Part shown: positions 1-42,546 of the stretch, in pieces | Layout: every line of letters starts with the position of its first letter | How positions within the stretch are numbered: the stretch's first letter is position 1 | From: a virus | Reading direction: 5' to 3' (one strand) | Length of the DNA: 42,546 nucleotides | IMG/VR virus record: IMGVR_UViG_3300045988_157693 | Coordinates: 1 to 42,546 of that record | The notes under the pieces: model-generated | Databases searched by the model: none | What the model was told of the DNA's origin: nothing | What the model saw: the letters and a program-made list of their open reading frames with translations, nothing else | Translations under genes and position numbers: made by a program

Positions 1-99
1 GCGGAACATCTGCAATATCTTTGCTCAATATGCCGTTTCCAAACAAATCGGATGTGATTGTTCATGATATCGGCATAAGCAAAAACGGCGGTATGTTCA
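1..99. repeat. Terminal overlap copy A (identical to 42448-42546)
   Basis: Read directly: gcggaacatctgcaatatctttgctcaatatgccg...ggtatgttca occurs at both ends. Confidence 0.95.
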
Positions 100-209
100 G
101 AGGAAAAGTAAGTAAATCAGCTTGGTTGCAGTTTACTCCGCTCAATAAACAGGCTTACGATTTCGTTGCTGATGAGCAGGTAAACTTTTCTTTGATTTAC
201 AAAATATAA
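1..209 (+). CDS. C-terminal end of the BppU-like tail fibre (continuation of 41112..42546 across the circular junction)
   Basis: The frame is open from base 3 to TAA at 207-209. It is the same frame and sequence as the end of the window. Confidence 0.8.
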   Translation, partial: GTSAISLLNMPFPNKSDVIVHDIGISKNGGMFRGKVSKSAWLQFTPLNKQAYDFVADEQVNFSLIYKI

Positions 210-229
210 AAATAACGGAGGTATGAAAA

Positions 230-478
230 ATGGAACTTAAAGAAAAAATCACACTCGATATGCTCACGAAGGACAGCGTTTCGGTACTCAGGCAGCAGTT
301 TTTGACCTTTAACGGTGAAGAAATGCAGGTAGGCGGAAACATCCGCAACGCATACACGAACAGCAAATCGGGCAGAGAACAGCTCAAAACGGTGCTGTCT
401 GATGAATACTATAACGCTGTCATGACAGTTTGGGGCGACAATCCAACCGTTGATGAGCCAACCGTTGACGAAGTTTGA
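230..478 (+). CDS. Hypothetical protein (82 aa)
   Basis: ATG is preceded by the GGAGG RBS (acggaggtatgaaaaATG). It is the last rightward gene before a bidirectional terminator. Confidence 0.75.
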   Translation: MELKEKITLDMLTKDSVSVLRQQFLTFNGEEMQVGGNIRNAYTNSKSGREQLKTVLSDEYYNAVMTVWGDNPTVDEPTVDEV

Positions 479-494
479 CGAAAGTTTGACGAAA
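466..494 (+). repeat. Three direct TGACGAA(A/G) repeats at 10-11 bp spacing (candidate integrase arm-type sites, left cluster)
   Basis: tgacgaag at 466-473, tgacgaaa at 476-483 and at 487-494. Confidence 0.45.
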
Positions 495-548
495 GTTATC
501 TACAACACTCATCAACACACAACAACAAATAACAACTTCATAAAATAA

Positions 549-600
549 CAAAAAAACAAGCCAAAACTAAGGCAGATGCTGTGTTTTGGCTTGTTTTCTA
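549..600. terminator. Bidirectional rho-independent terminator
   Basis: 13-bp stem aacaagccaaaac (555-567) / gttttggcttgtt (583-595). An A-run lies upstream and T-rich sequence downstream. It sits between convergent genes. Confidence 0.7.
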
Positions 601-696
601 TATTTTTGCCGATGTTAAAATTCGACAATTGTTTGGTCTGCCCGAAGGGTTTGAACCCTAATAATAATGGCTTAAATACTGATGTTTAGGTGCTTA

Positions 697-715
697 TGAC
701 GAAACTGTGACGAAA
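697..715 (+). repeat. Two direct TGACGAAA repeats, 11 bp apart (candidate arm-type sites, right cluster)
   Basis: tgacgaaa at 697-704 and 708-715. They have the same orientation as the 466-494 cluster and abut the integrase stop. Confidence 0.45.
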
Positions 716-718
716 AAA

Positions 719-1879
719 TCAGTCAAGTGATATAATATGCGATAATTCTTCGTCAATTTTTCGCATAATTTTTTGGTTGTTTTCTTTTGCTCGTCTGTTA
801 CTGATGTCCGTGTAAACATCCTTCGTTGTTGCCTCATTAGCGTGTCCGAGCAACCTCTTAGCTTGTGTAATATCAATTCCTGCCTCATTCAAAAGCGTAG
901 CGTAATTGTGCCTCAGACAATGAGCGGTTATCGTAGTAATGCCATTATCTACGGCATATTGTTTCAACCCAACATCAGCACAATAGGAGTCCCACGCTCT
1001 CTGATAGTAGGTTTCCTTAATCAATTCACCGTTTTCGTCCGTAAACAGATAACCTTTAACCTTTTTTGGAATCTGTAGCATAAGTTGTTCAGGAATGTAA
1101 ATATCCCTTATGCCTGAATCGGTTTTAGGTGTCTTGATAAAAGGTTTAACACCTTTCCAAGATAGGCTCTTGGTAATGTGAAGAACATTTTTATCCCTAT
1201 CAATATCTTCATAACATACAGCTAATGCCTCACCTTTTCGGCATCCAGTCAACAGGACAAAAAAAGCAAACAAGCCAAAAGGCTTATCGACATTATCAAA
1301 GATTATTCTTATTTCTTCCTCTGTCGCAATTCTACGCTTTGTTGACTTTTTACCTTTCGCCTGAATATAATCACAGGGATTATGCTCAATACCATATCTA
1401 CCCTTTCTTATTCCAAAAGAAAAGACACTTGAAAAGACCGCAAGGTGATTTCTTTTAGTTTTCGTTGTGTATGATATCGGCATACTATCAATACATTGTT
1501 GTATATCTGCCGTTCTGATACTTGCAACCATATCGTCTGAAAAAGTTTCCGATAACACTCTGAGTGCGTGAGAGTATCCTCGCTGTGTAGACTCAGATAA
1601 TGTCGGTAGATATTCCTCTTTATAATCTATCAACAATACACCAAGCTTTTGACTTTCCTCAACTTTCTGCTGATATAGCAGGATTTTTTTATTTAACTCA
1701 GCTTTAGTCTTACCGTAGAAGGTTTTTCGTTTACCATTAATGGTTATTGACTTTTCATATCTTCCATCGGCTCGTTTTTCGGACTTCTTCTCAATTTTCT
1801 TCCCACAGTAGCAACAAAACTTACTGTTGATTGGAATCTCTTTCTTGCATTTTTTGCATTTCATCGTTGTTATTTTCAT
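719..1879 (-). CDS. int: Tyrosine recombinase / phage integrase with N-terminal zinc ribbon
   Basis: C-terminal catalytic signature HCLRHNYAT...LLGHANEATTKDVYTDI, plus CKKCKK..CCYCGKK at the N-terminus. The maximal ORF reaches 1936. The ATG at 1879 has GGAG 9 nt upstream. Confidence 0.93.
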   Translation of the reverse strand: MKITTMKCKKCKKEIPINSKFCCYCGKKIEKKSEKRADGRYEKSITINGKRKTFYGKTKAELNKKILLYQQKVEESQKLGVLLIDYKEEYLPTLSESTQRGYSHALRVLSETFSDDMVASIRTADIQQCIDSMPISYTTKTKRNHLAVFSSVFSFGIRKGRYGIEHNPCDYIQAKGKKSTKRRIATEEEIRIIFDNVDKPFGLFAFFVLLTGCRKGEALAVCYEDIDRDKNVLHITKSLSWKGVKPFIKTPKTDSGIRDIYIPEQLMLQIPKKVKGYLFTDENGELIKETYYQRAWDSYCADVGLKQYAVDNGITTITAHCLRHNYATLLNEAGIDITQAKRLLGHANEATTKDVYTDISNRRAKENNQKIMRKIDEELSHIISLD

Positions 1880-2132
1880 TTTCGGCATCTCCGTTGTTTC
1901 TTGGATAGCCGAAGTGAGCATCAACTCGTCTTGCAATGAAGAGAGTTAAAAAAGCGAAAACAATCATGACGATTGTTTCAAGCACACTTGCACAAAGTGC
2001 AGAACTTGCATCGTATGGATTAGCATTCGACATTATTGACATTGATAGCGGTTTTTCAATTAGTGATAAAAACACAATGCCACCTATAACAACCACCCAA
2101 AACCATCCTGAATGTTTTCTTTCTTTTTTCAT
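1821..2132 (-). CDS. Small membrane protein (2 predicted TM segments) in the lysogeny module
   Basis: Strong RBS (gaaaggagataaaaaactATG). Hydrophobic stretches WFWVVVIGGIVFLSLI and VLETIVMIVFAFLTLFI. The 3' end overlaps the integrase start. Confidence 0.7.
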   Translation of the reverse strand: MKKERKHSGWFWVVVIGGIVFLSLIEKPLSMSIMSNANPYDASSALCASVLETIVMIVFAFLTLFIARRVDAHFGYPRNNGDAENENNNDEMQKMQERDSNQQ

Positions 2133-2234
2133 AGTTTTTTATCTCCTTTCGGCTATACTAATAGTATAGCATCTGCCTTAATAATTATTATAACTACACG
2201 CAACTACATTTATCAACATAAAGGAGCAAGAATT

Positions 2235-2342
2235 ATGAATACAAAGTCAAAAATTATAGCACTTATCAACAACATTGAGGACGAACAACTTTTGAAATTC
2301 ATTTACAATCTAATAATCAAAGTAATAATTGAACATATCTAA
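2235..2342 (+). CDS. 35-aa peptide (MNTKSKIIALINNIEDEQLLKFIYNLIIKVIIEHI)
   Basis: AAGGAG RBS 8 nt before the ATG, followed by hairpins. The longer 2112 start in the track has no RBS. Confidence 0.5.
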   Translation: MNTKSKIIALINNIEDEQLLKFIYNLIIKVIIEHI

Positions 2343-2387
2343 ACTGGTCGATTTACACCAGTTTAAAAACTAATAAACAAAAGACAA

Positions 2388-2432
2388 GGTAGGTAAGGAA
2401 ATTAATTTCCTTACCTACCCTGTTGTGTTTTG
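2388..2432. terminator. Bidirectional terminator (16-bp perfect palindrome)
   Basis: ggtaggtaaggaaatt/aatttccttacctacc (2388-2419), with T-rich flanks on both strands. It lies between convergent genes. Confidence 0.8.
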
Positions 2433-2434
2433 TG

Positions 2435-2794
2435 CTACCCGAAAACTTTCTTGCAATACTCTTTGAAAACTTTTCTTTGTTCGGGTGTCAACTCAAGATA
2501 CTCTCTTATGACCTTTTCGTCAAGGTCATCAATATCATACTTTTCTTTAATGGTCATCACAATTGAGTCATCAGAGTCTGCATCACGGTTGCCCTCTCCG
2601 TACATAAGCCAATCATAATTGATATCGTATATACGGCACATCAACATAAGCAACGGCTCTTTCGGTTCAACTCTGCCTGTTTCGATGTTTGCAATCACAT
2701 CTCTTGTTACACCTAACCGTTCAGCAAACTTCGGTTGGCTCAACTTATGTGCTGTTCGGACTTCCTTAACTCTTGCGATAAGTTTGTCATCCAT
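2435..2794 (-). CDS. XRE-family HTH repressor (CI-like)
   Basis: N-terminal HTH LSQPKFAERLGVTRDVIANIETGR. It is divergent from the early operon and adjacent to the integrase. Confidence 0.9.
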   Translation of the reverse strand: MDDKLIARVKEVRTAHKLSQPKFAERLGVTRDVIANIETGRVEPKEPLLMLMCRIYDINYDWLMYGEGNRDADSDDSIVMTIKEKYDIDDLDEKVIREYLELTPEQRKVFKEYCKKVFG

Positions 2795-2816
2795 CGTATT
2801 CCTCCTTTCAACTACT

Positions 2817-2844
2817 ATTATAACATCAAAATTGTGTATGTCAA
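2817..2844 (-). promoter_or_regulatory. Leftward promoter for the repressor gene
   Basis: The minus strand reads TTGACA, a 16-nt spacer, TATAAT, then AGGAGG and ATG. An AACACGAT motif overlaps the -35. Confidence 0.65.
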
Positions 2845-2885
2845 CACGATAAAGCGAAAAAATTCAAAAAATTATCAAAAAGATG

Positions 2886-2914
2886 TTGACAACACGATTT
2901 TAAGGTGCTACAAT
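2886..2914 (+). promoter_or_regulatory. Rightward early promoter
   Basis: TTGACA (2886-2891), 17-nt spacer, TACAAT (2909-2914). An AACACGAT motif lies in the spacer. Confidence 0.75.
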
Positions 2915-2946
2915 AATGTTATCAATACGAAAGGGGATTGCAAAAT

Positions 2947-3123
2947 ATGGTAAATAACACGATGAATATAACATCATCTGAAAAGAAAGATAGTGCATTG
3001 GAATTTGCAAAAGTGTTAGAAGATGCCAAGAAAAGCGGTGTCAAAAATGATAAGTTTGCAATTGCACTCACAGCCTTTAAACTTGGCTGTGCTTTAAAGG
3101 AAAAGGAAGAGGTGAGCAAGTAA
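2947..3123 (+). CDS. First early gene, hypothetical 58 aa
   Basis: AAGGGGA RBS 9 nt before the ATG at 2947. The track start at 2938 is a TTG. Confidence 0.7.
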   Translation: MVNNTMNITSSEKKDSALEFAKVLEDAKKSGVKNDKFAIALTAFKLGCALKEKEEVSK

Positions 3124-3320
3124 TGGCATGAGAGAAAGAAACTTACCGTTCAATCCTCGACAGGCTCGATGAGAGATATCCCAACAGGGAACTCATCTCG
3201 CAGAAGGATTTTGCGGATTTCCTCGGTAAGAGCCGATTCTTCATTTATAACAACTTTGAAGACATCAAGATTGTTGGTGGCCATCCCAAAACATCAATTG
3301 CGAAAATGCTTGCGAGGTGA
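3123..3320 (+). pseudogene. HTH (Cro/Xis-like) ORF with a disrupted start
   Basis: The frame containing 3132-3317 reads EKETYRSILDRLDERYPNRELISQKDFADFLGKSRFFIYNNFEDIKIVGGHPKTSIAKMLAR. Its only in-frame ATG (3123, in a TAATG overlap) is followed by TGA at 3129. There is no ATG/GTG/TTG before 3306. Confidence 0.55.
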
Positions 3321-3324
3321 GCCG

Positions 3325-3396
3325 ATGTACGCATTTCTTATGTTATGTATTGTGCTTACAATGGGTGCAGTTTTTATCTGCGACATCAAAAAATAA
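3325..3396 (+). CDS. Possible 23-aa hydrophobic peptide (MYAFLMLCIVLTMGAVFICDIKK)
   Basis: GAGGTG RBS 5 nt upstream. It is very short, so the call is weak. Confidence 0.3.
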   Translation: MYAFLMLCIVLTMGAVFICDIKK

Positions 3397-3413
3397 AGGA
3401 AGGATGAAACACT

Positions 3414-3512
3414 ATGACGGAAAAAGAATTTATAGACAGCCTTAATGAAGAGGTTGTTATCATCAGCAAGGCTGAGTATGACAGATTGAAAGGCGGTGAA
3501 AACAATGGATAA
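3414..3512 (+). CDS. Possible 32-aa protein (MTEKEFIDSLNEEVVIISKAEYDRLKGGENNG)
   Basis: GGAAGGA RBS 9 nt upstream. It overlaps the next start. It is below the ORF-track size cutoff. Confidence 0.4.
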   Translation: MTEKEFIDSLNEEVVIISKAEYDRLKGGENNG

Positions 3513-3996
3513 GTACGGTTGCGGTAACTGCGGTCATACTTGGTATGACAACGAAGAGCCGACAAAATGTCCGAAATGTAAAGACTGGGATATATATCCT
3601 ATTCTTGTATGCGATGACTGCGGTCTTGAAGATGCAAAGGAAGATTTTCCTTACAACCGACTGTTTGACGGTATGTGTGCCGAGTGCTTTCAGAAGGGCA
3701 TATCAGACATTACAATAGATAATTATATAGGTTGGTGTATTAAACAGCCACCGATAGAGAAATACCGAGGATACAGTATTATTAACACTTGCGAGATTGT
3801 CAACTATGCATACGGCTTGGAATTAGACTATGCAACAGATGACATTGCAATTTCCGCTTTGTTGGCTCAACTTTCTGAGCTTTTACACTCAGAAGCGAGA
3901 ACTTCAAAAATGAGAATCATCATTGAAAACGCAAGAGATTGGGCTTTCGATGACTTAGACTGCTTTTATGAATGGTATGACGAATACGGAAGGTGA
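3505..3996 (+). CDS. Zinc-ribbon protein, hypothetical
   Basis: CGNCGH...CPKC and CDDCG...CAEC motifs. The ATG at 3505 is in the frame of track ORF 3496. Confidence 0.85.
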   Translation: MDKYGCGNCGHTWYDNEEPTKCPKCKDWDIYPILVCDDCGLEDAKEDFPYNRLFDGMCAECFQKGISDITIDNYIGWCIKQPPIEKYRGYSIINTCEIVNYAYGLELDYATDDIAISALLAQLSELLHSEARTSKMRIIIENARDWAFDDLDCFYEWYDEYGR

Positions 3997-4001
3997 GAAT
4001 T

Positions 4002-4493
4002 ATGAACTTATATGAAACGACCGAAACGGCAAAACAGTTAATGCAGTTGTTTGAGGATGGCGATATTCCCGAAGATGCTGTCAATGATACTCTTGAGGGT
4101 ATCGGAGTGCAGGACAAGCTTGAAGATTACTGCAAGGTAATCAAATCTTTTGAGTATGACTCAGATAATATCGACAGAGAAATCGAAAGACTCAAATCAG
4201 CTAAGGAACGCACGCAGAAAGCTATCAACAGGCTCACGAAAGCAGTTACCGAGTATCTTGCAACTACGAAGAGCCGTAAAGCAACGGCAGGTACATTTGC
4301 TTTATCGTTGAGAAAATCAAAGTCGATTCAGATTACCGATGAAAGCAAAATTCCTGAAAAATTCATCGTTACCAAAACAACAGTTAAGACTTCCCCCGAC
4401 AAAACCGCAATTAAGAAATTTCTTAAAGAAAACGAGGAAAATGCGGTTGAAGGTGCGATGCTTGTTGTCAACGAAAATCTTCAAATTAAGTGA
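4002..4493 (+). CDS. Siphovirus Gp157-like protein
   Basis: N-terminal LYETTETAKQLMQLFEDGDIPEDAVNDTLEGI pattern, plus its position immediately upstream of an ERF annealase. GGAAGGTGAG RBS. Confidence 0.7.
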   Translation: MNLYETTETAKQLMQLFEDGDIPEDAVNDTLEGIGVQDKLEDYCKVIKSFEYDSDNIDREIERLKSAKERTQKAINRLTKAVTEYLATTKSRKATAGTFALSLRKSKSIQITDESKIPEKFIVTKTTVKTSPDKTAIKKFLKENEENAVEGAMLVVNENLQIK

Positions 4494-4503
4494 GGTGTGA
4501 TAA

Positions 4504-5115
4504 GTGTCAACCTACGAAAAATTGCTCTCAATTCAAACCGAACTGAAAGCACCAAAATCACAATACAATAAATTTGGCGGTTACAGTTATCGTAACTGCG
4601 AAGATATCTTAGAGGCACTCAAACCTCTGCTGAAACAGCATAATGCAACGGTGCTGTTGACCGATGAAATTGAAAACATCGGTGACCGTTTCTATGTTAG
4701 AGCGTACGCAACTTTTATTGACATTGAAAATGGGGAAAAAATCACAGTTTCAGCTCTTGCAAGAGAAGAACTTTCAAAAAAAGGAATGGACTCTTCTCAG
4801 GTCACAGGCTCAACATCATCGTATGCAAGAAAATATGCTCTGAACGGACTCTTTTGCATTGATGATACAAAGGACTCTGACACTCTTAATAACAATAAAG
4901 AGTACACAGCAACACCAAAGGCACAAAAACAGCCCACAAAGCCTGTACAGCCACAAAAACAGGCAAGTAGTGTAATTATATGCCCTGTATGCGGAAAGCC
5001 TGTACAGCCTGCCAAAGCGAAAGACGGAAACGGTTACATTCCTGCCGATGTAATCATTAAGCAATACGGTAAATGCTCTAACTGCGTGAAGGCAGAAAGG
5101 CATCCTAATGCTTAA
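4504..5115 (+). CDS. ERF-family single-strand annealing protein with C-terminal zinc ribbon
   Basis: YEKLLSIQTELKAPKSQYNKFGGYSYRNCEDILEALKPLL...SSYARKYALNGLF resembles the ERF superfamily. CPVCGK..CSNC at the C-terminus. Confidence 0.8.
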   Translation: MSTYEKLLSIQTELKAPKSQYNKFGGYSYRNCEDILEALKPLLKQHNATVLLTDEIENIGDRFYVRAYATFIDIENGEKITVSALAREELSKKGMDSSQVTGSTSSYARKYALNGLFCIDDTKDSDTLNNNKEYTATPKAQKQPTKPVQPQKQASSVIICPVCGKPVQPAKAKDGNGYIPADVIIKQYGKCSNCVKAERHPNA

Positions 5116-5458
5116 CAGGGTAGTGTTACAAGGACGGACAACCCATCATCCCGAATTGACTCATACAAAGAAAGGAACGGCTATACTCCGTTTCAGTATA
5201 GCCGTGAATGGCATCAATTCAACAAGCTTTTTTGACTGTTTTATGAAAGGTAAAGATGCCGAATCTCACGAACTGATGGGTAAAGGCACAGAGGTTTTCA
5301 TTGTAGGGCAACTGATGCAAAGAAGGTATAAGCGAAAGAATGGCGAAAATTCGTTTAAGACGGAAGTTTTTGCCGAGGAATGTAATTATATTACTTTCTC
5401 AGATTGTGACGGTACAGGGCAAAATACGGCAAGAAATGAGGTGATATACGGTGGTTGA
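5108..5458 (+). CDS. ssb: Single-stranded DNA-binding protein
   Basis: The MLNRVVLQGRTTHHPEL start is typical of OB-fold SSB. It is adjacent to the annealase. Confidence 0.8.
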   Translation: MLNRVVLQGRTTHHPELTHTKKGTAILRFSIAVNGINSTSFFDCFMKGKDAESHELMGKGTEVFIVGQLMQRRYKRKNGENSFKTEVFAEECNYITFSDCDGTGQNTARNEVIYGG

Positions 5459-6368
5459 AGGATTCATTATTTTTCCTCGATGGATGTACTCAGACGGAGT
5501 GCTGAACGGTGACCGTGACTACTGGTCGGTATGGTCTTATTTGATGTTCAATGTCAATTATTTTGACACGCAAATCATCATCAAGAATGAAGTTTTGACA
5601 GTGCATAAAGACCAAATTTTCACAACCCGAAGAAAGATTTCAGAGGCAATCGGAGTGTCCGAAACTAAGGTTGACAAGGCTTTGAAACTCTTTGAAAAAG
5701 TCGGTTACATAAAAATGAAGTCGGACAGACGAGGACGGCTTATTTCCTTGACTTTTGAGGAATTGCAAACCAAACCGCATACAACACCCTCACAAGAAAA
5801 TGTCAACTATTGTACTGATACAGCACAATCTACCGACAATCAAGAGTGTTGCAACGCAGACGGCGAAACACCGCATAACAATGCGGAATTTGGCGGTTTT
5901 GAAACTAAAACAAAACCGAAACAAAGCCGAAACAAAGCCGAAACAAAACCAAAACAAAACCAAAACGCATACACAAAAGAAATAAATAAAGAAATAAATA
6001 AGGGAAATAAAAGAAATAAAGATATATTGTCGAGCAATCTCGATACCGTGAAATCTGTTGTCGATTACCTCAACGAAAAGTGCGGAACGAAATACAAACA
6101 CTCGTCAGCGGAAACACAACGGTTGATTGTCGCAAGGCTCAATCAAGGTTTCAGCCTTGAGGATTTTAAACAAGTGATTGACAATAAGGTTGCCGATTGG
6201 GGCAATGACTCGCAGATGTCGAAATTCCTCCGACCGCAAACGCTGTTCAGCAATAAGTTTGAGAGTTACCTCAATCAGTCATCGTCAGTCTTCAATGTTG
6301 AACAGACTAAACCATCGTACAACATCGAAGACCTCGAAAAAATAAATCTGTTGGAAGATTTTGCGTAG
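5451..6368 (+). CDS. Replisome organiser / replication initiator (N-terminal wHTH, phage conserved C-terminal domain)
   Basis: The C-terminus VVDYLNEKCGTKYKHSSAETQRLIVARLNQGFSLEDFKQVIDNKVADWGND..FLRPQTLFSNKFESYLNQ matches the conserved phage replication-protein C-terminal domain. The middle is low-complexity and coincides with DNA iterons. Confidence 0.8.
   Translation: MVEGFIIFPRWMYSDGVLNGDRDYWSVWSYLMFNVNYFDTQIIIKNEVLTVHKDQIFTTRRKISEAIGVSETKVDKALKLFEKVGYIKMKSDRRGRLISLTFEELQTKPHTTPSQENVNYCTDTAQSTDNQECCNADGETPHNNAEFGGFETKTKPKQSRNKAETKPKQNQNAYTKEINKEINKGNKRNKDILSSNLDTVKSVVDYLNEKCGTKYKHSSAETQRLIVARLNQGFSLEDFKQVIDNKVADWGNDSQMSKFLRPQTLFSNKFESYLNQSSSVFNVEQTKPSYNIEDLEKINLLEDFA
5901..6022 (+). repeat. 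Iteron block plus AT-rich repeat block (candidate replication origin inside the initiator gene)
   Basis: About five 11-bp units CC(G/A)AAACAAA(G/A) at 5916-5966, then four GAAATAAA(TAA) units at 5979-6020. Confidence 0.6.
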
Positions 6369-6411
6369 CGAAAAAAATAGGAGTCACAAATTTCATGAAA
6401 GGAATTTGAAA

Positions 6412-6651
6412 ATGCCAACTAACTGGGATGCAGTCAACGCACAATGTCCATTCTATTTGACGGAAACAATCAACACGATTACCTGCGAGGGGATTATCGG
6501 TCAGACCGATGTACACGGCTTTCACTTGCGTGCGGTCAAGGCAGAACACAAAAACAAGTTTTGCAACCGCTGTTTCAAGCGATGCAAATATTACATCGCA
6601 TTGATTGATGAAAAATATCCCGAAGAAAAACCTTCAACGAAAAAAAGATGA
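6412..6651 (+). CDS. Cys-rich hypothetical protein (79 aa)
   Basis: ATG at 6412 preceded by AAAGGA. Open frame. Confidence 0.7.
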   Translation: MPTNWDAVNAQCPFYLTETINTITCEGIIGQTDVHGFHLRAVKAEHKNKFCNRCFKRCKYYIALIDEKYPEEKPSTKKR

Positions 6652-6836
6652 AAAATCTACGGTGCGTGAAATGTGGCAGAGAGTTTTACTCTGCGACAAT
6701 TCAGAGATGCAAATTTAGCAAATCGGGAGCGTTAGTGTGTATGTACTGCTGTCAGCGGAACTGCAAATACGCACAACCGCATCCAAACGGAGTGAGGTGT
6801 GGATACAACAATGCAAAGCAAATACAACAACCGTAA
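6648..6836 (+). CDS. Cys-rich zinc-ribbon protein (62 aa)
   Basis: ATGA overlap with the upstream gene. CVKCG...CMYCCQRNC. Confidence 0.7.
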   Translation: MKNLRCVKCGREFYSATIQRCKFSKSGALVCMYCCQRNCKYAQPHPNGVRCGYNNAKQIQQP

Positions 6837-7173
6837 AGTCCGTTGTTGGGGAGAAACCTTTGACAGTATGCTTGAGTGTGAGAGATACAAGTATCTCAAG
6901 GCTCTTGAACAGCAGAAAGTCATATCAAACCTACAGAGGCAAGTAAAATATGTCCTCTTGCCCTCTCAGAAGGATTCTAAGACACAAAAAACAATCGAGA
7001 GGGAAATTACATACCTTGCCGATTTCGTTTATAAGAAAGGCTCTCAGACGATTGTAGAAGATGTCAAGGGAATGAAAACAGATGTCTACAAGATTAAGCG
7101 AAAGCTGATGCTTTATTTTCACGGCATCCGAATCAAAGAAGTTACAAAGGAAGTGAAAACATGGGCAGTTTAG
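6811..7173 (+). CDS. DUF1064-family protein (putative endonuclease/resolvase)
   Basis: KYNNRKV..GETFDSMLECERYKYL...YLADFVY...VEDVKGMKTDVYKIKRKL matches the DUF1064 pattern. Confidence 0.75.
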   Translation: MQSKYNNRKVRCWGETFDSMLECERYKYLKALEQQKVISNLQRQVKYVLLPSQKDSKTQKTIEREITYLADFVYKKGSQTIVEDVKGMKTDVYKIKRKLMLYFHGIRIKEVTKEVKTWAV

Positions 7174-7685
7174 AAAATAACGAGTCGATATCCAAAGAAC
7201 AGTTGATGTTTGAAAAGTGTAAGGGCGATGTTAAGATACCGCCATTTGATGCACTCAAGGCACAAGCAAGACTAAAGAAAAGTGTGTTTAATCGTTTTCA
7301 GTCGATAATGTCGGCATACAATCTGACTGGCATTAATTTTTACAAGTTTCTTGGTCGAGGATATCAACTTAACCTGCCATATCTTACGATGCAGGACATC
7401 ACATACGCACTCAAAGTTACACCGTCATATCTTCTCTGTATTGACGATGTGAACAAGTTTGATGAGTACAGGGCAGGATATATATCACTTGGTGATATCT
7501 TGCACTACATATACGAAGAAAATATGATGTCTGATGTTGACTTGGCAAAGGTACTTGAATGCTCGACAACATCACTCGGTAAGGTAAGGCACGATGGTGT
7601 CCTTCCTGCAAGGAAATTCATCTATAACCTTGCAAAGCAGTTTAGTCTTGACATTAATAACCTTTACGGTTATTTCAAAAAATAA
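7161..7685 (+). CDS. Hypothetical protein with C-terminal HTH-like segment
   Basis: MSDVDLAKVLECSTTSLGKVRHDGVLP looks like an XRE-type HTH. Confidence 0.8.
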   Translation: MGSLENNESISKEQLMFEKCKGDVKIPPFDALKAQARLKKSVFNRFQSIMSAYNLTGINFYKFLGRGYQLNLPYLTMQDITYALKVTPSYLLCIDDVNKFDEYRAGYISLGDILHYIYEENMMSDVDLAKVLECSTTSLGKVRHDGVLPARKFIYNLAKQFSLDINNLYGYFKK

Positions 7686-7703
7686 TTTAGAAGGAGAAAA
7701 ACA

Positions 7704-8042
7704 ATGAAAAATCAATTAAGAATCACATTTGACAGCAATGATAACTGTGAGGTAGAAATCCACAGTTTGTCAGGAGCAGAACTTATAATAGCTATCAATG
7801 AATTAATTATCAGCGTTAAGAAGTGTTCTGAGAAGTGCGGTGTTTCAAAGAATAGCAAGACACTCAACAGATACATTCAGACGGCTGTCGACAGAGCATT
7901 AAACGGAGAACATTTCACTTCGGAAGAAGATGTTGCAACAGAGATGCTTAAAGATGCCTTCAAGGAACTGATTAATGACCTTGAGGCAAAATCAAAACAC
8001 GAAACCGAGAAAGGAGAAAAAGATGAAAAAGATGAAGAATAA
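7704..8042 (+). CDS. Hypothetical protein, acidic C-terminus
   Basis: AGGAG RBS (aaggagaaaaacaATG). Confidence 0.8.
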   Translation: MKNQLRITFDSNDNCEVEIHSLSGAELIIAINELIISVKKCSEKCGVSKNSKTLNRYIQTAVDRALNGEHFTSEEDVATEMLKDAFKELINDLEAKSKHETEKGEKDEKDEE

Positions 8043-8298
8043 GAATCCGCTCAAGATGAATCTCAACAGAGAATCAAAACCGTTTCTCATCGTCAAGAAA
8101 GTTAATGACAATGAGGCTATAAGCGACATTGAAAATATCGACTCAGAATTTGAATTGATGTCGTTGACAATCTCAGCTGTTGCCACATCTATCGTTGTTG
8201 CAAAAAAAGAGGGATATACAGGCTATGCTAAAAAACTTGCTAAAGTCATCAACCATATGGTTGACAATTCTCTTTTTGATTTTATAAAAGAGGTGTAA
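8023..8298 (+). CDS. Hypothetical protein (91 aa)
   Basis: ATG at 8023 preceded by AAAGGAG. The track start at 7975 has no RBS. Confidence 0.7.
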   Translation: MKKMKNKNPLKMNLNRESKPFLIVKKVNDNEAISDIENIDSEFELMSLTISAVATSIVVAKKEGYTGYAKKLAKVINHMVDNSLFDFIKEV

Positions 8299-8301
8299 AC
8301 A

Positions 8302-8562
8302 ATGAAAAGAATGCTCAACAGGATATCTGACACATCTGTGTACAGATATTCAACAGGATTTACGATTGCTGTGTTATCAGCATTAAAGTCAACACTGATG
8401 TGGGTACTTGAGAAAGGCTCTCTGTTCCTCGGCATCACCGCTATTATAGCGGTGACTGCCATTGACAGCCCTGCTTACAGATTTATTGTGCTGTTAGCGT
8501 ATGTTTTCATTGCACCGATTTATGCGTTTTTCTCTCTTCGCAGAAAGGAGCATCACAAATGA
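8302..8562 (+). CDS. Membrane protein (hypothetical)
   Basis: Hydrophobic segments FTIAVLSAL, LFLGITAIIAVTAI and FIVLLAYVFIAPIYAFF. Confidence 0.8.
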   Translation: MKRMLNRISDTSVYRYSTGFTIAVLSALKSTLMWVLEKGSLFLGITAIIAVTAIDSPAYRFIVLLAYVFIAPIYAFFSLRRKEHHK

Positions 8563-8924
8563 AGGCTAATTGGAAAGCACGCAATAAGCAGTACAATGGC
8601 CGCCAAAAGGGTGAAATCTTCGATGTAGGCATTGGCTACGGTCTTGAATTAGCATCGGTTGTACTCAATCATTATTTTGGCTTTGGTGCAAAGAGATTGT
8701 ATCAGCTTAATATTGAGGCTCTTCATTACATCCATAAGATGAAAGATGATGCAGAGCAGTACACCGAAGAATACAAGGATAATGTCGAGTATGGCTCAAT
8801 TAAGATGCATAGAGAGTTTGACAAGATTATGGCTCTCAAGCATCACGGCATTGATTATGGCCAAAAGCTGAAAAATACAATCGACAGCGGAAGTTATCTA
8901 AATACAGAAATTGAGGTGGATTAA
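8559..8924 (+). CDS. Hypothetical protein (121 aa)
   Basis: ATGA overlap with the upstream gene. Open frame. Confidence 0.8.
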   Translation: MKANWKARNKQYNGRQKGEIFDVGIGYGLELASVVLNHYFGFGAKRLYQLNIEALHYIHKMKDDAEQYTEEYKDNVEYGSIKMHREFDKIMALKHHGIDYGQKLKNTIDSGSYLNTEIEVD

Positions 8925-9242
8925 ATGAGTAAAGAAGAAAAACCAATCTTGAACTTGCAGAAGGGTTGTCCGTTTTGTGGTAACATGGACTTAGTCTCAG
9001 GATACAACCCGACTCAGAACGAGGTGAAAATCGCTTGCAAGGATTGTGGATATTTTATTACTTTCAAGCAAGCACCGCCTATGTATGTGCCATATTTAGC
9101 AGAGAAAGTATGGAATTTAAGAGCCGATGAGGAAAAGCCAACAGCGGAAAATACAGAATCAACAGCGGAGGTTATCTTATCAGAACTCAAGGATATTAAG
9201 TCATATGTAGCTGAACTGGTAGGATATAGTCTTGAAAAATGA
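8925..9242 (+). CDS. Lar-like zinc-ribbon protein (restriction-alleviation family pattern)
   Basis: CPFCGN...CKDCGY...AEKVWNLRA resembles the Lar family signature (CPFCG ... AWNRR). Confidence 0.65.
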   Translation: MSKEEKPILNLQKGCPFCGNMDLVSGYNPTQNEVKIACKDCGYFITFKQAPPMYVPYLAEKVWNLRADEEKPTAENTESTAEVILSELKDIKSYVAELVGYSLEK

Positions 9243-9415
9243 TAGACTCTGAAAAAATCAAAAAAGCGTTAGATGCAATGGATAACGCAGACCTGCAAAA
9301 AGAATATAACCCTATTGCAAGCCAAAAACATATGGAAATGATGTTGAAAACAGCAAGACCATATCTATACAGAAAATACAAGGAGTGGCAGAAAGAAAAT
9401 GTCAAAAATGATTGA
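9239..9415 (+). CDS. Hypothetical 58-aa protein (not in ORF track)
   Basis: ATGA overlap with 8925..9242. Translation: MIDSEKIKKALDAMDNADLQKEYNPIASQKHMEMMLKTARPYLYRKYKEWQKENVKND. Confidence 0.55.
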   Translation: MIDSEKIKKALDAMDNADLQKEYNPIASQKHMEMMLKTARPYLYRKYKEWQKENVKND

Positions 9416-9791
9416 TTGTTCAAAAACAGCGAATTATCTTAGTGAAAAACTAAGAATGACGAAAAAAACAAAGACTGGATTATGCAAAACTAAGTGTAGT
9501 GACTGTCCTTTGTGCGGTGATAACAACGGTGAAGGTTTATCGTGTCCAATCTTTGAAATGTATTATCCCAAAAAAGCAATTGAAGCTGTTCAGCGGTGGA
9601 GCGATGAGCATCCACCGAAAACTTATTTGTCCGAATTTCTGAAACATTACCCAAATGTTCAGCTTTATGATGCTGGAATACCTAAAGGCATATGTCCATA
9701 TCATTTAGGGCTTATGAGCAAAGATAATTGCAGAAAAGACCATTACTGTCTTGGATGTTGGAATCAGTCTATTAAGGATGGTGAAGAGTGA
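9399..9791 (+). CDS. Cys-rich hypothetical protein
   Basis: CSDCPLCG, CPIF and CLGCW motifs. Confidence 0.8.
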   Translation: MSKMIDCSKTANYLSEKLRMTKKTKTGLCKTKCSDCPLCGDNNGEGLSCPIFEMYYPKKAIEAVQRWSDEHPPKTYLSEFLKHYPNVQLYDAGIPKGICPYHLGLMSKDNCRKDHYCLGCWNQSIKDGEE

Positions 9792-10087
9792 TGGAAATTA
9801 TGTATAACGAAAAAACAGGAAAGTTTGAGCCTGCTAAAAAGCCATATAAGACCATTGAAATCAAATACGAAACCGAAGAAGACTACAACAATTTTGAAAA
9901 AATACTTGAGTTAAGTAAGTCAAGAAAGCCTATTTTGGTCGATGGACAGGTTATCCGTTATGTGACTACATATGAGTGTCCTAACTGCGGAAGGCAATTC
10001 ACAGGAAAAGGCATAGCAAATTACTGCTATAATTGTGGGCAGAGGTTTGACTGGTCTGGCAAAATGGAGTGTGAAAACAATGATTGA
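9788..10087 (+). CDS. Zinc-ribbon protein
   Basis: GTGA overlap (GTG start at 9788 across the upstream TGA). CPNCGRQF...CYNCGQRF. Confidence 0.8.
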   Translation: MMEIMYNEKTGKFEPAKKPYKTIEIKYETEEDYNNFEKILELSKSRKPILVDGQVIRYVTTYECPNCGRQFTGKGIANYCYNCGQRFDWSGKMECENND

Positions 10088-10421
10088 AAAAGAATTAAAA
10101 ATCCGTGATATTTGCGGTGACTATGCTTTGGATATACCGTTCGCAGACGGTAGTGTAAACACGATATACTTTAATTCAAAACGAAATGCCGAAACAGTTA
10201 AGCATATTATCGAAGTTGACGGTAGTAAACCCAATCATGCTACGGTGTGTGAAATGGAAGAAATCAGGCACGGAAAGTGGGAACACGACAGCGGGGATGT
10301 CGGCTATACAAATTATTTATGTTCTGAGTGTAAAAATTTTTTCACTTTTTACGAGGGCTTTGATTTGTATCCATACTGCCCTTATTGCGGTGCAAAAATG
10401 GATAAGGAGTGTGAAGAGTAA
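10080..10421 (+). CDS. Zinc-ribbon protein (113 aa)
   Basis: ATG at 10080 overlaps the upstream stop. CSECKNFF...CPYCGAKM. Confidence 0.8.
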   Translation: MIEKELKIRDICGDYALDIPFADGSVNTIYFNSKRNAETVKHIIEVDGSKPNHATVCEMEEIRHGKWEHDSGDVGYTNYLCSECKNFFTFYEGFDLYPYCPYCGAKMDKECEE

Positions 10422-10612
10422 TGGCATTCCCCGAAAAACTCAAAGCGTTAAGACTTGAAAATGGATTAACGCAGGATGAACTGGGCGAAAAGCTCTACTT
10501 GAGCAGAACAAGTATATCTTACTATGAGCAGGGAAAATTTGAGCCTAATATCGAAACCATAATAGCTGTAGCGGATTTATTTAACATCACAACAGATGAA
10601 TTGTTGAAGTGA
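10421..10612 (+). CDS. XRE-family HTH protein (63 aa)
   Basis: LTQDELGEKLYLSRTSISYYEQGK is a classic HTH_3 pattern. Confidence 0.85.
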   Translation: MAFPEKLKALRLENGLTQDELGEKLYLSRTSISYYEQGKFEPNIETIIAVADLFNITTDELLK

Positions 10613-10625
10613 GAAAGGGACAAAG

Positions 10626-10856
10626 ATGATACTAAAAAATAAAATCAAAATAACTGGGATGGAAAAACTTAAGCCTTGCCCGTTTTGTGGCCATGATGCA
10701 GAAGTACGAATGCTCAAATATTCGACAGGTTTCTATAATTACGAAATCTATTGCCCACACGAATACAAATGTTATTTATTTGGTGCAGTTGAAAAAAACT
10801 TCGATTCAGCAGAGGATGCCGTAAGAGCGTGGAATCAGCGTGAAGAAAGTGAGTAA
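10626..10856 (+). CDS. Lar-family restriction-alleviation-like protein
   Basis: KPCPFCGHDAEV...YCPHEYKC...AEDAVRAWNQRE. Confidence 0.75.
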   Translation: MILKNKIKITGMEKLKPCPFCGHDAEVRMLKYSTGFYNYEIYCPHEYKCYLFGAVEKNFDSAEDAVRAWNQREESE

Positions 10857-10862
10857 AACAAA

Positions 10863-11297
10863 ATGAAAAATATTAAAATTTTGACAGCAAATGGTACAGT
10901 AAATGATTGCTTTAAGATTGAGCCAAACAGACACAGCGACACAGACTTAGCTTGGCTCACCGAATTAGCAAATAAGTTTACTGCGGAAGAGTTACAAACA
11001 ATGTATGACTCGATTAAAGCACGCAGAGAAAAAGATGATGCGGAATTGTTCATCGACAAGGCTGTTGAAAAGCAGATACCTATTTCCCCCTCAAACAAAG
11101 CCTATTGTCGCTCTTGCGGTTCTAAGCTTTTGGGGAGTGAAAACTTTTGTTCCAATTGCGGTCAAAAGCTGAATTGGAAAGGAAAAGAATTTGATTTGCT
11201 CTTCGATGATTTGACCGATGAATTGAACTTAATTGAAATCGAAACATCCGTCCCAAAGGTGCTGATTTATCCGAATCTCATCTATTTTGAACAGTGA
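10863..11297 (+). CDS. Hypothetical protein with zinc ribbon
   Basis: CRSCGSKLLGSENFCSNCGQKL. Confidence 0.8.
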   Translation: MKNIKILTANGTVNDCFKIEPNRHSDTDLAWLTELANKFTAEELQTMYDSIKARREKDDAELFIDKAVEKQIPISPSNKAYCRSCGSKLLGSENFCSNCGQKLNWKGKEFDLLFDDLTDELNLIEIETSVPKVLIYPNLIYFEQ

Positions 11298-11307
11298 AGG
11301 AGAAAAA

Positions 11308-11565
11308 ATGATTGTGAGATTTGAAAATTGCGATTGTATGAGATTGCTCAACGGGTTGCCATCGTCAAGCATTAGCCTCATTGTAACTGACCCACCCTAC
11401 AAAACAACGGCAAAAGGAAACACAGGAACGAGCGGTGGAATGTTCAAAAAAGCAATCAATAAAGCAGGACAAGTATTTGAATACAACGATATTGATTGTA
11501 CAAGATATGCTCCTGAATTTTACAGAGTGTTAAAAGAAGGGGGGGCATTGTTATGTTATGACTAA
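11308..11565 (+). CDS. DNA methyltransferase (N6-A/N4-C, beta class), N-terminal fragment
   Basis: Motif IV DPPY (LIVTDPPYKT). The frame ends shortly after the G7 run at 11539-11545. Confidence 0.85.
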   Translation: MIVRFENCDCMRLLNGLPSSSISLIVTDPPYKTTAKGNTGTSGGMFKKAINKAGQVFEYNDIDCTRYAPEFYRVLKEGGALLCYD

Positions 11566-12010
11566 TCATATCAATCTTATACATATGCTTAATGTATTTT
11601 GTTCGTGCGGTTTTCACTTTGTTAAATCGCTTATATGGAACAAACAGAATAAAATTATGGGTCTATATTATATGTCACAGTATGAGTACATCTTATTTTT
11701 CCGCAAAGGTAAAGGAAAAAAGATAAATAATTGTGGCACAAGTGATATTTTAACCGTTCCATCGAAAAAGATAAAAGGCAAGGACGGAAAAAATCTTCAT
11801 GACACAGAGAAACCCGTTGAATTGATGCAAATCCTTGTTGAAAATTCATCAAAAGAGGGGGAATGGGTTCTTGACCCGTTTGCAGGTATCGGAGCAACCG
11901 CATTAGCTTGTCAAAACACAAACAGAGATTTTATAGGGGCAGAAATTGACCCAAAATATTATGAAATTGCAAAGGAGAGAATAAAAAATGAAATCAGTAA
12001 TGAAAATTAA
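11558..12010 (+). CDS. DNA methyltransferase, C-terminal fragment
   Basis: Motif I VLDPFAGIGATALA plus HDTEKPVELM. This frame stays open back to the G7 run (KKGGHCYVMTNH...). Confidence 0.85.
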   Translation: MTNHINLIHMLNVFCSCGFHFVKSLIWNKQNKIMGLYYMSQYEYILFFRKGKGKKINNCGTSDILTVPSKKIKGKDGKNLHDTEKPVELMQILVENSSKEGEWVLDPFAGIGATALACQNTNRDFIGAEIDPKYYEIAKERIKNEISNEN

Positions 12011-12410
12011 ACTTGATGACGGTGCAAAAATGCCTAAAAAGGCACACGCAACAGATGTTGGATATGACATCTTTTCCCCGATTGATGTAGTTGTACCTGC
12101 TCACAGGAGTGTATTTATTGACAGCGGAGTACACATTCAGATTCCGATTGATATTGCAGGAGTTCTGATATCGAAGAGCGGATTGAATGTCAAGCACGGT
12201 ATTACCTCAACAGGATTGATTGACCCCGATTACACAGGCTCTATCGGTGTTAAGCTGTACAACAACAGCGGTACAGATTATCGTATCACCGCAGGAGATA
12301 AGATTAGTCAGATAATGTTTATTCCATATATAACAGCTTTTTTCAAAGTAGAAGACAGCCTTGATGACACGGAAAGAGGCGATGGTGGCTTTGGCTCAAC
12401 AGGTAAATAA
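11988..12410 (+). CDS. dut: dUTP diphosphatase
   Basis: Motifs ATDVGYD, GLIDPDYTGSIGV and RGDGGFGSTGK. Confidence 0.95.
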   Translation: MKSVMKIKLDDGAKMPKKAHATDVGYDIFSPIDVVVPAHRSVFIDSGVHIQIPIDIAGVLISKSGLNVKHGITSTGLIDPDYTGSIGVKLYNNSGTDYRITAGDKISQIMFIPYITAFFKVEDSLDDTERGDGGFGSTGK

Positions 12411-12591
12411 CTGCTGTTATAACTGCTCAGAGAGGCATCTGAGATGCCATAGCAATTGCGAAAAGTACAAAATATTTAAAGAGGATGTACGGAAGAGAAA
12501 TAATTACATATGGGAGCATATCGAATCACAGAACGCTCTTGCAAGCAGTATTATAAGTCGCAATCTAAGGAAAAATAAAAATCGCAGATAA
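12364..12591 (+). CDS. Small Cys/His-rich basic protein (last early gene)
   Basis: CCYNCSERHLRCHSNCEKY followed by a basic tail. The start is uncertain (12361 TTG, 12364 ATG or 12382 ATG). It overlaps the end of dut. Confidence 0.7.
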   Translation: MTRKEAMVALAQQVNNCCYNCSERHLRCHSNCEKYKIFKEDVRKRNNYIWEHIESQNALASSIISRNLRKNKNRR

Positions 12592-12594
12592 AGC

Positions 12595-12631
12595 AAAAAG
12601 AGCATCTCGTTTTGAGATGCTCTTTTTGTTC
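12595..12631 (+). terminator. Rho-independent terminator ending the early operon
   Basis: 14-bp stem aaaaagagcatctc / gagatgctcttttt followed by a T-run. Confidence 0.85.
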
Positions 12632-12684
12632 TGCCATAGGAGGGTGAGAGTATTGCATTTATATCAAGAAGGTAGTTGTAGAAA

Positions 12685-12831
12685 GGCAGGACGGACAGCC
12701 TGTTAATTGTTGTTGTGTTTCAACATCCACAATTGAAACACACTGAAAGATGGTGTTGTCGAATGCCCTGCCGAAATCACGCAAACAAGTCATCGGACAA
12801 CCTCTGTCCGTCCGAGTCATCAGATGATGAC
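12685..12831 (+). ncRNA. Structured non-coding element (function unknown)
   Basis: Perfect 10-bp closing helix 12689-12698/12804-12813. Internal 10-bp hairpin 12714-12723/12733-12742. 6-bp helix 12755-12760/12796-12801. Hairpin 12816-12821/12826-12831. There is no credible ORF. Confidence 0.35.
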
Positions 12832-12994
12832 AAACAATGAAAATCACAACAGGAAAAGGACTCCTGCTAATTTAATTATAACACATCCATCTCAAAAAGT
12901 ATATGTTTGAAAGTTTATTTTTTGAGGTTAGTATTTCAATGAAAAAAAGCACATAATTAAGTCACTCACAAGGTAACATAACGAAAGCGAAGTG

Positions 12995-13252
12995 ATGGAA
13001 TTGAACCCCGAAGTTATCGTGTCGCTTGTGTCCCTCACAGGCACGGTTATAGGCTCTCTCTGCGGTGTGTTGGCGAGCAATCGTATGTCAAGCTACAGGA
13101 TTTCAAAGCTTGAAGAAAAGGTTGAAAAGCACAACAATCTGATTGAGAGAACATACAAGATTGAACAGCACAACGCTGTTGTTGACGAGGAAATTAAGGT
13201 TGCCAATCATCGGATTGAAGACCTCGAAAAAATCAGCGAAAGGAAAGATTGA
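12995..13252 (+). CDS. N-terminally membrane-anchored coiled-coil protein of the lysis cassette
   Basis: TM segment VIVSLVSLTGTVIGSLCGVLA followed by heptad-like KLEEKVEKHNNLIERTYKIEQ. It lies immediately upstream of the holin. Confidence 0.75.
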   Translation: MELNPEVIVSLVSLTGTVIGSLCGVLASNRMSSYRISKLEEKVEKHNNLIERTYKIEQHNAVVDEEIKVANHRIEDLEKISERKD

Positions 13253-13254
13253 AA

Positions 13255-13467
13255 ATGAAAAAAATCTTCACAAAAGAATGGGCGAAAGCTACGGCGGTCA
13301 GAGCTATTAAGACTGTCGCACAGACTGCGGTTGCAACAATCGGTGTGTCTGCTGTGATGACGGATGTAAACTGGATTGCGGTAGGCTCGGCATCTCTGCT
13401 TGCAGGTGTATTGTCTGTCTTGACAAGCGTTGCAGGACTGCCCGAAGTATCAGAAAGCGAGGAGTAA
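13255..13467 (+). CDS. Holin (phi LC3-like family pattern)
   Basis: [22 protein letters not shown]...[18 protein letters not shown], then an acidic tail. AAAGGAAAG RBS. Confidence 0.8.
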
Positions 13468-13469
13468 CA

Positions 13470-13658
13470 ATGGCAAAATATCGTAAAAAACCTGTTATTA
13501 TTGAGGCATATCAGACTGACAAAGAAATGATTATTCCAACGCTTGAAGGTGATATGCACGCAAGCGTTGGGGATTACATTATCACAGGTGTAAACGGTGA
13601 GAAGTACCCGTGTAAACCCGATATTTTCAAAAAAACTTACGAGAAAGTGAAGGAATAA
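13470..13658 (+). CDS. Small conserved phage protein (62 aa)
   Basis: [10 protein letters not shown]...[27 protein letters not shown], a pattern seen in small phage proteins. Confidence 0.8.
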
Positions 13659-13667
13659 TTACGACAA

Positions 13668-13951
13668 ATGCAAATTTTATTGAGCTTGCAATCTCAGAGG
13701 TACGCAAGTATGTTTTAAACCACTTAGATAAGTCAGATGTTATACCTATTTTTGACATTTTTGTTGTGTGGCCATGTAAGACTTTGCAAAACCACAAATG
13801 CCTTATCAGCACAACATTACCCGATGGTATGTACTACGAATGCACATACAATGGCTATAAAAACGAAATGTATCTTGACGCATACAAAAAGTTTGAAAAC
13901 AAAAAATTATTTGCGAAAGTGAGGAATAGTAATGAAAGTTACTGCTATTGA
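13668..13951 (+). CDS. Conserved small phage protein with a disrupted or non-canonical start
   Basis: The frame is open from 13658 and reads NANFIELAISEVRKYVLNHLDKSDVIPIFDIFVVWPCKTLQNHKCLISTTLPDGMYYECTYNGYKNEMYLDAYKKFEN. The first canonical start in that frame is the GTG at 13766. The nearby ATG at 13668 is one base out of frame. Confidence 0.6.
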
Positions 13952-14816
13952 TGTCAGCTACTGTCAGACGAATGTTGACTACAACAAAGTCAAGAACAGC
14001 GGTATTGATGCTGTGATTATCCGTGCAGGATTCGGTAAAGAAACCTATCAGAAAGACTCTGAATTTGAAACGCATTACAGGAACGCTAAGAAGGCAGGTC
14101 TTGCGGTCGGAGTATATTGGTATTCCTATGCCTATTCTGTTGCAGAGGCAAAGCAGGAGGCTAAGGTATGCCTTGCGTGCATTAAAGGTAAAACGCTTGA
14201 ATTACCTGTATATTACGACCTCGAGGAGAGCGGTCAGACAAGGCTCGGTATGTCTGCTCTGACAAACATTGCAATTGCTTTTTGTGATGCTATCAAATCG
14301 GGCGGTTACCGTGCAGGAGTGTACAGTAATCTTAACTGGCTCAACAATCACCTTGATTATGAAAGGCTCAGGAGTAAGTACAGTATTTGGCTTGCACAGT
14401 GGTCATCATCCCCAAGTAAAAGCTGTGATATCTGGCAAAATGCCGATAACGGCAGAATCACCGGTATCAGCGGTAATGTTGACACCGATATCATCATGAA
14501 TAAAAACATTATCAAATCAAAATCAGAGGTGAAGGAAGAAATGATTAAGAAGGGTTTAACAAACAATGCTATCCTTGCGTACAAAAAACAGCTTTTGAAC
14601 CTGTATAATGCAGGCATCATCAAGACTAAGGTTGACTCATCTGCAGGTTTCGGTGACGGAACAGAAAAGGCTGTCAGAGAAGTACAGGCTCTGGCGAAAA
14701 TCAAGGTTAACGGTGAGGTTGGAGTCAACACAATCAATGCAACCGCAAAGCTGATGAACAATTATGTCAGCAAGCTAAAAACTAAAATTTCAAACGCAAA
14801 AAAGGCTCTGTCATAA
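13932..14816 (+). CDS. Endolysin: GH25 muramidase plus C-terminal peptidoglycan-binding domain
   Basis: IDVSYCQTNVDYNKVKNSGIDAVIIRAG...VGVYWYSYA...LPVYYDLEE (GH25). GFGDGTEKAVREVQALAKIKVNGEVG (PG_binding_1-like). Confidence 0.93.
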   Translation: MKVTAIDVSYCQTNVDYNKVKNSGIDAVIIRAGFGKETYQKDSEFETHYRNAKKAGLAVGVYWYSYAYSVAEAKQEAKVCLACIKGKTLELPVYYDLEESGQTRLGMSALTNIAIAFCDAIKSGGYRAGVYSNLNWLNNHLDYERLRSKYSIWLAQWSSSPSKSCDIWQNADNGRITGISGNVDTDIIMNKNIIKSKSEVKEEMIKKGLTNNAILAYKKQLLNLYNAGIIKTKVDSSAGFGDGTEKAVREVQALAKIKVNGEVGVNTINATAKLMNNYVSKLKTKISNAKKALS

Positions 14817-14845
14817 TTGACAGATGCCCAGAGATGCTGTATAAT
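14817..14845 (+). promoter_or_regulatory. Perfect sigma70 consensus promoter driving the solitary CRISPR repeat
   Basis: TTGACA (14817-14822), 17-nt spacer, TATAAT (14840-14845). It begins right after the endolysin stop. Confidence 0.8.
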
Positions 14846-14853
14846 ATGAAACA

Positions 14854-14889
14854 CGGAAGTTTGTTTTTTTAATTTCTACTGTGGTAGAT
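14854..14889 (+). CRISPR. Solitary Cas12a (type V-A)-type CRISPR repeat unit
   Basis: The 3' 20 nt TAATTTCTACTGTGGTAGAT (14870-14889) differ by one loop base from the Francisella Cas12a handle UAAUUUCUACUGUUGUAGAU. The UCUAC/GUAGA stem is intact. There is no second intact repeat and no cas gene in the window. Confidence 0.8.
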
Positions 14890-14914
14890 TAGTTTTTTTA
14901 TCCTTTCTTCCGTA

Positions 14915-14954
14915 AAGATGACCTCGTTTATGTCATAGTGTGCGAGGTCATCTT
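14915..14954 (+). other. 12-bp perfect hairpin in the non-coding transcript region
   Basis: aagatgacctcg (14915-14926) / cgaggtcatctt (14943-14954). Confidence 0.6.
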
Positions 14955-15037
14955 GCTTGCCTATCAACACGCAAAAAGTGCGTGCTGTTTAAATCGTCTT
15001 CATAATTTCCTATATATTTACTATTTAACTATGCAGG

Positions 15038-15076
15038 AAAGGCACACCATAAACGGTGTGCCTTTTTTGTTTTTTT
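15038..15076. terminator. Bidirectional rho-independent terminator
   Basis: aaaggcacacc / ggtgtgccttt stem with a T-run downstream and an A-run upstream. It lies between the convergent repeat transcript and the HTH gene. Confidence 0.85.
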
Positions 15077-15260
15077 ATGACTGTTCTGCTGACTGTTCTG
15101 CGATTTGCAGAAGTTTTTCAATAACTAACTTTTCAACATAAATCGGTGGGTTATGTTTTCCCGACTCCCAATCTTGCACGGTACGATACGGAATAAGTAA
15201 CAAATTCGTCATTGCTCGCTGTGTTAATCCTGCTTTAATGCGTGCCTCTTTGATTGTCAT
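15075..15260 (-). CDS. Small HTH protein (61 aa), Aca-like by position
   Basis: LTQRAMTNLLLIPYRTVQDWESGKHNP HTH pattern. AGGAG RBS. Confidence 0.85.
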   Translation of the reverse strand: MTIKEARIKAGLTQRAMTNLLLIPYRTVQDWESGKHNPPIYVEKLVIEKLLQIAEQSAEQS

Positions 15261-15315
15261 AATGTTTTCTCCTTTTCGTTTTTTATTTTGCGTGCCTATC
15301 GGGATTGTGACCGTC

Positions 15316-15350
15316 TGGCCGTCCGCATTACCCGACCCGAAGGTCGGCCA
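15316..15350 (-). other. GC-rich structured intergenic element with a cUUCGg-capped hairpin
   Basis: The minus strand reads CCGACC-UUCG-GGUCGG (plus 15332-15347). The flanking segments TGGCCG/CGGCCA could pair alternatively. The element is sharply GC-rich against an AT-rich context. Confidence 0.4.
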
Positions 15351-15359
15351 CTCTGCGAT

Positions 15360-15653
15360 TTATTTAGAATTAATATATCCACATTTCAAATTACTGCAAA
15401 GACGATTAGATACTTCCTGCAAATACTCTTTTGTTGCAATCGTGATTTCATTGATGATTCCGTTGTAATCTCTTGCAACAATTTCCTTGCTTGCTACTCC
15501 GAAATTGACATTATTGATATTTTCAAATTCAATAACCAACTTGTCTACATTTTCGCCAATTGCGGAATTTGTCCATCTTCTGAGATGACTGATGTTATTC
15601 AGTACAAACTCGCCTTCGTTACTCTCAACCAAGTTTAGAATTTCTTTTTTCAT
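15360..15653 (-). CDS. Hypothetical 97-aa protein (candidate anti-defence gene by context)
   Basis: AAGGAG RBS. It is the first gene after an operator-bearing promoter and is followed by the HTH gene. Confidence 0.8.
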   Translation of the reverse strand: MKKEILNLVESNEGEFVLNNISHLRRWTNSAIGENVDKLVIEFENINNVNFGVASKEIVARDYNGIINEITIATKEYLQEVSNRLCSNLKCGYINSK

Positions 15654-15711
15654 AGTGTTTGCTCCTTTTTTTGTCTGTGGGTGTTGCCCTGTGTTTTGAT
15701 TTGTTGATTAT

Positions 15712-15740
15712 AATATACTACACGGATTTCGTGTTATCAA
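15712..15740 (-). promoter_or_regulatory. Leftward promoter with a palindromic operator in the spacer
   Basis: The minus strand reads TTGATA, 17-nt spacer, TATATT. The spacer contains ACACGAAATCCGTGT (plus 15720-15734). Confidence 0.6.
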
Positions 15741-15824
15741 TACTTTTTTAAAAAAACTTAAAATTTTTTCGGGTGGGATGAGGCTGATAGGCTCAGCTGC
15801 TTTTGCTATCGCATTTTTCGTTAA

Positions 15825-16007
15825 TTACTTACATTCAATACTATCAACTATTGATTTAAGTGCTGTTAATCTGCTTGAAAGATTTTCTAACGCTTCGAGG
15901 TCTGCAAATATACCGCCTAATTCGTCAAGCGTTATATACTCGTCTATCATTTCGTTTATTCTTTTTGCATAAATTCTTGTTAATGCTGTTACATCATTCG
16001 TGTTCAT
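15825..16007 (-). CDS. Hypothetical 60-aa protein
   Basis: GAGGAG RBS. Translationally coupled to the upstream gene. Confidence 0.75.
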   Translation of the reverse strand: MNTNDVTALTRIYAKRINEMIDEYITLDELGGIFADLEALENLSSRLTALKSIVDSIECK

Positions 16008-16264
16008 ACCGTTGTCTCCTCTTCACCTAAATAATTATGTTGCATTTCGTTCCACCTGTTTACTGCGACTCTTACACTTGTATAATTGCCTGTGCAATCG
16101 CAAGCGGGGGTTGAACAATAAACAGCCCAATAGTCTTTATTATCACCAAAAAGACCTCTCTCGGACGCAATAACAATTTTTCTATTCCCACAATGCTTAC
16201 ATGGTAATAATATGTCTTTGTATTTTTCGGTGTAATACTTTGCTTTTTCAAACCGCTTTGCCAT
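16004..16264 (-). CDS. Lar-like zinc-ribbon protein (third paralogue-like copy)
   Basis: CKHCGNRKIV...CSTPACDC...VAVNRWNEMQ. Confidence 0.65.
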   Translation of the reverse strand: MAKRFEKAKYYTEKYKDILLPCKHCGNRKIVIASERGLFGDNKDYWAVYCSTPACDCTGNYTSVRVAVNRWNEMQHNYLGEEETTV

Positions 16265-16288
16265 TACTTACTCTGCTCTCTTTCTTTT

Positions 16289-16555
16289 TTATAACTCAAC
16301 CATAAATGAATAAGATTTTAACAAGATTGCGTCACATACAGCATTAAAATCTTCAAAACGAATATTACTGCTATGCTCGCAAATATCAGTTGCTATTTCT
16401 ACAATATCATCACTTGTAATATCTTCTTTTTTTGTCTTAGCAAGCATATTGCTATATTCTTCATTGTTGCCATTTGTGTACCACGCTCTTTCGATGCATA
16501 AAGCTCTTAATGCATCGCTTGATAATCTTCTAACAACTTTATAACCGTATTTCAT
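16289..16555 (-). CDS. Hypothetical 88-aa protein
   Basis: Preceded by the conserved leader ...GGCTTGACGGGCAGAAAGAAAGAGGTA. Confidence 0.8.
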   Translation of the reverse strand: MKYGYKVVRRLSSDALRALCIERAWYTNGNNEEYSNMLAKTKKEDITSDDIVEIATDICEHSSNIRFEDFNAVCDAILLKSYSFMVEL

Positions 16556-16560
16556 TTTAT

Positions 16561-16611
16561 TACCTCTTTCTTTCTGCCCGTCAAGCCGTTAGCTCAGCTT
16601 TTAATTATATG
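16561..16611 (-). repeat. Conserved 5' leader, copy 1 (28 nt identical to 17225-17252, with extended similarity)
   Basis: tacctctttctttctgcccgtcaagccg on the plus strand, directly abutting the start of 16289..16555. Confidence 0.7.
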
Positions 16612-16617
16612 CCGTGC

Positions 16618-16932
16618 TTATAGTGTTTTCGTTGATATATACTGCTCTATATGTTTCATCACGGGGTCAAATATCGTGACTGTCGCATATTGCATTGTTT
16701 TATGTACTGTGTATGTGGGTGTGCTTATTATTATCATTTCGCCACCATTCTGCCGTTCTACCCACTTTTTCAAGCGGTCAATTTCTTTTCTGAGTGTATC
16801 GGCTGTTTCGTAATGTGAATACTTTGCAATTTCTATTGTGTAGCCTTCCGCCGCATTTTCATTTTTACCGCATAAATTATAATTGTATTCTGCACGGCTC
16901 ATAAGCTTTTTAACATATTTTGGTATTTTCAT
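16618..16932 (-). CDS. Hypothetical 104-aa protein
   Basis: Open frame with an AAAGGG RBS. Confidence 0.8.
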   Translation of the reverse strand: MKIPKYVKKLMSRAEYNYNLCGKNENAAEGYTIEIAKYSHYETADTLRKEIDRLKKWVERQNGGEMIIISTPTYTVHKTMQYATVTIFDPVMKHIEQYISTKTL

Positions 16933-16972
16933 TGTTTACGCCCTTTCTTTAAATGTTTCGTTTTGGCACATT

Positions 16973-16995
16973 AAGGGCGGTGTGAACCGCCCCTT
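16973..16995 (-). terminator. GC-rich hairpin (possible attenuator or terminator)
   Basis: aagggcgg-tgtgaa-ccgcccctt. There is no clear U tract. Confidence 0.4.
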
Positions 16996-16998
16996 GCG

Positions 16999-17217
16999 TT
17001 ACTCTGCGTTGTTGTGTTCTATTTCAAGTATTCTTTCTCTTACTTCTGCAAACTGCTCGTTATACACATTCAATCGGTATTGACAAATGCAGTTATCTCT
17101 TCCATACTCTTTTTTTGTTCTATCGTTTATTTCTTCTTCGTGTTCTATATTTCTAAGTAATATTTCATAAGCCATACTTAAAAGCTGATGTTCTGTCATT
17201 GTTTTCAATTCTTTCAT
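16999..17217 (-). CDS. Hypothetical 72-aa protein
   Basis: Preceded by the second copy of the conserved leader. Confidence 0.8.
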   Translation of the reverse strand: MKELKTMTEHQLLSMAYEILLRNIEHEEEINDRTKKEYGRDNCICQYRLNVYNEQFAEVRERILEIEHNNAE

Positions 17218-17224
17218 TGTTGTG

Positions 17225-17277
17225 TACCTCTTTCTTTCTGCCCGTCAAGCCGATAGCACAGCGATTAGATGTTATGC
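17225..17277 (-). repeat. Conserved 5' leader, copy 2
   Basis: The same 28-nt core as 16561-16588. Confidence 0.7.
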
Positions 17278-17763
17278 CAAGAGTGATTGTTTTTGTGTGA
17301 TTTTCTCACTTCCGAAGAGTTCACGGATTTCATCAAGACTGAAGGTTTTTTTACTCTTCTTCTTGTAATCTTCGTTGTGAAAATACCACGCTGTTTTCTT
17401 TTTCGAAAATCTGAATTTCAAGGCTTTCAACTGTTCACGGCAGTTATATGTGTTGCCTGTTACCCATACCCAATTACCGCAGATTTCAATTTCAATTCCC
17501 TGCAGTTTAACAAGTTCATTGATAATGTTTTTGAACTCTTCGGGAGTTTCTTTTACTTCTTCGGAAGTTTCGTACACTTTACCGTCTGCGGTTGATTTTG
17601 AGTTTTTGAGGATTGCAAAGAGTCTGTCATATTCAGCATTGATTTCTTGCATTTCTTCCGTTGTTCCGCCACAGTCAGGATGATGTGCCATTGCAAGTTT
17701 TTTGTACTGCTTTTTGAGTTCTTCAAGTGTTTTTGGATTGCTAAACCATTTTGTGTTTGTCAT
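17272..17763 (-). CDS. J-domain (DnaJ-like) protein
   Basis: LEELKKQYKKLAMAHHPDCGG...EINAEYDRL contains the HPD tripeptide. AAAGGAG RBS before the ATG at 17763. The longer track ORF runs through the promoter. Confidence 0.85.
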   Translation of the reverse strand: MTNTKWFSNPKTLEELKKQYKKLAMAHHPDCGGTTEEMQEINAEYDRLFAILKNSKSTADGKVYETSEEVKETPEEFKNIINELVKLQGIEIEICGNWVWVTGNTYNCREQLKALKFRFSKKKTAWYFHNEDYKKKSKKTFSLDEIRELFGSEKITQKQSLLA

Positions 17764-17812
17764 AGTGTTTAATCTCCTTTTGTTTTTTTGGAGGTTTCCC
17801 TCTGTTGTGACT

Positions 17813-17841
17813 ATAATAGCACGAATTTCGTGCCTTGTCAA
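17813..17841 (-). promoter_or_regulatory. Leftward promoter of the accessory island with a palindromic operator
   Basis: The minus strand reads TTGACA, 17-nt spacer, TATTAT. The spacer contains the perfect palindrome GCACGAAATTCGTGC (plus 17819-17833). Confidence 0.65.
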
Positions 17842-17873
17842 TAGCTTTTTTGAATTTTTTTTGAAAAAATATT

Positions 17874-17921
17874 TATTCGCTGTCCGTTCGCTGACCGTTC
17901 GCCGTGTGCGGTTAGCGAATT
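17874..17921 (+). repeat. Phased CGTTCGC repeats bracketed by ATTCGC/GCGAAT (candidate pac or terS-binding site)
   Basis: ttcgc tgtccgttcgc tgaccgttcgc with an 11-bp period, located about 55 nt upstream of terS. Confidence 0.35.
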
Positions 17922-17977
17922 TTTTTTTGCTTATATAGTATTTAATTTAAACATTATAGTGCAAAAGAGGTGTGGCA

Positions 17978-18514
17978 ATGTCATCAAATAAATATCCGTG
18001 GGCTGAAATAGAGCAAGAGTACATTAACGGTTTGGAACAGTTTGAAATCCGCAAGAAATATGGTATGGCAGAGTCAACCCTGCGTAGGCATATAGACGAG
18101 TACGGTCTGCGTGAGAAAAGACAAAAAATGACACAAAATGTCTACAAAAAAGCTACTGAACAGATTGAAAAGCAAAAAGTCAACAAAATGACGAAACTCA
18201 TTAAAGCCTCAGATAAGATGGATGATTTAATCCTTGATTTTTTGAGGAGAGAGGGCGAGGAGTCAAACGGCTATGATGTTATCCCACCGATGCAGACTAA
18301 AGACCTGCAGAGCCTGTCAAGAGCGTTGAAAGATGCCGTAGAAGTCAAACAGAATCTACACGGCATTATCGGAAGACTTGAGGCTGAACGGCTTGCCCTT
18401 GAGCGTGAACGGCTTGCCCTTGAGCGTGAGAGACTCAAAGCACAACAGGACAAAGACAATATAGAGCCGACTATGTTTGCTCTCTCAGATGAGGCAGAGA
18501 GGTACGCAGAATGA
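17978..18514 (+). CDS. Terminase small subunit
   Basis: N-terminal HTH-like IRKKYGMAESTLRRHIDEYGL and a coiled-coil C-terminus. It overlaps the terL start. AAAGAGG RBS. Confidence 0.75.
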   Translation: MSSNKYPWAEIEQEYINGLEQFEIRKKYGMAESTLRRHIDEYGLREKRQKMTQNVYKKATEQIEKQKVNKMTKLIKASDKMDDLILDFLRREGEESNGYDVIPPMQTKDLQSLSRALKDAVEVKQNLHGIIGRLEAERLALERERLALERERLKAQQDKDNIEPTMFALSDEAERYAE

Positions 18515-19929
18515 CAAAGATTAACTATTTAGGTGTACCAAATGACAAGCAAAGACAATTCTTGCTTGCAAAGCAGAAATATGTTGCGTATGGTGGAGCG
18601 AGAGGCGGAGGAAAATCCTTTGCTGTGCGAATGAAAGCTAAATTACTGTGTGCGAGGTACGCAGGAATTAAGATACTTATTGTGCGTAGGACTTACCCCG
18701 AATTACTCAACAACCACATTAACACGCTAAGGGCAGAGTTAGCTGGCATCGCCCGATACAACACACAGGACAAGATTTTTACATTTCCGAACGGCTCAAC
18801 GATAAAATTCGGCTACTGTAAAAACGATGCTGACTTGCAACAGTATCAAGGAGCAGAATTTGATGTGATTTTCATTGACGAGGCTTGTCTGCTTTCAGAA
18901 CACCAAATCAAAGCTATTACGGCTTGTTTGCGTGGTGTCAACAATTACCCGAAAAGAATATATTACACGCTCAACCCAGGGGGACAGAGTCACGGTTATT
19001 TCAAACGGTTGTTCATTGACCGCAAATTTGGTCAGTATGAGCAGGCTGACGATTACTGCTTTATACAGTCGCTTGTCACCGATAATAAAGCGTTAATGGA
19101 AAGTCAGCCTGAGTATATACAACAGCTTGAGGCATTGCCCCCGAAACTCCGTGATGCTTGGCTATACGGTAGATGGGATGTCTTCGAGGGTATGTTTTTT
19201 GAAGATTTTCGCACAGAGGTTGATGTTGCAGAGGCACACAAGCTCGGCTTATCGCCTGAGGATGCTCTCAAATACGGCAGATACACAAATGTGATAGAGC
19301 CGTTCGATATACCGCAAGAATGGCGAGTATATAGAGCATATGACTTTGGTTACGGTAAACCATTCGCAATGCTGTACATAGCTGTTGACTATGACGGAAG
19401 AGCGTATGTTATTGACGAGTATTACGGATGCACGGCAACACCAAACGAAGGTGTCAAGTGGCAACCCTACAAGCAATTTGAAATGCTGTCTGAATACGAA
19501 CACACACAGCCACAGCTTGCAGGTCGGGATATTCAAGGAGTGGCAGACCCAGCAATTTGGGACGGCTCAAGAGGCGAGTCTGTCAACGATGTAGCCGAAA
19601 AATACGGTATTTACTTTGACAAAGGACAGAATGACCGTATTGCGGGATGGATGCAGATGCATTACCGTTTTGCTTTCGATGAAGTCGGCAAGCCGATGCT
19701 TTATGTGTTCAGCAACTGCAAACACACAATAAGGACTCTGCCCCTTCTTATGTTTGATGAGACAAAAAAAGAGGACTTGGACACAAGCCAAGAAGACCAT
19801 ATAGCCGATGCGTTGCGGTACTGGTGTATGTCCAGACCGATAGCACCTGCACGCAAGATTGAACCGAAGATACCACAGCCGAATCCGCTGTCGGAAGATA
19901 ACGAAAGGAAGAATTACTTATGGCATTAA
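18511..19929 (+). CDS. Terminase large subunit
   Basis: Walker A YGGARGGGKSFAV, Walker B-like FDVIFIDEA, and a C-terminal nuclease region with conserved acidic residues. Confidence 0.93.
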   Translation: MTKINYLGVPNDKQRQFLLAKQKYVAYGGARGGGKSFAVRMKAKLLCARYAGIKILIVRRTYPELLNNHINTLRAELAGIARYNTQDKIFTFPNGSTIKFGYCKNDADLQQYQGAEFDVIFIDEACLLSEHQIKAITACLRGVNNYPKRIYYTLNPGGQSHGYFKRLFIDRKFGQYEQADDYCFIQSLVTDNKALMESQPEYIQQLEALPPKLRDAWLYGRWDVFEGMFFEDFRTEVDVAEAHKLGLSPEDALKYGRYTNVIEPFDIPQEWRVYRAYDFGYGKPFAMLYIAVDYDGRAYVIDEYYGCTATPNEGVKWQPYKQFEMLSEYEHTQPQLAGRDIQGVADPAIWDGSRGESVNDVAEKYGIYFDKGQNDRIAGWMQMHYRFAFDEVGKPMLYVFSNCKHTIRTLPLLMFDETKKEDLDTSQEDHIADALRYWCMSRPIAPARKIEPKIPQPNPLSEDNERKNYLWH

Positions 19930-22034
19930 GACGAAAAAAAAGACGAGAAGAAAAGGAACGCAGACAGGCACAACAGCAGACAGAACTGCAGAGAACGCAG
20001 TCTGCTCCCGACAACCGTATTTTGTGGACTCAAGACGAGCGAAATCGGCTTGAACATATGCAGAACGGCTCAGAATTGCCACAGGATGACACAACAACCG
20101 AGCAGACAACGCAGATGTCATCTGATGACAATGCACCTACACAAGGCATTGTAGGCGGTACTACAACAGAGGCAAAAGCCGTGTTGAATCCTGTTGTAAC
20201 TGAGCGTACAGTCTTACAGGCATATGACCGATTAATGCGGTACAAGACCTACAAGACAAGCCTTGACAGACGAATCAAAGCAAATGAAGATTACTGGAAA
20301 CTCCGTCAATGGGATTACTATGACCACAATGGCAACAAGAAAAAAGGTGACAACGAGGTCGCAACAGCTTGGCTGTGGAACTGTATTGCATCTAAGCACG
20401 CAGACTTGATGGACGGTTATCCCGAATCAAACATCAGACCTAAGCGTGAAGATGATGTGGAAGAGGCTGAAAAGCTCAAGAGTATTCTCCCTGTTATCTT
20501 CGAGGAAAACGATTACGAAAACACATACTCAGAACTTGCCAATTACATACTTAAACAGGGAGTTTGTTGTGCAGGAGTCTTTTGGGACGGTACTAAGCAC
20601 GATGGACTCGGTGACATATCAGTCGAGAAAATCGACATACTCAATCTGTTTTGGGAGTCAGGTGTCACAGACATACAGGATAGCAAAGAGGTGTTCCATA
20701 CTTCGCTTGTGGATAATGAATCACTTGTCAAGCAATATCCACAGCTTGAAGGTAAACTCAACAGCCACAAGGTTATATCAGACCAGTATCGTACAGATGA
20801 TGCCATCGACACAGACGGTAAGACAACCGTTGTAGATTGGTTCTATAAGCAGTCAGATAGCAACGGCAATCAGGTCTTGCATTATTGTAAGTTTGTAGAG
20901 GGTACTGTACTCTTTGCAACCGAAAACGATGCCGAAAACTATCCGAATGGTTGGTATGACCACGGACTCTATCCCTTTGTTGTTACTCCTCTCTTCCCTG
21001 TTGAGGGCAGTATTGCAGGATACGGATACACCGACATTGGCAGAGGTGACCAACACGCAATAGATGTGCTTACACAGGCTATGCTTACTAATGCGAGAGT
21101 AACAAGCAAGCCGAGATACTTCGTCAAGACCAACGGAGCGGTCAACGAGGCTGAGTTTGCTGATTGGAGCAAAAACTTTGTACATACAACAGGTAGTCTT
21201 AACGATGACTCAATCATGCCGATTACAACCTCACCAGTACCGACATTTGTTGTCAATATGAGGGAAAACCTCATAGCTGAGATGAAGGAAACACTCGGTA
21301 ACCGTGATGTGAACAATGGCGGTAGCACTTCGGGAGTCACCGCCGCCTCGGCTATTGCGACAATGCAGGAGCAGAGCGGTAAGATGAGCCGTACTCATAA
21401 TAAGATTATGTACACGATGCACCGCAAAATCACAAATATGGTCATTGAATTAATCCGTCAGTTTTACGATGTACTCAGAGAGTACCGCATTACAGGCAAA
21501 TACGGACAAGAAAAATTCGTACAGTACAACAACGCAGGACTCAAACCGCAGAAACAACCGAGCATTCTCGGCAGAGATATGGGACTCAGACTGCCTTGCT
21601 TTGATATAGAAGTAACCGCACAAAAAGCCTCACCATACACGAAAATGGAGCAAAACGAACTTGCGATACAGTTGTACAACCTCGGTGTGTTCTCTCCTCA
21701 GAATGTAGATATGTCATTAATGCTGTTACAGACTATGGATTTCGCTCATAAGGATGAAATCATACAGATGATAATGCAAAACGGCACGATGTTTAATAAG
21801 TATCAGCAGTTACAGAAGATTGCGTTCAACCTTGCACAGCAGGTAGATATGCAGAATGGCACGCAGATGGCTGAACAGCTTGCACAGGCGATTCTCGTTG
21901 AAAATGGAAACAATTCCGAAGAACCGAGCGGTAATCTCTCTGTTGATGGCATTACAACAGACGATACATCCGAAAGGTCATTTATGACGAATGCAAGGGA
22001 AAAAGCACAGGCATCAACTCAGGTTAATCAGTAG
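19920..22034 (+). CDS. Portal protein (704 aa)
   Basis: Called from its size and its position directly after terL. AAAGGAAG RBS. Basic N-terminal extension. Confidence 0.8.
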   Translation: MALRRKKRREEKERRQAQQQTELQRTQSAPDNRILWTQDERNRLEHMQNGSELPQDDTTTEQTTQMSSDDNAPTQGIVGGTTTEAKAVLNPVVTERTVLQAYDRLMRYKTYKTSLDRRIKANEDYWKLRQWDYYDHNGNKKKGDNEVATAWLWNCIASKHADLMDGYPESNIRPKREDDVEEAEKLKSILPVIFEENDYENTYSELANYILKQGVCCAGVFWDGTKHDGLGDISVEKIDILNLFWESGVTDIQDSKEVFHTSLVDNESLVKQYPQLEGKLNSHKVISDQYRTDDAIDTDGKTTVVDWFYKQSDSNGNQVLHYCKFVEGTVLFATENDAENYPNGWYDHGLYPFVVTPLFPVEGSIAGYGYTDIGRGDQHAIDVLTQAMLTNARVTSKPRYFVKTNGAVNEAEFADWSKNFVHTTGSLNDDSIMPITTSPVPTFVVNMRENLIAEMKETLGNRDVNNGGSTSGVTAASAIATMQEQSGKMSRTHNKIMYTMHRKITNMVIELIRQFYDVLREYRITGKYGQEKFVQYNNAGLKPQKQPSILGRDMGLRLPCFDIEVTAQKASPYTKMEQNELAIQLYNLGVFSPQNVDMSLMLLQTMDFAHKDEIIQMIMQNGTMFNKYQQLQKIAFNLAQQVDMQNGTQMAEQLAQAILVENGNNSEEPSGNLSVDGITTDDTSERSFMTNAREKAQASTQVNQ

Positions 22035-22049
22035 TAAGGAGAATACTAT

Positions 22050-22379
22050 ATGCTCAAAGTTAAAGTTGACATTAAGAATTACACCGTAACAATGAGAGGT
22101 CACGCAGATTTTGCTGAAAACGGCAAGGACATTGTGTGTGCAGGAGCATCAACGCTCTTGTACACACTTGCAAACACGCTTGAAGAATTTCGCACAGCTA
22201 TGACAGAATCACCGTCATTTACTATCAGCGGTGAGGGCGAGAAACAGCGTGTTACATACAGGTGCAAGCCTAATGAGGAATACGAGCCTAATGTGCAGTT
22301 AGTCTTCATGACTGTTACAACAGGCTTTAATCTGCTTGCCGAAAACTATCCCGACAACATTAAACTTACCGTTATTTAA
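22050..22379 (+). CDS. prp: Prp-family cysteine protease (ribosomal-processing protease homologue)
   Basis: GHADFAENGKDIVCAGASTLLYTL matches the GHA...DIVCAAVS signature of Prp/YsxB. Confidence 0.8.
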   Translation: MLKVKVDIKNYTVTMRGHADFAENGKDIVCAGASTLLYTLANTLEEFRTAMTESPSFTISGEGEKQRVTYRCKPNEEYEPNVQLVFMTVTTGFNLLAENYPDNIKLTVI

Positions 22380-22420
22380 CTCTTTCCCAACTCTTTCCCA
22401 AAGTTTCTAAGGTTTCTAAG
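22378..22420 (+). repeat. Two adjacent tandem duplications
   Basis: aactctttccc x2 (22378-22399) and gtttctaag x2 (22403-22420). Confidence 0.85.
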
Positions 22421-22446
22421 CACCCGATTATGGGTGCTTTTTTTAT
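22418..22446 (+). terminator. Rho-independent terminator after prp
   Basis: aagcaccc-gattat-gggtgctt followed by T7. Confidence 0.85.
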
Positions 22447-22455
22447 GCTCAAAAT

Positions 22456-22515
22456 AACATTTTGCTGATGACCGCAAAATGTTCAATTCGTAAAAATGGG
22501 TGTTTTTTACGAATT
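22456..22515 (+). other. Twin perfect hairpins upstream of the scaffold gene
   Basis: 10-bp stem 22456-22465/22474-22483 and 12-bp stem 22485-22496/22504-22515. Confidence 0.6.
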
Positions 22516-22630
22516 GCAAAATTTTTTATCGTTTTGAAATTGATGGTTTGAGGTGTTTAGTCTTGCAATGCTAAATTGTGAACATAGGCTCGTGACCTTA
22601 ACCACAGACTTTATATGGAAGGAGATAGCA

Positions 22631-23629
22631 ATGATTAAGACTATCTCAACAGCCGTTGTTACTGAACTTATGTTCCGTTGTTTTAACATTCAGCTTTTCG
22701 CTGACGGTGGCGGTGGTGCATCTGCAGGTGCATCCGCAGGAGCAGGAACAGGTGAAGGCTCAACAGGCATTGCAGGAGAAACAACAAACACATCGTTCCC
22801 TGCCGATGGCAAAGGCTCTGCACCGAAGATTGTTTACGGTAAGCAGAGTGAAAGCAACACCGAAGTCGGTGCTGTTCCCGAAGAAAAGCCGAAAATGACT
22901 TTTGCCGAACTCGTTAAATCTGACGAGTGGAAAGACGATGCCCAGAAGTATATGGACAAAGCCTTTTCAAAGAGATTCAAAGAGCAGGAGTCGCTCAAGG
23001 CTGAGAACGCAAGAATGCGTGACATCCTCAACATAGCTAATGTCAGATACGGACTCGATTCCGCATCAGACAGTTTCCTTGATGACCTCAGCAACAGTAT
23101 TCAGAACGATACGAAACTGTATGAAGATGAGGCACTTGAGGCAGGATTACCTGTTGAGGAATATGTCAAGGTAAAGAAAGCAGAGAGAATTCTTGAAAAC
23201 AACAAGCGTGAACAGGCAGACAGAGAAAGACAGGCATTCATTAACGAACATTGCAAGAACCTTGTGAGTCAGTCGGATGCAATGAGAGAACAGTTTCCGT
23301 CTTTCGACCTTGAAACAGAGATGAGTAATCCTCAGTTTCGCAAGCTCGTTGACCCGCAAGAGTTAGGCGGTATCGGTCTTTCAGTAGACAACGCTTACCG
23401 TGTGATTCATTACAAGGATATTCTCAACGCTACTGTGAATAATGCGGTCAATCAGACAGCTATCAATACTGCGAATGCAGTCAAAGCTAACAAAGAAAGA
23501 CCAAGGGAAAACGGCATGAATCACCGTGCATCCGTCATTGTGAAGGATGACCCGTCACAGTTTACTCTTGATGATTTCAAGCGTATCAAGGAACAGTTTA
23601 TTAGGACTGGTGTTGCTCCCAAATTCTAA
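22631..23629 (+). CDS. Scaffolding protein with an L27-like N-terminal propeptide
   Basis: GGAAGGAG RBS. N-terminus ...FNIQLFA|DGGGGASAG. The central region is charged and helical. It lies immediately upstream of the capsid gene. Confidence 0.75.
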   Translation: MIKTISTAVVTELMFRCFNIQLFADGGGGASAGASAGAGTGEGSTGIAGETTNTSFPADGKGSAPKIVYGKQSESNTEVGAVPEEKPKMTFAELVKSDEWKDDAQKYMDKAFSKRFKEQESLKAENARMRDILNIANVRYGLDSASDSFLDDLSNSIQNDTKLYEDEALEAGLPVEEYVKVKKAERILENNKREQADRERQAFINEHCKNLVSQSDAMREQFPSFDLETEMSNPQFRKLVDPQELGGIGLSVDNAYRVIHYKDILNATVNNAVNQTAINTANAVKANKERPRENGMNHRASVIVKDDPSQFTLDDFKRIKEQFIRTGVAPKF

Positions 23630-23647
23630 CTTTAAAGGAGCATTATT

Positions 23648-24646
23648 ATGTCTAATATTATGTACAATCTTATTCTCCAGCTTTTCGCTGGCGAAACAAC
23701 CTTAAACGCAAACAAAACATCCGCAAGTGGAATGTCCCCGACAATGAAGACATTCTATGACACTTCCCTTCTCGAAAACGCAAGGGCAGAACTTATCTTC
23801 AATCAGTTTGGCGATAAGCAGAAGATTCACGGTAATAAGTGCGAATGGAGAAAATTCAACACATTCCCGAAGGCTCTCACACCGATTACCGAAGGTGTTA
23901 CACCAACAGGACAGGCTTTCGGCATGACGAAGATTGAAGGTACAACATCACAGCACGGCGATTACACCACAATCACAGACAGACTTGAATATGAGGCATA
24001 TGACCCGATTATTCAGGGCTGTACAGAAGAGATGGGTGCATCAGCAGGTGCGACTATGGACACTCTCACAAGAAATGTCCTCATTGCAGGTAACTCTGTT
24101 ATGTACTGTCCGAAGAAGGACGGTACAGTGATTTCAACAAGAGATACACTCACAGCAGATTGTGTTCTCACTCCTGCGGTTGTTAAAAAGGCTGTTACTT
24201 GGCTCAAAAAAAACAAAGCACCGAAGATTAACGGAAGCTATGTATGTCTTATCCATCCCTCTGTCGCTCATGACCTTACAGAGTCTGACGAGTGGAAAGA
24301 GTACCACAAGTACAATGACACAGCTCCTATCTTCAAGGGTGAAATCGGCGAACTTCACGGTTGCCGTTTCGTTGAGTCAACAGAGTGCAAGATTCACGCA
24401 CGCAACAAACTCGGCATTGCTACATATGACACACTTTTTCTCGGTGCAAAGGCTTTCGGCATCATTGAACCTGAAAACGAGTCAATGCATATGATTATCA
24501 AGGACAAGTCGGAAATCGGCGGTCCTCTCGAACTTTACAGCACAGTAGGCTACAAATTTAGCCACGGTGCTAAGATTCTTTATGAGGAAAGAATCCTCCG
24601 TGTCGAGTCAGGCTCTTCTTACTCATCTGTTGACGAGGAAAACTGA
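23648..24646 (+). CDS. Major capsid protein with an L27-like N-terminal propeptide
   Basis: N-terminus MSNIMYNLILQLFA|GETT. Size and position fit a capsid gene. KTFYDTSLLENARAELIFNQFG is a typical capsid N-terminal pattern. Confidence 0.88.
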   Translation: MSNIMYNLILQLFAGETTLNANKTSASGMSPTMKTFYDTSLLENARAELIFNQFGDKQKIHGNKCEWRKFNTFPKALTPITEGVTPTGQAFGMTKIEGTTSQHGDYTTITDRLEYEAYDPIIQGCTEEMGASAGATMDTLTRNVLIAGNSVMYCPKKDGTVISTRDTLTADCVLTPAVVKKAVTWLKKNKAPKINGSYVCLIHPSVAHDLTESDEWKEYHKYNDTAPIFKGEIGELHGCRFVESTECKIHARNKLGIATYDTLFLGAKAFGIIEPENESMHMIIKDKSEIGGPLELYSTVGYKFSHGAKILYEERILRVESGSSYSSVDEEN

Positions 24647-24660
24647 TAAGGAGATTATCT

Positions 24661-24930
24661 ATGGCTACAAATTCAAATAAGAATGCAAATGCAGGTCTTA
24701 CAGGTAAGAAGGTTACTGTTATTCTTCCTCGTGACCCTCAGATTGAGGGTGACGGAGCAGAACAGGAATTCTTCTCGGTCAACGGTCACAATATTCTTGT
24801 GCAGACCGATGTACCTGTTGAAGTAGATGAAATCTTTGCTGAGGTTATCAATAACAAAGCAAAAGCTCGCACACAGGCGAGAGAATTCATCAAGAAAATG
24901 GCATTCAAAGACAGCAAGCCGATGGCTTGA
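24661..24930 (+). CDS. Small head-associated protein (89 aa)
   Basis: AAGGAG RBS. Followed by a strong terminator. Confidence 0.8.
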   Translation: MATNSNKNANAGLTGKKVTVILPRDPQIEGDGAEQEFFSVNGHNILVQTDVPVEVDEIFAEVINNKAKARTQAREFIKKMAFKDSKPMA

Positions 24931-24942
24931 TTATGAGAGATT

Positions 24943-24975
24943 AAGAGGCGGTTTTTTCCGCCTCTTTTTTGTTTT
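24943..24975 (+). terminator. Rho-independent terminator
   Basis: aagaggcgg-tttttt-ccgcctctt followed by a T-run. Confidence 0.85.
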
Positions 24976-24991
24976 AAAAGGAGATGAAAAT

Positions 24992-25375
24992 ATGGACTAC
25001 ATTACAATAGCTGATGCAATTGATATGATTGATGCAACAGTACCGAACAACCGCACAGAAGACGAAAAGATTGCTTGGCTTGACTCTCTCGACAGAATGG
25101 TTAAGAACGAAGTCTTTGACACGCACGAAGGTTATGAAGATACAGACTTCATCGGATATGACGAGAACACATCACGCAATCAGCCGTTACTGATTCCAAA
25201 ACCGTATGCAGTAGAGATTTACAAAGCATTTCTTGAACTCCAAATACACCTTGTCAACAAGGAGTATGACAGATACAATGCATCCTCAGCACAGTACAGC
25301 AACCATTATGACTCTTTTGTCAATTGGTGGCATTGCAACCATATGCCGAAAGAGATTGCTCACATTACATTTTAG
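24992..25375 (+). CDS. Putative head-tail connector/adaptor (127 aa)
   Basis: AAAGGAG RBS before the ATG at 24992. Function is called from position only. Confidence 0.7.
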   Translation: MDYITIADAIDMIDATVPNNRTEDEKIAWLDSLDRMVKNEVFDTHEGYEDTDFIGYDENTSRNQPLLIPKPYAVEIYKAFLELQIHLVNKEYDRYNASSAQYSNHYDSFVNWWHCNHMPKEIAHITF

Positions 25376-25386
25376 GTGGTGATACT

Positions 25387-27213
25387 ATGGCTTTTAATTT
25401 TCCACAGCTTGATTCATCCTCTGCACAGCGAGAGTATCAGGAACAGTTTGCAGGATATAACCACAACATCCGCATCGGTGACACGGAGTTTTATGATATG
25501 CAGAATATGACAGGCAATTACTATCCTGTGTTGTCACCGAGAGATAAAAGAGGTATTGTTCAACAGTTTACCAAGCCTAAATGTATGGCAAGCCGTGATA
25601 ACCTCTGTTACATTGACGGTATGTATTTATACATTGACGGTGAAAAGGTTGACCATATTATTTTGACGGACACAGAAAAAACAATGGTATCAATGGGTGC
25701 ATACCTTGTTATCTTTCCTGACAAGGTCTTCATTAATACGGAAGATATATCTGACTGGGGATATCTTGATAACACGATTGAGATAGCAACAGAAGTTAAC
25801 AATGTTGTATATACAATGTGTACGCAAGACGGCACTAAGTATCAATACCAAAACCCAAAAGGTGAAAACTATGTCTATGTAGGTGATGAGTCACCTAATG
25901 TCGGTGAGAAGGAAACAGTCGCAAACGGTTACAAATGGCTTGATACAAGCGGTGACACGCACTACTTGAAGGTATGGAATTCAAACACACGGATGTGGTC
26001 ATCTCTCTCAACAACCTATGTGCGTATTGAGTCAACAGGCATTGGTAAAGGTTTCAAGGAAGGTGATGCCGTAACAATCAGCGGTTGTGACTCCTCATCC
26101 TCTTCGGGTAGTGACAAAATCAAAGAACAGATTGATGCTCTTAACACCTCGATGCTCATCAAGTCTATTGATGAAAAGGAAAACTGGATTGTAGTTACCG
26201 CAATACTTGATAATGTTGTCACTCAATCTACAGGTACAGTCAAACTTGAGCGTGTTGCTCCGATTATGGATTTTGTTATCGAATCAAATAACCGTCTGTG
26301 GGGATGCCGTTACGGACTCAATAACGAGGGCAAAATCGTCAATGAAATCTATGCTTGCAAGCAGGGTGATTTCAAGAACTGGTTCGTATATGCAGGTATA
26401 TCAACGGACTCATATGCTGTTTCCGTTGGCTCTGACGGTGTGTGGACAGGTGCAATTGCTTACGGTAATTATTTACTATTCTTCAAAGAAAATTGCATAC
26501 ACAAGGTTTACGGCTCAATGCCGAGCAATTATCAGGTAATTGAGCAGAAAGTAAGAGGTGTTCAAAAAGGTTCATCAAAGAGTCTTTGCATACTCAATGA
26601 AACTCTGTTCTATAAATCCGCAACAGATGTCTGCTACTATGACGGCTCGTTGCCGACAAGCATATCAAATCCTCTCGGTGCGGTTAGCTATAGCAACGCT
26701 GTCAGCGGTACTATAGCTAATAGATATTATATCTGTATGCAGGACACAAGCGGAGTATGGACTCTCTTCGTTTATGATATCACTACTGGAATGTGGCACA
26801 AGGAAGATAACATTCACATTAAAGAGTTTTGCAAGGTTAAAACAGACCTTTACTTCATTGATGCCGACAGTTATCAGCTTATGACCACAACAGGCAGAGG
26901 CACGGCAGAAGATGACTTTGAATGGTATGCAGAAACAGGTTCTATAGGCTATTCTTACTCAGATAACAAGTATGTGGGCAGAATGTTGCTAAGAGTGCAA
27001 AAACCGATTACAAGCCAAATTAGAGTCCGCATTCGCTATGATGACTCAGAACATTGGGAAACAGTTTCGTCAATCGGCGGTCACGGCACGAAATCTTACA
27101 GCATACCTGTCCTTCCTCGCAGATGTGACCATTTTGCAATTCGTATCGAAGGGAAAGGTACTTGCAAAATTTATTCGATTTCAAAGGTATTAGAGATTGG
27201 AAGTGATGTTTAG
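25387..27213 (+). CDS. Virion structural protein (608 aa; neck or tail)
   Basis: AGGTGG RBS. Large ORF in the tail module. No motif was recognised. Confidence 0.8.
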   Translation: MAFNFPQLDSSSAQREYQEQFAGYNHNIRIGDTEFYDMQNMTGNYYPVLSPRDKRGIVQQFTKPKCMASRDNLCYIDGMYLYIDGEKVDHIILTDTEKTMVSMGAYLVIFPDKVFINTEDISDWGYLDNTIEIATEVNNVVYTMCTQDGTKYQYQNPKGENYVYVGDESPNVGEKETVANGYKWLDTSGDTHYLKVWNSNTRMWSSLSTTYVRIESTGIGKGFKEGDAVTISGCDSSSSSGSDKIKEQIDALNTSMLIKSIDEKENWIVVTAILDNVVTQSTGTVKLERVAPIMDFVIESNNRLWGCRYGLNNEGKIVNEIYACKQGDFKNWFVYAGISTDSYAVSVGSDGVWTGAIAYGNYLLFFKENCIHKVYGSMPSNYQVIEQKVRGVQKGSSKSLCILNETLFYKSATDVCYYDGSLPTSISNPLGAVSYSNAVSGTIANRYYICMQDTSGVWTLFVYDITTGMWHKEDNIHIKEFCKVKTDLYFIDADSYQLMTTTGRGTAEDDFEWYAETGSIGYSYSDNKYVGRMLLRVQKPITSQIRVRIRYDDSEHWETVSSIGGHGTKSYSIPVLPRRCDHFAIRIEGKGTCKIYSISKVLEIGSDV

Positions 27214-29735
27214 TGAATTTTATTGATTTGCCAAATATTGGCAACGGTACAGCCGAAGAACAGCTTGCACAGATACGCAGTTACATATACCGTAATAATG
27301 AACAGTTAAACGCAACACTTGCCAATCTTTCAGTAGATAAGATGTGGGAGCAGACAGCATCGGCTCTGTCTGCATCCAATGGCGATATCGTAGAGGTCAA
27401 CAAAGACCTTATAAGCCGTTATGCTACCATCCGTGACCTTGTAATTAAGACAGCGGATGTAGTGATACAGTCAGACGAAAAATTCACATCGCAGATGAAC
27501 GGTAATTATGTTGCAATCTCTGACTTTGGAAAATATCTTCGTGACACAACGCTCGATATATCGGGAAGTAGTGTTGGCATTGAATATTTATACAATTATG
27601 CATCACAGCTTGAAACAGACCTTGATAATTACAAAGTCAATCAGACTTCGTATATCAAGCAAGGTTTACTTGATGAGAGCGGAGCAAGTCCGATATACGG
27701 TGTTGAAGTCGGTTTGCTCTCGGATTCTTTCGAGTACAACGGCAAGGTTATCGATACACGGTCAAATCTCAAAACAAGAATTACACCAACTGAGATGTCT
27801 TGGTGGGCAGAAAACAAAAAGCTTTTTTATCTCGACAAAGACTCAGTGTATTTCCCTTACGCAAAAATAACTGGCGGTAGTATCAATATCGGTAACGGTA
27901 CATTTACTGTTGACAGTTTCGGTAACATCAATGCAACATCGGGTACAATCGGCGGATTGGATATTACTGCTCTTACAGATATGGCAATGGGCATTGATAT
28001 CCGACCTAATGCTACGCTTGTCAGAAAGACAGCTACAGAAGGATACAGTGTGCCGAACATTTCTGTAACACTTTCGTCAAGGAATGTTGAGGTTGCATCA
28101 ACAAAATGGTATATTTCCTCAGACGGTGAAGTGTGGACACAATACACTCAAACCGCAATGAAAACGAATATGATAATCTCTTCTGCAACCGCTTTCAAAA
28201 ATTCATCTGTACTGTATGTTAAAGCCGAGTCAAAAGACTCAGCGGATAAAACATACATAGCTGTTTGCTCAGTTGGTTGTGTTTCTGACGGTGTTGACGG
28301 TACTTCTGTTAAAATTCTCGGCACAGCATATAAAAAGAATGAAGATTATCAAATTGGCGTTCCTTATGACTTGTATTTTGACTATGATTGTACAAGTATC
28401 ATTAACAACAGTACAACAACGCTTAACAACGGTGATTCATACATTGTCAAAGGCTATTTGTTTGTGTGGAACAATAAAAACGGTGCTTTTGTTTGCACAA
28501 GTGAAATCAAAGGTAAAGACGGTAAAAACGGCACAGATGCACAGGCTTATGAAATCTATACCGATGTATCATCTGTCAACAAAAACATTTTCGGTACATC
28601 TTGCACCCCATCAACAATCAACATTGAGTTTCGCCAAAACTCAGGCGGTAATACACAGCTTGTAACTGCAAGTGAAATAAGAATATTGAGAATGAACGGC
28701 AACAAATCTGTCTTTTACAAGTCACAGAAAAATACAAAAAAATTCTCTCTTTCGCTGTCGGGAGAATTCAACGCTTATATAGCGACTTGCACGGCTATCA
28801 AGATTGAAGTCGGTTATAACAACAAAGTCTACACAAAGACAATTCCGTTGATAGTGTCGGCAGAAGAAATCAAAGCTTGGGCGAAAGTAGAAAACGGTCA
28901 GACGGTTATTAACGGTTCAAAAATCTACACAGGCTCTATCACAGCCGAGAAGATAGATATTGCATACCGCAACACGCTCGCAACAGGTGAACAGCTTACA
29001 ACGGCTATCTCCAATGTTAATGACTCAATATCTGCTTGGGCAAGTAAAATCGACTCCAACACAACAGACATTGCAAACTTAACGGTTAAATCAAACGAAA
29101 TCTCATCAATTGTTACGCAAAAAACAAGTACAAGCACTATCCAAAGTATCATTCGGCAATCGGCAAATGCGGTTGAATTTGCTTGGAGTGAATCGAAACT
29201 TGGTAATGTGATTAAGCTTGAAGACGGTAATATTAACTTTTATTATTTTGGCAAAAAAATGTCGAGTGTATCATTGGACGGACAAACGTTTTATCGTGAC
29301 GGTCTTGCAGTCGGCTATATTGGTGCAGGACAATGGATAACATCATCAACCACTAAAGGCTTAGGTATAAGACTTAATAAGGCTTACGGCAAATATATAA
29401 CACTTGGTTATCAAAATGGCAATGCTTATGATGTAAAATTGGCTTTTGCAACCAAAAATGCAATTGGAAACGATAACGAAGGTATATTTTGCTACGCTAA
29501 TCTTTTTGGTGGTAACACATTCAACGGCGCTTGGAGTACAATACGCAGATTCTGGCTGAGAGATGTTTCTGTTGAAATGGGATTGCGTACCAAAGACAAT
29601 CGAAACGGTCAGTTACACAACACGGTTACAGCAGATATACCGTATATCCGAACAATAAAATCAGGTAGTAACGGCTCAATTACTTGGACATATAGCACAC
29701 TCAAGGTAGTTAATGGGTTGATTACAAGTTATTAA
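27213..29735 (+). CDS. Large tail structural protein (840 aa; possible receptor-binding or tail spike)
   Basis: GTG start overlapping the upstream TAG. The N-terminus LPNIGNGTAEEQLAQIRSYIYRNNEQLNATLANL is typical of tail proteins. Confidence 0.8.
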   Translation: MNFIDLPNIGNGTAEEQLAQIRSYIYRNNEQLNATLANLSVDKMWEQTASALSASNGDIVEVNKDLISRYATIRDLVIKTADVVIQSDEKFTSQMNGNYVAISDFGKYLRDTTLDISGSSVGIEYLYNYASQLETDLDNYKVNQTSYIKQGLLDESGASPIYGVEVGLLSDSFEYNGKVIDTRSNLKTRITPTEMSWWAENKKLFYLDKDSVYFPYAKITGGSINIGNGTFTVDSFGNINATSGTIGGLDITALTDMAMGIDIRPNATLVRKTATEGYSVPNISVTLSSRNVEVASTKWYISSDGEVWTQYTQTAMKTNMIISSATAFKNSSVLYVKAESKDSADKTYIAVCSVGCVSDGVDGTSVKILGTAYKKNEDYQIGVPYDLYFDYDCTSIINNSTTTLNNGDSYIVKGYLFVWNNKNGAFVCTSEIKGKDGKNGTDAQAYEIYTDVSSVNKNIFGTSCTPSTINIEFRQNSGGNTQLVTASEIRILRMNGNKSVFYKSQKNTKKFSLSLSGEFNAYIATCTAIKIEVGYNNKVYTKTIPLIVSAEEIKAWAKVENGQTVINGSKIYTGSITAEKIDIAYRNTLATGEQLTTAISNVNDSISAWASKIDSNTTDIANLTVKSNEISSIVTQKTSTSTIQSIIRQSANAVEFAWSESKLGNVIKLEDGNINFYYFGKKMSSVSLDGQTFYRDGLAVGYIGAGQWITSSTTKGLGIRLNKAYGKYITLGYQNGNAYDVKLAFATKNAIGNDNEGIFCYANLFGGNTFNGAWSTIRRFWLRDVSVEMGLRTKDNRNGQLHNTVTADIPYIRTIKSGSNGSITWTYSTLKVVNGLITSY

Positions 29736-29751
29736 TAAAAGGAGAATTTCT

Positions 29752-30021
29752 ATGGACAAAAACATCACAAAAAGAGTAGAAGAAAACACAACAAACACAC
29801 CACCAACAGCACCTAAGTCAGTATTGATTATGGATTTGCGAAACAAATTATATCAGCTTGCTAACTATCCTAAGCTTTCACCGATAATTATTGAAATGGT
29901 TTTTGGCGAAGTGTACAAGTCTGTGCAGAACAAGGCATTAACAACTGTACAGGCAGAGTATGAGAATTACCGCAAGCGAGTCGATGAATTTGAAAAGGAA
30001 CAGAACCCGAAAGGAGATTAA
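29752..30021 (+). CDS. Hypothetical 89-aa protein
   Basis: AAAGGAG RBS. Confidence 0.8.
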   Translation: MDKNITKRVEENTTNTPPTAPKSVLIMDLRNKLYQLANYPKLSPIIIEMVFGEVYKSVQNKALTTVQAEYENYRKRVDEFEKEQNPKGD

Positions 30022-30026
30022 AGCAT

Positions 30027-31277
30027 ATGGCATATGTATATCAGAAATACAATCAGTCGGCAAATGCAACGAATTATCAAAACCGACAGGATGATGCAAC
30101 AAACCGATATAACGATTTTGCTCAGACAGGCTACACAACAGGGGCAGGTGGTTTCGGTGGTCAGATAAATTCTGCACAGGCTAAGCTTAATCAGTTATAC
30201 GGTAACAACAACCTCTCACAGCAGTTTAAGTACGGCAATCAGGGAGCATACAACAAGGCGATGAACGCTGTTGCCAACCGTAAAGCATTTTCCTATGACC
30301 TTTCAAATGATACGCTTTTCCAACAAGCGAAAGAACAATATCAGAATATGGGCAAGGTCGCAATGGCTGATACAGTAGGTCAGGCATCTGCGATGACAGG
30401 CGGTTACGGCAACAGTTACGCAACAACTGCAGGCTCTCAGGCTTATCAAGGCTATCTGCAACAGCTTAACAATGACATCGGTAATTATTACAGTATGGCA
30501 TTAAGCGGTTTCAATGCCGAAACAGACAGACTTAATAACATTTACAACATGTACGCTCAGGACAGAAGTCAACAGCAGAATGAGTGGTCTAACAACTGGA
30601 ATGTATATAACAATCTGTACGGCTTGTATCAGAGCGAACTGCAGAATGCACAGAGTAATGACCTCAACGCTTGGAATCAGAAAGGTACAAACCTTTACAA
30701 TTCCGCTAATCTTGCAACAAATCAGTACGGTACTGCATCAAGCAATGATATTGACACTTGGAAACAGGGTGAAACATTGCGTGCAGAACAGGCACAGCAG
30801 GAAGAAACTGAGAGAGCAAACCGCATTGAAGAGGCATACAAGAATGCACAGCTTGCAGAACAAATCAGAGCGAACAAAGCCGAAGAGGCTTACAGACAGT
30901 CTGCACTTGCTGAAACAATCCGTAACAACAAAGCAACAGAAAAAATCAATACATACAAAGCCCAAAATTCCTCTTCTTCCAAAAACAAAAACAGCGGTGA
31001 AAACTGGTACAATGTCAATGCGAAAGCAACGAGGACAGGCACAACTTCAAACCTCATCAGCGAAATTGACAGCAAAGCCAGAAGCTTGCAATACTCCAAA
31101 TACTCAGGTGACTACACTAAAGCCATTAACGATATTCTTCCCAAATATCTTAATAATGCTTTTGCTAATCATACATTGTCAAGCGGTGAAATCAACTATC
31201 TTTCGAGCTACTACGGTGCATCTGACATCGGCAAAGCGTATAAGCGAGCACATAAAACATCAAGCTCAAAAAAATAA
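30027..31277 (+). CDS. Q/N/Y-rich structural protein (416 aa)
   Basis: AAAGGAG RBS. Strongly biased composition (QQNEWSNNWNVYNNLYGLYQ...), then repeats of ANRIEEAYKNAQLAEQIRANKAEEAYRQSALAETIRNNKA. Confidence 0.85.
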   Translation: MAYVYQKYNQSANATNYQNRQDDATNRYNDFAQTGYTTGAGGFGGQINSAQAKLNQLYGNNNLSQQFKYGNQGAYNKAMNAVANRKAFSYDLSNDTLFQQAKEQYQNMGKVAMADTVGQASAMTGGYGNSYATTAGSQAYQGYLQQLNNDIGNYYSMALSGFNAETDRLNNIYNMYAQDRSQQQNEWSNNWNVYNNLYGLYQSELQNAQSNDLNAWNQKGTNLYNSANLATNQYGTASSNDIDTWKQGETLRAEQAQQEETERANRIEEAYKNAQLAEQIRANKAEEAYRQSALAETIRNNKATEKINTYKAQNSSSSKNKNSGENWYNVNAKATRTGTTSNLISEIDSKARSLQYSKYSGDYTKAINDILPKYLNNAFANHTLSSGEINYLSSYYGASDIGKAYKRAHKTSSSKK

Positions 31278-31289
31278 GGAGATAAATCT

Positions 31290-34200
31290 ATGAATTACCT
31301 TGATTACCTTAAAAAGAAAAAAGATGAAAATGATAATTCCCAGTCGAACACCACGACTGGGAATACCTCTAACGAAAAAAGCGATAGTTTGCTTGATGCG
31401 ATTAACGGCAAAAACGGTAACAATGATTATCTTGATTATCTCAACAGTCAGCCTGTACTTGGCCAGGAAGAAGAAGAAACACAGGCATTACACGATATGG
31501 GTAATGGCGAAGATGTGTTGTCAAGATGGTATGACTCTGCAAGCAATGCAACATCTAAGGCTTATTACGAGAATCAAAATACAGCATTTGATTCTTTAAA
31601 AAATAGAGCTGATACAATCTCAAAATATTATCAAACAGCCGATGCTCTCAAAGGCTCTGCTAAACAATTTTATGATAAATACGGCTATACTGATGACTCA
31701 TCAGATATGCAGAGTGCTATCTCTGACCTTAACATTGCAGAAGACAATTTCAAAACTAACGCAAAAGAAATTCAAAATGCAATGTCAGATTTTGACACAG
31801 AACAGGAATACAAATCTGCTGTTGCACAGGCAGAAGAAGATGCCAAAACTTCTGATGATTTACAGAAAGAATATGACAAGAAGAAAGCCGAGTATGACAG
31901 TACTTGGGGCGATTTCAACAAGGAATATGCCGAAATTGGCGGTAGTTACAATAACAATCCCTTCACTACGCAGGGCAAAAACGCAAACAAAAAATTGCAT
32001 GAACGCACCGACCAAAAAAAGGAACTTGGTGAACTGCAGAGAAAAATTGACCAAAAAAAGGAACTTGAAAACGAAAAGAAATACTATACTGATTTTCGCA
32101 AGCAAAATCCCGAAGTAGCAAAAACTCTTGATGCTTATTATGATATGCAGTCATATGAAGAGGAACACTCCAAAGATGCATTAGATACATATAACAAAGA
32201 GGTTTTAAAAGAGAAACTCAAAAAAGGTAAACTGCCGACAGATTCCTTATATACCGATGAAGAGAAAAAAGCTATCGAAACTAACTTTAATTCGCTCAAG
32301 ACTCTTGATGGTTGGAATGTTGACCAAATTTATAAATACTACAAACGGGCAAAAGACAGAGAAAAAGCCGAGAAAGAAAATGAAAATATTAAAGATTTCG
32401 CTGATAAGCACCCGATTGCAAGTACGGCTATAAGTACGCTTAATATGATTCCGTCAGCTTTTGAAACCGCACCAAAACAAGTCGCATCAAATATTGATAA
32501 ATGGACAGGCGGTGACGGATATTATAATCCCGAGGAATCTGCCGTGTACCAAAACAATTTATTGCAACAGGAAGTCGCAAGTAATATAGATAATCCGTTA
32601 GGAAGATTGGCTTACCAACAGGGAGTTAGCCTTGTTGATAACGCTATTCGTATGGGTATCGCATATGCAAATCCTGCTGTCGGATTATCTATGATGGGTG
32701 CAGAGGCAGCGACACAGGGATTTAATGATACTGTTGAAAATGGCGGTTCAGTAGAGCAGGCTCTTGCCACAGGTCTTGTTTACGCAGGTGTTGAAGTGCT
32801 TACCGAAGGTGTATCACTTGGTAAACTGAAAAGTTTCAAGAATGGCGGTGTAAAGGAATTCAAGAGCATTTTAAAGAATGCAGGAAAGCAGATTTTGACC
32901 GAGGCATCGGAAGAAGTATCTGCAACGCTCCTTGATAGTGTAGCAGATGAAATCATTAACGGTAGCTTATCACAGCTTGAGACAGAGTATGACAAATATA
33001 TTGACAGCGGTATGTCCGAAACTGAGGCAGGACAGGCAGTAATGCTGAATTACGGCAGTCAGATTATACAGGATGCAATTGGCGGTGCATTGATGGGCGG
33101 AATTTCGGGTACTGCTGTCAATACATCTCAATACAGAAGAAATATTAAGGCAGGAAAATCTATATCCTCTCTTGATAACATAGACACAGTTAAGAATCTT
33201 GCCAAGCATTACGGTCTTAATGACAGCGTTACCGATTATGAAAGCAACCCAACGGATGCAAAACTCGGTGCTTTGCAGAGCGAGGCATACGAAAAAGCAA
33301 CAGAAAGTATGCCAACAGAAAAAGACCTTAAAAAAGTCATCAAAAAATCAAACCTTGCATCAGATGAAAAGGTTGTTGCAAACAAACTTACAAACGGTGA
33401 AAATTTGACGGACGATGACCTTGAAAAAATCAAAAAGTCTGAAAATTTGAAGTCACTTCTTGCAAGCAATGTTGTCAATCAGACAAAGACTGCAAGATTT
33501 AATCAGCAGACTGCGTTGCTTTCCGCAGACACGAAACTGTTCACACCGAGCCTCATTGAGTTTAACGCTGAGAAAAGTGATACTGATGCAAATCTTAACA
33601 ATGCCGAAACACTCGACAAGTTTCTTTCGGAAAACGCTAAGAATATGACAATCAACACCGATACGGTTGATAAGATGAAAGATGCTTATAACGGATTAGA
33701 AGATAAAATCGAGCCTGATACTTTCGCTATGGAGTATGCGAGATTTTTCAATCAGGGTGTTCGTGCGGTTGCATTTCAGAGCTTGAATAGCACGGTATCA
33801 CAGTTACCGTACAATGTACAAGTATCGGCTTATGAAGATGGCTTGAATAAGTACACAACGGCACTCAAAGCTGGCAACGCTCTTTCAAAATTACAGCAGG
33901 AATGGAAAGACAAAACAAACGGTTACGCTAAAGGTACGGTTGATACTTCCGCTCTTGAAGGTATCAAACTTAACGATGAACAGAAAGCATCTGTTGATTA
34001 TATCTCAGGCTATGCTAATCACGGTTTGAATGTTAAGTTTTATGCATCACGGGCTGACGAAAACGGTGTGTATATAGACGATAACGGTGGTTATGACTCT
34101 TTAACTAATACCATAATGATTGATATTAATGCAAAGAAAGAAACCATCAACGATGTTATAAGTAAAGGTGCGATGATGTCAACTTTCGGCCACGAACTTT

Positions 34201-37200
34201 CCCACCTTGCTGAACACGCACCCACAGAGTATGCAGAGCTTTCAAAAGCTATTCAGGATGCCGTTGGTGCTGATACATTCAACGATGCAGTCGATAAGCA
34301 TTATTCTATACTTGAAGAACGCAACAGCGACAAATGGCAAAAAATGTCAGAGGATAAAAAACAAATTTATGCGACAAGAGAGGCAGTTGCCGAATTTTCT
34401 TCTGACCTTGTTAATCAAGCTAAAATTCTTGAAAGGATGTCAAAAGAGAATCCCTCTGTCGGAAAGAGATTTATCAATTTCATTAAGAAAGTTATTAGCA
34501 AGATTAAAAACATTCTCAAGGATAACAGAGGTATGACCGATGAGGCAAGACTACTTGCTAATAACCTTGCAAGCAATGCTGAAAAACTGCAGTCAATTGT
34601 TGATAAGTACGAAAAAGCTGTCATCGAAGGACTTAAAAATCAGAATGCAAAAGTTCATACAAATAAATCTTCTGTAAAAGAAAATAATACAAAAACTCAA
34701 AGTAATACAAGAACAGGAGATTTTCTTACAGAAAGAGAAAGAACGCTTGTAGCAACACACAATATAAGTTCACAGAACCTTATGAATCTTATCAACGATT
34801 TTGACGGAGCAGGTTTACCAGTACCGAGCATTGCAATTGAGAAAGCTGATAGTGTTCACGATAATTTTGGTGATGTTACTCTGTTGTTTAACAAGGACAC
34901 GATTGACCCACAGAATAATAGTAATAACAATGTGTACAGCCGTGATGCGTGGACAAGTACCTTCCCACAGACGGAATACAAAATTAACGCTGAGGGTCTT
35001 AAAGCAATTGCGAAAAAGTTAGATTTATCTGAGAATTATCTCGAAAGTAATATATTTAACACTAATGATTTAAATGGAATTAAGCGTAAATTTTTAAATG
35101 ACAGATATGTACGAAAAGCCTTCGTTGAAGAAAACAATATTGAGGTTACCCCTGTTGCATATGAAAAAAAACCTAAATTCTCATTTTTCGCAAACCCAAC
35201 TGTCAAGTCTTTTATCAAAAACAACAACTGTACATTTGATAGACTTGTTAATGACAAAGAATTTCGAGATGCTTTTTTAAAGGTTGCTAAAGAGTCAATT
35301 CGACTGCGGATTGCGTTGCGACAAGTCGAAAGATTTGAAAACACTCTTGATGATTGTGCAAAATCTAAAGATGTGTATAGTGATTCCAAAGAGTCAATTG
35401 AATACTGCATTGAATATGCCAAAGGTAATGCTAAAAAAGAAGTGACTGAATACTCATATGAAGAAGGTATAGAAAATGCTATCAATGAGCATAAAGCGGA
35501 ATTTGAAAAGTATATAGACAATATGCTTTCTGAAAGCGATGTCATCGGAGATAAATATATTGTCAGAGATGATGTCAACTTATACAACAATGACGGTAGT
35601 CGAAAATCTTTTGAACAGACACATTACGATTACAATATTGATAATGTAGTCAAAGCTATGAAAGTAGGAAAGAATGTAGTTGGGAATTCCTTTTTAGGTG
35701 GAATGGAATTCACGAAAACGATATCTGCACAAAATCTTAATAGCATTGACGAAATAAAAAGTAACGAACATATGTTACAAGAATTATCGCCTGAGGAAAT
35801 CGAAACCCAAAAGGAAAACATTTCCAATCTGCTTGCTCCGATAATAAGAGAGGTTGCTGACAGCGATAAATATAGCAACGGTTTTATTGGTGCAAGCGAA
35901 AATATTGTTGATGCATTTAAGGCATATAATACGGTTGACGGTGTTTATAAATATCTTAAACAGTATTATAGTAACCTCAAAAAAAGCACGGTAAATAAAC
36001 TTTTCAAGGCGAGAGATGAGATTGCCGAAATGCCAGTAAGATACTTCGAGGCAAAGCCACACAGAGTTGTAGGATTTGACGAGGTAATGGCGGTGGTTAT
36101 TCCTGCTGATGCAGACGAAAAATTAAAAACTGCTCTCAAAAAAATGGATATACCGATGTATGAGTATGCTGATGAAAGTCAAAGAGCAGATGCTACGCAC
36201 AAAGCAATCAACACGGAATATACAGACAAATCGGGTGTAACTTATGACAATCTTCAATTTTCAAGCAACAGAGGTGACTTTCTTTCAGAAAAAGAGGCTG
36301 ATAACCAATACTCTCAAGCCGTCAAAAGCAATGACATTGAAACAGCACAGAAATTTGTCGATGAAAAAGCTATGTCTTGGGGAGCATACTCAGAGAATGG
36401 AAAAACTCCAACCAAACTGTATCACGGCACAGAAAGTTTTGGCTTTACTGCTTTTGACCTTTCTAAGATGGATAACGGAGCAAGTATATTCTTGACGAAT
36501 AAACCCGAAATTGCCTCTACATATTCAGGTGTTGAAATTGAAAACAATATACAACACACAATAAACTCCATTAAAGCGATAAGCTCTAAAGTTAAATCAA
36601 TGTCTATTTATGAAATTGAAAAGAGTTTAAACTCGCTCACGCACGGTAACACTAATCCCGAATTAAGAGCAGATAATGACGATTTGCATTACTCAATTGT
36701 AGATGAAAACGCTGTTAATAAGTTTACGGCTAAAGTTAATTCTGAAATTGATTATCTCATAGATTACTTGAAAGGCAGAGAAGGATATTTTAAGAAATTC
36801 CCGAAAATTGATTACGATACTAAGTATTCTGATTTTGTAGAAATGCTTAAAAATCGTCAATATAATAAGATTTCAAATCCTTTATTCAATTTAATTGAAA
36901 GCACAAAGTTTGACTCTACGGAAGAAGAACAGAAATTTCGGAAAATTGAAAGAGACAGTTATGAATTAGTTAGAATTTTGGAAGTTTATAATAATTCCCC
37001 AATAATCATAAGTAAGGATTCCCAAAGCACAATTTTTGGCGTTTTTAACGAAAATAAAGCTAAAGATTATCTAAAAGGTAAATTAACGGAACAGGTACAA
37101 AAAGGTAACTATTCGTTGTTTGCTAAAATAGAAAATCCTCTTATTATTGATGCCAGCAAAAGTAATTGGAATGAAATTGATGTGAAATCAGTTATAAATA

Positions 37201-40200
37201 CACCTTTCGGTGATGCAATTAAATCAGAATATGGTGAGGATTATTTTAATTACGGAACACAACACCTTTCAACAAGAGAAGTTTCTAAATATGCGAAACA
37301 GGCAGGTTATGACGGTGTCATCTTTAAGAATCTTAAAGATAACGGTGGTCGCAACAGTAATGTTTCACTTGATACTGTTTCTGATGTTTACATTGCTTTT
37401 AATCCGAACAATGTAAAATCAGCTGATGCAATAACCTACGATAACAACGGCAAAGTAATTCCGCTTTCAGAGAGATTCAACAGTAGTGAGAATGATATTC
37501 GCTACAATATGAGAGGCGGTGACTTCCTCAGCAACCGAGAGGCACTTGCACAGGCTCTTGAAACAACAGCACTTAATGCCTCAGAGCGAAATACCGTCAA
37601 GACCTATCAACAGGGACTTGAGCAGATGAACAAACTCAACGATAAACTTAATGAGATTGACAGCAAAATCAAGACTATCAATGCCAAAGACAACATCTCT
37701 AAGAGCGACAAAGCGGAGATTGCATCGCTTGAGAAAGTTAAAGCGGAAACCGAAGAAAAAATCGTAAACAAAGACAAAAGTCTTTTAAAATTGGAGTCAA
37801 CCGAGGCAATGCGTAACATCTTGAAGTACGAAACCTCCAAAAAGATTGCAAGAGTGCGTGAGCAGAAGAACAATCGAATTGCTGAAATCAGAAAGCAGGA
37901 AACGCAGAAACGCAAGGATGCCGTTGCTAAACTCCGTAAACAGAAGAATGATAAGATTGACGATATCATTTTGAAAAACCGTGAGAAACGCAAAGCAGAT
38001 AGTGAAAAACGCAAGGACAATCAGGACTGGTCGCATTCAATCAGCGAAATCAAGAAATACTCGAAGAAACTGTTAGATGCTGTCTTGCATCCGACAGAAA
38101 AAATGTATATTCCATACGGCTTGAACGAGCCTATCAAGAGTATTACATCAACTCTTCTTGATTCGATGAATCTTGATAATGATACTAAGATGTCAGACAA
38201 TTTGAGAAAACTCTCTCAACAGCTCGAACAAGTCAATCAAAGTGATGAGCATTACGGTGATTTCTATAATGCTTACAATGAGGAAATTATCGAGGAAATA
38301 AAAGACTTTGCCGATTACCTTGAGGAAAGACTTGAAGGTGTCAAAATTAAAAAACAGACACAGAAAGAAAGCCTTATTGAAGGACTCACACACGAAGAGG
38401 CTAAGGAAATTGAACAGATTGTCAAAGATGTGTACAACGCAACAAGGGATGCTGTTAAGCAGATTGGCAGACAGGATGCTATTACTAACTATGAGTCAGG
38501 TTTAAGGATTATTAATCAGACAAGAGAACTCGGTGATGTTAAGCTTAATGTAATGGACTCATTACTCGACCAAGTATTATCACCGATGCGACTTATGGCA
38601 AAGTACACAGGCTACAATGCGGATGCCGAGCTTATGTATCACATCAATGCTCTTAACGAAGGTACGGAAAAGTACAATATGTTTAAGATGCTCGCCGAAA
38701 AGCCTCTCAATGATTTTATCAAAGAAAATCCGAAGGGCTATGAAAGTTTTAAAAATGATGTTGTTGAAATCAAATACCGTGACAATAAGAATGTTGCACA
38801 GACTGTCAAAATGACAAAGTCACAGGGATTGCAGATACTGATGTCTTGGACAAGAGAACACACAGAAGGCTCTCGCCTTGACCATATGGAGCGAGGCGGT
38901 GTTACTTTGCTTGATGCCGAACAGATGAGTAAAGGCAATTACGAAAAAGCATTCGCTCAAAGAAAGACCATCAGAGGCATTAATTTAAGTTTCATATCGG
39001 CTGTACAGAGCCAAATGGGAGAGTTTGAAAACCATTATCGTGAACTTGCCGAAACCCTCTTCAATGAGGTTTCCAATGCTTACATCAATGACACTTCTGC
39101 AATTCTTCTTCATCGTGACATTGCAACCGAAAAATACTACATACCTTTTGCTGTTAATAAGGATTTTCTTTCGACAGAAATTGACGGCTTGAAGTACGAT
39201 GCAACCATTGTCAACAAAGGTATGCTGAAAACTACTAAGAAAAACGCACCACAGGCTCTTAACATTGCAGGACTCGACAGCGTTATATCTAAGCACATAA
39301 GAGATGTCGGACAGTATTACGGTTACGCTGTGCCTATCCGTAATCTTAACAAGGCACTCAATGTTAAGATGTTTGACACAAACGAAAACGGCAACAAGAT
39401 TGCAACAGACTCCGTCAGAAATGCCCTCAGAGAAACCTTTAATTCTGACAAACCTATTCAGTTTATCGAACAGGTAATGACCGACTTGCAGACATCAAGA
39501 AAATCAAACTCTCAGACCGAAAAAGCAATCAATAAGATTGTTAGGGCAGTCAGAGATAATATGATTACATCGGCACTCAAAGGCTCTGTATCGGTAGTTA
39601 TTAAGCAGGGTGCATCATTGTACACAGCATCAAGCATTCTTTCAATGCGTTCCGTATCTGTCGGTGCAGTCAAAGGCATTCAGCAGATTGCTCGCAAGGG
39701 TGGTTGGAAACAGCTTACAGATGAGATTGATGCACACACGGCAGGTCACTATATGCGTAGAATTGGCTTGTCATCGATGGAAATCGAGGCAATGAAAGAC
39801 TCTTGGCTCGGTAAGAAACTGCCCACAGCACTCAACCCTGCAAAATGGATACAGGGTACAGACTGTATTACAACAGCGTTGCATTGGGTGGCTACTAAAG
39901 AAGAAGTAAGCCGATTTTATAAGGAACAGGGAAAAGCTGGCCAAATAGGCTCTGATGAATATTTCGATGAGGTCACAAAGTTATATGACCAAATCCTTGA
40001 AGAAACACAGCCTATGTATGATAGCCTCCATAGAGGTGAAATACAGAAAAATTCAAACGAGTTGTTAAAATCTGTATTTATGTTTAAGACTCAGCCATTG
40101 CAGAACACAGGTATCTTGTATGATGCAATTATGGATTATCAGGCAAACAAGGACAATGCAGAACTTCGAGATGCCAAAAAACAAAAGCTTGCAAAAGCAG

Positions 40201-41045
40201 TTTCCTCACAGATGGTGTCGGCACTTACTTTCGTTGCAATGACCTTTATTGCATCCCTCGCTCTTCATAAACCTGAACGCTACAAGGACGAAAATGATGA
40301 GGTTACTCTTTCCTCTGTTCTTGAGAGACTTGGCATTGATTGGGCAGAAACAGGATTTAGTGTTCTTGTTCCGATTGGCGGTGCTGAACTTGCATCATTC
40401 ATTGAAAATCAGATTAACGGTAAAGATTATGATTTTGCATCTGATAATGTTGTGTCAATGCTCAATGACTTTACTTCATCAATTGGTGACTTTAATCAAA
40501 ATGTTATTGTTGCTCTTGCACAAGGTAATTTTGACCTTGACAAAGCAAAAGATGCCCTATGGGGATTATCTGTCGATGGTCTTGCATTTTTCAAAGGATT
40601 TCCTTTGAAGAATTACAGCAATATCGTTAACGGTATCTTCTCTAATTTGTCGGATGCAATCAGCGGTCATAGCACTTACTTCGGTTCATCGGGCGGTCGA
40701 AAAGGTAGTGAATACGCAAACTCATATGATGTACTTATTGACAATAACCCCGAAAAGGCAAAGCAACAGCTTGAAACATTCTATAACGAGAAGTATGAAG
40801 AACAGATTGCAAAAGGAGAAACTACAACCGAGGCAAAGAAAAAAGCACAGACCTCTGTCCGTACTGCACTAACTACGCAGTATAAGAAAGAGTATCAAAA
40901 AGCATTTCTTAATAATGACCGTGACACAATGCAGAAAATCAGCAAGAAACTGCAGGAGTCAGGCTATATGAAGTGGGAAGGCAAATCATTGTCGACTGTG
41001 TTAGGCGAATGGACTAAGTCAGCTAAAGAAGATTTAAGCAAGTAA
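31290..41045 (+). CDS. Giant 3251-aa polyvalent-type virion protein (HExxH metallopeptidase-like, LPD-like and ADP-ribosyltransferase-like modules)
   Basis: Uninterrupted ORF with an AAGGAG RBS. HELSH at 34191-34205. HNISSQNL..GLPVPSIAIEK module. LYHGT...GYDGVIFKNL...VIPLSERFNSSENDIRY module. The linker R(G/T)GDFL(S/T)x(R/K)E occurs three times. Confidence 0.93.
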   Translation: MNYLDYLKKKKDENDNSQSNTTTGNTSNEKSDSLLDAINGKNGNNDYLDYLNSQPVLGQEEEETQALHDMGNGEDVLSRWYDSASNATSKAYYENQNTAFDSLKNRADTISKYYQTADALKGSAKQFYDKYGYTDDSSDMQSAISDLNIAEDNFKTNAKEIQNAMSDFDTEQEYKSAVAQAEEDAKTSDDLQKEYDKKKAEYDSTWGDFNKEYAEIGGSYNNNPFTTQGKNANKKLHERTDQKKELGELQRKIDQKKELENEKKYYTDFRKQNPEVAKTLDAYYDMQSYEEEHSKDALDTYNKEVLKEKLKKGKLPTDSLYTDEEKKAIETNFNSLKTLDGWNVDQIYKYYKRAKDREKAEKENENIKDFADKHPIASTAISTLNMIPSAFETAPKQVASNIDKWTGGDGYYNPEESAVYQNNLLQQEVASNIDNPLGRLAYQQGVSLVDNAIRMGIAYANPAVGLSMMGAEAATQGFNDTVENGGSVEQALATGLVYAGVEVLTEGVSLGKLKSFKNGGVKEFKSILKNAGKQILTEASEEVSATLLDSVADEIINGSLSQLETEYDKYIDSGMSETEAGQAVMLNYGSQIIQDAIGGALMGGISGTAVNTSQYRRNIKAGKSISSLDNIDTVKNLAKHYGLNDSVTDYESNPTDAKLGALQSEAYEKATESMPTEKDLKKVIKKSNLASDEKVVANKLTNGENLTDDDLEKIKKSENLKSLLASNVVNQTKTARFNQQTALLSADTKLFTPSLIEFNAEKSDTDANLNNAETLDKFLSENAKNMTINTDTVDKMKDAYNGLEDKIEPDTFAMEYARFFNQGVRAVAFQSLNSTVSQLPYNVQVSAYEDGLNKYTTALKAGNALSKLQQEWKDKTNGYAKGTVDTSALEGIKLNDEQKASVDYISGYANHGLNVKFYASRADENGVYIDDNGGYDSLTNTIMIDINAKKETINDVISKGAMMSTFGHELSHLAEHAPTEYAELSKAIQDAVGADTFNDAVDKHYSILEERNSDKWQKMSEDKKQIYATREAVAEFSSDLVNQAKILERMSKENPSVGKRFINFIKKVISKIKNILKDNRGMTDEARLLANNLASNAEKLQSIVDKYEKAVIEGLKNQNAKVHTNKSSVKENNTKTQSNTRTGDFLTERERTLVATHNISSQNLMNLINDFDGAGLPVPSIAIEKADSVHDNFGDVTLLFNKDTIDPQNNSNNNVYSRDAWTSTFPQTEYKINAEGLKAIAKKLDLSENYLESNIFNTNDLNGIKRKFLNDRYVRKAFVEENNIEVTPVAYEKKPKFSFFANPTVKSFIKNNNCTFDRLVNDKEFRDAFLKVAKESIRLRIALRQVERFENTLDDCAKSKDVYSDSKESIEYCIEYAKGNAKKEVTEYSYEEGIENAINEHKAEFEKYIDNMLSESDVIGDKYIVRDDVNLYNNDGSRKSFEQTHYDYNIDNVVKAMKVGKNVVGNSFLGGMEFTKTISAQNLNSIDEIKSNEHMLQELSPEEIETQKENISNLLAPIIREVADSDKYSNGFIGASENIVDAFKAYNTVDGVYKYLKQYYSNLKKSTVNKLFKARDEIAEMPVRYFEAKPHRVVGFDEVMAVVIPADADEKLKTALKKMDIPMYEYADESQRADATHKAINTEYTDKSGVTYDNLQFSSNRGDFLSEKEADNQYSQAVKSNDIETAQKFVDEKAMSWGAYSENGKTPTKLYHGTESFGFTAFDLSKMDNGASIFLTNKPEIASTYSGVEIENNIQHTINSIKAISSKVKSMSIYEIEKSLNSLTHGNTNPELRADNDDLHYSIVDENAVNKFTAKVNSEIDYLIDYLKGREGYFKKFPKIDYDTKYSDFVEMLKNRQYNKISNPLFNLIESTKFDSTEEEQKFRKIERDSYELVRILEVYNNSPIIISKDSQSTIFGVFNENKAKDYLKGKLTEQVQKGNYSLFAKIENPLIIDASKSNWNEIDVKSVINTPFGDAIKSEYGEDYFNYGTQHLSTREVSKYAKQAGYDGVIFKNLKDNGGRNSNVSLDTVSDVYIAFNPNNVKSADAITYDNNGKVIPLSERFNSSENDIRYNMRGGDFLSNREALAQALETTALNASERNTVKTYQQGLEQMNKLNDKLNEIDSKIKTINAKDNISKSDKAEIASLEKVKAETEEKIVNKDKSLLKLESTEAMRNILKYETSKKIARVREQKNNRIAEIRKQETQKRKDAVAKLRKQKNDKIDDIILKNREKRKADSEKRKDNQDWSHSISEIKKYSKKLLDAVLHPTEKMYIPYGLNEPIKSITSTLLDSMNLDNDTKMSDNLRKLSQQLEQVNQSDEHYGDFYNAYNEEIIEEIKDFADYLEERLEGVKIKKQTQKESLIEGLTHEEAKEIEQIVKDVYNATRDAVKQIGRQDAITNYESGLRIINQTRELGDVKLNVMDSLLDQVLSPMRLMAKYTGYNADAELMYHINALNEGTEKYNMFKMLAEKPLNDFIKENPKGYESFKNDVVEIKYRDNKNVAQTVKMTKSQGLQILMSWTREHTEGSRLDHMERGGVTLLDAEQMSKGNYEKAFAQRKTIRGINLSFISAVQSQMGEFENHYRELAETLFNEVSNAYINDTSAILLHRDIATEKYYIPFAVNKDFLSTEIDGLKYDATIVNKGMLKTTKKNAPQALNIAGLDSVISKHIRDVGQYYGYAVPIRNLNKALNVKMFDTNENGNKIATDSVRNALRETFNSDKPIQFIEQVMTDLQTSRKSNSQTEKAINKIVRAVRDNMITSALKGSVSVVIKQGASLYTASSILSMRSVSVGAVKGIQQIARKGGWKQLTDEIDAHTAGHYMRRIGLSSMEIEAMKDSWLGKKLPTALNPAKWIQGTDCITTALHWVATKEEVSRFYKEQGKAGQIGSDEYFDEVTKLYDQILEETQPMYDSLHRGEIQKNSNELLKSVFMFKTQPLQNTGILYDAIMDYQANKDNAELRDAKKQKLAKAVSSQMVSALTFVAMTFIASLALHKPERYKDENDEVTLSSVLERLGIDWAETGFSVLVPIGGAELASFIENQINGKDYDFASDNVVSMLNDFTSSIGDFNQNVIVALAQGNFDLDKAKDALWGLSVDGLAFFKGFPLKNYSNIVNGIFSNLSDAISGHSTYFGSSGGRKGSEYANSYDVLIDNNPEKAKQQLETFYNEKYEEQIAKGETTTEAKKKAQTSVRTALTTQYKKEYQKAFLNNDRDTMQKISKKLQESGYMKWEGKSLSTVLGEWTKSAKEDLSK

Positions 41046-41049
41046 AAAC

Positions 41050-41081
41050 GAATCCTGTGTGGTTAGTGTACCGCACAGGAT
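41050..41081 (+). other. Hairpin after the giant gene (no U tract)
   Basis: aatcctgtg / cacaggatt. Confidence 0.4.
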
Positions 41082-41111
41082 TGCCCTATAATTATTTAAG
41101 AGGTGATTAAA

Positions 41112-42546
41112 ATGAAGTCAAGAACAATGAAGTTTACGCTCGACTGCTCCAAAGTGGGTAATCAGTTATGCATAGATGGCATCAGACAGGGCGATGCCAA
41201 CTCTATTGTATTTATTATTTCACTTGCAAACGGCATCAATTTACTTGATGTTGTTGCAGGAAAAGAGGAATCCGTTGTTGTGACAATGTACGGCAAGAAA
41301 CCCGATGGCACAACAATTGTCCGTGATTGTGGAATTAACGAGGACGGTAACATCACATACACTATCCACACTCAGGACACAACTTGTGTCGGCATCGTCA
41401 GTTATCAGCTTGTTGTTACATCTACAAGAGAAAAAATACTTGCATCCCCTGTTTTCAGTACAATGGTTGAGGAACGAAATCTCTTCAAGACTTATACAGT
41501 ATTGACAGTACAGCCTGATGACTGGGCAGATGGTTACGATAAGTATTATTACTATGAAGATGGCAGATTTTACAAACTGAACCGTTTTGAGAGTGAGCTT
41601 GCTCCCAAATGGGTAATCAACAAGTATTACTCTGTCAATGACAATGAGGTTGAAAGCACATCAGATTTCGATGCCCTTGCATATGCTCTTCTCAGAGCAA
41701 AACAGTATTCGGACAAAAGCGAGGAATACCTTGCAGAAGTTAAGAAAAAAGCTGATAAAAGTACCACACTTGCAGGGTACGGTATCACAGATGCCTTACG
41801 AAACGCAAAAGGCACAGTAAGCACAAATAACCTTGCCGATAATTGCGTGTCCTCTAACAAGCTGTCAGCGGATGTTCGGGCAAACATTAACAGCAAAGCT
41901 GAATCAGCAAAAGTCAGTCAGCAGTTATCGCTCAAGGCAGATGTTTCATCCGTATATACTAAATCTGAATCTGATGCACTTCTTAAAGCCAAAGCAAACT
42001 CGGCAGATGTTGATGCATCTGTCAAAACAATCAACACAACAATTGCAAACAATCAGAAAAGTGTAAATGCAAGCCTTGAAAGCCTCAACACAGCATTAAC
42101 CAATAAAGCCGATACAGATGTTGTCAATGAGGTAAAACAGCATGCAGAGGCAAATACAACGGCAATAGGACTTAAAGTGAACCGTACCGACTTTAACAAC
42201 ACCGTGGCCAACCTCACAAGTAGCATTAACGAAAAGGCTGATAGCACAGATGTCAACGCATCCATCGCATCATTAACAAGTGTAGTATCAACAAAGTACG
42301 ATTCGTCAAATATCGAACTTGGTACATCAACGCTTACACCGTACTCAACTTTGATTGATAAAATAAAATCTGCAACTTGCCTTTATGAAAAAATTGGCGA
42401 TATCGTTATTGTAAATGTCACCGTCATTATGAACGCAACAACTTTAAGCGGAACATCTGCAATATCTTTGCTCAATATGCCGTTTCCAAACAAATCGGAT
42501 GTGATTGTTCATGATATCGGCATAAGCAAAAACGGCGGTATGTTCA
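41112..42546 (+). CDS. BppU-like baseplate/tail-fibre protein (runs off the window end and continues at 100..209)
   Basis: GAGGTG RBS. The N-terminus MKFTLDCSKVGNQLCIDGIRQGDANS is BppU-N-like. The fibre motif TLAGYGITDA is at about 41765-41794. Long serial A/S/T/N-rich coiled-coil repeats. No stop before the window end. Confidence 0.85.
   Translation, partial: MKSRTMKFTLDCSKVGNQLCIDGIRQGDANSIVFIISLANGINLLDVVAGKEESVVVTMYGKKPDGTTIVRDCGINEDGNITYTIHTQDTTCVGIVSYQLVVTSTREKILASPVFSTMVEERNLFKTYTVLTVQPDDWADGYDKYYYYEDGRFYKLNRFESELAPKWVINKYYSVNDNEVESTSDFDALAYALLRAKQYSDKSEEYLAEVKKKADKSTTLAGYGITDALRNAKGTVSTNNLADNCVSSNKLSADVRANINSKAESAKVSQQLSLKADVSSVYTKSESDALLKAKANSADVDASVKTINTTIANNQKSVNASLESLNTALTNKADTDVVNEVKQHAEANTTAIGLKVNRTDFNNTVANLTSSINEKADSTDVNASIASLTSVVSTKYDSSNIELGTSTLTPYSTLIDKIKSATCLYEKIGDIVIVNVTVIMNATTLSGTSAISLLNMPFPNKSDVIVHDIGISKNGGMF
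42448..42546. repeat. Terminal overlap copy B (identical to 1-99)
   Basis: Exact repeat of the first 99 nt. It lies inside the open reading frame that starts at 41112. Confidence 0.95.

What the first reader, a model, noticed from the sequence alone, without database searches (positions are those of the whole stretch)
15075..15740. acr-aca-like operon convergent with the solitary repeat
On the minus strand there is a promoter (TTGATA, 17 nt, TATATT) whose spacer carries the inverted repeat ACACGAAATCCGTGT. It precedes a 97-aa unknown ORF (15360..15653), then a 99-nt GC-rich structured spacer, then a 61-aa HTH protein (15075..15260).

A small unknown gene followed by a small HTH autoregulator, under a promoter carrying an inverted repeat, is the canonical anti-CRISPR/Aca arrangement. 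Here it ends at the same bidirectional terminator as the Cas12a-repeat transcript. Co-localisation of RNA and protein anti-CRISPRs has been described. This makes orf97 a candidate type V-A (or other) anti-defence protein. No sequence motif identifies it.
Basis: inference. Interest (0 to 1): 0.75.

Follow-up and report, generated by a model that had tools for sequence, protein, structure and literature searches.

The report
Anti-CRISPR-like operon split by twister ribozyme
A gut-Clostridia prophage carries a small operon that looks like an anti-CRISPR gene plus its repressor, and the "structured spacer" between the two genes is a twister self-cleaving ribozyme, a natural setting for testing what bacterial twister ribozymes do.

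Summary
On the minus strand a promoter (TTGATA-17-TATATT) carries ACACG-N5-CGTGT in its spacer. It is followed by orf97 (15653..15360), a 99-nt spacer, and a 61-aa XRE-type HTH (15260..15075).

It starts 2 nt after the orf97 stop. Predicted cleavage is between 15330 and 15329. Both pseudoknots are kept through compensatory changes.

In 37 related loci the HTH and the CACG-N5-CGTG operator promoter are constant while the promoter-proximal gene varies: orf97, five other unknowns, or none. In two backgrounds this gene carries the Pfam AcrIC5 anti-CRISPR domain (E 1e-18 to 1e-19). A nearly invariant twister follows the first cistron in 29 of the 37 loci.

So the acr-aca reading is supported by association. 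orf97 itself matches no known Acr in sequence or fold, and nothing ties it to Cas12a.

My best model: the HTH represses two operator promoters, and the ribozyme cuts the transcript after the cargo gene, uncoupling cargo and repressor mRNAs. I found no paper linking natural twisters to anti-CRISPR operons. I rate it a new variant of a known kind, interest about 0.65.

The parts
15712..15740 (-). Promoter P2: -35 TTGATA (15740..15735), 17-nt spacer, -10 TATATT (15717..15712). The transcription start is inferred near 15705.
   Evidence: 10 of 12 consensus positions. The same promoter, as TTGACA-17-TATATT, is conserved in related loci.
15720..15734 (.). Operator candidate: inverted repeat ACACG-N5-CGTGT inside the promoter spacer. 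It is the presumed binding site of an HTH dimer.
   Evidence: Unique in the window, 0.03 expected. The CACG-N5-CGTG core is kept in diverged promoters of operons whose HTH is 79-100% identical, with a variable N5 that is flipped in L036.
15360..15653 (-). orf97: promoter-proximal cargo gene of 97 aa and unknown function, a candidate anti-defence protein.
   Evidence: - ORF and RBS.
- Family of 201 representatives at 50% identity, nearly all about 90-115 aa.
- No match in Pfam, PHROGs or NCBIfam.
- AF2 model pLDDT 84.7.
- No PDB fold match, best E 0.28.
- Occupies the same slot as AcrIC5-domain genes in related operons.
15299..15357 (-). Type-P5 twister self-cleaving ribozyme.
- P2: 15357-15354 with 15327-15324.
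- P1: 15347-15342 with 15337-15332, closed by a UUCG loop.
- P4: 15313-15311 with 15302-15300.
- T1: 15351-15349 with 15309-15307.
- T2: 15323-15322 with 15304-15303.
   Evidence: - Rfam RF02684: 48.7 bits against a gathering score of 37.6, E 3e-7 for the whole window.
- The MFE fold reproduces P2, P1 and P4.
- The pseudoknot pairings follow covariation measured on 105-177 other phage twisters.
- The element is nearly invariant in 29 of 37 related loci.
15329..15330 (-). Predicted cleavage site, GGGU^AAUGCGG, between U15330 and A15329. The 5' product would be orf97 mRNA ending in the P1 C(UUCG)G hairpin with a 2',3'-cyclic phosphate. The 3' product would be HTH mRNA with a 5'-OH.
   Evidence: The position follows from the alignment to the Rfam consensus and from the known twister cleavage site, 5' of the conserved A in U^AA. 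The latter is established knowledge recalled from Roth 2014 and Liu 2014. Cleavage was not tested here.
15075..15260 (-). HTH61: 61-aa XRE-family helix-turn-helix protein, the candidate Aca-type autorepressor.
   Evidence: - Pfam HTH_3, E 2.8e-6.
- Homologues of 79-100% identity always lie at the 3' end of operator-promoter operons with variable cargo, including AcrIC5-domain proteins.
- In L008 the operator promoter is fused directly to the HTH gene.
15033..15070 (.). Hairpin between the convergent units. It is a strong intrinsic terminator for the + strand. For the - strand it offers the hairpin but only a 3-U tail.
17813..17841 (-). Promoter P1 with a second operator: TTGACA-AGGCACGAAATTCGTGC-TATTAT. 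It lies upstream of the DnaJ-domain gene and the chain of small genes that leads down to P2.
   Evidence: -: CACG-N5-CGTG occurs only twice in 42.5 kb, both times in the 17-nt spacer of a promoter-like site.
- The same promoter is present in L002, L029 and L033-L035.
- DnaJ domain: E 4.8e-6, 27.0 bits, just below the Pfam cut-off of 27.8.
14871..14889 (+). Neighbouring solitary Cas12a-type repeat AATTTCTACTGTGGTAGAT, convergent with the operon. Its own promoter is TTGACA-17-TATAAT at 14817..14845. It is context, not part of the operon.
   Evidence: The repeat is present next to the HTH in 27 of 28 loci of this phage lineage and absent from all other HTH or orf97 lineages.

Best explanation
This is an Aca-type, self-repressed anti-defence operon of a temperate Clostridia phage, with a twister ribozyme built in as a post-transcriptional divider.

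**Shown from sequence and comparison:**
- Promoter P2 drives orf97 and the HTH as one transcription unit.
- The HTH gene always travels with a CACG-N5-CGTG palindrome placed between -35 and -10.
- A second copy of that palindrome sits in promoter P1, 2 kb upstream.
- The promoter-proximal slot is a swap site for unrelated small genes, two versions of which carry the AcrIC5 anti-CRISPR domain.
- A canonical type-P5 twister begins 2 nt after the stop codon of the first cistron.

**Inferred:**
1. On infection or induction, P1 and P2 fire and orf97 protein is made quickly. Its target is unknown, and an anti-defence role is inferred from position only.
2. The HTH dimer accumulates, occupies the operators and shuts both promoters, as Aca1, Aca2 and Aca10 do.
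3. The twister folds as it is transcribed and cleaves between U15330 and A15329.
4. The orf97 mRNA keeps its 5' triphosphate and its stop codon. It acquires a 3' end made of a 6-bp G+C-rich C(UUCG)G hairpin with a cyclic phosphate, which should resist 3' exonucleases.
5. The HTH mRNA starts with a 5'-OH and a constant leader and RBS. In Bacillota such ends are substrates of RNase J1, as shown for glmS ribozyme products.
6. The net effect is much cargo and little, context-independent repressor. The repressor dose becomes insensitive to whichever cargo gene recombination has placed upstream, a natural counterpart of synthetic ribozyme insulators.
For: **Ribozyme identity**
- Rfam hit above the gathering score.
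- P1, P2 and P4 are recovered by MFE folding.
- The two deviations from the consensus core (GC to GA after P2; AAGCC to AAUCC in the P4 loop) are mutually compensatory for T2.
- The same covariation rules hold in independent phage twisters. T1 shows 94 of 105 standard pairs, with U-A the commonest. For T2, loop G goes with GC in 71/105, loop C with GG in 29/35, and loop U with GA as the top class.

**Recurrence**
- The ribozyme is present in 29 of 37 related loci, always after the first cistron.
- It is nearly invariant in sequence despite at least 5 different upstream and at least 4 different downstream contexts.

**Aca-like logic**
- Variable or absent cargo with a constant HTH.
- A conserved operator core in diverged promoters.
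- Two operators in the window, both in promoter spacers.
- AcrIC5-domain cargo in L011-18 and L036.
- orf97 and the AcrIC5-like gene are interchangeable upstream of the same twister-orf221/232-HTH unit.
- The operon sits next to a Cas12a-type solitary repeat in 27 of 28 loci of this lineage. Camara-Wilpert 2023 (PMC10651486) report that such repeats cluster with acr genes.
- The operon lies between the lysis and terminase genes, far from the integrase and CI-like switch.

**General position rule**
- In 51 of 101 other phage twisters that have an upstream ORF, the stop codon ends within 2 nt of the ribozyme.

**Literature**
- Processing of polycistronic mRNAs by twisters has been suggested but not tied to a system (PMC6765202).
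- Aca proteins that control adjacent operons are described in PMC13551039.
Against: - No activity was measured: not cleavage, not HTH binding, not any anti-defence effect of orf97.
- orf97 resembles no known Acr. Its homologues in other phages lack both the twister and the Cas12a-type repeat.
- Eight of 37 related operons work without the twister. In L021 it is reduced to a 14-nt stump, and in L015 a plain hairpin replaces it. It is therefore dispensable.
- The twister copies are almost identical, so within this family there is no covariation. Their spread could reflect recombination rather than selection.
- In L003 and L028 the twister lies in the 5' UTR with no gene upstream, so stabilising an upstream cistron cannot be its only role.
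- In the three-gene operons (L010, L011) it separates cargo 1 from cargo 2 plus HTH, not the HTH alone.
- The HTH RBS is unpaired both before and after cleavage in MFE folds, so no local structural switch is evident.
- The fate of 5'-OH mRNA in these uncultured hosts is unknown.
- Among 258 unrelated phage twisters only 3 have an HTH of this family downstream, so the link is not general.
Confidence: 0.6

Rival explanations
1. The HTH is a general early or moron-region repressor (Cro/C-like), and orf97 and the other cargo genes are ordinary accessory genes unrelated to defence. The twister is still a real ribozyme that processes the transcript.
For: - Two operator promoters, one of which drives a DnaJ-domain gene, a weak Lar-like gene and several small unknowns.
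- orf97 matches no Acr.
- The HTH shows only generic XRE similarity to PDB entries. Aca10 (7XI5) scores no better than other XRE proteins.
Against: - AcrIC5-domain proteins occupy the same slot.
- The adjacent Cas12a-type solitary repeat is conserved in this lineage.
- The HTH with cargo also occurs in an unrelated mobile element (L011-18), again with AcrIC5-like cargo.
- A Lar-like restriction-alleviation gene in the same module points to counter-defence, though weakly (below the Pfam cut-off).
- Aca proteins that regulate neighbouring operons are already documented (PMC13551039).
Confidence: 0.22
2. The twister is a passenger with no regulatory role. On this view it is a conserved sequence patch that serves as, or merely marks, a recombination junction for cassette exchange, or it is a remnant of a ribozyme-bearing element.
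For: - Near-identity of the 51/59-nt element across different flanks.
- Junctions fall exactly at its ends. In L019, L025 and L033 the 3' end is fused into the C-terminal part of another gene. A microhomology ATCGCAG...TCCCGAAGG is seen in L002.
- Natural operons exist without it, and L021 carries a 14-nt stump.
- An 8-nt duplication in its linker is tolerated.
Against: - The catalytic core and both pseudoknots are intact in every copy, including the window copy, which has two substitutions. Both lie outside conserved core positions.
- Its placement 2-6 nt after a stop codon and 30-45 nt before the next start matches the general rule for phage twisters. A neutral scar would not keep that.
Confidence: 0.12
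3. orf97 and the HTH form a toxin-antitoxin pair of the HigBA type, with the toxin gene first, an XRE antitoxin second, and an autoregulated palindromic promoter.
For: - The gene order, the sizes and the autoregulatory palindrome fit.
- The HTH has weak NCBIfam similarity to HipB-type and MqsA-type antitoxins, all far below the cut-offs.
Against: - The HTH occurs alone behind the same promoter (L008) and with at least six unrelated upstream genes.
- orf97 occurs without any adjacent HTH (L102) and with other regulators (L120-122).
- The orf97 model shows no similarity to any toxin fold in the PDB.
- No PADLOC scan was run.
Confidence: 0.04

Closest known systems
Type-P5 twister ribozyme (Rfam RF02684, clan CL00120; Roth et al. 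2014)
   Same: - Full-length match to the covariance model above the gathering score.
- P1, P2 and P4 helices, both pseudoknots, and the conserved U^AAUGC cleavage-site context.
- Location in a Clostridia phage, next to phage genes, as noted for bacterial twisters (PMC6765202).
   Different: - It is a variant with a U-A instead of a G-C pair in T2, and in most copies an 8-nt duplication in the P2-P4 linker.
- It has a defined genetic context, the first intercistronic gap of an Aca-type operon. The biological role of bacterial twisters is described as undefined.
acr-aca operons controlled by Aca1, Aca2 and Aca10 (Stanley 2019 from my own knowledge; Birkholz 2019 PMC6765145; Lee 2022 PMC9410881)
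   Same: - A small HTH is encoded last in the operon.
- A palindromic operator overlaps the promoter.
- The upstream cargo is variable, including a recognised Acr family (AcrIC5).
- The operon lies next to an RNA anti-CRISPR candidate.
- Control of a second, neighbouring operon is as reported for several Aca families (PMC13551039).
   Different: - The HTH cannot be assigned to a named Aca family. The best named hit is Aca10 (7XI5) at profile E 3.9e-5 over the HTH only.
- A self-cleaving ribozyme splits the mRNA, a layer not described for any acr-aca operon in the literature I could search.
- Known RNA-level control, by Aca2 and Aca1, works by protein binding to 5' UTR stem-loops, not by cleavage.
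glmS ribozyme-dependent mRNA decay in Bacillus (Collins et al. 2007; my own knowledge)
   Same: A cis-acting self-cleaving ribozyme in a Bacillota mRNA leaves the downstream coding RNA with a 5'-OH, which is a substrate of RNase J1.
   Different: - glmS lies in a 5' UTR and needs GlcN6P.
- The twister needs no known ligand and lies between two cistrons, so it would affect the two halves of the operon in opposite ways.
Synthetic ribozyme insulators (RiboJ; Lou et al. 2012; my own knowledge) and engineered twisters in polycistronic or 3' UTR reporters (Felletti 2016, cited in PMC6765202)
   Same: Cleavage gives the downstream gene a fixed 5' leader that is independent of what lies upstream. Here the leader plus RBS after the twister is conserved while the upstream cargo changes.
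   Different: This would be a natural example in a phage operon. The insulating effect is inferred, not measured.
RNA anti-CRISPRs (Racr) clustered with acr genes (Camara-Wilpert 2023, PMC10651486)
   Same: A solitary Cas12a-type repeat with its own promoter lies within 200 nt of the operon's 3' end. That paper reports an AcrIC5 homologue next to a Racr in a gut bacterium's prophage.
   Different: - The repeat is convergent and separately transcribed.
- It is fixed in this phage lineage whatever the cargo, so it does not indicate the target of orf97.

Membership tests
Twister ribozyme, type P5 (RF02684) | Covariance-model score at or above Rfam's gathering threshold over the full model | tested here: met
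   48.7 bits against 37.6, model positions 1-58 of 58, E 3e-7 for the window.
Twister ribozyme, type P5 (RF02684) | Helices P1, P2 and P4 with the conserved internal-loop nucleotides (GAG.G, U^AAUGC, GGUC.CAA.CCCG) | tested here: met
   Alignment. An independent MFE fold gives P2, P1 and P4. The only core deviations are the two paired T2 positions.
Twister ribozyme, type P5 (RF02684) | Double pseudoknot T1 and T2 between the P4 loop and the P1-P2 and P2-P4 junctions | tested here: met
   - T1 is GUG (15351-15349) with CAC (15309-15307). T2 is GA (15323-15322) with UC (15304-15303).
- The pairing rules were checked on other phage twisters. T1 shows 94 of 105 standard pairs. T2 partners follow the loop base.
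- The assignment of these positions to T1 and T2 comes from my recollection of the O. sativa twister structure.
Twister ribozyme, type P5 (RF02684) | Site-specific self-cleavage giving a 2',3'-cyclic phosphate and a 5'-OH | not testable with these tools
   This needs in vitro transcription and cleavage, or end-specific RNA-seq.
acr-aca operon | A small HTH (or RHH) regulator gene is co-transcribed downstream of the cargo gene | tested here: met
   HTH_3 protein of 61 aa, same strand, 99 nt after orf97, with no promoter-like or terminator-like site scored in the 99-nt gap.
acr-aca operon | A palindromic operator in or at the operon promoter, bound by the regulator | tested here: inconclusive
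   The palindrome is present, unique, and conserved with the HTH across diverged promoters. Binding itself cannot be tested here.
acr-aca operon | The regulator family is found next to experimentally established Acr families (guilt by association) | tested here: met
   HTH homologues of 79% and 89% identity lie downstream of PF22147 AcrIC5-domain proteins (67.2 and 70.7 bits against a cut-off of 27).
acr-aca operon | The cargo protein inhibits a CRISPR-Cas system | not testable with these tools
   This needs interference or plaque assays. orf97 has no homology to any known Acr.
Named Aca families (Aca1-Aca14) | Sequence membership in a described Aca family | tested here: inconclusive
   No Aca HMM library was available. 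Against PDB chains the similarity is generic XRE only. Aca10 (7XI5) scores E 3.9e-5 with the family profile and 0.42 with the single sequence.
Type V-A anti-CRISPR proteins (AcrVA1-5) | Sequence or fold similarity to a known AcrVA protein | tested here: not met
   - No PDB sequence hit below E 0.09.
- Foldseek against the PDB: best E 0.28, TM 0.35, no Acr among the 50 hits listed.
- The only BFVD match is one uncharacterised phage protein.
- I did not verify that every AcrVA structure is in that PDB copy.
Type II toxin-antitoxin (HigBA-like) | Obligate pairing of the toxin gene with its cognate antitoxin gene | tested here: not met
   The HTH occurs alone (L008) or with unrelated partners. orf97 occurs without the HTH (L102).

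The most novel reading that the evidence does not exclude
Self-cleaving ribozymes are a working part of phage counter-defence operons. On this reading the twister after the first cistron sets a high cargo-to-repressor ratio and makes the repressor dose independent of whichever anti-defence gene has been swapped in. More broadly, phage twisters placed directly after stop codons cut operons of small accessory genes into separately stabilised monocistronic mRNAs. In other phages this goes as far as arrays of four to six twisters, one per gene. orf97 would be the founding member of a new anti-defence protein family of about 200 clusters with a fold not seen in the PDB.
Probability: 0.35. Interest if true: 0.85.

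Novelty: new variant of a known kind. Interest (0 to 1): 0.65.

Why it matters
Twister ribozymes were described in 2014, and the 2019 review I read (PMC6765202) still lists their biological role in bacteria and phages as undefined. That review mentions processing of polycistronic mRNAs only as a suggestion.

This locus offers a concrete and small system in which the question can be asked:
- a two-gene operon with a predictable regulatory logic;
- natural near-isogenic variants, namely:
  - with the ribozyme;
  - with a 51-nt instead of a 59-nt version;
  - with the ribozyme in the 5' UTR;
  - with a 14-nt stump;
  - without it.

For the anti-CRISPR field it would add a third layer of acr control, RNA self-cleavage, to transcriptional and translational repression by Aca proteins. 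It also yields a guilt-by-association handle (this HTH, its operator and the twister) that points to at least six unknown candidate anti-defence genes in gut Clostridia phages, orf97 among them.

If the insulator idea holds, phages arrived at the same solution synthetic biologists use to make gene expression independent of context.

Tried and rejected
- **Similar DNA in deposited phage genomes:** blastn of 14800-16300 found no match.
- **Family and sequence searches on orf97:** Pfam, PHROGs and NCBIfam gave nothing significant. phrog_8774 at E 0.0035 was not reproduced for any of the 54 family members. PDB sequence search gave nothing.
- **Fold searches on orf97:** Foldseek against the PDB gave nothing. 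Foldseek against BFVD gave only one uncharacterised relative.
- **Is the twister general to this HTH family?** No. Twenty loci with HTH identity of about 53-64%, or with orf97 homologues, have no ribozyme at Rfam gathering level.
- **Are other phage twisters generally followed by this HTH or preceded by orf97 homologues?** No. Three same-strand HTH hits and no orf97 hit near 258 twisters. I therefore dropped the idea that twisters mark acr-aca operons in general.
- **Is the L015 intergenic hairpin a degenerate twister?** No ribozyme match even at E 10.
- **Do the two window-specific substitutions covary?** G15348 and C15318 looked at first like a covarying alternative helix. L003 carries a third linker variant without compensation, and the 51-nt copies lack that segment altogether. 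I treat it as unproven.
- **Does cleavage free the HTH RBS?** No. It is unpaired in both forms in MFE folds.
- **Host identification:** the scan of representative genomes returned only distant HTH relatives (66% identity or less) in Lachnospiraceae, Oscillospiraceae and other Clostridia. The exact host and its CRISPR type remain unknown.
- **The search for related loci with the broad orf97 alignment** failed because no stretch was conserved enough. A narrower alignment worked.
Full report
**1. What is in the sequence**

- The promoter is TTGATA (15740..15735), 17 nt, TATATT (15717..15712). It matches 10 of 12 consensus positions.
- The spacer of that promoter holds the palindrome ACACGAAATCCGTGT (15734..15720). 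The pattern occurs once in the window, with 0.03 expected by chance.
- orf97 runs 15653..15360, with AGGAG 8 nt before its ATG.
- A 99-nt gap follows (15359..15261).
- A 61-aa protein is encoded at 15260..15075, with GGAG 8 nt before its ATG. It matches Pfam HTH_3 (E 2.8e-6, above the cut-off).
- The hairpin at 15033..15070 is a good terminator for the + strand. On the - strand only UUUCC follows it.

The window is a temperate siphovirus-like phage.

- Integrase is at 719-1936 (-) and a CI-like HTH at 2435-2794 (-).
- Methylase, dUTPase and a GH25 endolysin (13932-14816) lie on the + strand, and the terminase genes start at 17972.
- The operon is the 3' end of a leftward accessory module (17841 to 15075) wedged between the lysis and packaging genes, far from the lysogeny switch.

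**2. The spacer is a twister ribozyme**

An Rfam scan of the whole window gives a single hit. It is Twister-P5 (RF02684) at 15357..15299 (-), 48.7 bits against a gathering score of 37.6, E 3e-7, covering the full length of the model.

- The ribozyme begins 2 nt after the orf97 stop codon.
- Helices: P2 is CGCA/UGCG, P1 is CCGACC/GGUCGG closed by UUCG, and P4 is CGG/CCG. A plain MFE fold also returns these three.
- The copy differs from the strongly conserved consensus at two positions. After P2 it has GA instead of GC. In the P4 loop it has AAUCC instead of AAGCC.

By my recollection of the twister architecture (Roth 2014; Liu 2014), these two positions pair with each other in pseudoknot T2. 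GUG of GAGUG pairs with CAC of the loop in T1. I tested these rules on independent data, using two pattern scans of IMG/VR that returned more than 240 stretches.

- T1: in 105 unique twisters the middle pair is U-A 53, G-C 25, C-G 8, A-U 4 and G-U 4, so 94 of 105 form a standard pair.
- T2: a loop G goes with GC in 71/105 and a loop C with GG in 29/35. A loop U goes with GA and a loop A with GU as the commonest classes.

The window copy therefore has both pseudoknots intact. The cleavage site is predicted between U15330 and A15329. Its position follows from the alignment and from the known site in U^AA. Activity was not tested.

**3. Related loci: a constant regulator, a variable cargo, a recurrent ribozyme**

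The HTH has close relatives on many metagenomic contigs. I assembled 37 loci: the window, L001-L018 by exact-protein look-up, and L019-L036 from IMG/VR. tabulates them.

In the phage lineage (HTH 89-100% identical) the backbone is the same, but the gene(s) between the operator promoter and the HTH differ:

| Cargo | Loci |
|---|---|
| orf97 | window and about 10 loci |
| 74-aa protein | L006, L009, L019 and others |
| 234-aa protein | L001, L029, L030 |
| 72-aa protein | L003, L028 |
| orf97 followed by a 221-aa protein | L010 |
| 171-aa protein, followed in L036 by two small ORFs | L021, L036 |
| longer unrelated genes | L002, L027 |
| nothing | L008 |

In L008 the same promoter and 5' UTR are fused directly to the HTH gene.

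- The 171-aa protein carries the Pfam AcrIC5 domain (PF22147, E 1.1e-19, 70.7 bits against a cut-off of 27).
- A 79%-identical HTH sits in a different mobile element (L011-L018). That element has a giant LPD25/helicase protein, ParB, and Zeta-toxin or AbiEii cargo. Its HTH lies behind a 175-aa AcrIC5-domain protein (E 1.4e-18) and a 232-aa protein.
- L010 (orf97 - twister - orf221 - HTH) and L011 (AcrIC5-like - twister - orf232 - HTH) differ essentially by a swap of the first gene.

The operator core is kept in all these promoters, always in the spacer.

- The variants are ACACGAAATCCGTGT, GCACGAATTTCGTGT and (A/T)CACGCATTGCGTG(T/C).
- The centre is flipped in L036.
- The window holds exactly two CACG-N5-CGTG sites. 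The second lies in the spacer of TTGACA-17-TATTAT at 17841..17813, upstream of the DnaJ-domain gene that heads the module.

The twister is present in 29 of the 37 loci, always after the first cistron, 2-6 nt past its stop.

- In L003 and L028 no gene precedes it, so it lies in the 5' UTR.
- Its sequence is almost invariant. It exists as a 59-nt version and, in four loci, a 51-nt version lacking an 8-nt duplication.
- At least 5 upstream and at least 4 downstream contexts differ around it.
- L021 retains only its first 14 nt next to a 94%-identical AcrIC5-like gene. L015 has a plain hairpin instead.
- The window copy has two private substitutions (G15348, C15318), both outside conserved core positions.

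**4. orf97**

- The close family is narrow. A profile search of 1.84 billion representatives finds 201 clusters, nearly all about 90-115 aa.
- No Pfam, PHROGs or NCBIfam family matches.
- The AlphaFold model is confident (pLDDT 84.7, pTM 0.71). It shows a short helix, a four-stranded sheet and a long C-terminal helix.
- Foldseek finds nothing in the PDB (best E 0.28, TM 0.35). In BFVD it finds only one uncharacterised phage protein.
- Elsewhere, orf97 homologues sit among small phage genes. They are followed by a different XRE HTH (L120), by a small basic protein with no Pfam hit (L121/122), or by no regulator at all (L102).
- The Cas12a-type solitary repeat is fixed next to the HTH in this phage lineage (27 of 28 loci). 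It is absent from the other orf97 and HTH lineages.

orf97 is therefore a plausible anti-defence cargo by position. There is no evidence for a type V-A target.

**5. Mechanism proposed**

Shown: the anatomy above.

Inferred:
- The HTH dimer represses P2 and P1 through the palindromes, as Aca1, Aca2 and Aca10 do at their promoters (PMC6765145, PMC9410881). Control of neighbouring operons by Aca proteins has just been described (PMC13551039).
- The twister cleaves the nascent transcript. The cargo mRNA then ends 30 nt after its stop codon in a C(UUCG)G hairpin with a cyclic phosphate.
- The downstream mRNA starts with a 5'-OH and a conserved leader and RBS.
- By analogy with glmS ribozyme products, which RNase J1 degrades in Bacillus (my own knowledge), and with synthetic ribozyme insulators, this would raise the cargo:repressor ratio. 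It would also make the repressor dose independent of the swapped cargo.
- The HTH RBS is unpaired with or without cleavage. The effect would therefore work through RNA ends and stability, not through a local structural switch.

Weak points of this model:
- The ribozyme is dispensable in 8 of the 37 loci.
- In L003 and L028 it has no upstream gene.
- In the three-gene operons it does not isolate the HTH alone.

**6. Wider context**

- Among other phage twisters that have an upstream ORF, 51 of 101 start within 2 nt of that ORF's stop codon. Most are followed within 15-35 nt by a start codon preceded by an RBS-like motif.
- Some contigs carry arrays of three to six twisters, one between each pair of small unrelated genes (L144, L236, L193).
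- An HTH of this family is rare near those twisters. The link to an Aca-type module is thus specific to this operon family, while intercistronic placement is general.

**7. Literature**

- A full-text search for 'twister ribozyme' together with 'anti-CRISPR' returned only engineering papers.
- The 2019 review states that processing of polycistronic transcripts by twisters has been suggested and that more work is needed (PMC6765202).
- The 2026 survey of RNA motifs at acr-aca operons does not mention ribozymes (PMC13551039).
- Camara-Wilpert 2023 report that solitary repeats cluster with acr genes and validated a gut-bacterial AcrIC5 homologue (PMC10651486).

**8. Verdict**

The Aca-type operon reading holds. 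A V-A target for orf97 has no evidence. The key element, the ribozyme, was missed.
- The ribozyme itself is a new member of a known class. Its integration into an acr-aca-type operon is, as far as I could search, a new variant of a known kind of system, and it offers a tractable way to study twister biology.
- Confidence: ribozyme identity about 0.95, Aca-type anti-defence operon about 0.7, the uncoupling/insulator mechanism about 0.5, orf97 as a Cas12a inhibitor 0.15 or less.

Noticed in passing
window 17813-17841 (-): There is a second promoter, TTGACA-17-TATTAT, whose spacer holds GCACGAAATTCGTGC, the same operator core as at 15720-15734. It heads the whole leftward accessory module: a DnaJ-domain gene, small unknowns and a weak Lar-like gene at 16004-16264. 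The ORF list's 189-aa TTG-start ORF (17272-17841) overruns this promoter, so the real start is probably the ATG giving about 163-165 aa.
   Followed up: partly
window 14817-14900 (+): The solitary Cas12a-type repeat AATTTCTACTGTGGTAGAT (14871-14889) has a perfect TTGACA-17-TATAAT promoter (14817-14845) and a T7 run starting 4 nt after the repeat. Its transcript may end there rather than at the 15033-15070 hairpin. The repeat is identical in 27 of 28 related phage loci.
   Followed up: partly
L144 2682-5403; L236 (- strand) 543-1864; L193 (- strand) 6493-7458: Other phage contigs carry arrays of three to six twister-P5 ribozymes spaced about 350-590 nt apart, one after each of a series of small unrelated ORFs. 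P1 stems covary strongly between copies. These look like operons cut into single-gene mRNAs.
   Followed up: partly
L123-L242 (IMG/VR twister hits): There is a general placement rule. In 51 of 101 phage twisters that have an upstream ORF, the stop codon ends within 2 nt of the first ribozyme position. The next start codon, usually preceded by an RBS-like motif, typically follows 15-35 nt after the ribozyme.
   Followed up: partly
window 15348 and 15318; L024/L025/L031 twisters: Most copies of this twister carry a tandem 8-nt duplication (GACGGTCA GACGGTCA) in the P2-P4 linker, and four loci have the unduplicated 51-nt form. The window copy has two private substitutions. One lies at the base of P1 and one in the first repeat copy. 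They could pair with each other in an alternative 5-bp helix, but the evidence for such a helix is weak.
   Followed up: partly
L002 about 3900-3940; L019/L025/L033 downstream of the twister: In some loci the 3' end of the twister is fused directly into the C-terminal coding part of another gene (...SPEGVFQVRGHFRRYQTG...). The intact gene in L002 contains ATCGCAG-TCCCGAAGG, which matches both ends of the twister. This suggests microhomology-mediated recombination at the ribozyme borders.
   Followed up: no
L015 3920-3975: In one variant of the AcrIC5-like operon the twister and the 232-aa gene are replaced by a long perfect hairpin (UAUUACCUCGGGG...CCCCGAGGUAAUA) with no ribozyme match. It may be a functional substitute that protects the 3' end.
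   Followed up: partly
L011-L018: The 79%-identical HTH operon lies in a different mobile element that encodes a protein of 2,600-2,800 aa (MutS_I, LPD25, helicase domains), ParB, and variable Macro-domain, Zeta-toxin or AbiEii genes. Downstream of the HTH is a 277-aa protein with a second HTH_3 domain.
   Followed up: no
L053 449-523 (-); L059 1259-1333 (-): Rfam Gut-1 RNA (RF01706) occurs at 66.8 and 53.4 bits in phage contigs that carry orf97 together with a distant HTH (about 60% identity).
   Followed up: no
L005 1990-2063: In one locus the orf97-twister-HTH unit lies directly next to host genes and a tRNA gene, with the operator promoter and the rest of the leftward module missing. This looks like a truncated prophage end or a prophage remnant.
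   Followed up: no

What the first reader, a model, noticed from the sequence alone, without database searches (positions are those of the whole stretch)
22050..23692. Phage-encoded Prp protease with L27-mimic cleavage motifs on both scaffold and capsid proteins
ORF 22050..22379 carries the Prp/YsxB signature (GHADFAENGKDIVCAGASTL). The next two genes both start with propeptides ending in the motif LQLFA: the scaffold has ...FNIQLFA/DGGGG (codons at 22691-22705), and the capsid has MSNIMYNLILQLFA/GETT (23678-23692). The DNA cagcttttcgctg is identical in both.

This mimics the N-terminal extension of Firmicutes ribosomal protein L27 (MLKLNLQFFA/SKK), which Prp removes. It also mimics the 80alpha capsid and scaffold propeptides, which are cut by the host Prp.

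Here the phage brings its own protease and has no classical HK97-type prohead protease gene. This implies Prp-dependent head maturation. It also ties the host to bacteria with an extended L27.
Basis: partly seen in the sequence, partly recalled or inferred. Interest (0 to 1): 0.65.

Follow-up and report, generated by a model that had tools for sequence, protein, structure and literature searches.

The report
Phage-encoded Prp protease with tagged head proteins
A prophage of the gut bacterium Ruminococcus bromii carries its own copy of the small protease that normally trims ribosomal protein L27, and both of its head-building proteins start with the L27-like tag that this protease cuts, so the phage very probably trims its own head proteins.

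Summary
ORF 22050-22379 is a Prp-family cysteine protease: Pfam PF04327 at 69.9 bits, His18/Asp27/Cys30 conserved, and an AlphaFold model that matches only Prp crystal structures. The next two genes are an all-helical scaffold (true start 22631) and an N4-gp56-type major capsid protein (23648). Both begin with a short leader ending in LQLF|A, the L27/80alpha Prp motif.

In 51 of 51 related loci with enough upstream DNA, a Prp gene sits between portal and scaffold. Both downstream proteins keep Q-x-[FY]|[AGSN], and the two tags change together between clades (QLF|A, QFF|N, QRY|A with QAF|A). 68 of 70 scaffold homologues carry the tag. Relatives with the same capsid family but no Prp (Bacillus phage Page, Paenibacillus API480, Streptomyces FlowerPower) have no tag.

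Two unrelated siphophages repeat the arrangement: Lactococcus TP712, and MT835606, which also tags its tail tube. The host is R. bromii. No other protease was found in the window.

Cleavage itself is inferred, not shown. This combines two known things: host-Prp cleavage in 80alpha and the phage-borne C108 protease of Cp-1. I found no paper describing the combination. I rate it a new variant of a known kind.

The parts
19920..22034 (+). Portal gene (P22-like), immediately upstream of the protease gene; context
   Evidence: PF16510 at 89.7 bits and phrog_156.
22050..22379 (+). Phage-encoded Prp-family cysteine protease, 109 aa. His18 is codon 22101-22103, Asp27 is 22128-22130 and Cys30 is 22137-22139.
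   Evidence: PF04327 at 69.9 bits against a cut-off of 27, and phrog_4478 'peptidase'. phmmer to S. aureus Prp 4PEO/7KLD gives E 4e-8. G17, H18, A19, G25, D27 and C30 are invariant in 22 diverse sequences. The AF2 model has pLDDT 89.7, and all 14 significant PDB fold hits are Prp structures with TM 0.62-0.79.
22418..22447 (+). Intrinsic-terminator-like hairpin plus T-run directly after the protease gene. It separates the terminase-portal-Prp unit from the scaffold-capsid unit.
   Evidence: 9-bp stem, 5 GC pairs, followed by TTTTTTAT.
22631..23629 (+). Scaffolding protein, 332 aa
   Evidence: It lies between the protease and the capsid gene. phrog_13908 with E 3.5e-51. The AF2 model is all-alpha, with residues 18-85 disordered. 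Relatives have stop codons upstream of this ATG.
22631..22699 (+). Predicted scaffold leader M1-F23 (MIKTISTAVVTELMFRCFNIQLF). The predicted Prp cut lies between 22699 and 22700 (F23|A24).
   Evidence: It matches the motif MLxx(D/N)LQ(F/L)F'A (PMC9405229). Q21 and F23 are invariant in 41 scaffold homologues, and 68 of 70 homologue clusters carry the motif.
23648..24646 (+). Major capsid protein, N4-gp56 family, 332 aa
   Evidence: TIGR04387 at 210.9 bits against a cut-off of 60. phrog_1357 with E 4.9e-67.
23648..23686 (+). Predicted capsid leader M1-F13 (MSNIMYNLILQLF). The predicted Prp cut lies between 23686 and 23687 (F13|A14).
   Evidence: The motif is conserved in capsid homologues of 41-99% identity and co-varies with the scaffold tag.
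24943..24976 (+). Terminator-like hairpin after the small ORF downstream of the capsid gene. It closes the scaffold-capsid unit.
   Evidence: 9-bp stem, 6 GC pairs, followed by a T-run.

Best explanation
The window is a roughly 42-kb temperate podovirus-like phage of Ruminococcus bromii. Its head module runs TerL, portal, Prp, terminator, scaffold, capsid.

The 109-aa Prp is a His18/Cys30 cysteine endopeptidase of MEROPS family C108. It recognises the L27-like tag [LF]-x-[LI]-Q-L-F|A at the N-terminus of the phage's own scaffolding and major capsid proteins. It cuts after Phe, removing 23 and 13 residues and leaving Ala as the new N-terminus.

The enzyme has no extra domain that could target it into a procapsid, and each substrate has a single N-terminal site ahead of a flexible stretch. 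Processing is therefore most likely cytoplasmic, before or during procapsid assembly as in 80alpha. It is leader trimming, not scaffold digestion. Carrying the enzyme makes the phage independent of the amount and specificity of host Prp.

- **Shown here:** family membership, catalytic residues, fold, the motifs, their conservation, co-variation and synteny, and the host.
- **Inferred:** that cleavage occurs, where it occurs, when it occurs, and that the phage enzyme rather than host Prp does it.
For: **Enzyme.**
- PF04327 scores 69.9 bits.
- The S. aureus Prp catalytic residues H22/D31/C34 (PMC9405229) align with H18/D27/C30. These residues are invariant in 22 diverse sequences and retained in 37 distinct phage copies.
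- The AF2 model matches only Prp crystal structures.

**Substrates.**
- Both tags match the published L27 motif and the 80alpha gp46/gp47 leaders, which Prp cuts (PMC9405229 Tables 1-2; PMC5744158).
- The motif is unique to these two proteins in the window.

**Comparative evidence.**
- Of 55 related loci, all 51 with sufficient upstream DNA have Prp between portal and scaffold.
- Across 22 complete scaffold-capsid motif pairs, P3 Gln is invariant, P1 is Phe or Tyr, and P1' is A, G, S or N.
- Scaffold and capsid tags of one phage resemble each other more than shuffled pairs do: 5.45 against 4.42 of 9 positions, p about 5e-5, not corrected for phylogeny. One clade has RLQFF|N in both proteins.
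- 68 of 70 scaffold homologue clusters (26-99% identity) keep the tag while the rest of the protein diverges.

**Negative controls.**
- Phages with the same capsid family and gene order but no Prp gene have no tag: Bacillus phage Page, Paenibacillus API480 and Streptomyces FlowerPower.

**Independent recurrences.**
- Lactococcus phage TP712 has orf36 Prp, an 80alpha-type DUF4355 scaffold (KFNLQRF|A) and a capsid (KFNLQRF|S).
- MT835606 has Prp, scaffold, capsid and a PF06199 tail tube, all tagged with LQLF|A.

**Other support.**
- No other peptidase domain was found in the window.
- A phage-borne C108 protease that trims a major head protein has precedent in Cp-1 (PMC12445089). Cp-1 orf13 aligns to the phage Prp profile at 93.8% probability.
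Against: - No protein-level data exist for this phage or any relative, so cleavage, site and timing are inferred.
- The tags also fit host L27 motifs of Clostridia (for example NLQLF'A and NLQFF'A; PMC9405229 Table 2). Host Prp could therefore cut them, as it does in 80alpha.
- In 80alpha, cleavage of the capsid and scaffold proteins is dispensable for viability (PMC5744158), so the functional need is unclear.
- The capsid tag has Ile rather than Asn or Asp at P5.
- The window Prp scores far below NCBIfam's ribosomal Prp equivalog cut-offs (48 bits against 122 or more), so its specificity cannot simply be transferred from host Prps.
- The co-variation test ignores shared ancestry.
Confidence: 0.77

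Rival explanations
1. Host Prp performs the cleavage, or most of it, as in 80alpha. The phage copy is a redundant booster that raises Prp capacity during the late burst of capsid and scaffold synthesis, so that L27 processing and head-protein processing do not compete.
For: The tags fit the general L27 motif, including those of Clostridia (PMC9405229 Table 2). 80alpha and related staphylococcal phages manage with host Prp alone (PMC5744158). The host R. bromii is a Firmicute and so should have prp (bioRxiv 10.1101/2025.08.01.668195).
Against: The gene is retained at the same position in 51 of 51 informative loci and in two unrelated head modules. Several clades have tags that depart from any listed L27 (QFF|N, QRY|A, QRF|S), together with diverged Prps. 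That pattern suggests private enzyme-substrate pairs rather than reliance on the host enzyme.
Confidence: 0.13
2. The leaders are assembly or folding tags that are not removed, or whose removal is irrelevant. The real target of the phage Prp lies elsewhere, for example host L27 or another host protein with the motif, as a way of manipulating host translation.
For: In 80alpha the scaffold leader is required for assembly but its cleavage is not (PMC5744158). The phage motif would also match host L27, so the phage enzyme could act on it.
Against: Tag presence follows Prp presence strictly, both within the same capsid family (Page, API480 and FlowerPower lack both) and across families. Gln at P3, Phe/Tyr at P1 and a small residue at P1' are the most conserved positions of otherwise variable leaders, which is what a protease site would show. 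The gene sits inside the head-morphogenesis cluster.
Confidence: 0.07
3. Chance or passenger: a host-derived prp picked up as a moron, and two leader sequences that resemble L27 by coincidence.
For: The protein is small, and public databases annotate it as ribosomal Prp or YsxB-like.
Against: The chance of both tags arising is about 4e-7. Synteny and motif are conserved down to 41% capsid identity and 23% Prp identity. The protein scores far below every host Prp equivalog model.
Confidence: 0.02

Closest known systems
Staphylococcus phage 80alpha gp46 (scaffold) and gp47 (capsid), processed by host Prp (Wall et al. 2015; PMC5744158; PMC9405229)
   Same: Both the scaffold and the major capsid protein carry a short N-terminal leader ending in NLQ(F/H)F|A that copies the L27 extension. 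A Prp-family His/Cys protease cuts after Phe. There is no classical prohead protease.
   Different: In 80alpha the enzyme is the host's ribosomal Prp (rplU-prp-rpmA operon). Here the enzyme is encoded by the phage, between portal and scaffold. The head proteins are not homologous: this phage has an N4-gp56-type capsid, a scaffold with no DUF4355, and a podovirus-like module. The window's scaffold leader is longer (23 aa).
Streptococcus phage Cp-1 protease, MEROPS family C108, clan CR (Martin et al. 1998, cited in PMC12445089 and PMC9405229)
   Same: It is a phage-encoded member of the Prp peptidase family that removes an N-terminal segment of the major head protein and is described as essential for maturation. 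Cp-1 orf13 aligns with the phage Prp profile (hhalign 93.8%), with the His and Cys positions matched.
   Different: Cp-1 removes 48 residues at a site that is not L27-like (...ARINH|ATVP by my count from the sequence). Its scaffold has no tag. The enzyme is very divergent (PF04327 at 18.5 bits, below the cut-off). Cp-1 is a phi29-like protein-primed phage. That orf13 is the protease is my recollection of the 1998 paper, which I could not read.
Bacterial ribosomal-processing protease Prp (S. aureus SaPrp, PDB 4PEO/7KLD; YsxB; PF04327)
   Same: Same fold, size and catalytic residues (His, Asp, Cys), and the same recognition motif in the presumed substrates.
   Different: The window protein is not in the rplU-prp-rpmA operon. 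It scores 48 bits or less against all 13 NCBIfam Prp equivalog models, whose cut-offs are 122-225. Its presumed substrates are virion proteins, not L27.
Lactococcus phage TP712 orf36/orf41/orf42 and human-gut contig MT835606 (unannotated in GenBank)
   Same: A phage-borne Prp gene lies upstream of a tagged scaffold and a tagged capsid. In MT835606 the tail tube protein is tagged as well.
   Different: These are siphovirus head modules unrelated to the window's. TP712 has the 80alpha-type DUF4355 scaffold, and its tags read QRF|A and QRF|S. I found no publication on these features.

Membership tests
Prp peptidase family (Pfam PF04327, MEROPS C108) | Significant match to the family profile above the curated cut-off | tested here: met
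   PF04327 at 69.9 bits against a gathering score of 27, E 2.2e-19, covering profile positions 4-90 of 90.
Prp peptidase family (Pfam PF04327, MEROPS C108) | His/Cys catalytic dyad plus the loop-stabilising Asp (SaPrp H22, C34, D31; PMC9405229) | tested here: met
   H18, C30 and D27 align to SaPrp in phmmer. They are invariant in 22 diverse sequences and retained in 37 distinct phage Prps.
Prp peptidase family (Pfam PF04327, MEROPS C108) | Prp fold | tested here: met
   The AF2 model has pLDDT 89.7 and pTM 0.83. The only Foldseek PDB hits with E below 1e-3 are Prp structures (2IDL, 2G0I/J, 7KLD, 7JVS, 1S12, 4PEO), with TM 0.62-0.79.
Prp peptidase family (Pfam PF04327, MEROPS C108) | Endopeptidase activity after Phe in an LQ(F/L)F|A motif | not testable with these tools
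   This needs an in vitro cleavage assay or N-terminal mass spectrometry.
Ribosomal-processing Prp (orthologue of host prp) | Location in the rplU-prp-rpmA operon, with L27 as substrate | tested here: not met
   The gene lies between the portal and scaffold genes of a prophage. The genuine operon is seen for comparison in L067.
Ribosomal-processing Prp (orthologue of host prp) | Score above an NCBIfam Prp equivalog cut-off | tested here: not met
   The best score is 48 bits (NF011126, cut-off 135). All 11 models hit are far below their cut-offs.
Prp-tagged phage structural proteins (80alpha gp46/gp47 type) | N-terminal leader ending in the L27-like motif (D/N)LQ(F/L)F|A within about 25 residues of Met1 | tested here: met
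   The scaffold reads ...CFNIQLF|ADGG (F23) and the capsid reads MSNIMYNLILQLF|AGET (F13). The capsid has Ile, not Asn or Asp, at P5.
Prp-tagged phage structural proteins (80alpha gp46/gp47 type) | Homology to the 80alpha scaffold (DUF4355, PF14265) or capsid | tested here: not met
   The window scaffold has no Pfam hit. The capsid belongs to the N4-gp56 family. TP712 orf41 does hit PF14265.
Prp-tagged phage structural proteins (80alpha gp46/gp47 type) | Leader actually removed in virions | not testable with these tools
   No proteomic data are available for this phage.
Classical prohead proteases (HK97 U35/S78, T4 gp21 S77, ClpP/S49 types) | A gene with one of these peptidase domains in the head module | tested here: not met
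   No peptidase family other than PF04327 was found in any window ORF of 120 aa or more scanned with Pfam or PHROGs. ORFs under 120 aa were not all scanned.
N4-gp56 family major capsid protein (TIGR04387) | Score above the equivalog cut-off | tested here: met
   210.9 bits against a cut-off of 60.

The most novel reading that the evidence does not exclude
Prp plus its L27-like leader is a portable, phage-private tag-and-protease module. It moves between unrelated head and tail modules of Firmicute phages: N4-type podovirus heads, 80alpha-type siphovirus heads, and tail tubes. It evolves specificity-shifted enzyme-tag pairs (QLF|A, QFF|N, QRF|A/S, QRY|A) that are insulated from host Prp and L27. 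On this reading, phage-borne Prps form a widespread and unrecognised class of virion-protein processing proteases. If expressed in lysogens, they could also back up host L27 processing, much as the mobile-element protease Rrp does in S. pneumoniae TIGR4.
Probability: 0.3. Interest if true: 0.7.

Novelty: new variant of a known kind. Interest (0 to 1): 0.5.

Why it matters
- **It joins two separate observations.** 80alpha was presented as the first phage whose head proteins are cut by a host protease (PMC5744158). The Prp field still treats the L27-like leaders on phage proteins as an unexplained curiosity (bioRxiv 10.64898/2026.08.10.744006). This work shows that a large group of gut Clostridia phages, and the cultivable lactococcal phage TP712, carry both the enzyme and the tags. 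That links 80alpha with Cp-1.
- **It offers a tractable test system.** TP712 in L. lactis could be used to ask why these leaders exist, whether enzyme and tag co-evolve, and whether phage Prps can process L27.
- **It exposes an annotation problem.** Prophage Prps are being named 'ribosomal-processing cysteine protease Prp' (P0043). One NCBIfam 'equivalog' model, NF011134, is matched end to end by the TP712 prophage protein. This can mislead counts of prp copies when Prp is considered as an antibiotic target.
- **It adds to R. bromii biology.** The host is a keystone starch degrader of the human gut, and I came across no description of its phages in the papers I read, though I ran no search for them.

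Tried and rejected
**Searches that gave little or nothing**
- Megablast of the head module against GenBank phages found no match.
- The first word-indexed protein search with Prp alone found only 4 near-identical clusters. An alignment query was needed.
- Ten literature searches found no paper on phage-encoded Prp with tagged head proteins. They covered Prp/L27/phage, 'ribosomal-processing cysteine protease', DUF464, YsxB, Prp-like/PF04327, and motif strings such as LQFFA and NLQLF.
- Wall 2015, Wall 2017 and Martin 1998 are not in the held library. I therefore cannot exclude that Wall 2015 or a thesis mentions phage prp homologues.
- Hits for 'Prp' in the Listeria and Izhevsk phage papers were PRPP, so irrelevant.

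**Leads that turned out to be something else**
- The 'Staphylococcus phage SA 1306 Kay' Prp hit is host DNA: an rplU-prp-rpmA operon in an UNVERIFIED_ORG record.
- Three guessed integrase start codons failed in the exact look-up before the fourth (ATG at 1879) worked. Those contigs were circularly permuted phage genomes without host flanks. The host was found instead through the 82-aa gene at the other prophage end.

**Ideas considered and dropped**
- A promoter in the 22440-22630 gap: the simple sigma-70 scan found none there, so a separate late promoter for scaffold and capsid remains unsupported.
- The identical 13-nt DNA as a sign of duplication or gene conversion: it is just four shared codons.
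- Further Prp sites inside the 3251-aa protein or other late proteins: none were found.

**Not obtained**
- I could not obtain the R. bromii L27 or host Prp sequence.
Full report
**1. What is in the sequence**

The region lies in the late operon of a phage. The gene order is as follows:
- a putative small terminase (17972-18514);
- TerL (18511-19929; PF04466/PF03237);
- a P22-like portal (19920-22034; PF16510 at 89.7 bits);
- a 109-aa ORF (22050-22379);
- a 250-bp gap;
- a 332-aa protein (22631-23629);
- a 332-aa major capsid protein (23648-24646; phrog_1357; TIGR04387 N4-gp56 family at 210.9 bits against a cut-off of 60).

It scores 69.9 bits on Pfam PF04327 Peptidase_Prp (cut-off 27) and matches phrog_4478 'peptidase'.

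The two downstream proteins read MIKTISTAVVTELMFRCFNIQLFADGGGG... and MSNIMYNLILQLFAGETT.... The scaffold start at ATG 22631 has a ggaaggag ribosome-binding site. Relatives have stop codons just upstream of it and vary at residue 2 (I, V, D or N). The GTG at 22553 listed by the mechanical ORF finder is therefore not the start.

The 13-mer cagcttttcgctg is present exactly twice, at 22691-22703 and 23678-23690.

**2. More than chance**

The pattern [LIVMF]Q[LFIVM]FA occurs only twice in the six-frame translation of the whole 42.5-kb window, both at these N-termini. A relaxed pattern finds it N-terminally in none of the other ten late proteins. With the phage's own amino-acid composition, the probability of the motif within the first 30 residues is 6.5e-4 per protein, or 4e-7 for both.

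**3. The enzyme is a genuine Prp-family protease**

- phmmer against PDB sequences finds S. aureus Prp (4PEO/7KLD, E 4e-8), S. mutans SMU.848 and S. pneumoniae 2IDL. GHADFAENGKDIVCAGAS aligns to GHADHGEYGHDIVCAGAS.
- The residues shown by mutagenesis to be needed in SaPrp are H22, D31 and C34 (PMC9405229). They correspond to H18, D27 and C30 here.
- In an alignment of 22 diverse sequences (21 phage copies and S. aureus Prp; 23-47% identity to the window protein), the only invariant columns are G17, H18, A19, G25, D27 and C30. All 37 distinct Prp sequences from related loci retain GHA...D[IL][VI]C.
- An AlphaFold2 model built on 40 homologues has mean pLDDT 89.7 and pTM 0.83. Only the loop at residues 21-24, between His and Cys, has low confidence.
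- Foldseek against the PDB returns 14 hits with E below 1e-3. All are Prp structures (2IDL, 2G0I/J, 7KLD, 7JVS, 1S12, 4PEO), with TM 0.62-0.79. The next hit has E 6e-3.

The protein is not an orthologue of the ribosomal enzyme. Its best score against NCBIfam's 13 Prp equivalog models is 48 bits, where cut-offs are 122-225. It also sits in a head module rather than between rplU and rpmA.

**4. The cleavage site is one residue earlier than written**

The published L27 motif is MLxx(D/N)LQ(F/L)F'A(S/H)KK, cut after Phe so that Ala becomes the new N-terminus. 80alpha gp46 is ...KFNLQFF'ADQS and gp47 is ...KLNLQHF'ASNN (PMC9405229 Tables 1-2; PMC5744158).

The predicted bonds here are F23|A24 in the scaffold (between nt 22699 and 22700) and F13|A14 in the capsid (between nt 23686 and 23687).

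**5. Comparative evidence**

I collected 40 IMG/VR loci and 21 loci from GTDB genomes using the capsid protein. Capsid identity to the window runs from 99% down to 41% in the Prp-carrying group, plus a few distant capsids.

Of 55 loci that hold both scaffold and capsid homologues, 51 have a Prp gene between portal and scaffold. In the other four (L022, L041, L048, L056) the contig ends within 433 nt upstream of the scaffold gene.

There are 25 distinct motif combinations, of which 22 have both tags called. Examples include:
- scaffold LNLQLF|GEGG with capsid LNLQLF|SADV;
- NLQLF|ADGG with KLQLF|AWSE;
- FDLQLF|AEGG with FDIQLF|AFEA.

Gln at P3 is invariant, P1 is Phe (Tyr in one clade's scaffold), and P1' is A, G, S or N.

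The two tags of one phage change together:
- One clade has MSIEFRLQFF|NDEP (scaffold) and MFAFRLQFF|NATV (capsid), with a Prp carrying a 12-residue insertion.
- Another clade has ...SIQRY|ADGG and ...RLQAF|A, with a shortened Prp.

Mean identity between the scaffold and capsid tags of the same phage is 5.45 of 9 positions, against 4.42 for shuffled pairings (p about 5e-5). This test does not correct for shared ancestry.

An independent sample of 70 scaffold homologue clusters (26-99% identity) carries the tag in 68. The two exceptions are a truncated protein and one with a mis-called long start. In a 41-sequence scaffold alignment, Q21, F23 and G27 are among only nine invariant columns.

**6. 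Negative controls and independent recurrences**

Three phages share the capsid family. Bacillus phage Page and Paenibacillus phage API480 also show the same portal-scaffold-capsid gene order. None of the three has a Prp gene, and none has a tag on either protein:
- Bacillus phage Page;
- Paenibacillus phage API480;
- Streptomyces phage FlowerPower.

The distant capsid loci L037-L040 and L061 likewise have neither.

Conversely, two unrelated siphovirus modules repeat the arrangement:
- **Lactococcus phage TP712.** orf36 hits PF04327 at 73.8 bits. orf41 is MIEKLLKFNLQRF|AEEG and belongs to PF14265, the 80alpha gp46 scaffold family. orf42 is a capsid reading MKNKKLKFNLQRF|SGDV.
- **Human-gut contig MT835606.** It has Prp, a scaffold reading ...RMLQLF|AEET and a capsid reading ...MMLQLF|AAGD. 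A PF06199 tail tube protein reads MFETGLQLF|AEAV. This echoes the remark in PMC5744158 that the phi13 major tail protein carries the motif.

**7. Nature of the scaffold and likely timing**

The 332-aa protein has no Pfam family. Its AlphaFold model is entirely helical, with long helices at 101-140, 175-221 and 261-289. Residues 18-85 form a disordered Gly/Ala/Ser-rich stretch that begins just before the predicted cut (pLDDT 70, pTM 0.39). This is what one expects of a scaffolding protein.

Three points bear on timing and mode of action:
- Prp has no appendage that could target it into a procapsid.
- Each substrate has one N-terminal site.
- In 80alpha, procapsids already contain cut proteins, and cleavage is not the expansion trigger (PMC5744158).

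I therefore infer leader trimming in the cytoplasm or during assembly, not HK97-style digestion.

A terminator-like hairpin follows the Prp stop codon (22418-22439 plus a T-run), and another follows the small ORF after the capsid gene (24943-24966). This would be consistent with a low-copy enzyme transcribed with terminase and portal, and high-copy substrates in a separate unit. No promoter was detected in the gap, so this remains a suggestion.

**8. No other protease**

I scanned all window ORFs of 120 aa or more. Pfam and PHROGs gave the following identifiable functions and no peptidase other than Prp:
- integrase, repressor, ERF recombinase and a replication initiator;
- methylase, dUTPase and a GH25 endolysin;
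- a DnaJ-domain protein and an internal virion protein;
- a 3251-aa protein with a PBECR5 nuclease domain.

Smaller ORFs were not exhaustively scanned.

**9. Host and genome**

- The window is a circular permutation of a roughly 42.4-kb genome (L070).
- The same phage is integrated in a 185.7-kb metagenome scaffold.
- The flanking host proteins are exact matches to Ruminococcus bromii / Ruminococcoides proteins: PGM WP_304012818.1, ABC-F WP_304017667.1 and LDH.
- Relatives sit in MAGs labelled Ruminococcus, Acutalibacteraceae, Oscillospiraceae and Lachnospiraceae.

All of these are Firmicutes, the group reported to have long L27 and prp throughout (bioRxiv 10.1101/2025.08.01.668195). I could not retrieve the R. 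bromii L27 itself.

**10. Comparison with what is known**

Two precedents exist.
- **80alpha.** Host Prp cuts L27-like leaders on both the capsid and scaffold proteins (PMC5744158).
- **Cp-1.** Streptococcus phage Cp-1 encodes a protease that MEROPS places in the same family, C108. It removes 48 residues from the major head protein (PMC12445089, PMC9405229). Cp-1 orf13 aligns with the phage Prp profile at 93.8% probability with His and Cys in register. Its target site is not L27-like.

The present system combines the two: a phage-borne C108 enzyme with 80alpha-type tags on both head proteins.

Public databases already label the protein 'YsxB-like protein [Bacteriophage sp.]' (DAE43255.1). They label a relative 'ribosomal-processing cysteine protease Prp [Lachnospiraceae bacterium]' (P0043, which is exactly the prophage gene in L021/L045). 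I found no paper that describes or interprets it. The most recent preprints from the laboratory that discovered Prp still call the phage leaders intriguing and mention only host cleavage.

The family is large. A profile of phage Prps retrieved more than 7,500 clusters, and many of the best hits lie on 38-43-kb contigs. That set must also include host Prps, and I could not separate the two groups.

**11. Verdict**

This is a new variant of a known kind. It is of moderate interest, mainly because it is widespread, unrecognised in the literature I could search, and directly testable in TP712.

Noticed in passing
window 31290-41045 (+): A single 3251-aa ORF takes up nearly a quarter of the genome. 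It has a PBECR5 (Barnase/EndoU/colicin-like) nuclease domain at residues 1148-1257 and matches phrog_22978 (unknown function). It is probably a giant virion or ejection protein of this tail-tube-less phage.
   Followed up: partly
L063 (Lactococcus phage TP712) 5001-5288; NCBIfam NF011134: The TP712 prophage protein orf36 matches the NCBIfam 'equivalog' model NF011134 for ribosomal Prp end to end (218 bits, cut-off 185). That model seems to describe a prophage Prp, so PGAP will name such phage genes 'ribosomal-processing cysteine protease Prp'.
   Followed up: partly
L068 (MT835606) 9716-10240: In this gut siphophage, a PF06199 tail tube protein also starts with an L27-like leader (MFETGLQLF|AEAV), in addition to the scaffold and capsid. 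In that lineage Prp tagging extends to tail proteins.
   Followed up: partly
L067 (GenBank OR844993.1, 'Staphylococcus phage SA 1306 Kay') 2615-3566: This 163-kb record, deposited as a phage (UNVERIFIED_ORG), contains the S. aureus rplU-prp-rpmA operon, with L27 starting MLKLNLQFFASKKG. It is host chromosomal DNA rather than phage.
   Followed up: partly
L075 (ENA ERZ27307130 k141_84622) 8925-10249: An R. bromii-type contig carries the phage's 82-aa gene and a 351-aa version of the neighbouring 514-aa gene. These lie between host genes on both sides, at the same chromosomal site as the full prophage in L074. This may be a prophage remnant left at the attachment site.
   Followed up: no
window 455-500: Tandem copies of ttgacgaa(a)gt lie between the 82-aa ORF and the integrase gene. 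They could be integrase arm-type binding sites near attP.
   Followed up: no
window 17272-17841 (-): A DnaJ (J-domain) protein is encoded on the opposite strand, just upstream of the terminase genes (PF00226 at 27.1 bits, just under the cut-off; phrog_15863). It may be a phage co-chaperone.
   Followed up: no
L031 5869-6040 (and L032-L036): In the most divergent Prp-carrying clade, the capsid gene appears to start at an ATG with a strong RBS about 55 codons before the RLQAF|A site. That would give a long leader with a hydrophobic segment (MFVFSIFMLAAVLCAVCLY...) instead of the usual 10-20 residues.
   Followed up: no
window 24661-24930 (+): An 89-aa ORF lies directly after the capsid gene and before a terminator. 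It has no family match and could be a decoration or head-completion protein. It carries no Prp motif.
   Followed up: no

Follow-up and report, generated by a model that had tools for sequence, protein, structure and literature searches.

A 3251-aa polyvalent-type protein of a temperate gut podovirus carries exchangeable effector-type cassettes in a conserved frame

Iyer et al. 2017 (PMC5512222) described phage proteins in which several unrelated effector domains reside in one giant polypeptide, whose genes lie among virion genes and whose domain content forms a mosaic when close relatives are compared, with Helicobacter jhp1044 as their example. N4 vRNAP, which is packaged unprocessed, and P1 DdrB were discussed there as precedents. 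Another such protein, the 2811-aa gp47 of phi24B, was detected in virions by mass spectrometry and has been proposed to be a capsid-packaged ejection protein (bioRxiv 10.64898/2026.04.10.717836). In the prophages phi1 and phi4 of C. clostridioforme LM41, an 8-kb ORF occupying about 20% of the genome has been mentioned in passing, without domain dissection (PMC11318856). A phage is predicted to deploy its polyvalent proteins before any others in a new host, and almost none of them has been studied experimentally.

We analysed a window of 42,546 nt, positions 1 to 42,546 of the IMG/VR record IMGVR_UViG_3300045988_157693. It contains a 99-bp terminal direct repeat, so that the complete genome is 42,447 bp long. 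The original prediction had noted a single uninterrupted ORF of 3251 aa covering 23% of the genome, and we observed exactly this: one open frame without interruption, amounting to 22.98% of the 42,447 bp (Table 1). Its size and its location had been considered unusual, but precedents for both exist in the C. clostridioforme prophages, where the giant ORF closes the structural module (PMC11318856), and in phi24B (bioRxiv 10.64898/2026.04.10.717836). The LM41 phages are likewise prophages of gut Clostridia and, by that paper's description, have a giant 3′-end ORF resembling the polyvalent domains of Podoviridae sp. (PMC11318856). The present phage genome carries an integrase, and a related phage is integrated as a prophage in L003. 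From the GlgB gene that flanks the relative's prophage we infer Ruminococcus-like gut Clostridia as the hosts of this temperate podovirus.

Table 1. Coordinates of the giant ORF and of its parts in the window
Feature	Residues (aa)	Nucleotides	Strand	Remarks
Whole ORF	1-3251	31290..41045	+	3251 aa + stop codon, about 358 kDa; full-length relatives in independent assemblies
Shine-Dalgarno AAGGAG		31276..31281	+	canonical; 8 nt before ATG; overlaps stop codon of upstream 416-aa gene
N-terminal region	1-399	31290..32486	+	K/E/D-rich, variable
G/A-rich conserved backbone region	400-640	32487..33209	+	146/150 representatives; composition
Zincin-like HExxH module	860-1140	33867..34709	+	146/150 representatives
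Linker 1, RTGDFLTERE	1141-1150	34710..34739	+	cassette breakpoint vs L003 at nt 34689/34690
Cassette A	1141-1660	34710..36269	+	PBECR5 RNase-like core + ~400-aa extension ending …TYDNLQFSS
PBECR5 core	1148-1257	34731-35060	+	Pfam PF18814
Linker 2, NRGDFLSEKE	1660-1669	36267..36296	+	motif + junction sequences
Cassette B	1661-2074	36270..37511	+	ART-PolyVal PF18760 in two stretches
Clade-specific insert in ART	1779-1910 (~130 aa)	36624-37019	+	interrupts ART-PolyVal
Module-end tag KSADAITYDNNGKVIPLSERFNSSENDIRYN	2043-2073	37416..37508	+	family-wide tag …IPLSERF…DIRYS marking junctions
Linker 3, RGGDFLSNRE	2075-2084	37512..37541	+	third 334-aa cassette inserts here in P0059-type relatives
K/E/R-rich helical region	2085-2289	37542..38156	+	homologous region in 111/150 representatives
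C-terminal backbone C1-C2-C3	2290-3251	38157..41042	+	almost wholly alpha-helical
Conserved hydrophobic helix MVSALTFVAMTFIASLALH	2975-2993	40212..40268	+	followed by conserved acidic RYxDExDE motif

An exhaustive representative search (50% clustering, E<=1e-3) yielded 1,696 family representatives, nearly all of them 2.4-4.7 kaa long. Among 50,697 phage records, megablast found nothing that matches the giant ORF, and tblastn gave three marginal or partial matches only. Judged by these searches, the family is very large; it appears to occur solely in uncultured gut phages, and cultured phage records lack it. Neither phmmer of the whole protein against PDB sequences, which returned spurious coiled-coil or designed-protein matches only, nor NCBIfam gave a match. 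A BLASTP comparison with gp20 of Bacillus phage Page, a syntenic protein of 1,679 aa, found nothing, and the family HMMs match neither this protein nor the phi24B giant protein.

The order of domains is fixed across the family: a G/A-rich region is followed by the HExxH module, a variable cassette zone (400-2,400 aa), a charged helix and, at the C-terminus, an all-alpha stretch of ~960 aa. Conservation of each region was counted among 150 family representatives. The N-terminal region is common to only two of them, and even among close relatives aa 1-170 occur as two alleles of about 35% identity. The next region, which matches positions 424-582 of phrog_22978, had been predicted to be Gly/Ala-rich and hydrophobic. 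The composition was as predicted (G+A is 26% in aa 401-500 vs about 10-15% elsewhere in the protein), but the hydrophobicity is mild, with a Kyte-Doolittle 19-residue maximum of 1.26. Similarly, the predicted K/E-rich coiled coil holds in part. The segment aa 2090-2240 has no proline and one glycine, and heptad periodicity is restricted to aa 2090-2160 (reached by 2% of shuffles); from its sequence, aa 2160-2240 looks more like a charged single helix. Unlike the proteins of Iyer et al. 2017 (PMC5512222), about two thirds of this protein, made up of the G/A region plus the last 1,170 aa, form a frame without a described domain.

Downstream of the G/A-rich region lies the module for which a zincin-like fold had been proposed. 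The motif HELSH is found exactly where it was placed, at nt 34191-34205 (aa 968-972), and is preceded by the strand NTIMIDINA (aa 940-948). H968, E969 and H972, together with the predicted third zinc ligand E1031 (nt 34380-34382), are each 98% conserved among 150 sequences and invariant in alignment A2. The AlphaFold2 model of the module (pLDDT 90) has a zincin-type topology, consisting of a helix, three strands, the HExxH helix, inserted helices and the Glu helix. DSSP assigned these elements as H31-46, E49-53, E68-71, E76-80, H96-109 (HExxH) and H156-172 (Glu); both HExxH and the downstream Glu are inside helices. According to Iyer et al., a helix, three strands, an HExxH helix and a Glu helix make up the MPTase topology (PMC5512222).

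Searching the model against BFVD gave significant matches only to Podoviridae sp. proteins, at E 4e-8 and 4e-7 (TM 0.68, rmsd 4.5 A), which are named 'PolyVal ADP-ribosyltransferase' and 'Large polyvalent protein-associated domain' and whose structures are unsolved. Peptidase M48 and a mimivirus metalloproteinase followed weakly at E 0.3-0.5, and the top PDB Foldseek match, also weak, was anthrax lethal factor (E 0.12, TM 0.22). In contrast to the set of Iyer et al. 2017 (PMC5512222), the module was missed by Pfam MPTase-PolyVal (PF18818), which did not match the giant protein at E<=10 and matched three of 18 diverse family members with a best E of 0.013. The alignment profile of the module found only spurious coiled-coil or designed-protein matches among PDB sequences. 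With the family profile, the best of seven targets was aa 2101-2454 of N4 gp50, a weak match (P 0.0026); against the peptidase regions of N4 and phi24B, the profile reached probabilities of 11.5% and 7.5%, respectively, both weak. The conserved motifs, the topology of the model and the fold matches to polyvalent proteins support the assignment of this module as zincin-like.

The original prediction had also named LPD domains, among those carried by the polyvalent proteins that the motif combination matches. We found no match to any Pfam LPD model at E<=10 in whole-protein and tiled scans, which again differs from the set of Iyer et al. 2017 (PMC5512222). Instead, the module starting with THNISSQNL is a PBECR5 predicted RNase with an extension (cassette A). 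Its core scored 112-116 bits with PF18814 against a cutoff of 25, covering only positions 11-116 of the 239 in the profile. H1155 of the LVAxHN motif is invariant among 13 aligned modules, where the threonine of DAWT is also conserved; by comparison with the published description (PMC5512222), these would be the catalytic positions. Pfam found nothing in the ~400-aa extension, which accompanies the core in 10 of 12 representatives.

An ADP-ribosyltransferase-like module had been predicted further downstream, and cassette B indeed contains ART-PolyVal. When nt 36270-37520 were scanned alone, PF18760 scored 54.9 bits against a cutoff of 31.2. The domain went unreported in the whole-protein scan. 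The insert divides it into two stretches, aa 1706-1747 and aa 1921-2047, and neither half reaches the cutoff by itself (24.9 and 30.2 bits). A compact ART without the insert, in the relative P0012, scored 58.9 bits. H1712, Y1745 and D2008 are conserved in 100%, 86% and 83% of 42 aligned ART modules, and by alignment they appear to match the H-Y-D active site described by Iyer et al. (PMC5512222). The predicted catalytic residues are intact in both cassettes.

Comparison of homologues showed that PBECR5, ART and a third cassette are exchanged as units. Cassette A is missing as a unit from P0059, P0108, P0118 and L003, and cassette B from 62 of the 120 close clusters and from L002; Pfam found nothing in the third cassette, that of P0059. 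A thrice-repeated linker, R(T/G)GDFL(S/T)x(R/K)E, had been predicted at nt 34710, 36270 and 37512. The three copies and their positions are correct (GDFL at aa 1143, 1662 and 2077), but copy 2 (NRGDFL) lacks the T/G. For GDFL[ST]x[RK]E, three occurrences were observed in the giant protein vs 4e-5 expected by composition. Between phages that are 92-95% identical, whole cassettes have been gained or lost precisely at these three linkers, with DNA breakpoints lying within about 20 nt of the linkers. Relatives without ART have FSSNRGDFLS joined directly to NREALAQ, and one joint has an 11-nt overlap at the breakpoint.

We considered whether the linkers act as DNA repeats that drive homologous recombination and rejected this, as they share 8-15 nt and their synonymous sites differ. 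These synonymous differences indicate that the linkers are conserved at the protein level. The GDFL motif is not a family-wide feature, with 11 occurrences vs 3.7 expected in 150 representatives; it is specific to the clade. Family-wide, junctions are marked by the tag at the module end. In the variable zones, D[IVL]R[YF] was found 70 times, spread over 58 out of 119 proteins, vs twice elsewhere, and in 12 representatives the tag lies 8-12 aa ahead of the point where the backbone continues. ART modules precede about half of the DIRY tags, and the tag could to some extent represent a structural tail of the ART domain rather than a cleavage signal. We found neither the junction tag nor the linker nor the exact cassette breakpoints described in PMC5512222 or elsewhere in the literature. 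Near-identical phages that differ only in their effector cassettes are a natural experiment, and the exact cassette boundaries and the tag offer testable handles on whether the polyprotein is cleaved and at which sites, on the function of the frame and on engineered cassette swaps.

The original prediction had assigned the protein to the polyvalent proteins in the sense of Iyer et al. 2017, and the PBECR5 match (112 bits), the ART-PolyVal match (54.9 bits), the HExxH module and the late operon support this. PBECR5, ART-PolyVal and the HExxH module, which are functionally unrelated effector-type domains, occur together in this ORF. This kind of protein is already known; the present one is a well-dissected example of it, not a new discovery. 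We favor, with a probability of roughly 0.6, the reading that it is a phage-type polyvalent effector that is injected, with cassettes that act early on the host and junctions that are cut. The conserved frame would then be the chassis that brings the protein into the capsid and afterwards, with the DNA, out through the portal and the tail. In the first minutes of infection, the RNase-like PBECR5 and ART cassettes may hit host RNA and proteins, which would blunt defence or take over the cell. The junctions, made up of the tag …IPLSERF…DIRY(S/N) and the clade-specific GDFL(S/T)xxE, would be cut sites at which a polyprotein is converted into separate effectors. The cutter might be the in-cis peptidase or possibly the phage Prp protease. 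For the latter, the junctions resemble the QLFA motif found in the capsid and scaffold proteins only in part, and we left this candidate as a weak one.

The junctions could also be read in another way. In MuF-fused toxins of temperate Firmicutes phages and in CDI/Rhs polymorphic toxins, a conserved delivery part carries exchangeable modules behind a short junction motif. The motifs described here may be permissive joints, short and flexible, that accept recombination and allow the cassettes to fold on their own, comparable to the demarcating motifs of polymorphic toxins; the protein would then act uncleaved. The breakpoints exactly at the motifs, the 11-nt overlap at one joint and the clade specificity of the GDFL variant are consistent with this, as is N4 vRNAP being packaged unprocessed (PMC5512222). 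However, the linker DNA differs synonymously and so is a poor recombination substrate, and the amino-acid motif itself is selected. The DIRYS tag is conserved across clades of 15-40% identity, which exceeds the need of a passive spacer, and a peptidase domain is present in cis in 146 of the 150 representatives. We regard uncleaved joints as somewhat unlikely. The likeness to these toxins also has its limits: the cassettes here are internal and several occur at once, and we saw neither a MuF domain nor an immunity gene.

The frame itself brings up the ejection proteins of other podoviruses. The C-terminal backbone, of which C1 and C2 are found in 122 of the 150 representatives, is 95-100% identical among close relatives. 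Its AlphaFold2 model (pLDDT 75, pTM 0.69) is almost all helical. It has no match in Pfam, PDB sequences, PDB folds or NCBIfam; the best E of PDB Foldseek was only 0.085, and the C-terminal alignment profile gave spurious coiled-coil or designed-protein matches among PDB sequences. A TM-like segment predicted in this region was confirmed at aa 2975-2993, the sole strongly hydrophobic stretch of the protein (KD 1.83); its hydrophobic character is kept in alignment A3 and it lies within a long helix of the model. Like T7 gp14, gp15 and gp16 and the P22 ejection proteins, the giant protein is encoded between tail genes and the fibre or spike gene and is largely alpha-helical. T7 gp16, which is encoded immediately before gp17, joins an enzymatic domain (a transglycosylase) to an ejection protein, as the giant protein putatively does. 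With gp50 of coliphage N4, the virion RNA polymerase (vRNAP, 3,500 aa), which is packaged in few copies and ejected with the DNA, it shares the character of a giant podovirus protein with a zincin-like HExxH region. From synteny, it is plausible that the protein doubles as an ejection or internal virion protein, as had been suggested at the outset.

One could go further and regard the protein as mainly a structural ejectosome or conduit, functionally equivalent to T7 gp15/gp16 but suited to a thick Gram-positive wall, in which HExxH digests peptidoglycan cross-links instead of processing the protein and the cassettes are optional passengers. Its gene has the position of T7 gp16, and the conserved hydrophobic helix and the long helices lie in the most conserved part. 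The only lysin found in the genome is a GH25 endolysin (13932-14816), Pfam detected no other virion-associated wall hydrolase among the structural genes, and the phi24B authors suggested peptidoglycan cross-link digestion for gp47. Against this, the fold matches of the HExxH module are to segments of other polyvalent proteins and include no known peptidoglycan peptidase, and cassettes with intact catalytic residues are kept under obvious selection. Moreover, the C-terminal backbone reached a hhalign probability of <1% with T7 gp13-16 and N4 gp50/51. The giant protein also differs from the proteins of T7 and P22, to which it has no sequence or fold similarity, in being one polypeptide 2.5 times as large as gp16 and in having a Gram-positive host without a periplasm to bridge. 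Unlike N4 gp50, the giant ORF has no RNA polymerase module, and the rest of the two proteins is without similarity. We consider a mainly structural role unlikely; it overlaps with the polyvalent-effector explanation and does not exclude it.

A further reading can be put forward only tentatively. The frame might be an undescribed, very widespread single-polypeptide ejectosome chassis of uncultured gut podoviruses with an effector bay, in which the tag at the end of each cassette is the cleavage site of the built-in zincin or of Prp. A single injected polyprotein would then give rise to a tailored set of free effectors, and the cassettes, changing between phages otherwise 92-95% identical, would be an arms-race locus. 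If the frame is an ejection chassis, it would be the first model of how podoviruses of Gram-positive anaerobes deliver proteins.

The neighbourhood of the gene bears on the question of packaging. The gene order is TerS, TerL, a P22/SU10-type portal, Prp, scaffold, MCP, three large unknown genes, the 416-aa gene, the giant ORF and the fibre, so that the giant ORF is within the late structural operon with the fibre gene directly downstream. This agrees with the placement among virion genes described by Iyer et al. 2017 (PMC5512222), and the cassettes agree with the mosaic domains described there. No plus-strand terminator was found near the start of the giant ORF. Pfam did not match the neighbouring 629-, 840- and 416-aa structural proteins, and the first two had no match among PDB sequences. 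Like phi24B gp47/vb_24B_48 (2,807-2,811 aa), the protein is a giant of a temperate podovirus, encoded by the last gene of the structural region, with an HExxH peptidase-type region and with a gene of about 420 aa preceding. The frames of the two show no detectable homology: the G/A, C1, C2 and C3 profiles do not match the phi24B protein, whose own domains are LPD5, LPD1, LPD38 and MuF-C and whose host is Gram-negative.

Alternatively, the protein may be a cytoplasmic factor for anti-defence or host takeover, expressed late and never packaged, that acts in the producing cell or only after lysis, its place in the operon simply reflecting timing. A backbone without detectable similarity to known internal virion proteins would fit. 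However, anti-defence is needed early, yet the gene lies in a late operon without a promoter or terminator of its own. A soluble enzyme carrier would not easily account for a frame of >2,000 aa that is kept in about 1,700 clusters, and both phi24B gp47 and N4 vRNAP are virion proteins. Such a role is, in our opinion, quite improbable, and an injected polyvalent effector remains our preferred reading.

It is hardly credible that the protein is a siphovirus tape measure or that the ORF arose by misassembly or gene fusion: its large size, its G/A-rich segment and the lack of another tape-measure candidate in the genome fit a tape measure, but the portal is of the P22/SU10 type and the capsid of the podovirus type, no tail-tube, chaperone or distal tail genes were found in the genome, 3251 aa would imply a tail of ~0.5 micrometre by our own estimate, and an intact ORF recurs in >100 independent assembly clusters from four data sources. 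The capsid is related to those of the Bacillus podoviruses Page and Pony and of Paenibacillus API480, and the full-length relatives of the giant ORF in independent assemblies are 91-99% identical to it.

The giant ORF is one open frame of 3,251 codons and takes up 22.98% of the 42,447-bp genome. A canonical AAGGAG, 8 nt 5' of its ATG, shares bases with the stop codon of the gene before it, and no + strand terminator was found near its start. We observed that the ORF is intact in full-length relatives (91–99% identity) and in >100 more 90%-identity clusters from four data sources; thus, it is not broken in independent assemblies, and an assembly artefact as its source is ruled out. The HExxH, the three linker starts and the TM-like C-terminal segment given in the original prediction were all recovered, the first as HELSH and the last as a hydrophobic stretch. 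GDFL[ST]x[RK]E occurs 3 times in the giant protein, against 4e-5 expected by composition.

Coordinates of the features in the window (nt), and in the giant protein (aa) where applicable
Feature	nt	aa	Strand	Remark
Direct terminal repeat	1-99 = 42448-42546			exact, 99 bp
Tyrosine integrase	719-1936		-	
HTH repressor	2435-2794		-	
Endolysin	13932-14816		+	GH25 + PG_binding_1
Minus-strand gene block	15360-17841		-	
Lar-like restriction-alleviation candidate	16004-16264		-	
DnaJ-domain protein	17272-17841		-	
Prp-family cysteine protease	22050-22379			adjoins portal gene
Scaffold-like protein	22553-23629			
Capsid protein	23648-24646			
Q/N/G-rich protein	30027-31277			416 aa
Giant ORF	31290-41045	1-3251	+	
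N-terminal allelic block	31290-31800	1-170		
HELSH		968-972		
PBECR5 block	34690-36269			replaced by 44 nt in L003
Linker 1	34710	1143 (GDFL)		
Allelic block in PBECR5 cassette	34971-35687	1228-1466		
Linker 2	36270	1662 (GDFL)		
ART block	36284-37517			absent in L002; 11-nt overlap at joint
Cassette insertion site	37509-37517			1,008-nt cassette in L003
Linker 3	37512	2077 (GDFL)		
Charged segment	37767-38009	2160-2240		
Hydrophobic C-terminal stretch		2975-2993		
Fibre-like gene	41112 to 209			514 aa, across window junction

We searched exhaustively with aa 400–1140 as query, and among representatives at 50% clustering obtained 1,696 at E<=1e-3 and 800 at E<=1e-10, nearly all of them 2,400–4,700 aa long. 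The elements were counted by iterated local profiles in the best 150 of the 1,696 representatives. Both the G/A-rich region and the HExxH module were present in 146 of these and the charged helix in 111. Of the three consecutive blocks that make up the conserved C-terminal backbone (aa 2290–3251), C1 and C2 were found in 122 each and C3 in 51. ART was present in 43, PBECR5 in 12 and the N-terminal 400 aa of this phage's protein in 2. The order of the elements was invariant: a variable N-terminus, the G/A region, HExxH, a variable zone of 400–2,400 aa, the charged helix, C1, C2 and C3. In this phage, a segment of ∼80 residues (aa 2160–2240) is rich in R/K/E/Q, is without proline, glycine or heptad signal, and resembles an ER/K-type single alpha-helix more closely than a coiled coil.

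The C-terminal 962 aa gave an almost purely alpha-helical model (pLDDT 75). Searches of Pfam, NCBIfam, PDB sequences and PDB folds yielded nothing for this part, nor did comparisons with T7 core proteins and N4 gp50/gp51. Three colinear matches to the giant protein came from phrog_22978, a profile of 3,513 positions with no assigned function. In tblastn searches of 50,697 phage records, the giant protein and one divergent family member reached only unannotated faecal contigs; hence, the family is large but essentially uncultured. The names given to close relatives say little or are mistaken ('MAG TPA: nuclease', 'hypothetical protein'), their nr labels include 'nuclease', and a related giant protein of 2,814 aa (P0037) is labelled 'ribosomal protein S16' at source.

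The HExxH module, predicted to be zincin-like, had no Pfam match in the giant protein; MPTase-PolyVal and DUF6782 came up solely for a few distant relatives, with E about 0.01. Among 150 family members, H968, E969, H972 and E1031 (a Glu 59 residues past H972) are each 98% conserved. The AlphaFold2 model (pLDDT 90, pTM 0.89) has the order N-terminal helix, three strands, HExxH helix, inserted helices and Glu helix, the same core that Iyer et al. described for their MPTase (PMC5512222). Foldseek returned only anthrax lethal factor from the PDB (E 0.12) and, from a viral library, matches at E 4e-8 and 4e-7 (TM 0.68, rmsd 4.5 A, 272 columns). The viral matches, with segments mostly from Podoviridae sp., include 'PolyVal ADP-ribosyltransferase', 'Large polyvalent protein-associated domain-containing protein', 'Nuclease' and 'MuF C-terminal domain'. 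When the family profile was compared with seven T7/N4 targets, the top match, a weak one (P 0.0026), was the part of N4 vRNAP that surrounds its HExxH. From the conserved residues, the model core and the viral fold matches, we concluded that the module represents the zincin-like hub domain of polyvalent proteins, and that its clade lies outside the coverage of the Pfam MPTase-PolyVal model.

In the whole-protein Pfam scan, the sole domain was PBECR5 (aa 1148–1257; 112 bits against a cutoff of 25). The second module had been taken for an LPD; it is instead this predicted BECR-fold RNase, and the LPD models of Pfam matched nowhere in the giant protein. Across the aligned modules, H1155 of LVAxHN is invariant and the Thr of DAWT is conserved, residues that would fit the combination of a His with a Ser/Thr reported for PBECR domains (PMC5512222). 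The ∼400 aa after the core are without a known domain and accompany it in 10 of 12 relatives. ART-PolyVal was missed in the whole-protein scan because an insert of ∼130 aa (aa 1779–1910) splits the domain; the module scanned alone matched in two stretches, with 54.9 bits against a cutoff of 31.2, bearing out the predicted ART-like module. The ART of P0012, a related giant protein, lacks the insert and is compact (58.9 bits). Alignment of 42 ART modules showed the conserved H, Y and D to be H1712, Y1745 and D2008, consistent with their being the predicted H-Y-D active site of the ART clade (PMC5512222).

In close relatives, the frame is 90–100% identical, and the PBECR5 and ART blocks come and go independently. 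Some relatives carry a third cassette after the ART, 334 aa long. In P0059-type proteins (aa 1557–1890; about 14669–15676 of L003, a relative's locus), it is inserted at linker 3 between SDDDFLSDDE and TAGDFLSTRE, and has no Pfam match. Among 120 clusters, 62 have PBECR5 only, 43 have ART with the third cassette and 9 have PBECR5 with ART, the arrangement of this phage; the rarer combinations include the compact ART. At the DNA level, the breakpoints relative to two genomes (L002 and L003), 92–95% identical, lie no more than about 20 nt from the three linkers. The N-terminal allelic block occurs as two alleles of about 35% identity, and the block inside the PBECR5 cassette is 44–55% identical, in both cases among otherwise >90% identical proteins. 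These allelic blocks indicate that recombination inside the giant gene is likely to be frequent.

All junctions in this clade follow x[GSD][DS]FL[ST]xxE. The DNAs of the three linkers have 8–15 nt in common and differ at synonymous sites; therefore, the conservation is at the peptide level. The exact GDFL motif is restricted to the clade and does not extend to the family. In the family variable zones, the most enriched motif is a tag, …IKSADxxTYDxxGxxIPLSERF…DIRY(S/Q)xR(D/E). We counted 70 occurrences of D[IVL]R[YF] in the variable zones (58 of 119 proteins) and 2 elsewhere in the same proteins. The tag lies 8–12 residues ahead of the frame restart in 12 representatives, and likewise in this phage. 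In other clades, DIRFSMRDNVEE or KFSLRENVEQ stands just before the PBECR5 domains.

In the proposal of Iyer et al. (PMC5512222), polyvalent proteins travel with the DNA into the recipient cell and are split into units by the MPTase. The anatomy of the giant protein fits this model unusually well, because the peptidase is always in cis, the predicted catalytic residues of the cassettes are intact and a conserved peptide marks every boundary. The protein would be delivered with the DNA, and the in-cis peptidase would then split off the cassette units. Its gene has the position of the gp16 gene in T7. The giant polyvalent protein of phi24B was detected in virions (bioRxiv 10.64898/2026.04.10.717836). 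Against cutting, N4 vRNAP is packaged uncut (PMC5512222).

The junction tag may partly be a structural tail of the ART modules, as about half of the tags come after an ART. An alternative candidate for the junction protease is the phage's own Prp. Prp-type xxQLFA motifs are present near the N-termini of the capsid protein (MSNIMYNLILQLFA/GETT) and the scaffold-like protein (…FNIQLFA/DGGGG), which suggests that head maturation may be Prp-dependent, as in staphylococcal phage 80alpha. The junctions DNLQFSS and NDIRYNM resemble these motifs in part only. The GTG listed as the start of the scaffold ORF probably lies too far 5', given that the product called in relatives is 332 aa long.

Polyvalent proteins were described as a class in 2017, a Clostridia prophage with a giant ORF covering about 20% of its genome was reported in 2024 (PMC11318856), and the ejection-protein idea appeared with proteomic support in 2026 (bioRxiv 10.64898/2026.04.10.717836). 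We found no prior description of the family-wide frame or the exact cassette boundaries between near-identical phages, nor, in a literature search, of the junction tag; these three lift the giant protein above a routine case.

The terminal repeat identifies the window as a complete, circularly assembled genome. Upstream of the giant ORF lie the genes for the small and large terminase subunits, a portal of P22/SU10 type, the Prp, and the scaffold-like and capsid proteins. The capsid protein shares 32% identity with its counterparts in the Bacillus podoviruses Page and Pony, and 51% with human faecal phage contigs. Proteins of 629, 840, 89 and 416 aa in this upstream part had no Pfam match. Directly 3' is the fibre-like gene, with a weak BppU_N match. 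No tail-tube, chaperone or tape-measure gene was found in the genome; it is thus a short-tailed phage, and the integrase and the HTH repressor show it to be temperate. The 135-kb scaffold L003 holds a close relative as a prophage, and bacterial genes begin after its giant gene, its fibre gene and a gene for an 82-aa protein. In this part of L003 (21100–29204), the prophage adjoins a DUF1015 gene, and the flanking GlgB is 84–86% identical to those of Ruminococcus (including Ruminococcus sp. JE7B6) and Ruminococcaceae genomes/MAGs, from which we infer a Ruminococcus-like Gram-positive gut anaerobe as the host.

The Q/N/G-rich protein encoded directly before the giant gene has no family match. 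The giant gene of phi24B is likewise preceded by that of a 421-aa protein (L089, 27853–29118); the similarity of the two proteins is not significant (BLASTP E 0.37), and the placement is a positional parallel only. The endolysin gene does not follow the structural module but precedes the terminase genes. After it comes the minus-strand block, where GC and AT skew flip, and which contains the Lar-like candidate and the DnaJ-domain protein.
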